Assembly: GCF_964355755.1 (NCBI RefSeq)
Contig: NC_092673.1
Span: forward strand, 14,232,948 to 14,296,947
Reading direction: 5' to 3'
Source: Antedon mediterranea
Lineage: Eukaryota; Animalia; Echinodermata
Length of the DNA: 64,000 nucleotides
Part shown: piece by piece, positions 1 through 64,000 of the stretch
Layout: each line of letters starts with the position of its first letter
Position numbering within the stretch: position 1 is the first letter of the stretch
The notes under the pieces: generated by a model
What the model was told of the DNA's origin: nothing
What the model saw: the letters and a program-made list of their open reading frames with translations, nothing else
Databases searched by the model: none
Program-made: the position numbers and the translations under genes

Positions 1-1471
1 AGAGAACAATTGGAGAGTTGCAAAGGGGAATTATTTTGAGACACATAAAAAAATAAAAATATATTTTAGTAGTCAGCGTAACAATGTTATTTAACCTGTG
101 AATATACAGTCAAAAATATGTACAATGTAAACTCAGTCATCAATTTAACAATAGATACACTCCATTTTATGTCTGTTTCCATGGCACTATCTACCTTTTT
201 TTTGCAGAAAGATTTCTGGTGAAACTACAACGTATAATAATCTTTGTTCCTTGTTGTCTCTCATCAACCTCTGAAGGTTTAACAACTGAGGTACTTTTAT
301 GTTCCCATACCAAAACAATGAAGATGATTGTTTACTGCTGCATTTTCTATTCACTTTTTGTTGTTGCTTCTTTTTTGACACTTTCGTTTATTTTCAGTTT
401 ATCTGGATGGTGATTTCCAAACCACAATTCATGGTAAACTATTGCCGTTTTACATACAGGCCTTCTTTGTATGCTCACAAAGACAAAACAACTACAGTAC
501 CTGGTCCAATGGTAGATGAGAAAAACTAATGCAGTGTATTTTTCACCAAACTCAAAAGTGGTTCTGCTCAAAGTATAAATGTATATTGATGCATAGTTAT
601 CGTCTTTCTTTATACAGATCTGCCTCATTCAATTGTTAATTCCTGTATGAACTTCAGCGCAGGAGAAACCTTCTTCACACTCTTTGAGGCCTGATGTTCA
701 TTGTCTTTTAAAAGGTTGTTCCAAGACTCATCAAAGACCAATCATGTATAGGATATTCTGTACCAATTCTTCACTAGTAAAACAACAGTCATTGCATCAC
801 ATTTGACATCAAATGTACCAACAAATTGTTTAAAATTACAATTATAAGGCTTCGGTTAATCCTGTTCATATAAGGTGGAAGCTCATAAAATGAATTCAAC
901 AGCAGTTATAAAACATGACAACAAAACTTCATCTGGATGTGAACTTAAGTTGTGGTATGGAAACATATGTATGTACCCTAATTGAACCTGTCAGAAGAGG
1001 ATAGGAGGTAGATGGAAACACATAATACAACAATAATGTTAAATTTGTTTATTAAACTCCAGATTTTTGTAACTGCAAAGAAACAAATCAACAGTGCCAA
1101 AGTATGAAATAACTGCTTGACATTGTGTGAGTGTTTTAAACAACTATTTTAAAGGATAAAGTATATATGAAGAAAAAACATTTTGTGCACTATATATATT
1201 AACTGTATATTCAATTGATTGAAGAACAACATTGTGACTTTTGACCAAGAGCTGAGTTTAGTTTGTTATGTGTCTTACACTAATTTGAACCCTCAGAAGA
1301 CTGAGTTAATAAAAAAATAAATAAAATAAAAATAAATCAAATAAAAAATACATTAATATGCATATTGTTACAAAAATTGATTCGGCTCTGATTTTATTTA
1401 CTGAATCAATTACAGTTTAAACTTTTTATGTATGATCCAACAGTTCAACAGCCAGGAAAAGATCCTTATTG

Positions 1472-1680
1472 CTAGTGGACTCATTGACAAATTCAAAGGA
1501 CCTCTCACATGTTAAGGCTATTCAGTAGGAAATAGACCATGCTATTGTGGAAGCACAAGGTTTGAAAGTAATTGAAACTGGACTTTAGCTCCACACATCA
1601 GGCATAATTGAAGCATCCACCACCTGATGGTTTTATTGGCAATGATACAGTTGTTGAAAGTAAAATGTCCACACACAAAA
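1472..1680 (+). pseudogene. YqaJ/lambda-exonuclease-like (PD-(D/E)XK) fragment, copy 1
   Basis: Manual translation across stops and frameshifts gives ...EAQGLKVIETGL*LHTSGIIEAS-PDGFIGNDTVVE-VKCPHT, matching the GASPDG...EVKCP motif. Confidence 0.6.
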
Positions 1681-2387
1681 CGAGTATACTGTAAACAATA
1701 AAAAAACACTGATTTTGGTTATTGAGCTACTGTACATTCATATCTTGTTGGAAAACTTCCATATACAATGAGAAAAGAGGTGAAAAAACAAAGAACTAAG
1801 GGATACAAGAAAGAAATTAATTGGCTGCAGAGTCATCAGCACGTCAATATGCAGAAGAGGAAAACCTCAAACTTCAATCTCAAGTCTGTGAACTGAACAG
1901 AAAGCAAGAAAATATTCCAAGGAAACTTGATGAAATGACACAAAATTGTACCCCCTTAGTTATGGTACAGTAGAAAAATATAAAGCCAATTATGAGAAAA
2001 CGACAACAGAACTGCTTGCAATTCAAGAGAAGTACAATATAAAACAAAAACTGTCAATATATGATACGAGAAATATCAACAGGAAGATGGCTCGTAGAGA
2101 TATGAAAATAAAAGAATTAGTAAGTGCAGAAAAACACTCAAAATTACCAAATTACAAGTTACACAGTTTGAGCAACATCAAGATAGACTTGAAGATTACT
2201 TTAAGGATGGACAAGAGACCATAATGGTACTGTTATGTATGCAAAGTGATTAAAATACTGTAGTTCTACAGAAACTTGGCCATCAATCAATTTCTAGACT
2301 GCCATCACTAGCAATAGATAGCCATAGAGGCGAGACACCTAGCTGATTTAAAAGTTGCGAAAGCCATGTATGATGGTAATCTTATCA

Positions 2388-2600
2388 CTAGTGGACTCAT
2401 TAACAAATTCAAAGGATCTCTCACAAAGGCTATCCGGTATGGAAAAGACCATGAAGCCAATGAAAGTAATTGAAACTTGACTTTGGCTCCACACATCAGG
2501 CATAATTGGAAATGACACAGTTTTCAAAGTTAAATGTTCATACACAAGACAAGAAGAAACAATAAATGAACTTATTAACATTGAACATGCTTTTTTTTAA
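2388..2600 (+). pseudogene. YqaJ-like fragment, copy 2 (diverged duplicate of 1472-1680)
   Basis: Shares ctagtggactcatt.acaaattcaaagga.ctctcaca and tgaaagtaattgaaact...ctccacacatcaggcataattg with copy 1. Confidence 0.55.
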
Positions 2601-3013
2601 ACAAAATGCAAATGATCAGGTCGAACTTTATCAGCTTTACCGCACACAGAAAGAAGGCTGTTTTTAAAGTTTATATTCTTAAAGAAACTTTGATTCTAGA
2701 TATTATCAAGGACAATGGGAAAGTAGTATCTCCAGTTAAAATCCAATCTAAGAAGGCTGTGACTGAGGCTGAATCAAGTTTCCATACTGACCTTGAAGTT
2801 GTACAGTTAACGAAAAAATTGAATGCCCAGAATAAAGCAATGTTTGTGTATGATTGTATTGTTTGCAATGTGCTGTTATATTAAGGAATTTCACTGAAAG
2901 ATCTGGTATGACACAGAAGTACAGTTGAACCCCTGGTGAGAACACTAATAATTAATTTTAGACTTGTTCTCATCTTAATTACTTCTTACAGTTACCTTTC
3001 TTGATTCTTTAGT

Positions 3014-3165
3014 AATTGAAGAAGCTAACCTTCATGGACCTAACAGAAGAAGGATTATAACTGGGCTGAATCGCCCATCGGGGATTGACATTTATGTAAA
3101 CTATCTGTACTGGACAGATTATCCCGGCGGTGGTGGTATATATCGAGTTGATAGAACAACTTGAG
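3014..3165 (+). pseudogene. Isolated LDL-receptor/LRP-like YWTD beta-propeller exon remnant
   Basis: After the acceptor cttttag it reads IEEANLHGPNRRRIITGLNRPSGIDIYVNYLYWTDYPGGGGIYRVDRTT*, which contains a YWTD motif followed by an in-frame TGA. Confidence 0.6.
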
Positions 3166-4855
3166 TATCACCATGACTAAGTAGTTACCTATATTGATTC
3201 TTTAATGACTTCTCTCAGTCGTTCCAACGCAAGAGTAGGGCTGGAAACTTTGAAAAGTATGAAAGAAGGACAAGGTCAGCATCTCAGAGAAGTATTGCAA
3301 AATGTGTCGCATTTAAAGGGGTAAAGATTGCAAAAGGCAATCCAGCCGCATTAGTCACATTTCGTAGGTTGTTTGACCAAATTCTCAACCGCATACTGGA
3401 ATGCATGTCACAACGCTTTTCCAGTTTTTGGAAAGACCTGATCCTACTGGCGCGGACATCTTGGACCATACCAAGTAACACAGAGGCACTAACTGAAAAA
3501 AATTGAATTCCCAGAATAAAGCAATTGCAGGATTACAATCTGAAAATGTGTGTCTTCTTAAAAGACAGTTTGAATTTGTTGCAATCTGAAACATCAATTT
3601 GTCAACGGGAGCGGAAGGGTGAAAACAATATTCTGTCATATGTTTGTGTATGAATCTATTGTTTGCAATGTGCCTGTGTTATTAAGGAAGTTCACCAAAA
3701 GTTAAATACATGGCGAGAGAACTAATAATTAATTTCATCCTAACTTCTTCTTACAGTACTGTACCTTCTTTCTTTAATGACTAAAAGAGGCAATAAATAA
3801 ATAAATTGTGTATTGTCAATTTGACTCCACCGTATTAATGAATTAACAGTAATCTTTCCCAGTGTCGAGAAAAGTCAACAATGCAAAATTCCATCCTTCC
3901 ACCACTGTCAAGAAAAGTAGACACTCAGACATAGGTTTAGATATACAGATATTTCCTCAGATGAATGCATGTGTGTATTTATAAATGAATACTTATTATC
4001 AAATGTTTACAGTACATTTCTTGTTTATTAGTGATTTTATTTGGAATAAAAATTTTTGTTTAATTTTAGTAATTTTTATTTAAAATTTTCTCATACATTT
4101 TTTTAAAAACGTATGTTTATCAAAAAATAGCAAATTTAATAATATTTAATACTTGTGAGTCCTCGACACAAAATGAGTCGCGTCGTCAGTGAGATAAAAT
4201 TTAGATAATTAACAAATTAATTCTCGATCATGATTTTGAATTACTTGACAATGAAAGATTATGAAAATGTGTTTACCGTAAAGTGTTCTTTTTTACAATA
4301 ATGGATCCACCTATAAAAAACGATAGAAGTGTATACTGTTTATTGAGAATTCTGATTGGCGAATGGAACCATGTGATACAATATCAAGCGTTCATTGGTC
4401 TATATAAGCTTGTTTTATGCGCTTGCGCAGAAATTTGGTTTTGCTTTCGTTGCATGCTTTTTTGTGTATGCATAGACTGAGTAACAACCTAAACATTCAT
4501 TTTAAATACAGTAATATGTGGGAAAAACGAAAGTCTGTCAATACAGAAGACGTATTTGTAGGCCTGGCGAAGACATCGGTGGTGACGATGATGATGGAGA
4601 CAGCGAGGATGGCATGGAGTTAGAAGAGGCTTTGGCTATTGTTGACGTTAACAAGAAACTTGGTTTACGTCTGGATCTAAGACAAGCCGGGTCTAATAAA
4701 AAAATGATCCCCAACCTGTTGAGTTACAAATTAACCAGGTGTGGATGAGTTGTCTGATGTAGTAAATCATAGATTTGAATGTCTCATGAACAGGTAGTGC
4801 ATCAATTCAACAATATTGTTTTTTTACAATCATTTGAATTTAATGAAGATTATTC

Positions 4856-5330
4856 AATGTTAAATTTCAATTTGATTGGCCAACATCTTCACGCTGTTGC
4901 TAAGGAGGTTTTAAATTACACTTAAATATTTCTAGCTGATTTCCAGTCAGAAAGAGTTTTTATTGACCTAATTTTAAACCTGGTTAACAAAAAAGCTTCC
5001 CAAATTAAAATTTTCAAACGGTCATAATATGACGTAGATGCGAACATAGCGTGGTGCCGCTGATATGGATTGCTAGCATTTAGCATGAGCTATCTATGTT
5101 CTAATGCCATGTGCCAACAATGGCCGAGAGATAGTTCTATAGAGTTTGCTGGCAATGTCCGGAAAGAGCTTGCAGGAAAGTAATCAATATATTAGGCATG
5201 GATCGTTTTTTTCTGGCTCTCATTTGCAGCTATGGCAGATCATTGGTCTGACATATATATGGTCCACTGATGCAGGAAAGACGATGAGTTTATCACAGAA
5301 TTTAATCAAATGCCTAATAAAAAGACGGAG
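4856..5330 (+). mobile_element. Merlin (ISXO2/IS1595-like) transposon remnant, 5' part
   Basis: Decayed N-terminus (AWCR*YGLL; IRHGSFFSGSHLQLWQIIGLTYIW) homologous to the copy at 12561. It resumes as EHTVV after the LTR insertion at 6585. Confidence 0.7.
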
Positions 5331-6584
5331 TATAACATGGTGGGACCAAACCCTATTAGTCACACAGGCTATTCACCCCTTACTCTCCCCGATGCCTACT
5401 TAACTTGGAACGCTACATTCCTGAGGTGGGTCTTCCAAGGAAAGTCAATCAGGATGTGGTACCATTTAATTAGTCATCCTTCCTGTCCCCTTAATATAAA
5501 TATATGTTTTGTAGTTAAGTTAGTTAGTTCGGGTATTGATTCTTGAGATTATAACATCAGTCAGAATCACTAAATTTTCACATTGTTTTGTAATATTACT
5601 TTTGATGGAATAAATATTATATTTTGTATATTGAATAATTTTGTGCCATCGTTATTGTATTGGCCCTCGACACGACTACCGTTACATGGTGGCAGCGGTT
5701 TTTACGAACTCGCGAAGAAAAGGAAAATTTATACAGTAGACCAGGCTGTAGAATTTACAAGAAACCACAGAAGCTGACACTACACAAGGAAACAGATTTT
5801 GTTTCTCAACACAAGTAAACTAGAGAGTGGGTTGGAAAACTTGATCGAGACATGACAATGCCCACTTAACAACCCTGCAAAAAATCAATTACTAGGCCTG
5901 TATATTGAATGCAATTGTGGGACAAACCCATGGTTACTGTCTGGTACAATTAACAACAGACAGGCCGAAATATGTAGAGACACTGGGTGCTCCAAAAGCA
6001 TTGTAAAAAGTACTTTTGTTAAACCCAAGGATTATACCAGTGAAACTGTTACCATACAAGGCTTTACTGGTCAATACGTAACCCTCCCAGTTGTACACGT
6101 ACATATTGATTGTAAATGTAAGGCTTATAAAGGAAAATGAGCCATGAGGAATGACACCCCCTAAAGACTTATTACTTGGCAACGAAGTTATGACCGGTAA
6201 CCCTAATGACGTCATATGGCTATTACCAGAAAACAAGCCCATGACCAAGAAAGACAAGAGGCTATTAATTTAGCTGCTGCCCTTAATGTTAAAACTTCCC
6301 CAATCACTGATGCCCTACCACTTATATCTTCCCCAAGATCGTCCTAAATTGTCAAGAAAAATGACATTGCTAGAACCAACCTTAAACATGCCAAGCGAAA
6401 CAGAAACATTATTATAAGAAGAAAACATTACCTCGAAAATTTAAGGTTGGACAGAAAGTATTAATTCTCCTCCCAGATGACACATCGAAAGTTAAATCTA
6501 AATGCCAAGGTCCCTATCCTATCTCTCATTGAATAAATTTGTGCCATCGTTATTGTCTTGGCCCTCGACACGACTACCGTTACA
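5331..6584 (+). mobile_element. Internally deleted Gypsy-type LTR retrotransposon inserted in the Merlin copy
   Basis: Ends TATAAC...GTTACA flanked by a CGGAG direct repeat (5326-5330, 6585-6589). The LTR 3' end is repeated at 5629-5686 and 6527-6584. There is a protease-like RDTGCSK near 5978 and an integrase C-terminal RKFKVGQKVLILLP...QGPYP at about 6435-6520. Confidence 0.8.
5687..5699 (+). promoter_or_regulatory. Primer-binding site (tRNA-Leu-like)
   Basis: TGGTGGCAGCGGT lies directly after the LTR end GTTACA and is complementary to a tRNA-Leu-type 3' end (...ACCGCTGCCACCA). Confidence 0.75.
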
Positions 6585-6606
6585 CGGAGCATACAGTTGT
6601 ATACGC

Positions 6607-7290
6607 ATGTTAAATTTCAATTTGATTGGCCAACATCTTCATGCTGTTGCTAAGAAGGTTTTAAATTACACTTAAATATTTCTAGCTCATTTCAAGTCAG
6701 AAAGAGCTTTTTATTGACCTAATTTTAAACCTGGTTAACAAAAAAGTTTCCCAAAATAAAATTTTCAAACGATCATAATACGACGTAGATGTCATAGTTT
6801 GGTGCCGTTAGATTGCTAGCATTTAGCATGAGCTCTCCACGTTCTTGTGCAAGTCAGAGAATACAGTTCTATACTCAGTGAAACAGTTTTAGAGACATTT
6901 GCGTATAATATTTCATCAATCATCCTGAACTCATTGGAGGACCTGGAATCATTGTCGAATTGGACGAATCGTTATTTTCGAGGATAAAAAAACAACGTAG
7001 GAAGGGCGAGACCCAAAAGATGGGTTTTGGTACATATGAGCAAGGACGTAAGAAAGGGTTCCTGGTGGAAGTGGAACGACGTGATAATGCAAATTATCAA
7101 TCAGTGGGTTGCTCCAATTTGGACGGACAGATACAGTAGGCTGCCTACAATCAGATCCAAAATCAAAGATTTGATCATGTTACAGTAAATCAAGACATTT
7201 TGTGGATCCAGCAACAGGCGTACAAATCGAGTGGGGTGCAACAAATGCAGAATATGTGGTCCGAGCGATTTGGCATTAACAATCTGTGGC
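6607..7290 (+). mobile_element. Second Merlin remnant (tandem partial copy)
   Basis: 6607-6835 duplicates 4856-5090. It then reads IGGPGIIVELDESLFS and LVEVERRD, which are ISXO2 DDE motifs with frameshifts. Confidence 0.75.
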
Positions 7291-7490
7291 ACCAAATAGC
7301 CAATGAAATATGTCATTCTAGGCAGGAAGGGATTTCTTTAAAATGCCTCCGAGTGTGTAAAATCTGTATCATTTTTTTATTTTTCAATATTCTTATGTAA
7401 AATTTACTGTAGATTTTAAAAATCTTATTGTTTTTATGAAATTCCAACTATACGATTTTTTCGATAATAGCGCGGTCCGAACAGCGGGAC

Positions 7491-8341
7491 TTGCCAAGAT
7501 GCAAAGACTTTTATAAGAAAGCTTTTTCCACTCGGCTCAGCATTGGCAATTGCGCATGGAGAATAAAGAAGATTATTATGTTATTTTGCAACATGTTGCC
7601 GATTATTAACAGATTATCGCAAGTATTTCAAGCAAGAGACCTAGATTATGCTCATGTTGCCACTCTTGTTCTTTCAACTCAACGCGTGGTGAACAGATTG
7701 AAGGAAGAATGGGACATTAATGTGGAAGACTTGAGCGAATGAGTGAATCGCATGTTCCAATACATTATGGGAGACGCCTCGTCACATTAGATCAGGCAAA
7801 GGAGAATTTCATTAGAAATGTGAAGGTCCTGTTGTTGGACAACCTTTCTCGCAACATCGCCGAAAGGTTTACGGATGGAGACATTTTCACATCTTTTAAC
7901 AACATCTTTCAACTGCATCGACTTGTTGCAACGGACGCGGCAGATTATGAAGTAGTCAACACCGACATACTTGCATCTAGGTTTGGTTGTACCGAACAGC
8001 AAGCTTTGCATCAAGAATGGATGGAATTAAAGCAGTGTATCGTCGACCACTATGCAGAAAAAACAAACACTGAAGTTGTATGATTGCTCAGTACTAACCC
8101 AATGCGACAATTGTATCCAAACAATGCGGAACTAGCCGAGGTTTATCAAACCATCTCATCACATACTGCTGACGTAGAACAAGACTTTTCTCAACTGAAA
8201 ATAATTAAAACATGTTTGGGTAATAGAATGACGGAAAAAACATTAGATGTGATTATGAGAATTGTCATTGAAGGCCCTACATTGAAAGAGTACCCATTCA
8301 AAAAAGCAGTAGAGGCATGGGCCATTAAGAAAAACCGTTGA
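7491..8341 (+). pseudogene. hAT-family (ZNF862-like) transposase C-terminal remnant
   Basis: Split ORFs end in LYPN.AELAEVYQTISSHTADVEQDFSQLKIIKT.LGNRM...LDVIMRIVIEGP, the hAT dimerisation domain. Confidence 0.8.
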
Positions 8342-8895
8342 ATTATAAATCATGTTGGATCAAACGTTTTACGCCGACTGTTAATTATTGTGGACTAACA
8401 TCCCGACTACGTGGAACACTCCCAGCAGATCAGTGTTTGGGTCCTTATTTTTCATTACATTTTTCGATTAAAAAACTATTTCTTTTTTTTTTTCCATAAA
8501 TTACCGTACTACTACAGTAGTTAAAGTGAAAGATACAAATATGGTGAAATGAATAAAGATATATATACAGAATTGATCTAGTGTATTTTTATTTTTTTTT
8601 CAAACTCATTAAGTATGAAAAAATTAAGAATTTCTATATTAGCTAAGCCCCGCCCCCGAGTTTTGTCGCCTCAGGCTATGATTAGACCGTGACGTCATTT
8701 TAGTACTAGTCCCTGTCAGTACAGTAGTGTGGAGCGCTGGCAGTACAATTGTGACAGTTCTGTAGCTTTGTTATTATGCACGATGGATATACAACCTTAC
8801 ATAACAGTCCGAACACTCTACTGTAATGAAAATATTACTTTGTAGGTTCCATACTTTGAACTTAGCAATTAAATTGCAGTCATTTGGGTACTGTA

Positions 8896-9005
8896 AATGA
8901 TTAAAACACATATTCTTTTAAATCGTGATTCAGCCAATTATAGTTTTTAAATGATTAAAACACACATATTCTTTTAAATCGTGATTCAGCCAATTATTGT
9001 TTTTT
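8896..9005. repeat. Tandem duplication, about 54 bp x2
   Basis: aaatgattaaaacaca..tattctttt.aaatcgtgattcagccaattat.gttttt occurs twice. Confidence 0.85.
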
Positions 9006-9529
9006 AATTGCATTAAGTGGATATGGGGCTACTTGGGAAAAAACAATCGTGTTGTTTTACCCGCATGTGTTGTTAAAGCAATTAGAGAATTTCCATCAAC
9101 ACAGTATGTAGGTTTTAAATACCCTAAATTGTACGTTATTGCTATCACATTAACAAAATCTTGAACTGTGTTGAGCAACAGCTTCGTCCTTTTCAGGGTG
9201 GATGAATTCGCTGCATAATGCACCAGGCGTTTCTTGTAGGGGTTTCTTAATTCCTTCTTGACAGGAAGCTACGACCAGGCCTACTAGTACTGTAATTATA
9301 TTTTTTTTCTTTTTATATATGCTTATTCAATCTTTTATTGTAATTTATTTTATTTTTCTTATAGCCTAGATAGGCGAGCATGAGGTCTGGGTCTTTTCTT
9401 TAGATTTTCCGATTACAATACAAATTCTATAATTTTTTCTTTTTTGTTATAAATTATATATTTTTTATTTTGAGGCTTTTATTCAATCTTTTATTGCTAT
9501 TTATTGTATTTTTTTGGTGAGTATACAGA

Positions 9530-10990
9530 GCAGGATGGAGTATACAGAGCAGGATGGACCAAAGTTACATGATGTTGAATCATCAAATTCTGATGTTTTT
9601 TTTAGTTTTTTTAGATGACCATCTACTTCGGATGATTGTGACGGAGACCTTCAGGTATGCCCAGAAGCTGAGCTTCCAGCAGGTAGGTTGCAGCACTCAA
9701 CATTAAAAGGTTGGCATGATACAGAGATACATGAGGTACTTGCTTTTATTGCAATTATTTTTAGGATAAGGTTTTTATAAACGTGGTAGCTATGATATGC
9801 ATTGGTCTCAGCATTGGTTTTTTGATCAGGCAGGTTTTAGGAAGATTATGTCGAGGAACCGGTTCATGCTGCTGCTACAATGTCTCCACATTTATAATGA
9901 TGACGATGCTTTACCATGTGATGATCCAGCATACGACAGAGGATTCAAAGTAAGTGCTTTTATGGCTCATTTAATTGATTATTTTCAATCTGGTTTTTAC
10001 CACTCTAGAAATGTTTCTGTAGATGAGTGTGATTGAACTCCTAGGCAGGGTATTTTTCAAGATGTACCATCCATTGAAGCCACACAAGCGTGGGATGACA
10101 GCATGGACATGCCAAAACTGGAAACGTCTACAACCAAAACTTGTATATTGGAAAGGACTACAAGAAGAACGGTCAACAAGTTGTGTGAACCAATCACATG
10201 TAAGCGTCATCATGTGTACATGGATAATTAATTCACTTCTCCAGATCTCTTTTTTCTTTTTAGCTGATTCAGGTTGCAGTGCTTGTGGGACAATTCGCAA
10301 AACTACAGCAGGAGTACCAGACGACGTCAAAAATGGAAAACCTGGAGATGCAATTTTTTAACAAAGATGGAAAGAACCTCTTCATGGTATGGCACGACAA
10401 AAAAGAGGTAAGGCTGCTAACGAATATACATAATTCTAGAACTTTTTAGAAACGGTCAAGACAAAGGCATGGAGCAAACCAAAGGGAGATCAGCAAGCCA
10501 TGTGCCATCGAACTTTATACGCATTACATGGGTAGAGTTGATAGGGCAGACAGGCTGATATGGACCTACCTGCACACACAAAAGCCCGAAGTGGTGGAAG
10601 AAAGTCTTCATCTACAGTACCTGTTGTAAGTAAGTTTCACTAACGCTCTTATCATTTACAGATGGTTTAGACCTAATCAGCATATTAGGTCCAATAGGCT
10701 GCGACTCAAGCTTATTGATGGTTTGCTTGAAGGCTACATTCGACGTCCTACCAGGCCAGGAAGGCGTCCAATAGATCGACCCCAGCTGCTGACTGAACGG
10801 CATTTTCCAGGGATCAATCAACACAAGACGCCATCTGGAAAAACAGCAGAACCAGACTGCGTTGTTTGTTCAAAGAGAGAGTAAAGTAGAAGAGCAAGTG
10901 TGCAAGCAATGCGAATTACCAATGTGCCCTGCTTCAAGCGCTACTACACCCTTCTTGACTACAAAGCAGATTGTTTGCGCAAAGGAATAC
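9530..10990 (+). pseudogene. piggyBac (PGBD4-like) transposase pseudogene
   Basis: Motifs MSRNRFMLLLQCLH, SVDE, ACGTIR, WHDKKEVRLLTNIH, KP.AIELYTHYMGRVDRAD, KWWKKVF and a C-terminal Cys-rich CVVCSK...CKQC, with many frameshifts. Confidence 0.85.
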
Positions 10991-11749
10991 CACAGCTAAA
11001 CTGTAAGTACACTACAAGTAAGTGGGATATGTATATTTTATTTGAGTGCATTGATAATGTGGACTATATTCAATAGTAAACATAAATTTTCCCTTCGAGC
11101 ATGGCATAAACACAAATTTCCTTTTGAGCATAGCAAAAACATAGCCCTATTCTGAATCATGTGGCATCCTCTGGCTTCGTCCTGCTCAGGCATAGTTCAC
11201 CATTTTTCCCTATTGTCTAATACAACAACCAGACAGAACATAAAAAATCATTGTTGTTTTTACTCAAATCAACGGCTTTACTCAAGCCTCTCTAGCCTGT
11301 CTGTCTAGCATGAACAATTGCTTACAAACATAGCCCTATTGCGCTCCATTTGTATTTTTTCCATATTCTGCATACTTCACATTCCTCTTCCATTTTTCCA
11401 TGCTCTGCAATTCAGATGTATGGCCTACATTTGCGTCGTCGTTTTTGTTTTGTTCAAAATCACTTGCGGAATAGACCTAGTACTTTGAGAGTGTACATCG
11501 CCTTGTGCTTTAGAAGTTTCACCTTGTGCCAGTTTCTGAGTTGCTATTGTCGTCGCCAGAATTGGTACAGGGGCAGTGGGTTCCATTTTGATGTAGTCAC
11601 GCGTCGCCTGGTGCAAGGCTCAAATTTAGTCACTATCAATCAAATTCGTCGCTGTGTGTTTTGAAAGAGTAACTGTAATTTCCTTTTTTTTTTCATTTTT
11701 GCCGAAGCCACTTAGGCACGCTACTTTGGCTGAAAGTGCTGTCCAACCC

Positions 11750-11950
11750 TCATTTTTTATAATCATTCAATTACAATCACCTTGATTACACTTTTGCTGC
11801 CTTGGGGATTGTCCCTCCCGGATGATGACCAGTATTGTTTCGGTAGACTTCTACCGTATCTACCTTGTCCAAACATCATTTTTTATAATCAATCATTCAA
11901 TTACAATCACCTTGATTACCCTTTTGCTGCCTTTGGGATTGTCCCTCCCC
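11750..11950. repeat. Direct repeat, about 70 bp x2
   Basis: catttttt(t)ataatc...attcaattacaatcaccttgattac.cttttgctgcctt.gggattgtccctccc at about 11751 and about 11877. Confidence 0.85.
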
Positions 11951-12560
11951 GGGGCCATGTTGAAGCCTTCACGTGGCGGCCCTGTTGACGTCGCATATTG
12001 CATATGTGGCTAACTAATTCAACATCATATAGTTTTTCACACAGGTTTTATAAAAGAATAAAACTATTCAAATACAAAGGAGATATTGTGTAAATATGCA
12101 TAACTACCAATCTCCTTGGTCAAATATTTGGTATCAAACATTATTCAATTACTGTAAGTGTAAAAAATTTTAGACAAAATTGTGACATGCACTTTGGTGA
12201 ATGAGATAAGTGTTTTCATTTTGAATACTTGTGTTCTCTATACTGCTTATAAACATAAATATGTAATATTTATATTCAAACAATATTTAGCTTGAAAAAG
12301 AAAATAATTATATATTGGAAAAAAAAAATTATGAATGAATGACATTGATGCGATATTGATACTGTGGTGACGATGATGATGGTGACATAGCCATCCAATC
12401 AAAAACAATTATTCACAAAGCAATCAAATATCGTTTTACTCGCATTTATAAGCAAGCAAAACTTAACAGTTACCAACTTTTTGTAAAGTCTTTAGTGTTC
12501 AAAGTTTGCCTTTTCTTTACCGCTTTCATTCCGTTTTCGTTAATTGAATTATTCCTGAAT

Positions 12561-13295
12561 ATGGCTCAAGCAGGTCCCGCTGTACGGCCATTGCCGGATA
12601 GATCCGAGTTTGAATCCATCAGATATGCTACAATTGCTTTCTGATTCATGGAAAACATTCCCGCTACTATAGCGTGGTGCAGACGGTATGGTTTGTTACC
12701 AGTGACGATGGTTTGTCCTACATGCAATGTTATCTGCCAAGAAGGGATCGACAACAGATGTAGCGACGGTCGAGTTTTTCGCTGCCCCACCCGGAACTGC
12801 AGAAAAACAGTAAGTATTCGAAAGGTAAGTTTTTTTCAAGAAGTCGCACCTCGCATTGTGAAAGATTATTGCGTTTACATTTTTGTGGTCTACGCATTGC
12901 GGTAGATCAAGAGGTATATCACAGGAATTCATTATGAAAGATTTGGAAATTGGCTTACAACACACTATCGTGGATTGGAATCAATTTTGCAGACACGTGG
13001 CAATAGAATACTTTACAAAGCATCCACAACAAATTGGAGGTCCCGGAGTGATAGTGGAATTCGACGAATCACTATTTGCGAAACGAAAATACCATAGGGG
13101 GAGGATAGTACCGAAAAAATGGGTGTTCGGGGCGTACGAGGCGGCACGAAAAATAGGGGTTATGGTAGAAGTAGACAGAAGGGATGCCGCAACCCTTATG
13201 CCCATAAATCAATGGATAATGCCGGGATCCATTATATGGTCTGATATGTGGGCTGCATATAATCAAATTCCCAACCAAGGCTTCCAACACGGGAC
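12561..13295 (+). pseudogene. Merlin/ISXO2-like transposase, frameshifted and 3'-truncated
   Basis: N-terminal CPTC...RCP..NCRK zinc ribbon, then IGGPGVIVEFDESLFAKRKYHRGR, WVFG, RDAATL and IWSDMWAAY. It breaks before the VNH and E motifs. Confidence 0.9.
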
Positions 13296-14134
13296 TAATC
13301 GAAATGGTGCATGCAATTCATTTGCCTTTACCAAGAACAGGACCCGCAATGGTCGGAGCAAAGAAAAATGCTGCGTTTTTGTTTGTCGACGAGACAAACA
13401 CAAACTACGAAGAAGAGATGAACCAGATGATGTCTGACGTTGCCATTGCGAGCAGAACCATATACTGTTAACGCAATACAAATGGCAGCGTCAGTATTTG
13501 TTGTGGCTAAACGGCACAATATTTCACCTCAGCAGTTGTCTACAACGCTGTTAAAGAAGCCAGACCACATAAAAAAAAACCAACACCACTCTCACTGAAA
13601 AAAACCAATTGAATAGAAACGATATTCAGTCAATCGGAGGGTGGCTGAATGACGCGGTAAATATACTTTTTTTTTTGCGAGGTAATTGTAGTATTTTAAA
13701 AGTAAAGAGAAAACACGCCTCACCTGGGATTCGAAGCCGGTATCTTTAGTTATCAATGCGAAATTGAACACCTTTGAACACAGAAAAGGCAACTTTTATC
13801 AAGACACGTACCAGATGTTAATTAATAAGAGGTTTTTATCTTGAAAAAAATACCCTCGGCTAAATCAAATTTTGGTGGAATATTTACAGGTATAACGATA
13901 CAGATGCCATCTCCTGAATCCTATTCAATTTTAATACCAATACAGATACCAATTAGTGGACCGCCAACATGATTCATAAAACGTTCGGCAAGAATTTACT
14001 AATTTAATTTATTTTTGCAAGAATTTTTTTTAATAACGACATTTACTAAATTAATGATAGCATATAGTCTACGTATTTGATGAGATTTGTTTAGTAATGA
14101 ATCGATTTTAGTTAAAAGTGAATTGAATTATGAT

Positions 14135-14620
14135 TAAGGTGCCTGACTACCTAAAAAATTATTATTTTTATATTTTCTTTTTATAGTCTTAAAATGTACA
14201 TTGTACAGTATATGTAGTTTAATGTAGAAAAAAAAAAATTCCCCCAAAAAATTTTTTTGTCCCTAAATTTAACGTTATATATCAGAGGTCGCGGAGGTCA
14301 CAAACAGGAAGTAGTTCTTTCATAACAGGAAGTGATTAGGTTATCATATTAAAATTAGGTGAAGGTATATACTGCCCTCTCTTGTTATAATTACTCAGAA
14401 AAGTTTACATGTGCGTTAACAATTTATTCCTATTTCTCACCAAATTTCGACTAAATTTCAAGTAAGTATTCGTTTGACAATGCCTAAAAGGCGTAAATCA
14501 ACTGGATTCAATGGAATTCCATGGCACAAGATGCTTAGAGTAGGACCGGTTACAGACTTATTGATCTCGAGTGCCTGAACGCCGCTTTGAAATGTGCTCA
14601 CAGATGTCAAAAAGATAACT
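14135..14620 (+). mobile_element. Kolobok-like transposon 5' remnant
   Basis: TTAA followed by GGTGCCTGACTAC as a terminus candidate. A fragment from 14480 reads MPKRRKSTGF...TGYRLIDLECLNAALKCAHRC, resembling Kolobok transposase N-termini. Confidence 0.45.
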
Positions 14621-16066
14621 AAAATCATCACATGGATTTTTTTATTTTTATAAGTATATTACTTATATTATATATTATTAATTATAAATATAAAAACCGA
14701 TGAAATTTAAATAAAAGAACGGAAATGCTACTGCAAGTGCATATATTTCAATGGTCAAAGATGTATCAACCAGTTTACAGCATTAGAGTGCGAGGAAATA
14801 GGGTAATTAGTTGTTTTATAATACGTTTACAAACCAAATTACCTCCTAGTGATATCATATGATAACTAAAATTTTTAGTTTTTGGGGTTTTTTCCAGAAT
14901 TAATATTGATGAGATGTCTTGCTTTGAAAAAGATCTACTTATATATTGGGCATGATTTCTGCATCTATCATCACATCAGAAAACACAGAACGGTCAAAAC
15001 AAAAAACAGCTACGAGGAAACATACTTGTGTTCGGTGATTCTACTTTAACAGCAAGAAGATTTGCGGTGAAAAGTTTCTGTACCTGATGGGTAATAGTCG
15101 AGACAAATTTACTAACCTAAAGGCGTGGTATAATACAAATGGATTGATCCAGAGAAGAAAAAAAAGTGGTCAGTTTTTTTGTTGCTTTTTATAGACCGAC
15201 CAGGGAGGTATGCCTCCATGGATTAACTACCTTTTATGTTTCATTATTAACATTCTCAAATTGTTATCAATTGTTTTCTCCAAGTGGGAAACGAAACAAG
15301 AGGACTTTTTCTTTAGACGTTGTGAAGGGTGTTTAACAGGGTTAAGGGTGTAACCTTTATACTAAACTATACCAAATGCATTTGCTTTAATGATGGCATC
15401 TCAGCAAATGAGGAAGACTCTTCTAGAACCTTATCTAGAGGTCAAAGCTAACAGAAAGATTCAACTGAAAACTTTACCCTTTTCCTGATTATGTAACCCA
15501 AGCCACAAGTGTGCGTGTTTGTATCACAATCATCATTCTAACAATAAACATGGCAGCGTCAACATCGTCAAAACGAACGCCTCTTACAATGACCTATTGC
15601 CACATCGTAGACAAATTTGAAAAACGGTCGATAAATCAACCACTCAAAATAAGACACTTTCTAAAAAGTATAATTGTCACAAAGACACAGAAAGCATTGC
15701 TTTGTGAATGCATTCTCAACGACTGCAACTCGTTGACGGAGACAGAGCAAACAAGGATATTGGACTTGTCAAAAGGGGCTTTTTCTTTGCTGTCAGAGGA
15801 CAGGTCGTAATCGACACTGTCAGCAAAAGAATTTCAATGGCAGCAGACACCAAGGTAAACTAAAACGTGCATTTGTTGACAGTATTCATAAATAAGTCAA
15901 TATATAAATGTTATTAAATCATTCAAGAACATTTTGAATCAGAAGGCGGATCCATCCCTGTTCTGTTTTTCTTCAAAAGGCAAACAGTTTTCTGTTGAGA
16001 AATTGAAAGAAAACCTTTAATTCTAATGTCTCCAGAGGATTTACAGTAGATGACCTGCACATCATC

Positions 16067-16297
16067 ATGGACCCCCTTATTCTTCTTGAAAAGAAAATCA
16101 ATCACCTGTGGTTAAATGATAATGAAGGAGTGATATCCGACACATGGTATAAAGGCAACATAAATGAATTTAAGGAAGTGACTGCAGAATTTAAGATTAT
16201 ATATGTGGACACAATAACCAAGGAAGTTGACCATTATTATTTGAATACTGATGAAATTGTTGCAGATATGAAGAGTGGTGATTTAATAGTCATATGA
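16067..16297 (+). pseudogene. Spindlin/Tudor-like C-terminal domain fragment, probably from a TE-encoded protein
   Basis: LLEKKINHLW...WYKGNI...IIY...DMKSGDLIVI fits the Spin/Ssty-like pattern (K.I.H.W...WY.G...GDL.I). Confidence 0.4.
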
Positions 16298-16363
16298 AAA
16301 ATCTAAAACTTTTCAGAACCACCAAATATCCAAAACAGATTTGATTGGTACTTTGTGTCTAAA

Positions 16364-16865
16364 GCCTCATTCGCACTGTACTTAATCCGGTCAAATTTTA
16401 GTGTGAGATCTTACCGAGGTCACAGGTAACATTTTTGGTAACTCTTACCGTTGTTCGCACTTTGATGCATGCAGAAACCGAAAATAACAAGCGCGAAGTT
16501 GACATTTTCACCAAGCAGCTCCTCCTGCGAACACATACATATGATGGCCGAGAAAAGAAAAACAGGAACCGAAAGGAAAACCGGGAAAAAAAATTGGACA
16601 CACGCTGAAACACATGCGTTACTTGAAATCTCGGGTGAAAAGACCCTTCAGGAAGGTTTTGAAAGCATGAAATACAATTCAAGAGTGTGGACCCAGTATA
16701 TGTGAGAGGCTCATCGAAACCTTCCCGGATTGTCAATACAATACCTGGGAATCGAATCGCGATAGAATCGAATATTTGACAAAAAAATATCTGACCGCTA
16801 AGAAAACCAATGACGCAAGTGGACGTGGCTGGGTAACATCGCCGTTTACAAATTAGATGCATATT
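16364..16865 (+). mobile_element. PIF/Harbinger remnant with Myb/SANT-like ORF
   Basis: Harbinger-like terminus (taa)AGCCTCATTCGCACTG, plus ORF KNWTHAETHALLEISGEKTLQEGF...NSRVW (Myb/SANT/trihelix). Confidence 0.65.
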
Positions 16866-17100
16866 ACAGTAACTCTTCTTTTCTGTGTGGAAGTACGATT
16901 ACTATACTTTTATACGGCGGACAGAAGTATACTCCGACTCGGTTTTAATTTATTATATGTCTACTGTCAACTGTTTTTCAATTGATGTAAAATAAGATTC
17001 TTAGTTTATTTTAGTATAGAAAGGATCAGGTTTTATAAACAATTGAGGAGTAACACATCATATTGGAATGTTGACCTTGTTGTCTTTGACCAATTTGGGG

Positions 17101-18488
17101 TACAGTACAGAAAGAAATTACTGCTTCGTAGGTAGATCGTAGGTAGAACGTAGGTCATTGTTCTCTCCTACGATATATTGTTTGTAGCCTACGATGTATT
17201 GTTTGTAGCCTACGATGTATTGTTCTCTCCTACGATGTATTGTTCTCTCCTACCTACGATGTATTGTTTGTAGCCTACGATGTATTGTTATGAAATCTAG
17301 GCTACGCCTCGATCGTAGGGTGGTTCGTAGAAACATGGACAATGCAAACAAACAATGTATTGTTTGCTAATTAAAATCCTACCTAAAGATAGTAGGTCAA
17401 TTTTTGTAGCCGCCCTACGCATCGGTTATCCTAATTTGGACGAAAATCCGCCGACGAAACGACATCGGGCCGGTGGACCTCAGCTCACGTAGAGAGAGTC
17501 GAGGCTAGGCCTAGCCGGTTTCGGCGGCCTACTGTACACTATAAATTATTTATTCCTACCTTGATGGGTTAGCGAATTATAAAAACAACTAGGCTAGGAC
17601 GGACACCAACAAAATATATGCAAAATAAATATATATTCCATATTAAGATTTATTAACATAAATAAATAGGCCTTTTAAAATGATTACGACATGTATAAAG
17701 AAAAAGGCCCGACCAGAATTTGGAGGGGGAAAAACATGTGAGCTGAGCAGCAGTTTAGAGAGAGTATTATGTTTCATGTCATGTGACACAAAATCCAGGT
17801 ACACGATCTTAAATTACTGTTTTCTCGTCGTCAGACGGTAGCTACCCTCTCGTCGAGCTCGTACTGAGTAAAAAAAAACATGTGAGAGATTGCGGTAAGC
17901 AGAGAGTATCGCGTTTCATGCCATGTGACAAAAAAAAAACTAGGTCTGTATTAATTACGGTCTTCTGTCGGCAGTCTTTTTGAGCGACCGATTGAACGTC
18001 CTGATGCTATATTTAGAATGAATTGTTTACGATCTTTTTTTCTCGGCATCGTTTCTGGATGGGACGTTTCGCTATATTATGTTTATTAGTTGGCCTGTTC
18101 GTTGCGGTTCACCTGTGTTGGATCGTGTCTCTCTCTACGTTATACATCGTGGGAAATTTATATTTATATTCGCCGTTGAGTAGGTAAACACGCACGAAGG
18201 AAAATATTACGATTAAAAAATATTATTTATTTTTTATTAATTTACAACTTTGTCCTCCGCCAATTAAATTTAACACATTAATTTCACACCTTACTTCACT
18301 AAGAACATCGTAGGGTTGTTTATTTAGGTTACGAACTCCCTACGAAGTTCAAAACGTAGCTCATTGAAAGTTGTTTATTGAGGTTACGAAGCCAAACAAT
18401 GGAACCTACGAAGCCAACAACGTAGCCTACGTTCTATCTACGAAGCTACTTCGTAGGTAAAGTTGCAGTATTTTCTTTCTGTACTGTA
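17101..18488. mobile_element. Non-autonomous TIR DNA transposon with subterminal motif arrays
   Basis: TACAGTACAGAAAGAAAtTACTGC at 17101 is inverted at the right end (GCAGTAtTTTCTTTCTGTACTGTA, ends 18488). CTACGA/TCGTAG motifs are arrayed at both ends, with a 21-bp tandem repeat at 17168-17290. Confidence 0.8.
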
Positions 18489-18765
18489 GGCCTGTATGGT
18501 TTTTCAATCACAGGCTGATCACTATTAGAATACAAACATCCTACATGTAATTATAAAAATGTAATTTACATAGGCCTACTAGTATTTTTTTCATTCATTT
18601 ATTTATAATTTATAAAAGTGTACCTTAATTTAGCGATTTTAAATAGTGTGTTGCTATTTATTATGTATTCAATTTTTAAACCATATTTAATTCAAACTAT
18701 GTTATTATTTTTAAATTCAATTTTAAATTATTTATTAATGTATTTTATTATCTATTTTTAGCATC

Positions 18766-19330
18766 ATGCCAAAGAGCAAAAAAAAGACAAACCAGCAATC
18801 CGAGGATCTACACTGTATAATACATTTCTTCAACAACGTGAAGGACCATTTCACAAATCTTAACGAAGAAAGGTACAGAAAAGTATGCAAGGTTTGGGAC
18901 ATTAGGGTAAACAATTTTCCGGAGGATTCACCCTATATGTTTAAAGACATATGTTCGAATATCCCAGAAAATTACGACAGTACTATACATGGATATCAAC
19001 GTGCATGTTACACAAAGTTTAAATATTATACACTCTATCCTAATGGTCTGATGATAATTTCAAACCTGAATACTGTATATTATATTTGAATATACACTCA
19101 TCTTGGGCAAATATGATATGATGGCCGGGGATTCTTTCACGTCAAATACATTTTTATGTACCTTGCGCCGAATTGTTTTCGTTTTAAATGAGCCCTAAAT
19201 GCACTCGATGGATCAGAGGACGACCAGGCTAGAGACGAAATACCACATCCTGAAGAAAATGATGAACTTGTGGATGAACTTGCTGGGATTGTTTTTGACG
19301 ACAGAGAATTAACAAATGGAGAATTTGATA
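18766..19330 (+). pseudogene. Possible Academ-type protein N-terminal fragment
   Basis: CIIH...HGYQRACYTKF resembles the H..C...F zinc motif seen at the start of the Academ ORF (HSDCRKAFT, about 48870). It is followed by an acidic tail. Confidence 0.35.
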
Positions 19331-20626
19331 TTTGAATGTTTTCTCTTCTGAAATTAATATCGATATTTGAATTTGTTATGTTTGTTTTCTATTGAAATTA
19401 AAAACAGTTCACAGTTTTCAGTTAAAATTCAGTTTTCCTTGTTTTTTTTAACATGTACAGTAGTTCAGACTCAGATATGGTTACCACAAAGAACATACAT
19501 CAAAGTGATTCATGATAATTTGGCAACGCTTTGTGACGTGTTCAAAATTGTATCTGCTGTCTATTGTAATTCAACCGAAATACACATCATACTTATTATT
19601 TCTTTTCTGTATGCTGTAGTTTCAAACAACATTTCATTAGCCTACAGTACCAGTACCGACCAAGACTAGACTTTATTGCTCGCGTCTAGCATCCAGGTAC
19701 TGTACACAGTAAACAGTGTGTACCGCAGATTAAACGATACACCGCATTCCAAAATCAAGAGACTTTGGAAACGTTATTGCTAATTTTGGCAACGCTTTGA
19801 GTTTGTGATTAATACAGTACTCTTTTACTCTACGGGCCGGACGCGAACCAAAACCGATATTCTTTCTCTATAATCAATCATGCTGGGTGTGCAATTGGCT
19901 ATAAATAGACCTTGGGAAAAAATGCGTGCATTGCCCCGCTTTACTGTTTCCACGCTCTACCGTTGCCATGCGTAGTTTTATTTTTAGAAACTTATTGTTA
20001 TTAAAATGAACTGGTAACCCGCCGCCTGTGACGCATGTTTTGTTTTATAAGTTGACCCTTCGACTCACTGTAGGCCGTATGCTTTGTTACTCGCTAACAG
20101 ATGATTAAAACACGGTTAGATGATACATTAATGACATTTCATTGTAAAATACAGTAATATCTTAGAAATCCACTAATATATGTGCTGTTTTTGATGATCT
20201 GCATTTTTGGATCCTCGGGTATGAGCCCACGCCCCCAAACTTGACAGGAGTTCATGTTCAAGGAGGGTGATAATGTTGCATAATAATTTAATGTAAAATT
20301 CGCAAATTATCTAGATTTTTTAGTCTACATGCTTTCTTAAATTACCTCTTGTGACCTTTACTGATGACCTTTAACAGTGACCTTGACCTCAGATGATGTC
20401 TGTTGAACTTTACGTATTACATAATTAAATATAGTAATTATTATTAATTACAACTTAATAAGCTCATGTGACGTTATATTTAATAATGAAAATACACATA
20501 TACAGTAAATAAATGGTCTAAAAATGCTATATTTTATACTGTAAGTAAGGGACCCATATCTGGTATAATAAAAATTTAAAAGGAATTTGCTCCAACAAAA
20601 GATGTCATTAATAATTATAATATCTC

Positions 20627-20843
20627 TATGGATAAATGACGCGATATACGAATGAAATGTTTTGAATTGAATGCTTCGAATTGAATGCTTTGAATAAAAT
20701 GTTTTGAATGAAATGATTTGAATGAAATGTTTTGAATGAAATGTATCATATATCGCGCCATTCAATTCATATCGATGCATTTCATTCACATAACGCGTCA
20801 TAAAATTCATATCATAGAAATGTTTCGTAAACGGCGTTCCATA
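20627..20843. mobile_element. 217-bp non-autonomous IS3EU-type MITE
   Basis: Ends TATGGA...TCCATA with a perfect 6-bp TSD TATCTC (20621-20626, 20844-20849) and internal GAATGAAATG repeats. Confidence 0.85.
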
Positions 20844-21043
20844 TATCTCCGCTAATGCTGGTCAGATATTTACATAAATTTTGTATTAAAATGATTCATG
20901 CAGTTATGCCTTTCATTTTTAAACATAATTATAAAGACCTGTGAGTGTGAGACACTTCTAATTTTTATGTTTGTAGCTACCATAGTCTCTCTGAAAATAA
21001 AGTTTAAAGAAAAATGCATATCCAAACCGTTAAATGTAAGTGT

Positions 21044-21128
21044 GCCGAATCGTCTCAGTTCAGGGCCGAATCGTCTCAGTTCAGGGCCGAATCGTCTCAG
21101 TTCAGGGCCGAATCGTCCCACTACCATA
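21044..21128. repeat. 21-bp tandem repeat x3.5 ending at a CCATA terminus
   Basis: (gccgaatcgtctcagttcagg)n followed by cccactaccata. This is probably one end of another non-autonomous TIR element. Confidence 0.8.
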
Positions 21129-22982
21129 TAATATAGCCTGGATAGCCGGCCCCGTGAGTATGTTGGATGATGTATTAAAACAATTTTGATTGAGTCAATT
21201 TAAGGGGTGGGTATACGAAACTATATTAGCGCCCAAAAATATAACGTAACTTACCGATTTCAGGTACCTACTAGGCCTAGACTCTAGCTTACCCGATTCA
21301 CCGACACAAAGAAATAAAAGTCCTCCATCTCTCTCTGCTCTGTCTGTCCTGACTGGGCAGCCGCCGCCGGCGGCGCGCGCCTCACAACATAGGCTTAGTC
21401 TCTCTCGCCTAACAGATACTCTACTACTAGGCGCGGCTTAGACTACTCTACTACACAGCGAGGCCATACTACAGTACTGTGTCCATGTTCTGCTGAAAAT
21501 GTTGTGGAAAATCAATGTAAGCATTTCCGTCTAGACAATCTATAATCAAGCTTGAACATTGCATGCAGGAGGAGGTATCCTTCGTGGAATCCCACTTCCT
21601 ACACCATACAACAAGCAAAAGGATCAATTCAAATGCACGCTGGCTGCTCCTGCTGTCGGGTCGGGTATGGAGCGTCAAATTCATGGCGCGCCGCTGGGAA
21701 CAAAGAAAACCGTTTTTCTCTCTTCTTCTATTGGGCTGATCAAAAGTACAAACAGTTTTAAAAATAGAGCTGCTAGGTCCCACTTATTATAAATACAGGA
21801 CCACCCCACCATGGTTGGGATGGAGCTAAGAAAATTTGAAAAATATAGTTGCATGTGTAACGGTGTGTTTGTTTAACATTGTACAAATTTATTGAATTAC
21901 AACATTGAATTACAACAAAGTGCTAAAAGTATTCTACTTATGGTAATTATTCTGGCCTGTTACTCATTTTGTATTTTTCTTGTTATTTCCTTTGTTCTGC
22001 ATTACTATCTCAATATATACACATGTGAATTAACTATAATCTCATTAAGAACTTTTATTAATTGTTGTTAACGCAACTACTAATTTAATGTAATATAGCT
22101 AAATAATTTATTTCCAAGTGAATAATATATTAGATCCAAATCAATGAACAATTAGATAAGATTGCAACAAGCTAAAAATGATGTGTATCAGATAAGGACG
22201 AATGTTACTGTGTGGTAAAACTTTAGATACCAGTGATATTAAGGGTATGTTCAGACCTACGGAGTTATGCTTTCGTATCACAGCCAAGGTCATATTTTAA
22301 TGAGCGTCGTAAGAGCAAAGTGTTCAGATTCATTATTGCAACGAAGTTGCGTTACAAACGGATATGATGTCACTCGCTGGCGATTAACCAAACTCTAACG
22401 CACGTATAGACCTACCTTTGTTGTTATTAAAAGTAGTAGTGGTTTTTTTAGGGTGCTGTGAAAATAAATGTTTAAACTACCAGTATTATTTTGAGGTTTA
22501 AACTATGCTGTGATTGATGAAACACAATATTATTAAAATTTAATATTATAATTATTTACACTTGCCTTTGATTGAGGCTCTTGTAACTCTTTTTCCTCCT
22601 CGATTCCTTTATCCTCTCCAACTACTCTTTCCCCTTCAATTACTTTTTCATTTCCAATTACTGTTTTATCCCCAACTACTCTTTCCCCTTCAATTACTCT
22701 TTCTTCACGGATTACTGCTTCATCCCTGATTACCCTTTTATCTCCGATTCTATATTACTGTTCGTCTGTGTTCTCTACCATTAGGCCTAGTTCCCCTACT
22801 TCAACTACTACTTCTTTTGTAAGTGCTGTCACCTCCGACTCCATTGGATTTTCCGACAGATTCTATTTAAGTTTTAAAAAACATAGTTTGTGTAATGTTT
22901 AATAATCAAAATGTAATTTAAAATTTAATATAAATGTAATAAATATTTTGTGGGATAAAAAATGTATCAACAACAAAGCAAA

Positions 22983-24570
22983 CTAGAATTTAATTCGTCA
23001 CTTTGACGAATTATAGGTGATCATTTTTATCATTTTAATGAAATTAACACTTTTTAAACATGCACGTACGTTAACATGCGATCGTAAAAAGCTGATGTAC
23101 GCCATCCTATGACATGATGCATATACATATATAGTGCTGAGTTGTCCCTATATGTGTCATATACAATATGTACATTATCTGTATATCTATATACAGTGTA
23201 GCAGAGGTGAAATTACGGGACCCACATCATGTTCTATTTTTTTGGTATGATGGAATTATCAAAATAAACTCAAAGATGACAATTTCGAAAGATAATTAAT
23301 TGAGCAAATAAATATAAGGATTGGAAGAGAATTTGACACGTAGAAGCGCAATGCGCGCTCTTTGAAATTTGTATAACTTCGACTAAAGAAATTTAAAAAC
23401 AACATTTTAACTTCAACTAACCATATGATAACATCACAACATTCGATAGGCTTAATTTTTATATGAATTCATATCTACATTTCATCAGCTTTCATAATAA
23501 ATTATAATCATCAAGGTCACATTTAATTCGGAAGAGCTGTAAGATATTCAAATGTATGGTGTAGGTGAAATTACACGACCTACGTTATTCAAGTTTTTAC
23601 GCGTGATGACGTCATCAAAATGAAAATGTTAACAACTCATGAGGAAGATAATTAAATGAGCAATCATATACAAAAAAATTAGCGAAAATCGGGCACAAAA
23701 TAACCGAGATGCGCTCAGTTGAATGTGTAAATCTATGACAAAAGAGAAAAAAAACTAATTTTTAAATTTGAGTGGCCATTTGGTGACCTCACAACATTTT
23801 GTACGTCAAATGTGTACATGAATTTATATCTAGAACCCAATGGCTTCCAGAATAATTTAAAAAAATTGGGGGTCATCGTGCATTCTGAAGAATGATTTTC
23901 ATTTTAAAAATGCCTTATTTTTCATCATTTTCAGCACTTTTATGCAGTTAATGTGCGCATTTTGTCATTTTTAACATGCTCGGATCGTATAGCGTTATTT
24001 TAAGTCAGAACGAACTCAAATTCGGTGAATGTACTAAGGATGGTGAGTAGAATGCGATTTCTACAAAATATTCGTATTTTTACGCTTTTTAAGAATCGCG
24101 CGCTGTAAAACGCATTTTTGCGCAGTAATTTTTTTAAACACGCAAATGGCCTAATTCATGCTCTAAATTGATTAAAACTTAATTTTGAGCTTTTTAAATT
24201 TTGAACGCGCTATTTTACGCACATGACCCTACGTGCGCGTGCGTTTTTACTTGCTAATATTTTTACCCTTGACCTGAAGTTTACGTGTAATAAATTTCAT
24301 TAATATGTGATAATGAATTATGGAGATATGATTGATAATGTGATTTCACAAAATGGCGTATAAATGACGTCACGGTTGAGTGATCACGCTGAAAAGCTTA
24401 TTAGGATTAAGTTAAAGTATTTGGAAGATATTGTAAAATTTTTGTGATCATTGACATTTTACTTTTTGAGATAATTGACACACAAAATCTGTACAGAAAG
24501 AAATAAAGCGGAATAAGATTTCATACAATAACAATAGGTGATCATTTTATTCTAAATGATCACCTAATAA
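22983..24570 (-). mobile_element. Non-autonomous Helitron/Helentron-type element
   Basis: On the minus strand the 3' end is the hairpin AATTCGTCAaagTGACGAATT followed by AAATTCTAG. The 5' end carries the palindrome TAGGTGATCATTT...AAATGATCACCTA, whose arm recurs next to the 3' hairpin. Confidence 0.75.
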
Positions 24571-25435
24571 ACAACTTAATACCAACGTTTTGAATCAAAC
24601 TAAACAAATTGACTGGTTTTGCTAGTGCAGAGTAGCCCCATATGTCATGACATAGGTCATATGCATATTAAAACGTGTTCCTCTTCTCATCAGAAGTCTT
24701 GTGCCTTGAGTTGGTGCGTTTTGTCCACACCAAATTCCTGGCAAAAAAAAAATATTGCAGAAATTAGTTAGTGGGAGTGCTGACAAAGTGCCAGGCAGCG
24801 AGGCAAGCAAAATATTTGTGTGAGGCATGATTTTATCATTTCCAAAAGTGCGAGGCATGTGTGGCATATAGTTTAAAATTTCAAAAAGGTGCGAGGCATA
24901 TCTTAACGTGCTATTATGCTATATTATAGGCATAATAATCAATTATTTATATTTCGATTGTGTTTTTCATTCAAGTCATATCGTGTAAAATTTTACTTTT
25001 ACCCAAACTGTTCAAAAGTTGTGCATCCGCATGCGCCATATTTTAAAAATCAATTTTAATAAAAGAATGACGTTTTACACAGTGAGAGTGTAGGTGAGGC
25101 CTATACTAATATTAATATTACTAGTATTATATAATTATTTTGTTAAAGTTCCGGAAATAGTCTTCTACATCGACCTAATGTTAATAGGCTCGACATCAAG
25201 AGTGCGTTTTAAGTATAATTTGATAATAAATAAATAGTATTTGTAAAAAGGTTCATCTGGATCACTGTATAGTATTTTAAGTAAATTTTCTTCTGGATGA
25301 TCCAAAGTCGAATAAAATTCGTAAACTTACGTTTTTTACTCTAGCTTTCGCTGGCCAACGACGCAGCTTAATCATGAGTGAGTCTCTGTGACTTGGACTT
25401 GTTACCATTAGATCTCGTATATGGTATAGCGCTAT

Positions 25436-25895
25436 GGACAAACACAGTATGTTAAAATATTAAAACGGCTCCTAGATGAAAAGAAAATTACCAATAAAGA
25501 GAAAGCTACTTTATTCCCAACTGAAGAAATCACACCAAGGTTATACTGTTTACCCAAAATCCACAAACCTGATGTTCCACTACGACCTATTGTGGATTGC
25601 ATAAATACCATCTACTATAACTTGGGCAAAAAATTAGCTGAAATCCTCTCTCCGTTGGTAGGCACCTCCTGCCACCATGTCGACAATTCAAAACAACTAG
25701 TTGAGGAACTAATCACGCTTGACATTCCTGAAAATCACACACTTGTCTCGTTTGACGTTGTGTCTCTTTTCACAAAAACCCCCACCAAAGAAGCAATAGA
25801 AATAGTAGAAAGGAGACTTTCACAAGATAAGACACTGAAAAAACGCACAAACATGGTCATTAGAGATATAATAGATTTACTATCACTTGTTATTA
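25436..25895 (+). pseudogene. Penelope-like element reverse transcriptase fragment
   Basis: PRLYCLPKIHKPDVPLRPIV...NSKQLVE...LVSFDVVSLFT is the PLE RT signature. Confidence 0.85.
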
Positions 25896-26221
25896 ATACC
25901 ATACTAATGTGCATGCTTTTAATGTGCGGCGACATACATCCAAATCCTGGTCCGGAACAGTTTACTGTTTGCCATATTATTAACATACGTAGTCTAATCG
26001 TTCCAGGTAAACTAGCTGAAATTCAACACCTAGCAAATTCAAATAACTATGATATTGTTGCTTTAACAGAAACATGGCTAGATCAAACTATCTTGAACCA
26101 TGATGGTAACACAAATAGATTTGGAAAATCATTTTACGAATTTTTACAACAAAACGGTTTAACTCAACACATTAATATGCCAACACGTTGTATAAAAGAC
26201 CAACGGTCTTGTATTGACCAT
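25896..26221 (+). pseudogene. CR1/L2-type ORF2 N-terminal fragment (2A-like peptide plus APE endonuclease pieces)
   Basis: LLMCGDIHPNPGP, NIRSL, DIVALTETWL, QHINMPTR...CIDHI. Confidence 0.75.
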
Positions 26222-26224
26222 ATA

Positions 26225-27046
26225 GGGCCTGTTTCTGCTGCAACTGCTCAAAATACGGTATAAAAATACGGTATAAAATACGGTATTTTTTATACCGTAT
26301 TTTTTAGTACCCCGTTTCTGCTAACAATACTTCTTGGATGGTCGTGTTAAATTTCATCTTTTTTACCCAAATTGCCATTCATTTATTTGATCGATAATTA
26401 AAAGTCGAAATAAAGGAAGTTTTACGTCTGACTTTCAACAGCCTAGCCCTAGTGATAGAGATGTTGTGAGAGCACAGAAAACATCGTAATGGGGACAATT
26501 AATTCGTTCCCTCCCCGAGTTATTGTATTTTGCAATGTTGTACTGCTTTCGCAGGCTCTTCAGCTTTGAGTTTACTTGCTTTGGAGACAAGTTTATTCCA
26601 TACTCCTGCTTTATTTTTTTAGAAATGTCTTTATAAATGTGGTTGTCCCTTTTATTACCTTTTATTTGGTCAGACATTTTAGCTTCCCCACACACATTTA
26701 TTTAGTAAAACTGTGACGTATTCGCTCCACATTTTCGCCGAATATATCTATACATGTGTGTAAAGCAGCTAACAGCGACAGAAAATAAAAACACGAATGG
26801 TGACCTTTTGTCATGTAAAAAAAAATACGGTATTTTTTATTGGCAGCAGAAACGGGTACAAAAAATACGGTATAAATTTGTAAATACCGTATTTTATCCA
26901 CAAATTTTGTGGGGAAAATACGGTATACAAAATACGGTATATTTTTTATGAGCGCAGTTTCTGCTGCCAAAAATATACCGTATATATACGGTATTCAAAA
27001 GATACCGTATAATATACGGTATTTAGTTGGCAGCAGAAACAGGGCC
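26225..27046 (-). mobile_element. Non-autonomous PIF/Harbinger element with Myb/SANT remnant
   Basis: TIRs GGGCCTGTTTCTGCTGC / GCAGCAGAAACAGGGCC with a 3-bp TSD ATA. Minus-strand ORF 26435-26695 (IYKDISKKIK...QVNSKLKSLRKQY...SGRERINCPHYD) is Myb/SANT-like. Many AATACGGTA motifs. Confidence 0.8.
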
Positions 27047-27062
27047 ATAGTTACTAGTCAAA

Positions 27063-27356
27063 ATGTATATATTAATGATTGAGAGAGCCCATCGAGACGG
27101 TCTAGGATTCCAAGGAAAGCCGCCCCATATACTCTTTAAAGTGCTATCATATGTTGACAAAGTAGCAATCCTCAAAAACCGACATAAACTCGCTAGTCCA
27201 GGTGCCTACATTATAGACGACCTAACCCGCACGGACAGGCAAGAAAAGAACAAGTGGAAGACCCAAGTTAAAGCCCTGTATGATCAAGGAATCAAGCTTA
27301 GGTTCAGAGCCGGGAAATGGCGTTCATCAACTGGTATCCCACATGCGTTTAAGTAG
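27063..27356 (+). pseudogene. Non-LTR retrotransposon ORF1 C-terminal part (L1-type RRM-CTD)
   Basis: IERAHR...PPHILFKVLSYVDKVAILKNRHKL...IIDDLT..R, located upstream of ORF2. Confidence 0.75.
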
Positions 27357-27692
27357 TAACCTGTTTGCACAATGATGAACTCTATCCAGCTTCATCTATC
27401 CAAGAAGAACTTTTTTTCCCTTGACTTTACATAATTATATCATTTTAAAATATGTAACATCGTTTTTCCGTTAGCTGTTCATTATTACTATATTACATCG
27501 TATTATTATATCGGGAGCTCCTGTTTTAATTTGCTCCTGTTTTAATTTACTTCTGTAAATGCACTCTTATCATATCTTGTTTTTTTGTATTGTTTATGTA
27601 CTATTATTATTGTTATTATTTACTATATTGTTTCCTATTACCATTTACTTTATATTCAGTGATGCTTCTCAAATTGTTAAATCGCTGTCTAA

Positions 27693-30130
27693 ATGATATC
27701 TGAGAATTATTTTTGTCATCTCCCATTCCATGATTTTATTATAGATTCTGATATTATTAACCATAGTGATATATCTAACATTATTATAAACCCCCTTGCT
27801 CATACTGAATATGATAAATTTGATGAACATTCTGAGCCTCTTGCCAACCAATTAAATTCTAGAAATTCGACACTCGAGGATTGTATATACTATGACACTA
27901 ATCATTTTAATACCACTTTTAGAAATGTTTCAAATTCCCTAATTTCTCTCTTTCATGTTAACATTAGAAGCGTTACAAATAAAACTGATTCCCTTGAACA
28001 ATTTTTAAATTCAATTAATTTAAAATTTTCTATTATTGGTCTCTCTGAGACGTGGTTGAATGACACGTCACCTACTCCCCTCTTGCATAATTATTCATTT
28101 ATATCTAAAAATAGGCAATCTGGTAAAGGTGGTGGCGTAGCTTTTTTCGTAAAAAACGATCTTAATGTTAGAGACCGTCTTGATCTATCGATTTCTCAAC
28201 CATATGATTCCCTTTTTCTAGAAATAGTACATCCTAATAAAAAAAATACAATCGTTGGTGTAATTTACCGTCCTCCAGATGGTAATATTGATCATTTCTC
28301 CAAATCCTTCGATGAACTCTTAAATAAAATAAATTCTGAACATAAACCCTGTCATATCATGGGCGATATAAATATTGATATCATATAATATCAAAATCAT
28401 ATTCAAACTAATAATTATATTGATATGTTACTTTTTCGCTCATTTTATCCAACAATTTCAAAACCTACTCGAATCACACCGACTACCGCCACCTTGATTG
28501 ATCATTTTTACACAAATATTATTGATACAAAAATACATTCTGGTGTATTTATTTTTGATATATCCGACCACCTTCCTATCTTACATATAGTAGATGAAAA
28601 ATTATACCATACTGACACCGACAATGTACCATCTCGTATAATAGATATTGATGCTTTGTGTGGTGATTAAATATATTAAAAATAAATATAATGTATCAAA
28701 TAAAATGATAAAAGTATATACAAAAATTATAAAAATATGTACACTAAACTCTGTCGAACCGCCAAAAGAATGCATTATATATCAAAATTTCAAAATGTAA
28801 AATGTAACCTTAAAAAGACCTGGGCTATAATAAATTCTGTATTAAGACCAGAAAATCAAAACAATTTCCCATCCCTCATAAATAACGGTTTTGAAACAAT
28901 TACATCAACTAAAGAAATATGCGATTCATTTAATAAGTAGGCCTACTTTTCAACAGTTGGTTCAAATTTAAATAATTCTATGCCTGACCCTCATATTGAC
29001 CCAATCTCATATTTACCAAATCCAATTTCTCAATCCTTTTTTATAAATCCTGTTACAAAAGAAGAAATAATAATTATTGTCAACAATTTAAATCCAAATA
29101 AAGGATCTGGTGACGATAATATCACTTCACGTACAATCAAACAAATACTGCCGTACATAATTGACCACCTTACCTACTCTATAAACTGTTCATTCTCATC
29201 TGGTGTATTTCCAAATTTATTAAAAATAGCTAAAGTTTTCCCAATCTTTAAGAAAGGTGACAAGGGCCAAGTTAAAAATTACAGGCCTATCTCCCTTCTT
29301 AGTGCTTTTTCCAAGATCTTAGAAAAACTCATGCACCAGCGACTCTATGATTACCAAGTTACTAAATTCAACATTCTTTATACTCACCAATATGGCTTCC
29401 GTCATAACCATTCCACATCCCATGAAATTCTGGATCTTGTTAACAACATCACCTCATCTCTTAACAATAAACAATTTTTACTCTCTGTTTTTATAGACTT
29501 GTCAAAAGCTTTTGATGTCATTAATCATAAAATTCTTCTTGGTAAATTATTTAATTATGGCATTAGAGGAATTGCATTAAACTGGTTTGAAAGTTATTTA
29601 GTAAACCGTAAACAGTATCTTGCGTTAGGCTCATTTAAATCATCAGTGAAGGCTGTAAATTGCGGAGTGCCTCAAGGGTCGGTTTTAGGACCACTACTAT
29701 TTTTAATTTATGTAAATGATCTTTCTAGATCAAGTGACACTCTGAAAGTCATATCCTTTGCTGATGATACTACGATTTTGTTTTCTCATTCTGATATCAA
29801 TGTCTTATATAACACCGTCAACACTGAACTAAATAAAATGACTGACTGGTTCATCTCAAATAAGCTTATTGTTAATGTACAGAAAACTAATTACATTTTA
29901 TTTCGTACTCAACAAAGACAAATTGATTTCTCTAATCTTAATATTTACATTAACAATAATATTATTGAACGTAAACCCGAAGTACTATTCCTCGGAGTTT
30001 ATCTACATGAATACTTGAGATGGACCAGTCATCAAGCGTATGTATCTAAAAAGATATCTAAAGTAAATTGGCATCCTTTGTAAATTAAGACACTTTTTTC
30101 CACAACATATCTTACTCTTGTTATATAACA
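27693..30130 (+). pseudogene. CR1/L2-clade ORF2 (APE endonuclease plus RT), disrupted
   Basis: NIRS, GLSETWL, GGGVA, IYRPP, GDINID, SDHLP; RT motifs NYRPISLL, QYGFR, DLSKAFD, GVPQGSVLGPLLF, FADD. Contains stops and a deletion. Confidence 0.92.
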
Positions 30131-30453
30131 CCCTTAGGCGTCATGTCAAAATGTTTCAAAACGATAATTATGCGTGAAACGCGGTTCAGATTTCTTTGAC
30201 CGTTTAACGCGTTAAACGTCTTAATCAAGCTCATTAATTGTACTCATTAAATATTCAAAGCTTAGGACCGCCTACTATTACGTCGGTAAAAAGACGCGAT
30301 TAACGCGAACATCGCGGTTCAATGTACTGTAATACTATTTTGAAATCGATTTTGCGTCGAACACAACGATAAAAATGCGTTTTTAGGGTCAGGTCCTATG
30401 ACAACAAAGAAATCGGCTGATAATGTAGACCTATTCCCCGGTCTATACATATA

Positions 30454-31412
30454 TATGGAAAGCCAAACCCGCCAAAAATACATAATACATACCATCCACC
30501 AATAATTAATTCGTACAAAATTCAAACCATCCAATATTATCTCATGCAGTTCAATGAAAACTTAAACCATTCACCTAGTATCTACACCATCCAATATAAT
30601 GTGTGACCATCTATCACTAGCCCAAACGACAATACGCCGAACAAACTACCCATAACACAAACCATCTAAAGAATGTTGAGCCCAGGCAGCAATAATTGAA
30701 TTAATCTAACGTTAATACAAGTATATATTAGTCAACTCATTTATCAACATTTCATGTAGTTCATGAACATTTCAAACAAAGCATCTTAATTATAGTTCAT
30801 CGAATTATAATTCTAATACATTGCCTGTTTTATACACCGTTCGTCTGTTCAACAGTTGAAACAACTGTTTTGCACACGATACGCCCGTTCGTGAGTTCAA
30901 ACCATGATATTTGAAGCATCGACTTTCCAAACAGCGATTTTTCGCACCGAACGTATTTTCTTGAGTTAAAGTGGTTGCATTTCAATCACTTACTTTTGAT
31001 TGGCCAGTATTACACACCGTTCGCTTGTTCGTGATTTCAAACCATGATATTTGAAGCATCGACTTTCCAAACGGCGATTTTTCGCACCGAACGTATTTTC
31101 TTGAGTTAAAGTGGTTGCATTTCAATCACCTACTTTCGATTGGCCAGTATTACACACCGTTCGCTTGTTCGTGATTTAATGTGATAACATTTCATTCGAC
31201 AACTTTTCAAACGTTAGCTTTTGGCTCCGCTTACGTATATATCAGTTGATATACTATTTTTTAATTTTCATACTTTTTATACATCAGTTTTGTACATCAT
31301 TCGCATTTACGCATGTAAAGTGTAGATATTCCACTCGACAAGTTTTAAAACGGTAGTTTTTGTTTTATTGTTTAATTGTAACTGTTGGCGCCGATTTTAT
31401 ATTGGGGTGGGG
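30454..31412 (+). repeat. Left TIR (~960 bp) with an internal 140-bp tandem duplication (about 30887-31177)
   Basis: Reverse complement of about 42604-43575 with few differences. Confidence 0.95.
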
Positions 31413-31439
31413 GGGGGGGGAGGTGTTCGGTACTGAATG

Positions 31440-32916
31440 CATAGTTGCCATTTCTGGCATTATTATGCTTTTTGGCATTATTTAGAGGCCCACGGCATCT
31501 GGCATAATGCCGCGGCATTATTTAGCCGTTTTTAGCATAATCTGGCATAATTTTGTGTTTTTTGAACAACCAAAAAAATAATATACCACAGAACAAAAAT
31601 AAAATATTTTGTTAATCTTGCAATTTAATACATATTATCACCTTACAGTGTACACAATATCATATCGTACAAAACAGATCAGTTCGGGTTTTCCGTACAA
31701 TAGTTCTTCCATCCTTTTGTTTCGGACTTAAATAGATTCTTCGGATAGGAAGGCTGCTCGAAAACTACCGTGTGTGCGATATAGGCAGCACAACAAATCC
31801 GAAGAGGCTAGCTATTGGCCAATTATGTTGCTCTATTTCAGAGACCATGCAGGTTATTGGATCCCCAGATATAGAGACAATTGAACGAAAACATTATGAA
31901 AGGGGTTTTGTTGTTTCAGTTCATAATTATAAGTGGCCGCACCCCTACCCCAACCCTTGAAATGGCAATTTCCAGTAACTAATTAGAAGCTCTAATTTTA
32001 AAAAGAATTTCTTCTAGGAGAATTTGTTTTCCATATTTCAAATTATGTTCCATCCATTTGCATCGTCGTACCAACCCTATTTTTTCAAATGTTCTTCACC
32101 TCTCAGCCCCAGTAGTGACCATGAGGGCGAGGTAATTTTTATTTAAAATTAAGTGCCATTTCCGCCCATCGAGCAGCTCTATTTTTCCATTTTTTTTTAC
32201 CTCAGCCTCATGGAGACACTTAATATATATTTTTATTTTCTATTTTAAATTATAATTGCCATTTTCAAAACTATGATGGGCTAAGATCCTGGAGGTACTA
32301 ATAAATATATTTTTATTTCATATTTGAAATTAAGTGCCATCTCCGCCCATTGAGCAGCTCTATTTTTCCAAATTTTCTTACCTCAGCACCAGCCATGGTG
32401 GAGCTGAGGTCCTGGAGACACTTAATATATATTTTAATTTCCTATTTTAAATTATAATTGCCATTTTCTAATTATGGTGACGTGGGCTAAGATCCTTTCA
32501 TATTTGAAATTAAGTGCAAATATCGAGCAGCTCTCATATTCAGCTCAAAAATTCTAAATTTCCATGGCTGTAACAGGTTTTTTTTTGGGGGGGGGGGGGG
32601 TGGGGGGTGGGGGGGGGGGGGGAGAAGGGTTCGTGGGTTGGTGTTTGTGTCATTTGCAATTACCATTTTCGCACCCCAGATATTTTTAGAATTATTAGTT
32701 ATTACTCACAAAACTAAAAATACAATTTTTGAACGACAGGGATACAATTTAGGCCCTATTTTGTGTCAGTTGGGGTTTTACAAACGTTTATTAGACATAC
32801 AACCGTTGGTGGCACTGTTTAGGACCACATTTTGGGGATCTGGCATTATTTTTCCCAATCTGGCATTATTTGAGACAGGATACGGCATAATTTAAATTTT
32901 ATCGCTGGCAACGCTG
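31440..32916. mobile_element. Non-autonomous hAT-type element nested in the IS3EU
   Basis: TIRs CATAGTTGCCA / TGGCAACGCTG, perfect 8-bp TSD ACTGAATG (31432-31439, 32917-32924), subterminal GGCAT(A/T)AT motifs and internal ~180-bp repeats at 32146-32530. Confidence 0.85.
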
Positions 32917-33157
32917 ACTGAATGTGAACAGTACACATTTTTAAATATGGTACCTCTACATGTCCGGAAATTACACTCTCTCAAAAAAGGGGTTTTTTTT
33001 CCGTAGTGTGTAATATTAAATCAACCACAACCACAACCGTAAGATGAGAACATTTTAGGAACAATGGACATGTTATGCCCTGAAATTGTACTCATTAAAA
33101 ATATTCCAGCTAGAATAAAATGTATAGTCCCCTCTCATATTCCCAAAAGTCTTTAAC

Positions 33158-35963
33158 ATGGCGTATGTTCCTATTGCTATTGCTTTGCAAGAAATCTGTC
33201 AAACACTTGAACAGTATGTGAATGGTAACATTGATAGAAATCTATTAATGCCACTCCCAATGCGACTGGAGGTTATTATCGAAACGATAATCGGGCATGA
33301 AAATATCCGGTTAGAGGTAATCGATAATCTTGTAGCGAGTAAAAGAGCGATAGAAGAAGTCATTGGCCCAGGCCAGGTAGGAGACGAACATCCCACTACG
33401 GACTCTGCCATGATTCACACTGGCAGACCAGGACGGGCAAGATTTGTGATCGGGCGTAGTCAGCTGCAGTTCTTTGTGGGTGCGTATTATTTTTAGGCCT
33501 CCTAGGTTTTGGGCCTAGGCCTATGTATCATTATCTACTTTAATTATTTCTTGTCTTTGGTAAAGTGGCTACCATCGAAGTAAGTAATTCATTCATTAAA
33601 TTAAATTCGTGTTTCGGAAGCCATCTTCTTCTTGAAGAGAGTGGCAAACAGTCGTAACCAGCCGAGCCTTAAAAACAATTATTTTTTGTTTTTTACGCTC
33701 GGCTGATCATGGTTGTTTATCATCTTTGTAAGATAGTAGCACGAACATAGTGTGTTTAATACAAATTTAAAGTAGGCCTAACGACCTTTACTTTTATGTG
33801 AAACAAATTTTGTAATTTAAATATTAATATATTGCATGACAAAAGGTAGGTAGGTTGCATGATAGGTAGGCCTACTGTATTATTTTTTTTTAAATTATTA
33901 TGAGGCTCTTGCAATAATAAGCATGTAGAGTCTTTTTTCTCTCGAAAATATTACCTTACAGTACAGTACTTTGAATTATTTCTTAGAATTTTCTAGCCAA
34001 TATATTATCCAATTCCCATATAACAATTTAGTATTAATAATGAACAAAATTTGGTGTTTTTGTAAACCTAATATTTTACTTTCCGTTCAGTCTTCTCTCC
34101 ATAGTCAGTTATTTTCATTTACTTCGTAGACAACAACTTTACTGTTCAGGACATGAGTAAAATGTTTTCTGTAAGTAAAAGAACGATAGAAAGGAGGCTA
34201 CAAGAATACAACATGACAACAAGAAACTACACAGATATTTCTTCCGAGTTTCTAGACGCGCGTATTGGCATGATAACCATGAATTTTCCAAGATCAGGTA
34301 GGTATTTAAAATATACAGAATGGCTTGTTTTGTTACGCGACGGACTTTAGAATAGAAGAAGTACTCCTTCGACATGATAAGCATACAAAATAAGGATTAT
34401 TTTTTGAAAGGTTGGGTTAGATACGATGATCGCATCATTTATTGATGGGATGGGATTCTTTCTAAATGATAGAGAGTAGTACCACTGTTTGTAGCGGTAG
34501 CTATTTGCATAGTTTGCTTATTTGTTTTTCTTTATTCATCATTTCATCTTAACACTAGGACTTAAGTCAATTGAGGCTCATTTGATGAAAGACGGCATAC
34601 GAGTACGAAGAGAAGCATTGCGAGATTCTGTCAAAAGGGTTGATCCCGTTGGGCGTCATTTGCGGTCTCTGCGTTGCATACGCAGACGAGTTTATTCAGT
34701 GCCATCTCCGTTGGCTCTGTGGCACATAGACGGGAATCATAAACTAATAAAGTAGGTCTACACGTTTACGATATGTTATGATCAAAACAGATTCGTAGGC
34801 AACCCGACGCAGATATGAAAAATGATAATGTAAATGTAAGAAATTTACATTTTATGATACAATAACATAAAAGTATTTTCAGTTTCCTTTATAATTGTCG
34901 TATGTTTGATTCTACAGATGGAGGTGTGTGATTCATGGAGGTATTGATGGTTATAGTAGAGCGATAGTGTACCTAAAACTCAGTACAAATAACAGGGCAT
35001 GCACGGTTCTAACTTGTTTCCAGGAAGCTGTCAGAAAATGGGGATTGCCGTCGAGGGTGAGAGCGGACAAGGGGATCGAAAATGTTGATGTGGCTCGCTT
35101 AATGTTGAACCACCCTTCTAGAGGACCAGGCAGAGGTAGTTTTATTACTGGAAAAAGTGTTCATAACAGCAGGATTGAAAGATTGTGGAGAGATGTATTT
35201 GAGGCTGTTATATGTTCCTGGCGCACATTCTTTAGCAGTTTGGAAACCATGGGTTGTTTGGACCCAGATAACGAGGCGCATATTTTTATTTTACATTTCA
35301 TTTATGTACCCATTATTAATAGTATGTTGATGGATTTCCAACTGATGTGGAACAACCACAAACTGCGGACCGAGCACAACAAAACCCCAAATCAATTGTT
35401 CATAATGGGTATACAAAATATTGCATCCGATGCAAGCATCATAGCGTCTGAGTACTTTGAAGCCATACCAGAGGTAACGTGGAGTTGTATAAATTAAAGT
35501 AATAAATAAAACCTTCATTTTATACGGTATTCTTGGATTTAGAATGTAAGGCGAACGGATGTTCGTATAATTTGTTTGTCGTAACAACTACGTTATTATA
35601 AACCTGTAACAAAAACTGTTTTAAAAATAGTCTCCCCGACACACACATTATACGTGAGAAACTACTTGTATAGTTAGCCGTTACCGTACACATTTTAATT
35701 TTACCGTGTCTTGTATGATCTACCTAATCTTCTTTCATTATTTTGGCTTATTGTAGGAAAGTGTTCAGCAGTATGGTATAGATCCAAACTCACCCCTTCC
35801 AGAAGAAAATGATGGTATAGTTGTCCCTGACACTGCCTGTCCAATGAATGATGAACAACTCTCTTTATTTAAGGATGAAATAGACAATGCGCTAAATAAT
35901 GCAGTTGATATTTGGGATGCAACTCCTTATTTACGAGGCTTAGATATTGTTTCTGAATTTTGA
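33158..35963 (+). CDS. IS3EU DDE transposase (integrase core), 5 exons, ~481 aa
   Basis: Exons 33158-33479, 34130-34297, 34559-34751, 34918-35473 and 35757-35963 join with GT-AG sites in phase. HTH-like [13 protein letters not shown]; catalytic [17 protein letters not shown] and SRIERLW. Confidence 0.9.
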
Positions 35964-36767
35964 TGAGTAATAATGACTATTGTGAATGTTTAAAATAGAA
36001 AATTATCATAATGCATATATTAATAATTTGGTTGGCATTTACACTTTAGTATTGGAAATCAGGCTGTGTGAATATCGATTGTTTTGAAAAACAACTTATT
36101 CTCAAATGAATGTTAATGTTTTTATTAGTTAATTATATTAGGCCTAAAAATATCTGTGTAGATTGGGGATAGAGAGAGAGAGAGCATGTTGCACAATTTT
36201 ACTGATTGGTGTATTTAATGACTGCCTTAATTGTTAATTAACAACAAGTTTCTTTAATTGTTAAAGAAAAACGTTTATTGCCATTAAATTGAAAAGGTTA
36301 TTATATGTCCTAAAATCAATACCGTAGTCAACATATGATTTGCTTTAACATTTTTTCTACTGATGTGTAAACTAAATATGTTTGTTGAAAATAATGTTGT
36401 ACTTAATGTTTCAAGAACTGCCGACACTAAAATGTTTAGAATCAAATATTATATTTCATTTATTTAGATCTACCCTGTACAGGGGGTTTAAGAACTGGTA
36501 TGCCTAATGTTTAAAACGGAAATAATATGAAAACGTATTAGCTCATAACAACCCTTTCAACCATCGCTCATCTTCTTCTGTCATATATCTTTCCGTTATG
36601 TAAATACAAATTACCACCACTCTTTCTCAACGGTCACCTCCTCTATCCACTCTCCATGTCCTAAATTGAAGCATTATGGATTTTGCTCTGTGATTGAACC
36701 AACCCATATCTACAGTAGAAAACTTTATTTAAAGTATGTCACTTGCTTTGTTCTGACCCACTTAGGT

Positions 36768-39700
36768 CTACACATTACCAAAAAACTGTTGAGAAAATGC
36801 CAAATCATACATATTGAACAGTGTGTCTTTTGGCGGCAGACTGCATGTTAAACCTGGCCGTGGAAGTTGCATACTGTTAATACACGTGTTGGCAGACGGG
36901 AGAAAAGAACCTGCTGTTTCTGTAAATACTATTTGTGGATGGAGAACAAAACCCAACACTGGTTCTTCATCCGTTCCGGTCACAAACTGCAACAGATGAC
37001 CAAGCGTCAGGTGACCTCTTCTACCACCTATGAAAAAGAGAGGTAAAAGTCAAAACAAATCAAGTCATAACAAAACCCTTTTAGCCATCGCATCAGTAAG
37101 TGACTTGGCTTAAATGCTTTGAATAGTTTTAACACTGCATGTTCTGATATGAATTAAAAGTAATGAGGTTTAAGAAAATTTGAAAAATGTCGGAGTAAAG
37201 CGAATTTATTTTGGTATGTTACGGTTATTGCTCTTTTTTGCCATTTTAGACACTGTTATTATATGGTTTGCGACGGCAACAACAAATACTTCACTTGTAT
37301 AGCGGACACATCCACTACAAGTGTGCTCAATGCAATATTCCTTTATTGTTTGTTTATTGTTTTCCACACATAATAAACTTAAAGTTAAATTGTACTAAAC
37401 AAAAAGTGACTTCAGAAATACACATAAATAAAAAAGGGTAAGTGTGTGGAAGCCAAAATAAGCTTGAGAACTTTAGGGCATGGCCACCGGTTAAAATAAG
37501 GGTTTAAACAAATAATGGATTGCATTATGCTACAGTAGGGCAGAAAAAGGAAAATATACGAACAGACAGTCTGTGTTTTTCTATAACTTATAACTTACTA
37601 GCAACCTCTCTGACGTAGTCCAGAAATTGGGCATATACAGAACTTTCAAATATCTTAGTGTTTGAGCCATCGCTGCCTTTAAAAGATGGCTTCAACAATT
37701 CTTTCATCTTTTTTACAGATAATAGTGCTGCAGGGCTGGGTCGAAAAAGATGAACAAATGTTGGTATGTGACAACAAAGCTATAGAAAATAATTAGATAA
37801 AATGGTAGACAAGTGAATTGAATTTACAATTTTCAGTTGATCATTGAACGCATTACATTATTGTTTCAAGCAGAGATGAAGCATTATAGTGATTGGATCT
37901 GACGTATGCATATCATTGTGCATTGTGTTTTAGTTACTTATTTAAAGATATGGATCAGAAGCTTAAACTGGCAGTAACTGGTTTTGCGCTCTGTATATGT
38001 ATATTGTAGCAGTACTGTACGACATACCTGATATATCCCCAACTTTGCGAGTCCCTTTCTTAAATTGGTTATGCACTCAGAAGGAGCACTGCTGTTGACG
38101 AGTTCGTCGATAAGGTCACTGTGCATGAATTGTGGCAATTTGCCATTCTGGACGATACTCATAGCTGTTAAAAGATAACCATTTTTAAATACATTAAATC
38201 ATTATAACAGTACCGTACTAGTAAAAAGAAACAAAATAAAACATACGGTATAAGGCTATTAGGAACCAATTTGGTGAAAACAATTGTTGCATTTACACGC
38301 CACGTCACACGTCAAGGAACCTCAAATAGCACCGTGAATCGCGTGATTTTATTGTAAGTAGACATTGAAAACCTACCCATTATTATGCCGATGTAGTAAT
38401 ATTCCTCGGGAACGTGTTCTTTCATACCGTTATCAAAATAACCATCTTTTATTGCTCTTAAAGCCAACACAAAAAATTCTTTCCTCGGGCCGCCATAATC
38501 GGCTGCTCTCTGTGTGTAAGATATGAAATTACTGTATAGCAACACGGTTAACATCTCATTTTAACTAAAATGCTTTGAATATATTCGATTAGTTTTTACA
38601 AATTCAATTGTTTTTTTTTATTATCATTGTATTTCAAAAGGTTAATTTTATTTATTACAATAAAAATGTATTTAATATACCTCATCATAGAATTGCACTT
38701 CCAGTGTTTTGCGGTAGTCGGCCATATCCCTAATTTCCGAAAAAGCAGTTGCAAGCACATCTTCTCTATTAATCATAATAAAATTTGTTTCCCCTTCGAT
38801 TACCTCTGCTTCATCTTCTATCTCTAGTGGTCTTCCTGAAACAATAGCTTTTTGGTAATAACGTAGCACTTCTACAGGATTCCCATTAATGTTGTGGGTA
38901 TTGCAGTAATTCACGGTATCTTTGACAATTGTTTCAATAGTAGTAAGAGCAGGTTCTCGTTCGTTACGTTCTGGTTCGTTAACAAACTAAAAATAACAAT
39001 TATTTTTGTAAATGATGATACTCATCAAAACCGAAAGCTATAGTACATACTCTTGCAATAATACATAACTTCTATTATAACATAGCTAGGTAGCTTATCT
39101 TTTTCACTGAAATCGCACTATGTTTAGTTTTTTAGTTCTAAAAGTTGTTTATATAATTATATTTAAATAATGAACTAGGAACTAGCTTCACAGACATTGA
39201 ATGAGTAGTGCCTACGTACAATGTTTTCAACAATTTCTAAGTCTAAGTTCTGTTCTGTTCTGTTCTGTTCTAAGTTCTCGGAGGCCGGTATTGGTTCGGT
39301 GGCCGGTATTGTTTCGGTGGCCGGTACTTCATGTAGTCCCGGTTCCAGGTCACTGTCTGAACTTGAATCTTCGTTCTGGGGTTCAATAAGAGAAGATAAT
39401 GTACAGTAATATTGCGTGGTCGAGTGAAAAAAAAGTTGTTAGCCTAAATTATGATAGAAATATTCAAATTAAGCATTTTGTTATGTTAAAAATGTATTAT
39501 ACAAATCAAATAAAAAAAGGAGAATATTGATAATATCTGAAAACCGGTAATTACCGGCAAGTCCGTATCGGGAAAATTGATTTTCAATTCTCGTTTCTGA
39601 AAACTGAAACTGATTACCAATACTACTTTCTTCTCTTTCACAGGTAATTACCATGCAATATTTGATGTGCACTTTCATGTTCTTCATGGAAATGTTGGCC

Positions 39701-41234
39701 CTACAATTTAAACATTTTTCTCGGGCTTCCACTAATGGTATTTCTGCCTCCGGTATATCCCGCTGCAATGGGCGAATGTATAATTTTCCAGAACCAAATG
39801 TTCTAAGGTCTTGAACTTTACATGGCCCGTAATGGACAACAATCAGTTTTTTGCGATCACCTGTTGTTATCTCAAACCCTCCGCAATTTGCAAGCAACGG
39901 AAATGTTCTACAAAAACAAATTAAAAATAAATATGTAGAATTTTGTTCTCATTTGCAAACTGTCATAAGCATCATCATCATAGTTGATTATTTTCTCTTT
40001 AACAAACAGTATTTTGGCAAAATCACCACAGAAAACATTTCGATGTGAAAACATTAGAAAAATTATTTTACTTAAATACCAGGTTGCAAAAATCGTCTTG
40101 ATTGCCTTCCGCTGGAAACACAATTTTCTTCTCGCCATAGCCGTTATCTTTCAGTTTTCGACGTTGGGCTACAGTAGGAACAGTTTCCATTTTGTGTTCC
40201 ATGAGGCATACTAAAAATCTTGTCAATGTTCTTCCTAAAAAAGGATAAAATATCTTATAAAAACCATCTTTTATTAATAATCATTTCGGTCAATTAAGAA
40301 GATAAGACCTCCTTGTATTATTATTAGGCATGTTTTTTGGTTAAATAGCAAATTTTGTTACATGGGCTAATTGTTGGAGGTTAGCAAATATACAGATATG
40401 TTAGGAAATACATAACATCGTTATTCTTTTTATTATATGTTTAATAAAACTGTTAACATTTCAACTTTATATAAAAAACATACACCAATAAACCTGATTG
40501 GCAGTATTATCCGAACTCAACTATAACATGACGTAATAACTGTACCGACCTAAATACATTACACACGACAGCTTCTAAACTCTCATTGTGAAAATACAAT
40601 TAAAATTGATGCGATAAAACAATTAGCATCGTACCTTTTCCAGATGGTTTACTACTGGTACTGTTGTTGCTATGACCCCTGTTATATGGGGTTTGTCTCT
40701 GAAATAATATTATATGTACACAGTGATAAAAACTCGTTCAAAATGTTAATTTTACTTGTAATACAAAAAATATATGATGTTTTACTGAACGGCCAGGTAA
40801 GTCTCCAACAAAATTAATAAAAATGTGATGGACAACATGTTAAAATGTGGCACCATTGTATTGAAAATTATTTAAACTGGATTGGTACAGGCGCGGAGCC
40901 ACTTAATAAGCTATCTATCGGTACAATAGTAAACGATTCGGGTGCCAAGAAGAAGGGGGTTTAGTAACATGATGCAACTTACATAATTTCGATTGAACAG
41001 TCGTCTGTGTTCACTCGCAATACTTTGGTCTCTGCTAGGCGTACTGCTGGTGCTAGCACTGGAACTCAACGTAGATCTACTACTAGGCCTACTAGTACTA
41101 GCAGCATGACTAGTGGTTGTAGTAGTACTAAGCTCACTACTACTATTGGAAATGGTAGCAGACGAAGGAGTGTTTGTGATAGAATTTGCTAACCCCTGCA
41201 GCACCTGCAAAACACTACGTAAATCATCTGACAT
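36768..41234 (-). CDS. HECT-domain E3 ubiquitin ligase (G2E3-like HECT), 10 exons, ~635 aa
   Basis: Exons 41234-40983, 40698-40635, 40234-40072, 39907-39652, 39375-39220, 38986-38681, 38509-38377, 38164-38028, 37779-37599 and 37027-36768 splice in phase without stops. Motifs LEVQFYDE-RAADYGGPRKEFF, LLQFVTG, catalytic LPSANTC and a terminal FFGNV. Confidence 0.88.
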
Positions 41235-42603
41235 ACTGGATGATACCTGAAACGAATGAGTCCATACAACTTGTATTTACACTTTTTCACAATTTCACGT
41301 TAATTTATCACATTTTAAGTTTATATACTAGAAAATCAATATTATTCCTAGAGCCTAGTAGGCCTATATGGTTTAGAGCTATTTGGCAAAATAAAAAATA
41401 ATTGTTCAGTGGTAGGCTTCTGTACTATTATTATTATTAATAAATACAACCATTGATTAAAATATCGGTCTACGCACAATCGGAGGTTTATATATAATTT
41501 AATATAAGTATGTGTAATAATATTATATTATAGGCCTAGCTAGGGCCTGGCCTAGCTGGATAATTCCTATAATTAGTAATTTCAGCTACAAAATCCAGGT
41601 TCCAATCCTGGTCACCACTCATGGCACTAATTGTAGCTTTTTATAAAATAATGATAATAATTCCAATATTAATAATTATTAGGCCTATGCCTAGTATTAG
41701 TATTGTAAGTAGGCCTAGGGCCTAGGCTGGGCCTATATCATGCCTAGCCTGCTAGGCCTATCTAGTCTATACAGAAAAGTATAACAATAACTTAAACCAT
41801 CATCAATTTCACCTACAAAATCGATAAAACACAGAATTTAAAATAATAATAATAATAAAACAGGAAAACACTATTAAACATTATTATATTTATTTATCTA
41901 CCTATCATCAGTATACGTACGGTACGTACCTTTTTGGTCTTCCTGAGCTGAATCAATTCAATCAGCATCAATGTGTGAAAAATGACGAACTACGCAGTTG
42001 AATAGCCCCCCATCCATAACAGCGTTGGGTTATTTAATGCATGATGAATAACAAATAATTATGATTTAATAACAAATACACATGTTTTTAATTAATCCAT
42101 GATAAATATTCGTAAAATATGTTTATTCGGATATTTATTAATTACGTCTCCACTATAGTCTATAAAACATAATGAATGTCATTATTTCAAAAAAAATAGG
42201 CCTACCCCGTAAACAAATGGAAGCTTCTCAACAACAGTTAATTTATGCATCATATAGAGAGCACAGAGCAGAAAATGGCTCTAGGCCGGCCTCATCCTAG
42301 CAGCCGCCGCACAGGGGGAGAGAGAAGCACAACACCAGCTCTCTCTCTCTCCCCTGTCTCTCCCCCACAGGCGGGTGAGGTGGGTGTTACCCCGGGCCTA
42401 GTTGTGGGGCGTAAAATTGTAACAGGCCCACAAGCTAAATTATATTATTTCATTCTGGTTTTTTTTTCATTATTTAAGTTTGTGATAATGTGTGTAACCA
42501 GGGAGATGTAAAATAAATTTATAAATTAGTTTACATCTCCCTGACCTGTGTGTGTAACGTAGGCCTAAGTAAGTGTCATACAGTCGTATTAGTTGACATT
42601 CAC

Positions 42604-43575
42604 CCCCCGCCCCTCAATATTAAATCGGCGCCAACAGTTACAATTTAACAATAAAACAATAAATGTGCGAACAACTACCGTTTAAAACTTGTCGAGTGGA
42701 ATATCTACACTTTACATGCGTAAATGCGAATGATGTACAAAACTGACTATGGAAAGTATGAAAATTAAAAATTAGTATATCAACTGATATATACGTAAGC
42801 GGAGCCAAAAGCTAACGTTTGAAAAGTTGTCGAATGAAATGTTATCACATTAAATCACGAACAAGCGAACGGTGTGTAATACTGGCCAATCGAAAGTAGG
42901 TGATTGAAATGCAACCACTTTAACTCAAGAAAATACGTTCGGTGCGAAAAATCGCCGTTTGGAAAGTCGATGCTTCAAATATCATGGTTTGAAATCACGA
43001 ACAAGCGAACGGTGTGTAATACTGGCCAATCAAAAGTAAGTGATTGAAATGCAACCACTTTAACTCAAGAAAATACGTTCGGTGCGAAAAATCGCTGTTT
43101 GGAAAGTCGATGCTTCAAATATCATGGTTTGAACTCACGAACGGGCGTATCGTGTGCAAAACAGTTGTTTCAACTGTTGAACAGACGAACGGTGTATAAA
43201 ACAGGCAATGAATTAGAATTATAATTCGATGAACTATAATTAAGATGCTTTGTTTGAAATGTTCATGAACTACATGAAATGTTGATAAATGAGTTGACTA
43301 ATATATACTTGTATTAACGTTAGATTAATTCAATTATTGCTGCCTGGGCTCAACATTCTTTAGATGGTTTGTGTTATGGGTAGTTTGTTCGGCGTATTGT
43401 CGTTTGGGCTAGTGGTAGATGGTCACACATTATATTGGATGGTGTAGATACTAGGTGAATGGTTTAAGTTTTCATTGAACTGCATGAGATAATATTGGAT
43501 GGTTTAAATTTTGTACGAATTAATTATTGGTGGATGGTATGTATTATGTATTTTTGGCGGGTTTGGCTTTCCATA
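42604..43575 (-). repeat. Right TIR of the IS3EU element
   Basis: Inverted copy of 30454-31412, including the 140-bp duplication. Confidence 0.95.
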
Positions 43576-44599
43576 CATATACTGTCGTGTACGTATACAT
43601 ACATAAAATAAATGGGGAAACCCCGTAGGCTTCATTTAGCCTACACTGTACCGTATACGGGTTTTTTTGTATAGCTGAATATAATACTAAATACTTGATT
43701 TGAATGTTTAGGAAGATTTAGTATTTTAGTTCTTTGAAATGTATGCATTGTTTATATGTTAAGTGTGTCTTTATTTTATGATTATCATCATAAAATACTT
43801 CATTAATTTATATCATCAATTCAGTCAATGTCACATGCTTGTGCGCATATTAAGAAACGACATTGTTTTGGCCATGTGCTCCAACGATCCAAAGGATCGG
43901 CAGAGGACCGTTTCCTTAAACGTTCTTCCACCCTATGCATATTGTGTACACGTGCTCTGCCGTGGATACAAAGGACTGTTTTGTTTTACGCGCATACCTA
44001 GCAATAACAGGCTCTTTCTTTAAATGTTCTTCCACCCTATGCATATTGTGTACATGTGCTCTGCTGTTTATGAAAATCAGATTTATACAAGATTTATTTA
44101 ATTATACTATACTATACTGAAGTTGTTTTTCAGTTATGACCATTATGAGAGTTTGATAAGTAGGGTGTTTCGTAGTTATTATATTTTAGAGAACAAAGCT
44201 AGAATAGTAATAGGCCTAATAAACAACAAATAAACTTGAAATGTTACTGGTAGGTCTATGCTATATAGGCTATTCATAATAAAACAATTGAAAAAACTAA
44301 AATCCACCAATGTTCCCCGTTTATTTTCCCAGGGTCAAAGTGGTCAAAATAAATACAATATTTACAATAAAGATATATATTCCTTCATATGGTAACTAAA
44401 ACATACTCCACGCACGGAGGACCCGAGATGTAATCCGTAATTTCGAATAACTTTTATAACTTAGACCTCCCAACTCATGGACGTACCCTAATACGGTTAC
44501 TGAAAATAAATAAGGTTAATGTTTAATAAAATTAAAACTTTGTTCTTTAGATTTTTTTAATATGATGATGGACGATCAGATTTTATTTATTTTATTCAC

Positions 44600-44906
44600 A
44601 GAAGAGCTGGATTTAAAGGATGCTACTGAAGAGCCAATCATCAAAGATAATAATGAAGTTGTAGTAGCACCAAAAAGGTCTGCCCCTCCAAAATCTGCAT
44701 CATCATCGTCATCTAAAGCCCCAAAATATGACAACGTAAGCCTAAAAATTGTTGATTATCTAGAATCAAAAGAAATAAAGAAAACTCCTAAACAAAATAA
44801 GGACGCATTAGAACTGTTTTTCAAATCAACATTTCAAACTGTCAAATATTTTTCAAAGATCAAACAAATTCAAGTTAAAAAGGCTATAACATCTCTTGTG
44901 TTGTGA
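44600..44906 (+). pseudogene. BESS-like C-terminal fragment (MADF/BESS-type TE accessory protein)
   Basis: KDALELFFKSTFQTVKYFSKIKQIQVKKAITSLVL resembles the BESS-like motif. No N-terminal domain is seen. Confidence 0.4.
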
Positions 44907-45533
44907 TCTCTAAATTGTGGAATAGTCATATCAATTTGTTGTCTAAGAATACGTTTGTTTACCTAAATTTATAACCGGTTAATTTTTTATGGACATATAT
45001 ATACACATAGCATGAACGAATGACATTTAAATATAGTACTACTACTACTAATCAGACAGAGGCATTGGAAAGGCATTATCACAGCAGATTTTTACAACTA
45101 CAAAATGCTTGGTTCCAGTTGGATCAGGTAAACTACATAATAATACATGCCAAATTATAAAGTGTTTTTTTTTTATTTAGAAACATATTTCCATTCCAGT
45201 ATACAGTATATGCAGTTGTTACTGCTTTGATTTTCCGTATGCCTGTAGTTCATACATTGACTAATAACAAGCCTACTGCTGATAGAAAAGAGATTCCAAA
45301 TATTGTTACTAATTTTGAGGCCATAAGTCTTGTGAGTAGCAGCATGCAATGTATCAAATTAATAATTGATTAATTATTAAATAATGTTGACAATAAAAAT
45401 GCATTTGGAAGAAAATATTAAAATATTGAATTTGCAATATGGCTGCATTCGCGTGCTCAAGTTAGTGTTTACTTACCAACCGACCGACCTAGTGAGCTGT
45501 AGAGTCTACTTCCTTTATTGTGTTGTGTTTTAG

Positions 45534-46140
45534 GATGATGCCACATATCATGATACAAGAGGTAGACATGATGAAACATTAATGGTACCTGCCTCCTACT
45601 ACACTACGGAAAGTGATTTAGACCAAAGAAACTTTAGCATCAGAAGAACAGCTAAGTAAATTTAATGAATATCTCTAGACATGTGGCAACAAACCCGGCA
45701 ACAAACCAGTACAACAAATGATTAAACCCAAACGACATCATTTGCAACAGGCGAAAGAATCGGTATTGGCTGTACGGAACACTTTGTCCCCATACAATGT
45801 TGGTCAACTCTGGAAAGCACTGATGTCATCGGGTCTTGAAGATGACAATTCTGAAGATCTTAACCTTTGTAATTTAGATTACGAGATAATGGAAACTCTT
45901 TCAGAATGCTACATGAACACAAATCATTGGTCAAACTGCAAGCAGATTTTATCAATAATGGCTGACAAACTAAAATTCAAAGAATTAACGCATTTTCTAC
46001 CATAAGTCACACTTTACTGGTTCAAAATTGCACGACAACATCAGATCTTGCATGGAAGTGGAGCCCAAGTAGAAGTGCAAAATTAGACTCGAATGCTGGT
46101 AGATTCAAAACAAGTTGATCATTTTATCACATTTATAACA
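45534..46140 (+). pseudogene. Sola3-like transposase, 5' portion
   Basis: ETLSECY...KQILSIMADKL.FKEL..FLP...FKIARQH..LHGSG...QVDHFITFIT. The expected continuation is found at 57420. Confidence 0.55.
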
Positions 46141-46165
46141 AGGACCGGCACGTACGTTCGCCGCA

Positions 46166-47126
46166 TAGACTTGCCCCAAGTCTGTATTATCTTTTTTTTA
46201 AATTTATTTGTTTTTATTTCGACCGCGATTTTTGTCTGAAAATACAGACTTGTGAAACACGTATAGAAATCGATTTGCAGACCGCAAACATCCGATAAGA
46301 ATGACGTATAAGTTTATCATACCGTATTTGGCTATATGGGGCGGGCGGTATGTAAATATAGATTTCGAATCAACCAATGATCATTTTGTTTCAAAATGAA
46401 AAAGATCGAGTACGTACAGTGCTGAATGTACGATCGAGACTGTTGAAATATAAAATCGTAATGCCAAGTTGTTTTGTTTATTAATTGTTTAGTCCTTGGC
46501 CTAGGCCTCTTTTGTAGGTCCTACTCAATTCGCACGTATGACCTGCCAAATAAAACGCCAATAAAGTAGGCCTACATACCACCACCGGCGGCACACAACA
46601 ACAGGGCTACAACACCACACAGAACAGGACAGGGTCTGGGTGGGAATTTAAATCAAAATTATCTCCGCGTAATAAAATGATCCATTCAATGTTTGATTTG
46701 CGGAGAAGCTAGCCTATCATATCACGAGTTTTCATGTTCTTGGGAAAAATCCCATCAAATGTTTACCAGACTACTAGGCATATAGAATCATTTCTAGCCT
46801 TCAGAAACTTTCATAAATGTACCCAAGTACACATTGTCTAAACGTAACATAGCGCATGCGCATCATCTTAGTTGTTGAGTCTTTGAAATTCTGAAATATG
46901 AATATTAAAACGGTGTACGAGTGAGTAGCCAATCGCATGCAGCTGAAACTAGTCAACCGTATAATCGTATGCACCAAGAATTCTTGGTGTCAAACCACGT
47001 GACTTGTGCGTGTTTCCCCAGACGGAGTATCCAAAATCAAGTAGTATACGTATGAAACGCCATATGTGCCAAAATATTTATCTTTTTACTAATATTAAGA
47101 CAAAACTCCGTCTGGAACCCAGACTA
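46166..47126. mobile_element. AcademH-like non-autonomous element (961 bp)
   Basis: TAG...CTA ends and a perfect 10-bp TSD GTTCGCCGCA (46156-46165, 47127-47136). Each end is a short hairpin. Confidence 0.75.
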
Positions 47127-48280
47127 GTTCGCCGCAATGCAAGAATAGGTAAGTTTACTGGAAAAGCCAAACTATAGAGGGTGTCGGAATCAACCAAGCG
47201 TGAGATTTGAAAGTTTTCGCACAAAAGTTTGATTGCTCTAAACACAAAAAGACGTTAAAAATTGTGACAAATATTCATTCAGAATTTTGAGTAAAGCAGT
47301 ATTTTAATTTTTTAAATTATATTCTACAAGAATTTTTAAGTTTAAACATTTTTGACACAATATTTAAAATATTACAGCATTTCAAAGATAGCAATATGGG
47401 AATTTCTGAAGTAAAATGAGTCAACTAAAATGTTAAATTGTAATTAATCTGAAGTTTTCTCAGATATGACGAATATCATATCATCTTATTTAGATAACAA
47501 TGCATTTAATTTTAATTAAAACTATAGAGAGCAACAATTATTTTACGAGATTAACATTTGCCTGAATTTTGGCTATTTTTGCACAGCAGAATAGACGTTC
47601 CTATGTTAAAGCATAGGCGCGCACCTGATAAGGCTATAAATACAGTATTAGATGAGTGGAAATAGATGAAAAGTTGCAACAGTTTGTTTTTTTGATGAAT
47701 CATGTTCAGAATATAATAGGGAATAACATATCCAAAATCTACCTTCATCTGAAAACTATAAATGGTGTAATTTGCATAAATTCAAAATGGCTGCCATTCA
47801 ATCATTAAATGCTTATAAATCAGGTAATACAAAGCTAAACATGTTGATTTTAGGGTCTATACCTATGTTTTCAATACCAAAGAATCCATTTATGTCACTT
47901 TTATTTTTCCTAAAGTAGCCATTTTGAAATCCAATATGGCTGACATCCACAATTGTACCGTTTCATGCTTTTAAAGCATAACAAAATATTACTATTACTT
48001 AAAAAATAATACTGGTTATCATTAACATTACTTCTATTTTGATAAAATGAAGAATGTTCCAGAATAAAAAAAATAAAAATAACAATCCCATAATTCCAAG
48101 CAAAACAAAAGATCCTGATTGACTGAAAGTTTTCCCAGGAAAAATGAATGACATGAAGAAAGTACATACAGAATCTAGTATTTCTTAATACTAATTCATT
48201 CAAGTAAGTTTCAAGAGTTTCTGAATATCAATCAACAGTAGTTCTAAACATCAGTATTTATATAAAACCTAGGCCGTGTG

Positions 48281-48490
48281 TAGGCCTAGGTGGCATGAGC
48301 CTAAGTCAGTTAGGCCTAGGCAGCATAGCCTAAGTCAGTTAGGCCTAGGCAGCATAGCCTAGTCAGTTAGGCCTAGGCAGCATAGCCTAGTCAGTTAGGC
48401 CTAGGCAGCATAGCCTAAGTCAGTTAGGCCTAGGCAGCATAGCCTAAGTCAGTTAGGCCTAGGCGGCATGAGCCTAAGCAAGATAGGCCT
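48281..48490. repeat. Minisatellite, 28-30-bp unit x~7
   Basis: (taggcctaggcagcatagccta(a)gtcagt)n upstream of the Academ ORF. Confidence 0.9.
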
Positions 48491-48684
48491 AGTGATGGTT
48501 TAGGCATGGTCAGCTTAGGCCTATGTAGTTCAACTTGGGCTTAGACTAGCTTGAATATAATTTTAGAGCTAATGACCAAAAGAACCAAAGACCTTTCTTT
48601 ATCTTTTCTTATACAATAGTTTGCAAGAAAACAAATTATAAGGAAGGGAAAATAAGTATTTGAATTGTTTTAACTTACAGGACT

Positions 48685-51600
48685 ATGAGTAGGCCTATGC
48701 AAAACCAAGAAGACCATTCTGAGACAGATTTATGTCCATTATGTGATAAGAGTATGACTGATGATGATGGTAGAAGAACAGTAAACATTACTCAAAAAGC
48801 AGCAAGGACAGTAAATGAAGCTAGTAGTAAAGAAAAAGGAACATCATTGCAAGTAGTAGCCGGTCAGGTCCTCCACTCAGACTGCAGAAAAGCATTTACC
48901 AACAAGAGAAACATTGCTGTCGCTAAAAAAAGAAAGGCGGAAGAATTTATTGTTGAGACACCATCTTTGAGATCAAAGCAGTCAATATTCAATTTTTCTA
49001 GCCATTGTCTTTATTGTGAAAGTAAGGTAGTTGATGAAGATGGAAATCGTCTTGAAAATGTATACAGAGTAGCTTCTTGGAATTGTCAAGATTCTATTTT
49101 AAATTCCTGTAAGATCCGAGGAGATAAATGGGCAGATGATGTGCGATCGTGTTGTTTTTGCTCAAGACTTACCAGCCGTTGATGCTGTATATCATCAAGT
49201 TTGTAGCGTCAATTTCAGAACTGGCAGAAACATTCCTAACGAGTACGACACTAATTCTGGTGGAGACAAACAAACTCGCCCTGGGCGAAAAGCTGATACC
49301 ACTCGTGAACAGGCTTTTTTACTAGTACTAGAAGAGTTTTTGGAAAATGAGGAAGAGCAGACCACAATATCTGATCTAGTTGATAGAATGGCATGCTTGT
49401 GTTCAGAGCCATATAGCAATATCTACATGAAGGTAAAACTCTATGAATATTTTGGAGATTCCATGATGATTACTCAAGTTGGTAACCGTTCAAATATTAT
49501 TACAATTCGTAAATCAGCTGCAAAAATATTGAATGAATTTTATGTAAATCACAAACAAGAAGAAAATGAAGAGGTACGTAAGAAAAATATTTTAAGAGCT
49601 GCTGCAGCATTAATTAAAGCAGACATCGATCAGGTAAAGGATAGTCGAGACATATATCCTGATCTTCAAGGTCTCGGAAATATAGAACGTAACTTAGCAT
49701 ATCTTCCAATGTCACTCAGAATGTTTTTAAGTGATATTTTTAGAGGGAATAAAACTTCTAATGAAATCAAAATTGCAGCAATTGGACAGAGTATCATGCA
49801 GCAGACTAGACCAAGAAGTATTGTAGCACCTATCCCGTTTGGATTAACTATGCAGTTGCATTGGAAATGGGGCTCTAAAGAACTTATTGAAAATCTGAAC
49901 AACAAAGGATTTTGCTTGTCTTATGATGAGGCATGCCATTTCAAAGCATGTGCTGCTAATGATCAGAGCGACCCATTTTCTAATTTAGATGGTCACTTTT
50001 GTCATGTGATTGCAGACAATGTAGACCACAATATTGTAACACTAAATGGAAAGAATACTTACCATGGCATGGGTCTAATGTTTACAGCTACCCCAGAAAT
50101 AAGCTCCAAACGCCAAGTTCCTCGTAGTGCTTCTCGTAACATTGACAAACCAAAGAGCGTTGACATTAAAAGATTTCGAAAATTGGGAAAAGCTGGCGAT
50201 AACATGATATATAATGCATTACCAATGATTGACAAGGAAGATGACCGAGAGCACCTTGATACATTGTGGAACATAGCATTTCCGTATCGAACAGATAGAC
50301 CTAGTTGGTCTGGATTTATGCAGGCTGTGACGAGATGTGCTCATCCAGGAAAGTCTTCTTTTCATTTTCTGCCAATGGTAGACTTGGATCCCACAAATAT
50401 GAGCTGCGTGTATTCAACTCTATTATTCGTAAATAACCAATGCCTAAAACATGGAGTTACACCTGTTGTAACCTTTGACCAGCCACTTTGGTTTAAAGCA
50501 AAACAAATAACTACTCATGAAGAAGAGGTGAAAGGTATGATTCTAAATCTTGGAGGGTTTCATACACTTATGAGCTTCTTAGGCAGCATTGGCCACATCA
50601 TGAGGTCGAGTGGATTACGATCATTATTGGAACTAGTATATGCCGGCAACACAGTTACACACATGCTCATGGGAAAAGAATATGAGAGAGCAATACGAGG
50701 TAACTTCTTGATTGATGGAGCTCTCAATGGGCTTCTGGTAAAGAAGATGCTGAATGATAATGATGACCCGCAACTACTGGACTATGCTTTAGAAAAATTT
50801 GACGAAGTTTTAACATCAAGTGAAACAGTTGTATGCAAAACAGATAGCAAAATACAATCTATACAGGAGACGCTGCAGCAAACCAAATACTTGCAGAAAA
50901 GGCCAACTGGGCAGTTATGGATCCAGTACATGAAGATGATAGGTATCTTGCGATGTGCCTTGCGAGCACAGCGCACTGGTCAATTTATGCTCTATCTGAA
51001 GTCTCTACAGGACATGCTGCCATTTTTTGCTGCTAGTGGTCACAACAATTACGCAAAATCGGTTCATCTATTTTTGCAAGATATGTTTCAACTTGAAGAA
51101 AGTAACCCAGACGTGTACTCAAAGTTTATTTCTGGATTGTTTTTCGTGAGAAGAAGTGACCGCTTCTGGGCTGGCCTCCCAACAGATCTCATCATTGAAC
51201 AGGTTCTGATGAGATCATTAAAAAGCAAAGGAGGCTTAACACATGGGAGAGGAATGGACGAGACTCAACGGACAAGATGGCTCCTCTCAATGCCAGCATT
51301 TGCCGATATAAACAAAGAAATGGAAAGCATGTATCAAAGAACACATGAAAACTACAACAAGCACATGACACCTAGTAGACGTAAACAAGATAATCAAGAC
51401 ACTGAGTGCATCTTTGAATTCCTACAATGCCATGATCCATTTGATGACAATGAAAATTTGTATGATATTTCCACTGGTATATCGTCTTGTTCTTCAAATG
51501 TACATAAAGCTGAAGAAATTGGTAAAGCAATTATGAAGAAAATGGAAGGAGAAACGGTTTCAAATTATGTATTTCACAAGAAAGATCAGGTTAAAGTCAT

Positions 51601-53023
51601 GGGAAAAAAAGTGGTTGCTCAAGGGGAAGATATTCCAGTGGACCCCCAACTTCTGTTTCAGCGATTACTTGTTATAGCAAATAATACAGAATTAAATCTT
51701 GGTGAGGTGCTGAATTATGAACTTTCCATCTATCCACCATCTCTATTCAATAGCAAAGGAATGCTACATTCACCTAACAAGCCACAGCTTTCAGATGCAA
51801 TATCAAAACACTGTCAACCAACCTCACCTACTATATTAAATGAGGAAGATCATTGCTATGCTTTCGATGGAGGCTCATTGATTCAACGAATGGAATGGAA
51901 AAAAGGAGATACATATGATCAAATTATGGAAAAATATGTAGTCTATGTCTAACAGTTTTCTAATCCCGTTGTAATCTTTGATGGATACAACAACACATCC
52001 ACAAAGAGTATCACACATCAGATTCGATCAAAGGGTATTTCAGCACCATTAATAGCCCTTTCACCAAATCTACCATTTAAATTAGACAAGAAAACATTCC
52101 TTACAAACAACAACAACAAGCAAAATTTCATAAACATGTTATCAGATAAAATGTTGAAAAAAAATGGCATTCAAACAATTCATGCAGAAGGTGATGCAGA
52201 TGTTCTTATTGCAAAAACAGCCGTTGATTTAGCTGTATGTAGACCAACTTATGTAATAGCTGAGGACACAGACATCCTTGTTTTACTGTGTCATCGAATA
52301 AAATCGAACACTATTGGGTTGTTCATAAAATCTGGAAAAGCCAATTCAAAACATCCTTTATGGGACATAAAGGTTACTAGTGTTAAACTTGGAGATCAGT
52401 TTTGCAGGTTTTTGCCATTTCTTCACGCTCTTTGTGGATGTGATACCACCTCTCGTCTATACAGCATCGGGAAAGGGATAGTTTTAAAGAAAAAAGAGTT
52501 ACTTATGCAACATGGAGAACCATTTCTTTCAAGATATTCGAATCACGAAACAATTAAGAAAGCTGGTGAAAGAGCTCTTGTTCACTTGTATGGTGGATGT
52601 GAAGAAAGCATTAATGAACTGCGCCATAAGAAATTCAATGAAAAAGTTTTAAAAAGCATTCGTAGCATAGAGGTACAAAGCATTCCACCTACATCAGACT
52701 CTGCAAAATATCATTCGTACCGAGTTTATTATCAAACACAAGTGTGGATGGGGAACAACCACCTAAAGCCAGAAGAGTGGGGTTGGAAATTAAAGAATGG
52801 AAAGTTGATGCCTATTACTATGGATTCTAGCCCTGCACCTCATGAACTGTTGAAGGTAATAAGGTGCAAATGTAAGGGATATTGCGATACCTTACAATGT
52901 TCTTGCAAAAAAAATGGCCTCTACTGTACAAACTCTTGTGGCGAATGCCAGGATGGCTTCTGTACAAATATTTTGTTGGAAGACAATACTGATATTATTG
53001 GAGATAGTGATATCTATCTATAA
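48685..53023 (+). pseudogene. Academ transposase (~1440 aa reconstructed) with one frameshift and one nonsense codon
   Basis: Frameshift near 49145 and an in-frame TAA at 51950-51952 with an open frame continuing to 53023. Motifs ADNVD, TFDQPL, LGGFH, DLIIEQ, XPG/PIN-like DGG, FDGY, GDAD, EDTD, GCDTTS and a C-terminal CKCK..C....CSC.K....CT..C..C....C.N. Confidence 0.88.
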
Positions 53024-53324
53024 CAATGCAACAGACTTTGATCGAATTAGAAGAAAGTTTTGTACACCGACGGACGTTTATAAACTTTCAAATTTCCTTT
53101 ATTAAGTTGTCTTACAAATTCGATACAGCCACACATAACAAGTAAGAGTTCATGCAACATTCTAAATTTTAATTTGTTAATATGATTTATCTTTAGTGTC
53201 TGAGCTTAAAATAATATTATGCCAATGTGCCCAATATTGAATAATTGATAGTACAATATATTAATATGTAAAATTAATGTTCAAAAAAAGTTCAGAACCC
53301 AGATTGAATTATTTAGAATTTTTA

Positions 53325-53830
53325 TGATCATGTTTATATTGGTGTTTAATACATGCTTATTCTATTTAATGGTTTAATATATACTAATAGCATTTTTATA
53401 ATAAGGTATACTGAAATGACCTTTGACCTAAGGTCAAAGGACATATTAAATGTCATATTCGGAATGTTTAGGGTCATGTTTATATTGGTATTTAATACAT
53501 TCTTATACTAAATATTCGATGGTTTAATAGATCATTAGGGTTTTTTAATAAGGTATACTGAAATGACCTTTGACCGAAGGTCAAAGGACAAATTAAATGT
53601 CATATTCGGAATGTTTAGGGTTATGTTTATATTGGTATTTAATACATTCTTATACTAAATATTCGATGGTTTAATAGATAATTAGGGTTTTTTATAAGGT
53701 ATAATAAAATGACCTTTGACCGAGGGTCAAAGGTCAAATCAAATGTGCTATTCCGAATGTTTAGGGTCATGTTTATATTTGTGTTTAATACATTCTTATA
53801 CCAAATTCTTTATGGTTTAAGAGATAATTG
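53325..53830. repeat. Subterminal tandem repeat, ~147 bp x3.5, inside Academ
   Basis: atgacctttgacc..aggtcaaagg recurs at 53416, 53563 and 53709. Confidence 0.88.
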
Positions 53831-54252
53831 GGATCAAAGTTGTAAAATGGCAGCCATTTTGATTTTATGCAAATTAGCTAATTTATAATGGGCAGATCAG
53901 GGTAGATTTGGATATGATAATATCTACATATAGTTGAGCATGTTTCAGCAAAAAAACAAACTGTTGCAATTGAAAAGTCTATTTCCACTCATCTATATAC
54001 AGTACACATAAATACTAGATTAATATAAACTAGGGATACAATAACAGTTGATACCAGTTATTAAATTATTTTTATTTTCTAATATCTGTATTAATATATG
54101 TATTATTTTAATGAACAACACTTAAATACAGTATAAGTTATTACAATAGCATGTGTCTTGTATTTATCTTTTAAGTCAGAAATTATATTTTTATTATACA
54201 GTATTAATAAATATAATATTATATTATATCATGACACTTTATTTATTTCAGA

Positions 54253-56670
54253 ATGGATAACCATCTTAAAATCCTGGATTCTTTATGCAGAATATGTGGC
54301 CAGTGCTTAAAATCATATAATGATTACAAAAGGGGTAATATTCCCAAGCGCAAAGAAGTCACAATGCATACCGATTTAATTGCACAGCTAGGCTTTGACC
54401 CAAATACAGATGAAGCCGCAGTGCATCCTAGATATTTGTGTCATCTATGCTACACTGCATTAAAATCTTCAAGATCAAACCTGAAAACCAGTAGTGTGGA
54501 AGCCACACACAAGAATAGGACCCTGCACCACATGTCAAAGGCATACAATCCAATCAAAGGGAGGAAGACCAAGAAAAAGGAAATTGTCGACCACTTTTCT
54601 TCCATTATGTGTCAAGAAGTTTTAGTTTGGTTACAATTGGATTATTGGATGCTTTACATGTTGTTTTTACCAATGTGTTTGTATCAGTCCTGTTGCCTTA
54701 CCATGTAATCATGTCTCATGTAAAGCATGTATCCAGTCATGTTTTGTTGATGTTGATAAAACTGTTTAATGTCCTAAACGCAATTTTGATGTTCATTTTT
54801 TGTCTTGTCACTTCTGTACCAGCATTGTTCATTGAATGTCATGTAAAGTTGTTTGTAAATCGTGTCGTTGTGTAATTCAGTGTAGAGAATGTAATGTCCA
54901 TGTTTGTGTTTGTGATCATGATTATTACTGTGCATCACCAAATCAAACGGATCCAATTCATATATTCCAAGTTGAGCCAATCAAAAGATGGAACTACAAC
55001 ATTTATGATAATGAAAAGGTGAGAATAAAAATAATGTAACAGCAATATATTTGAGAAAAGGAAATTATTATACACATTGTAAATTACATATATATCAATA
55101 AAGTTCATAATTAAAATAAAATATAAATTGGTTACAATTTTTTTTTAGTATTAATAAAAACAAAACATAATATATTAGTGAACATTAATGTTTATTAACA
55201 CTTCAAATTCGAAAACAACAACAAACTTAAAAATGCTTCTTGTTTTAGATTCTTAAATCAGTTGCCATACCGGTAATTCGTAAACCGTTGTCATCTGTGC
55301 GCCATAAAACTCTTCAGAAACGAACTAAGTTTTTGACCAAGGTAAGAGATTTGGTCAGTGAGACGGCATGGTACAGCAAAAAGACGAAGTGAGGAGTATG
55401 CCATGTGAACTGCAAACTATTTTGGCTTAACCCATAAAGATGCCATTTGGTGATTTGTTATTCCTGAAAACAAATCTAGGCCTCACTTGGAAGAGAAACA
55501 GGAAATTAAAACAGTAAGTATAATTATCCTAAAGTACACCTGATTTATTTGATTTATTTGGGTAAAATCTTGTGAAATAACAATCTATATAATATATAAT
55601 TTACAGGCAAAGTAGAAATTCTATATATAATTATTATCTTTTCTGTTCAAGATGGTTAAAAAAAATATGGCATTGCTGCTGAATGTGAGGGCAAAATGCG
55701 TATTCAAGTAAAAGAAATTGTCAACGACAACTTGACATCAGAATATCTTCCCATTTTGGCAGTCGATGAATTCACAAAGGACATGGTAATACAGAAAGTT
55801 TCCTGTGTACAGGCAGGTTAAGAACCTGATACAAAAAATTTATCAAAACTTAAGTGAGCTTGAGAGGTAAATATTTAAAATTGTATTCTTACCTCAATTA
55901 ATTACTTTTAGGTGTTTTCCCCTGGCGTCCATATCAGTCTTGGACTATACTTAAAGCACTTTGTTTTGAAGATGCTTGCCAGGTAGGCCTACTTGACAAT
56001 GAAATGGGGTTTTACCTGGCCAATGACCAAACTATTGAATAAACAAACCACCATCGCCAGCAATTTAATTTTTATGTAAGTCAGCTCCAGAAAGCAAGAT
56101 TACATATTAAAACAGAGGCTGATGCGATACAGACAGCTGTTGAATCTCTGGAGGATTATTTGTCTGTTTTTTTAATTCTAAATGAAGATATAATAACCTA
56201 CAAAAGATCATCAAAGAAATTGAAGAGAAAAAATGTCAACAACAATATCATGTAAGTGCATTTAAATAATTTAAATTTTTTAGGTGCAATACCTGGAAAA
56301 AATGTTTAAATGAGTCACATCTCATAAATGTAACTATTATTTTATTTATAGACAAATGAAGCAATGAAGTTTAGAGATGTCAAACTTGACAAAGGCTTTG
56401 AGCCCATATGTGGAAAAATCGATTCCACACTTATTTATTTAATAAGAGCATTGTACCAATGTTGTAAAAATGATTGAAAGATAACAAGATTAATATATTT
56501 AGACAAATTTGGGGGGTAGTTATTAATGATTTATGAATACTTACATTAAAATTTAGACTGAAAACGGATATCCAACAGAAATGAACATTTCTAGGTACTT
56601 GAGTTTCTTCAGGGAAAACTTTGAAGAAACGGAGCCTCCAAAGATGCATCTCCTGGAGCACCATGTATGC
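54253..56670 (+). pseudogene. Chapaev/RAG1-N-terminus-like transposase pseudogene (intron-containing, core deleted)
   Basis: H...L..LCRICG...D....HP.YLCH.C (Chapa/RAG1 N-terminal zinc motif), a frameshifted RING (PVALPCNHVSCKACI...CP), PGVHISLG (about 55920) and PKMHLLEHHV (about 56640). Confidence 0.72.
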
Positions 56671-57419
56671 AGTTGGATCGCCAAATAATTTTCTACACAG
56701 CATATACCTATATACAGTATTATGGTTCAGGAATTTATTCATACTCACTTCAGCATTTCTTCAGGTGAAAGTAGCATGTGCTGTTGTGATGATGATGATG
56801 TCATGATGAGGCTGTCAATCAATCAATCAATCCATTTTCATAGCGCCGTTCCAACAATCCAACATCATTGCTCAATCATATATTATATATAGCAATGTAA
56901 AAAAGAAAACTCAGAAAAAGTTAGTTTGTAGAAGTGATTTAAAACTGTCCATTTAATAATATGTAAAGGCTAGCCTAGGCCAGCAGTACTGAATGTTAGA
57001 TCTCCCAGCTATGTTTTCTCCTTGCTTGGAAGAGCTTGATTGCGCGATCTCAATAGGCTTTTTTGATTGAGTTGAGGGGAAAATTTATTGGCACTGCACT
57101 TTTTTATTAGTGGCACACTTCAACTTGGCTCCTTTAAACAATAAAAAATATGTTACTGTACCATTACTTTAAATGAAACTTGTCTTTGAGGAAAATAATT
57201 TTTCTAAACAAATTTCTTTTACCTCTTTCTATAATGGAATAACCCAAACTTAGGGTTTACTATACAATATGCGGATGATACTATTATAGAAGAAAAAGGT
57301 AATTTGTGGATCTAAATGTAATCGACCGTTACTGAAAATAAACAACTGCGCATGTTTTTTAATTGGCGTGTTAACGCGCATGCGTCAAATCGAGAAATTC
57401 TTTGGAAAACATACATGCA

Positions 57420-57617
57420 AGAGAAACACTTTACACTTCAAATGTGATACGCACAATGATACCAAATACAATAATCAAACAATTTATCGCCTATTGTCAT
57501 GAATACGATTTCACTCATCTCAGTGAGCGTTCACTTCGAAGGATCTTAGAAGTATGTCCTGCTTCTGTGCGGAAGTCACTGCAGGGCTTAGATTTTTTCA
57601 CAGCAAATGTTGTTTAG
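57420..57617 (+). pseudogene. Sola3-like transposase, continuation of 45534-46140
   Basis: NVIRTMIPNTIIKQFIAYC...LSERSLRRILEVCPASVRKSLQGLDF. Confidence 0.55.
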
Positions 57618-57694
57618 ATTTACTTTGATCCACCGGTTATACCATACAATTGTTCTTATATACTTATACTGTCGATAATTTATTTATTGTGTAG

Positions 57695-58660
57695 GTGGAA
57701 ATCGCCAAAACTTCAATGTAAGTGGCATGGGCCATACCTAATTATCACGAAACTATCTCAGCAGGTGGTGTACCGGAGGGACCGAGAAAGAAACCAAAGG
57801 TCGTGCACGTGGACCAACTGAAGCCATATGAGGGTGAGGAGATCGCCTGTGGGACATCCCTCCCGGAAACGAGAGTTTGTTGGTTTGGGTCGCACAGGAA
57901 GCCGTTGCCGAAAGTAGCGAGACGCCAACAGTCCCGGAGGAAGTTTGACGGAGAAATCCAACAGCCCAAAATGCCTGAAGAAGGCCCCAGAGGAACCCTG
58001 TGATCGGGGAAATATGCCTGTACCTCCACAGACCCCCTAGAAGGAAGGTATCCCAGGAGGTGTAAGGCGGAGGCCTGCACGGTACGAACAATAAGCAGCT
58101 AGGTTCTCTTGCCGTTTATGTTTTACCTAATGTTGTTTTGTTTGTTTTTCTTTATTTTTTCATAAAGATGCGAGGAGGAGGTGACTACGAGTTTGACCGA
58201 TGTCCGAGAACATACCCCCATTCAAGCGCCCTACAGCGGCATCGAAAGCGAAGCCATGGCGACAGAAGAAGGGACCACGTCTGTGAGCGTTCCTCTGCAA
58301 CCTTTTCCAGGAGGGACGCCCTGATCCGCCACTGTAACCGGGTACACCGAAAGAGGGCCGCGACACCACCAAGCCAGACCAGGCCGTCATGTCACCCAGT
58401 GCCCAAGCCAGGGCGAGCGACGCATTGCAGGTGTCGCCTGGATCGGTCTCCTTGTTAGAAGTGCCAAATGTGGCGAGGAAGGAAACCATGGTGACCAATG
58501 AGCAGCAACTAACTGGAAAACCCTGGAACCTGTTACAGCTGCTCCGAGGAGGTAGAGACGATGACGGGGAAGGAGAAGAAGAACCATTCGAGATAGTCGA
58601 CCTGGAAAAGCTCCTAACAGGACATCATCTAAAGAATGGAGGATTTAGGAAGCCTAGGTA
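57695..58660 (+). mobile_element. Gypsy LTR-retrotransposon 3' fragment (integrase C-terminus plus downstream C2H2 zinc-finger ORF)
   Basis: SPKLQCKWHGPY...VVHVDQLKPY, followed by an ORF from 58168 with two degenerate C2H2 fingers. GC-rich relative to the flanks. Confidence 0.6.
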
Positions 58661-58681
58661 AAACGAAGAAATCCGCAACAC

Positions 58682-59930
58682 ATGATGACTAAGAAGTGGA
58701 AACAACCTCTGGGCTACTTTTTGTCTGCCGGTCCATCTTCCAGGTACGCACAAATGATCTTGCTGAAGGAATGTATTACAAAGTTAAGTTACAGGGAGTA
58801 TATAGTAGCAGGGTTGATTGTGAAGGCTGTTGTTTGTGATCAGGGTTCAAATAACAGGAAAATGTTTATTGAGCTCGGGGTAAACACTGAGAAACCCTAC
58901 ATGGAATGGAAGAATGCTAATGAAGAAATTCATAACATCCTCTTCCTCTATGATCCTCCACATCTTCTGAAGAGCGTACGCAATAATCTGAAACTGGAAA
59001 TGAGATCAAATGGGATCATACCGTTCAATTTTATAATAATGATTCCCAGCTTCCTTTGAGAATGGCTCCCATGTTAACGACCAAGCATATTACCCTCCCG
59101 CCATTCACACCGATGAGAGTTTGCTTAGCAGCACAAGTTTTAAGCCATAGTGTTGCTTCTGGAATTATGATGTATGCTTCTCTCGATAAGCTTCCAGGTG
59201 AAACAGTTCATACTGGTACGTTTATCGATAAATTTGACAAGCTATTTGACACATGTAACGCGAGACATTTTAGGGACACTGTTAAGTATAGATGGCCAGT
59301 AACCGGCACATCTGTGCACATTCCATTTTGAAATGACTGTATTGATTGGATAAAGGGTTGGCAAGTAAAGGATGGATCAATTATGAGGATTGCTTGCATT
59401 AATGGCTGGATTCTTACACTGAATTCAATGACCCAGCTACTTCATGATCTCGGCACCTACTACAACTTTAACTATTTGCTGACAAATCAACTGAATCAAG
59501 ATTGCTTGGAAAATTTATTTGGTGGTCACCGGTTCAGTCCTATGGCAAATGAATTTAGGGCTACGTTAAAGCAGGTTTTGTGCAACAAATTTATGATACC
59601 ATTAGGAAATCAAACAAATTGCCAACTAGATCAAGATCAACTGTTCAATTTGCCCATTCATTCAAACCAACCACAACAATCCAACACACCATCACCTACA
59701 ATGCCATTCCGTTTAAAGACATTTGCCTTGAGATCAGTACCAAAGATCAGGCTAAACAGAACACATTGGTGTACATTGCTGGCTATGTTAGTAAGCAGTC
59801 TTGGCCAAACATCCGAATAGCCAAACCTGCACAAGACACACAATATGTAGACCCATCACAGCTGCTAATTAGTTACAAGGCGCACGATGTTACGATGTAT
59901 AATTTCGGAGAGTACTGTACCCACCGATAG
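58682..59930 (+). pseudogene. P-element (THAP9-like) transposase pseudogene
   Basis: WKQPLGY, VCDQGSNN, DPPHLLKSVRNNL, MRVCLAAQVLSHSVA, DKLFD..N, LNQDCLENLF, YIAGYV. Frameshifted. Confidence 0.9.
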
Positions 59931-60279
59931 CCTTGTAGACAACCTAAACTTGTGCGATTTGATTTCGGGTATTATCTTTTCTCTTATGTCACTAATAACA
60001 TGCAAGTACTTATTAAATTGAACCTGATAAAGATGTTTTCTCTGCTTGGACAAGATAGGAATTTTAATCTCTGTGAATCTGTAACGGAACCTATAAGATT
60101 AACGCACAAGAACATAAGCATTATACCCATGAGACATAAAACAAATCAAGACACAGGAGCATGAAAGGCATTATTATGATCATTGTAAATCTATGCAATT
60201 TGTTTTGCGCTTTAAAAAGAATTGTATTTACTTAATTGTATAAAATTTAAGATGTGCTACATATAAATATACAACCCGT

Positions 60280-62080
60280 GAACAATATTTTGATAAAACC
60301 TTTGAGAAATGTGGCCTCTTCGACGACCCAGATTATCCAAAGGCAGAAATATATTACAAATTGTCGAGGGCCTCGATAAACAAATCTGAGGATGCAGTAC
60401 AGCGTACTATTTCCGCTATTCGAAACTTCACAAATCCCTTTTCCTTGACCAAAAGAATCATCTATATAACTTTGCATCAGGTTCTCCGTGCTGAAAAAGC
60501 TGGTAAAGAGGCTAAACAAAGTTCTTCTAAAATCGGCTAATCCTAAAACAATGTTCTTTGAACCATGGAGGTATAATACCATGTTTGAACCAATTAAGAG
60601 ACAGAAACTGAAAACTATGGAAGCTTGCAATAAAATGATGAAGGTCACTGCCTCACAGGGAAAGGTATGACATACTAATTATTTTTAAATATTATTCTTG
60701 CAATCATATAACTAATATAGTACCTTCAAAATGCGTTTTACATTCAGGATGGCAATGGATTTTTCCATTTATTGGTGAACCTTCCTCCAACATTGGGAGA
60801 AATATGTTTACTGATAGTGATACTTGACCAAGTGGTGTTTTATTTTTTCAACTGACTTATACCATATGGACTTGATAAAGGCACAGGAGTGTTTTACACT
60901 GTGGATCATCTGAATGTTACATATTGGACCAGCAACTGGAAAACCTAAATATTTCAAACTATTCTTGTCAAATGACCAAAACAAAATTCAGCTTTTCCAT
61001 CTAATGTTACGTGTGTGGTGAAGCAAGACAGCCGCATCTCGACTTCAGAGAAGTGAAACATCAATAATTTTGGTAAAGGGACAAGCATATCAAATGCAAT
61101 CAACTGATGATGGCGAGGTGAGTATGGTAATATAAAATCCAATCATAATGTATGTACTAAAATTCAGATTATCATTTTTAACCTTCTTCAAACTAATTTC
61201 AGGTTTCACAGTGTGAGATACATGAACTGGTTTCGAAACAAGAGGAGACTGACACCAGAGTTGTGTTGTACCTTAAATATTCTGCCAATAAGGGGTATAA
61301 ATTGGCAGTTGTGAGGAAGCCTGACTTCATTATGCTATGTCAATCCCAATAGTAATATACCTAGATACAGGGACTGATAAATATCGCAAGATTGTGAATG
61401 TAAGTGAACTGAATTCAGGGAGCTAAAATATGCACTACATTAATAAGATTATACGCATTTACCAGAGAAGACGTAACTAGTGCAAGGGCAAGGGTAAAGT
61501 TGGACCATTGAACAAACTACCCCAATTAAGTGCCAAACTGCCTTCAGGTAATGATCTTTCTTGCGTTATTGGTAATCATTTTGTTGTTATTATTATTATT
61601 AGTACTCTGTCCTAATTTTTAAATGATTTTCTTCAGAACACTAGGCGATGACTGTTTCGTAAGTCTGAAAGTTATGGATGACATCAAGGCATTTACATGT
61701 TACGTATGGCCATTCTTGTGAACAGTCAATTAATAATTTACGCAGCATTATGCTCAAAAAAAGGGTAAGTGAGGAAGAGCAACTTACTATAAAATCAAAG
61801 ATGGATCTCTCGTGCCTTCCACCATAATCTTGTCCCACATTTTGAGAGTCACTCACTGCCTTGCTATCTACAAGCGAGCAGGATAAGGGATTTATTGGTG
61901 CCCAAAACCATATGACCAAGGACAAGGCTGGCAGAAAACTGACAGCATATTAGAGCCAATTTTGTCACAAAGTGCTGTTCTACCCCCTTCTCTTATTGAT
62001 CTTATTGAAAAACATCTGAGGAGCTGGACTAAGAAGAGTTAGATGAAGGGGGTCATATCCTAGAAGAAATCCTCTAGAAT
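60280..62080 (+). pseudogene. Decayed intron-containing Academ-type transposase (C-terminal half)
   Basis: QEETDTRVVLY (XPG-like), KGKV.PL, INNLRSIMLKK, DLSCLPP, QGW and an acidic tail parallel the C-terminus of the 48685-53023 protein. Confidence 0.65.
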
Positions 62081-64000
62081 GAGGATAAATTCATACATGT
62101 ATGCATTTAGTGTAGAACTATTAATCTCAAAATTATATCATTGTTTACAAAATCATTCAATATGATAAAAGGTAGATAACTAAACAATGAAGTAATATCC
62201 TAGTGTATTATTAATAACAAAGATCGGCACAAACATTTTATGTCATGAAATATATTAAATTAAAAACTTGGAAAGGGCACATACGATACGATAAAACTTT
62301 ATTGTCACAACGGCAAAATATACAGTTATGAGATATAGGTCCTTAAGTACACTCAAGTTAGTATAAATAACCTGATAGCTGATAGAATATATGTATAGTA
62401 AGTAAAAAGAGGGAAAAGTTTGTAATTGAGATTGAAGCTCCTGTTCTGAATTACTGTCAAGAAGAAGCAGAATATTGTCATACGTGTATTATGGAATACG
62501 CTCCATAAAGCCATCAAATACAAGAATTCTCGGCTTACTCTTCGAGATGGACTGCATCTTGCAGTAGGAATATGCTTCTTTACCACGATGGTAACCACTG
62601 GTTGGTAAAATTCAGACTTTGGTTCCATCTGCCATGCCGATGCTTCTTAAAATTACTTTAACATTAACGAAACTCTTGCAGAGTAACGCAAAGAACTCAT
62701 GGCAGCTCACATAGGCTACGCACCAGAAGTCTTTTTTTTTACGAATTCACCACCTACATTTAAAGGTGACATTTCTAGCCTCGGAAATATGTTTCTGGAC
62801 ATTATGGGACTATGTCTGAACATAGTACCTCTATGTAAACTCGGCAGGAAGTGTACACATACTATTCCAGAGTAAAGACCGACTATTTACTACATTGCCG
62901 ACAAGCTGAAGAAGAAAACCAAATCTTGTGTATCTCAATGGTTTAATATCTGATTTGTTGAACTTATGCAGACTTCATCAACCTACCTCGTAACTATCGT
63001 GCAATCTTACATATTTCTGTAAAATTTTTCAGCTAAAGCAATTATTACAATATAATCATTGTGCAATTTTAATGCAATAAATATATGATATATTTTTAAA
63101 ATGTTGTTTTGTTTACAAACATAATTGAAAGTCTTGTTATGTACCAATTATCTAAAATAAGACCATTGCCATTCTGGAGATCCACATAGACGCGCAGAGA
63201 CTATGGCGCGCCAAGTTATCTTTTATAAATACATCCATTAGTTATCTCTATTCAAAACTTAGATATACAGTAGTTAGATACTGTACATTTCTATTGATGG
63301 ATATTGATTGTGTATTAATCACTCAGTCAATCCGGCGAGATTGAGAAGAAGAAATATTAATATTGTATTTCTACATTTGTCTAATAATAATTTTTTTTTT
63401 TACATAATTGTAATTTGGCGTAGAAACATATGATGCTCACACATAGAAGCCCGTCTTAGGGACACTCCTGTTCAGGGGACACTTATATATATATGATTTT
63501 ACTGCCAACAAATATTTATAATTTGAGGGATCCAGATCGATCAATTGTTGTCACAGTGACACGTGTGTAGAGATACAGTAGAACCTCTTCTTTGAACTAG
63601 CTTACAGTTAGGCCTATCTTGGCAGCAGAACAAAAAAGAAGAAAAGTGATAAATGTTTGACTGAGCACTGTTGACATGCTGCTTACGAGTGGATTGTACT
63701 CATTACATTCTTTGCTTAATTATCGCCATTTGTGGTTTTTACTACATACTTTTTGTTTAGTTCTTTCTGATTTGTCTTATTAGCTTATTTAGAGACTATT
63801 TTGAACATCAGTTTTGCTAGGCCCTATCGTGTCTGTGTCTCCTTTGTTTACCATGCTGTACAAAGGACTGCACAGTGCTGCCAGCTCCTTTGTTTCTGGG
63901 CTTGGCTATAGGTCTGTGTCAGCCTATTAGTCATGTATTGCTATGCTTAGTTCTCGCCAACTCTTGTTAATAAGTTAAAACATTTTAAATATTTTTTGGC

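Follow-up and report, generated by a model that had tools for sequence, protein, structure and literature searches.

A recently mobile IS3EU/GingerRoot-type transposon of Antedon mediterranea with a HECT-like second gene predicted to lack the E2-binding subdomain

The IS3EU superfamily of DNA transposons has been described as largely unexplored (PMC11934779), and IS3EU/GingerRoot elements are defined in the published text by TA..TA termini of the form TAYGG..CCRTA (PMC10045372, PMC12730594). The element analysed here lies in a window (the whole stretch of DNA analysed) of 64,000 nucleotides, and its extent, 30454..43575, proved to be exactly that given in an earlier note. It resembles the described elements in its ends (TATGG..CCATA, which fit the consensus), its 6-bp target-site duplication (TSD) and an integrase-like DDE core with no HHCC motif, whereas its TIRs are about 965 bp long, compared with 100–150 bp in GingerRoot. 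It also differs in having a whole and evidently selected second gene, which is HECT-like. HECT is unmentioned in the main text of the papers describing IS3EU/GingerRoot, and the pairing of IS3EU with HECT was not found in the papers searched; Repbase entries may annotate HECT, and Kojima's 2019 review, Repbase Reports or bioRxiv supplements may name it. One text co-match of the two terms, in a conference report, was rejected, as 'hect' occurred there within 'trophectoderm'; the same report mentions conserved host-derived proteins in DNA transposons. The one other co-match was a paper on methylation in buffalo.

Rust-fungal IS3EU elements belong to the same superfamily, have the same ends and likewise carry a gene for a protein-modifying enzyme opposite the transposase, but their cargo is an alpha-kinase plus TET/JBP, whereas the enzyme here has a HECT fold (PMC12730594). 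Helitrons with VTD/OTU deubiquitinases are also transposons that bring their own ubiquitin-system enzyme; in that case, however, the element is of the rolling-circle type, and the enzyme, whose activity has been shown, is fused into the main ORF and removes ubiquitin (PMC9741609). With canonical HECTs (UBR5, NEDD4/Rsp5 and E6AP) the protein shares a bilobed fold, the catalytic Cys, the Phe at −4 and the Glu/Asp of the ligation loop (PMC3077247, PMC3738095, PMC13196369). In contrast to these, its small-subdomain segment is about 77 aa shorter, its exosite hairpin region is also shorter, and the N-terminus in this family consists of a helix or SAM domain, a predicted beta-grasp domain and a C2HC finger. 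Class IV, G2E3 or 'GL-Metazoa', comprises highly divergent metazoan HECTs grouped with UBR5 (PMC3673628), and UBR5 is the best structural match of the HECT studied here. That study ties GL-Metazoa to no transposon, attributes their divergence to lost constraint and describes the HECT of human G2E3 as non-functional (PMC3673628); the family of the element, by contrast, keeps the Cys. The features of the element are given in Table 1.

Table 1. Features of the transposon in positions of the window
Feature	Position	Strand	Remarks
Left TSD, CATATA	30448..30453	.	Present once in empty-site contigs (runs X1, X5 and X7)
Left TIR, 963 bp	30454..31416	+	Begins TATGG
Nested non-coding insertion, 1477 bp	31440-32916	.	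8-bp TSD ACTGAATG at 31432-31439 and 32917-32924
DDE transposase gene, 481 aa	33158..35963	+	Exons 33158-33479, 34130-34297, 34559-34751, 34918-35473, 35757-35963
HECT-like gene, 635 aa, 10 exons	36768..41234	-	Tail-to-tail with transposase
HECT-like gene, exons 1-5	41234-40983, 40698-40635, 40234-40072, 39907-39652, 39375-39220	-	
HECT-like gene, exons 6-10	38986-38681, 38509-38377, 38164-38028, 37779-37599, 37027-36768	-	
HECT-like gene, optional upstream coding exon, 13 aa	41930..41968	-	P0014 and P0001; GT/AG checked
Right TIR, 973 bp	42603..43575	-	Ends CCATA
Right TSD, CATATA	43576..43581	.	

Judged from its sequence, the element is an IS3EU/GingerRoot-type cut-and-paste transposon that has been mobile recently. 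It combines TA..TA termini, a 6-bp TSD and TIRs with an IS3EU-type DDE transposase, and the termini, TSD and transposase type uphold the IS3EU identity proposed in the earlier note. The perfect TSD and near-identical TIRs of about 960 bp recorded there were recovered as well: CATATA flanks both ends and is present in one copy at empty sites, and the TIRs are 97.2% identical over 975 aligned columns (99% in the outer 833-bp block). A 140-bp tandem repeat lies inside the left TIR (30867-31146). In three of the four sequencing runs, contigs join position 30453 straight to the right flank with one CATATA, although these empty-site contigs sit in a multicopy flank and may be paralogues rather than the allele; contigs that reach 30454 with other flanks number 6, 10, 9 and 3 in the four runs. 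Among A. mediterranea proteins in RefSeq, P0013 differs from our 635-aa HECT model at 0 of 635 positions and P0014 equals the model plus 17 aa. P0013 and P0014 are encoded on 41.4- and 36.2-Mb contigs (two A. mediterranea chromosomes), and a third, truncated copy is present on a 31.9-Mb contig; these copies and flanks are drawn from RefSeq records and sequencing-run contigs, in which depth does not equal copy number. The search for further copies that the earlier note had proposed thus yielded many other flanks besides the empty-site contigs, and these, together with identical HECT proteins on two chromosomes, bear out its view of a young and mobile element. Its statement that the other coding elements of the window are broken agrees with the ORF list for the elements examined, such as the LINE at 27.7–30.1 kb and the long frame at 49.1–53.0 kb, both of which are interrupted. 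A scan for viral contigs gave no match. The share of words present in the sequencing data was 88–86% for organism B (15% in one run), 45% for C and 9% for D.

The five transposase exons join in phase, with GT..AG at all introns and no stop, and the DDE triad is retained as D221, D278 and E315. The protein is composed of a helical N-domain, a GRP motif with an HTH, an rva_4 core and a C-tail. A profile check of the integrase core was positive (PF24764, rva_4, matches exon 4 with an E value of 1e-67), and the core agrees motif for motif, by eye, with Repbase IS3EU-1_CVi; no CxxC precedes D221. The window's own transposase is absent among the best 120 of 579 word-indexed matches. The description of the element as intact-looking holds in so far as both genes are open, but this copy is not pristine: a 1.5-kb nested insertion that had been missed separates the left TIR from the start codon (ATG) of the transposase. 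An 8-bp TSD is the rule for hAT elements, and the insertion, which has imperfect 11-bp TIRs (9 of 11 terminal bases pair), appears to be hAT-like and non-autonomous. In a contig of run X5 (depth 221.6) the left-TIR sequence passes straight into position 32917; the insertion is absent from sister copies. The insertion may have silenced the transposase of this copy.

The ten-exon structure reported for the HECT-like gene stands as an open frame without stops, but RefSeq isoforms have 11 exons and 652 aa and splice the upstream exon (41968-41930) either to 41246 or to an acceptor further on. Of the 13 predicted splice junctions, four were seen in contigs and nine were not: transposase introns 3 and 4 are skipped in contigs of X8, an RNA run by guess only (no listed run is recorded as RNA), and HECT introns 7 and 9 in contigs of X10. 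X8 also holds unspliced contigs spanning transposase introns 1–2, and the joined exons may stem from an intron-less DNA copy. The protein consists of an N-terminal helix (residues 2–20), a ubiquitin-like domain (104–209), a C2HC finger (225–244), an acidic linker and a compact HECT (about 330–635). The model of residues 104–209 has numerous beta-grasp folds among its structural matches (top Z 7.0, rmsd 2.7, 79 aligned), and a ubiquitin-like beta-grasp domain is predicted there; an Atlas search with residues 100–250 returned unnamed clusters only. The C2HC pattern occurs in 49 of 121 relatives, many of which are fragments, and is missing from some full-length ones; from this pattern we take the finger to be UBZ-like. 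The HECT profile (PF00632) scored above the cut-off over the C-lobe only, and the model has a bilobed HECT fold (Z 22.0, rmsd 3.3 and 276 aligned residues against UBR5 8p82_A). The catalytic Cys and C-terminal Phe are retained, as the earlier note had seen, as C598 and as F632 at −4. The Cys is present in 35 of 36 C-lobes, and among 49 sequences D403 is invariant and E399 and C598 are at least 90% conserved. By motif, E399/D403 and F632 are assigned to the E491/D495 loop and −4 Phe of Rsp5, which are needed for ligation (PMC3738095).

The small subdomain of the HECT N-lobe hosts the E2 site (PMC3077247). The HECT of the element is about 80–100 aa short of canonical ones, and the missing residues map to the stretch from a 'QNG' turn to the long helix that follows it. 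The part in which the E2-binding small subdomain lies measures 27–29 aa in all 33 measurable relatives compared with 104 and 106 aa in canonical comparators, which are two HERC-like proteins together with PDB ranges; likewise, the Asp-to-Cys distance has a median of 195 (48 of 121 relatives measurable) compared with 292 and 299 in canonical HECTs. In the model, helix 459–467 joins helix 473–483 via five residues (pLDDT 95–98), and 177 residues of the N-lobe span 266 of HACE1; this lobe is about 85–90 residues shorter than those of WWP2 and HACE1. An HHalign comparison of the family with one canonical HECT aligned 58 columns and did not resolve the position of the deletion. The HECT-like protein is thus predicted, from its model, to have lost the canonical E2-binding small subdomain. 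Because the segment is missing across the family, the ordinary HECT E3 assumed in the earlier note is not supported, and, with the E2-binding part predicted to be missing, ubiquitin is likely to be obtained by an unusual route.

We favour, with a probability of roughly 0.45, the reading that this recently mobile IS3EU/GingerRoot element encodes a compact HECT, predicted to be without the E2-binding subdomain, that docks on the transposase via its N-terminal helix and still transfers ubiquitin via Cys598. The ubiquitin-like domain and C2HC finger would recruit E2~ubiquitin in place of the lost subdomain, the transposase would serve as the anchor of the ligase, and ubiquitin would be attached to the transposase or to transpososome proteins, so that they are cleared by p97/proteasome once strands have been transferred, for instance, or so that overproduction is kept in check. 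In docking models, the HECT N-terminal helix on the transposase N-domain scored 0.42 compared with 0.02 for the best control, with runs agreeing in at least 82% of contacts and a partner pLDDT of 59. In the range up to 0.60 lie 5 of the 78 solved complexes and each of the four mismatches that pass, peptides are uncalibrated, and a pass of this grade errs more often than not unless the pairing was probable to begin with; the predicted docking is weak. It also counts against it that the geometry, an amphipathic helix packed on a helical bundle, is a generic one.

Another clade has an N-terminal SAM domain on both proteins (in six convergent transposases and in 26 of the 121 HECTs), although the two were never seen whole on one contig: locus L019 has a SAM-HECT with a cut transposase, and the SAM-transposase loci are without the HECT start. 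Animal IS3EU elements in general could be two-component machines, with a new class of HECT that has no E2 subdomain, is charged via its own ubiquitin-like domain and finger and is tethered by matched, exchangeable N-modules (helix with helical bundle, SAM with SAM), so that ubiquitination is built into transposition; we regard this wider proposal as doubtful. An active ligase could instead target host silencing or chromatin proteins, not the transposase, its N-helix or SAM binding a host factor. Many chromatin repressors contain SAM domains, the catalytic residues are retained, and the co-phylogeny suggested in the earlier note revealed no co-divergence with the transposase over the short regions compared (Mantel on 8 pairs, rho −0.04, p 0.56; on 6 dereplicated pairs, rho −0.36, p 0.80). 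TET/JBP in fungal IS3EU is a precedent for anti-silencing cargo (PMC12730594). However, the docking onto the transposase, weak as it is, argues the other way, and SAM-clade transposases carry SAM domains while the best 120 of 579 window-type ones have none, a pattern consistent with a partner encoded by the element; we consider a host target unlikely, if well worth keeping in mind. Less probable still is a protein that is not a self-sufficient E3 and that is handed its ubiquitin by a host E3 or E1 acting as thioester donor, protects the transposase by reverse removal or trapping, or handles a ubiquitin-like modifier. We know of no HECT fold that runs in reverse, which counts against this idea, whereas the absence of the E2-binding segment from 33 of 33 measurable members that retain the Cys speaks for it. 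Active Helitron deubiquitinases have been proposed to protect transposition proteins (PMC9741609), but the conserved ligation-loop Asp and −4 Phe point to forward ligation (PMC3738095).

The pairing recurs in metagenome loci. An rva_4 transposase lies downstream of the HECT in 12 of 32 of them, on the opposite strand in all 12 (10 strong matches and two with E of about 1e-6). Where at least 1 kb is available downstream, 11 of 17 HECT loci carry it and six show none; one of these six (L030) matches weakly, like a canonical HECT. The measured C-lobes of the 12 paired loci are about 50–60% identical between families, and the breadth of the family rests on 118 and 579 word-indexed matches, the latter for the transposase. 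The dN/dS of the C-lobe exon, about 0.08–0.4 in most related pairs and 0.85 in one, shows purifying selection on the HECT between families. Recurrent pairing, conserved Cys and low between-family dN/dS support the view that the HECT is an established, selected second gene in this lineage. A dN/dS of about 1 among copies, named in the earlier note as a refutation, is invalid as such because young copies diverge neutrally. Among 25 listed differences in X5, at least five fall in HECT exons (four replacement and one silent) and none listed in transposase exons; the changes being mostly replacement, recent HECT copies show no selection. The idea that the gene is Pack-type cargo, passive or captured from the host only recently and without a part in transposition, is highly improbable and largely refuted. 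In its favour, GingerRoot elements do capture host gene fragments (PMC6839031), six long-flank loci are without transposase and recent copies show replacement changes. Against it, this gene is whole, keeps its place and orientation across 12 loci with such diverged C-lobes, and is under purifying selection between families.

On the favoured reading of a transposase-docked HECT, the novelty lies in a HECT of an IS3EU pair that is predicted to be without the E2-binding small-subdomain segment. If this is true, a widespread family with all ligation residues but no E2 dock would reveal that HECTs can be loaded in a second way, and there would be a concrete candidate function for the second gene that animal IS3EU elements carry. 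The catalytic module, of roughly 300 residues, is small enough for direct testing, and this copy suits the cloning of both proteins because the family is young and its genes are identical and apparently spliced. It is plausible that many 'uncharacterized' or 'G2E3-like' gene models in invertebrates are transposon genes; one relative of the HECT, P0009, is itself annotated as G2E3-like.

Coordinates, exon joins and alignment of the inverted repeats bear out the earlier note, which had claimed a TSD, long TIRs and two spliced, stop-free genes (see the table below). All four IS3EU/GingerRoot features that we tested, as set out in the parts consulted of PMC10045372 and PMC6839031, are present in the element. 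The TIRs carry a mirrored 140-bp internal repeat, and the stop codons of the two genes are 804 bp apart. In the proposed profile comparisons, transposase exon 4 matched PF24764 rva_4 (1e-67), while for the HECT-like gene the final exon matched PF00632 HECT (6e-9). The description of the element as intact-looking holds for both open genes, but it had overlooked a nested insertion lying 241 bp ahead of the transposase start codon. In a contig from sequencing run X5 (depth 221.6), left-TIR sequence runs directly into position 32917 and the insertion is missing; sister copies are thus about 11.6 kbp long, and the window copy is not pristine. HECT exon 5 (39220-39375) contains short repeats with 5-nt and 18-nt units and differs in length among run contigs, so that the acidic linker is variable between copies.

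Mobile elements and their parts in the window
Feature	Position	Strand	Details
IS3EU-type element	30454-43575		starts TATGG, ends CCATA
TSD of the element	both sides		CATATA (sequence check)
TIRs			963 bp + 973 bp; 97.2% alike over 975 aligned columns
Transposase gene		+	5 GT..AG exons joined, 481 aa, stop-free
HECT-like gene		-	10 GT..AG exons joined, 635 aa, stop-free
Nested insertion	31440-32916		1477 bp; own 8-bp TSD
Second large DNA transposon	47674-53969		imperfect inverted ends 47674-47798 / 53846-53969
LINE remnant	27693-30136		endonuclease + reverse transcriptase
P-element-like transposase, broken	58658-59930		PF21787, PF21788
ISXO2/IS1595-like transposase fragment	12862-13437		PF12762

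Contigs from three of the four runs join position 30453 directly to the sequence after 43581, with a single CATATA. Because the flank is itself repeated, this empty site may be a paralogue; even so, the contigs show that the TSD is real. Further copies were also found: the terminus has other flanks in all four runs (6, 10, 9 and 3 contigs), and three A. mediterranea RefSeq proteins match the HECT model, namely P0013 (no differences in 635 aa; 41.4-Mb contig), P0014 (the same plus 17 N-terminal residues; 36.2-Mb contig) and P0015 (a truncated copy of 188 aa; 31.9-Mb contig), one of whose loci may be the window locus itself. The predicted splicing was recovered in part: contigs from two runs not recorded as RNA leave out four of the 13 introns and join the exons at the predicted positions (transposase introns 3 and 4 in X8, HECT introns 7 and 9 in X10).

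The suggestion that the second gene encodes a HECT E3 ligase stands as to fold, catalytic Cys and C-terminal Phe, but the small-subdomain segment is short. The loop Asp and the catalytic Cys are a median of 195 aa apart in those relatives that have both anchors (48 of 121), compared with 292 and 299 aa in two canonical HERC-like proteins (metagenome loci L031 and L032). The main loss falls in the segment that leads from the 'QNG' turn to the following long helix and measures 27-29 aa in all 33 proteins with all five anchors (the rest of the 121 being fragments or lacking a pattern match) versus 104 and 106 aa; the preceding segment is also shorter (45-47 versus 77 and 82 aa), and the following ones are not. 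Pfam mapping agrees with this placement: in the related protein P0006 the helix at residue 503, only about 25 residues past the turn, falls at profile position 157. In a structure model built from 49 sequences (mean pLDDT 79, HECT mostly >90), five residues link helix 459-467 to helix 473-483, and the fold matches that of the UBR5 HECT (Z 22.0, rmsd 3.3, 276 aligned); 177 N-lobe residues cover 266 of HACE1 (in the first model, 178 versus 262 of WWP2). The HECT small subdomain houses the E2-binding site according to the part consulted of PMC3077247, a later passage of which loosely says large subdomain, and this subdomain is predicted to be lost here. C598 and F632 (position -4) are present, D403 is invariant and E399 near-invariant among relatives; these match by motif residues needed for ligation in Rsp5 (PMC3738095, in the part consulted). 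Residues 104-209 are predicted to fold as a beta-grasp domain (best Z 7.0, rmsd 2.7, 79 aligned; some thirty further beta-grasp rows), and a C-x2-C-x11-H-x3-C finger comes after them. The protein is predicted to work like a HECT but is not classed as a canonical HECT E3.

In one clade, SAM domains open both HECT and transposase: the HECT-family SAM profile matches 26 of the 121 HECT-family members and, at six convergent loci, the transposase frame, the two partners' SAM domains not being found together on any single contig. The profile matched none of the best 120 of 579 relatives of the window transposase; window-type transposases begin with a helical domain instead, and the window HECT and several relatives begin with a single amphipathic helix. 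Docking of transposase residues 1-80 with HECT residues 1-35, tested once, scored 0.42 against 0.02 for the best control, a score rated weak (0.60 or less was seen in 5 of 78 solved complexes and in all 4 mismatches that passed, and there is no calibration for peptides); runs agreed in at least 82% of contacts, with a partner pLDDT of 59. Two SAM-bearing IS3EU transposases with open frames (L002:2036-3058 and L004:1717-3135, minus strand) have HLETNH as first catalytic motif, Glu replacing the first Asp. Related metagenome elements (L001, L002 and L004) have long intron-free stretches in both genes and are a handy source for cloning the natural gene pair.

Beta-grasp domains and C2HC-type fingers are known binders of E2 and ubiquitin. 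In the reading that we prefer, with a probability of roughly 45%, the ubiquitin-like domain and the finger would hold E2~ubiquitin, the catalytic Cys would then accept ubiquitin, and the N-terminal module would dock on the transposase and so bring the enzyme to mark the transposase itself or proteins located at the transpososome. A ligase directed at host proteins, with an anti-silencing role, is a rather unlikely alternative to such a transposase-bound enzyme. Still less likely is a thioester enzyme, using the retained Cys, that is non-autonomous or acts in reverse.

The HECT-family profile scan of metagenome contigs gave 32 loci, in 12 of which an rva_4 transposase lies downstream of HECT, always on the opposite strand. 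Where at least 1 kb of downstream sequence was available (17 loci), the transposase was present in 11 and absent in six. A Mantel test on eight short pairs detected no co-divergence of HECT and transposase. Among 118 matches are HECT-like relatives from hemichordates, molluscs and cnidarians. The catalytic Cys is retained in 35 of 36 C-lobes. For the C-lobe exon, most related pairs have a dN/dS of about 0.08-0.4 and one pair has 0.85, near-identical pairs differing too little to be informative. We consider it very improbable that the gene is passive cargo.

Fungal IS3EU elements carry an alpha-kinase gene opposite the transposase (PMC12730594), and Helitrons encode deubiquitinases (PMC9741609), so that protein-modifying enzymes in transposons are already known from the parts consulted of these papers. 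The consulted part of a HECT survey names divergent metazoan G2E3-like families and draws no transposon link (PMC3673628). Neither an IS3EU-HECT pairing nor a HECT lacking the E2 subdomain was found in the literature compared, which also included parts of PMC11934779, PMC4455052, PMC13196369 and PMC3520738 and had Repbase and Kojima's 2019 review outside its scope.

Run contigs indicate that a different repeat interrupts the LINE remnant at around 30136, and that this repeat later received the IS3EU element. The ISXO2/IS1595-like fragment is presumably of Merlin type. The second large transposon, which we take to be Academ-like, has a long frame (949 + 356 aa) with one stop (51950-51952) and a frameshift near 49100, a weak DUF6589 match and a Cys-rich C-terminus.
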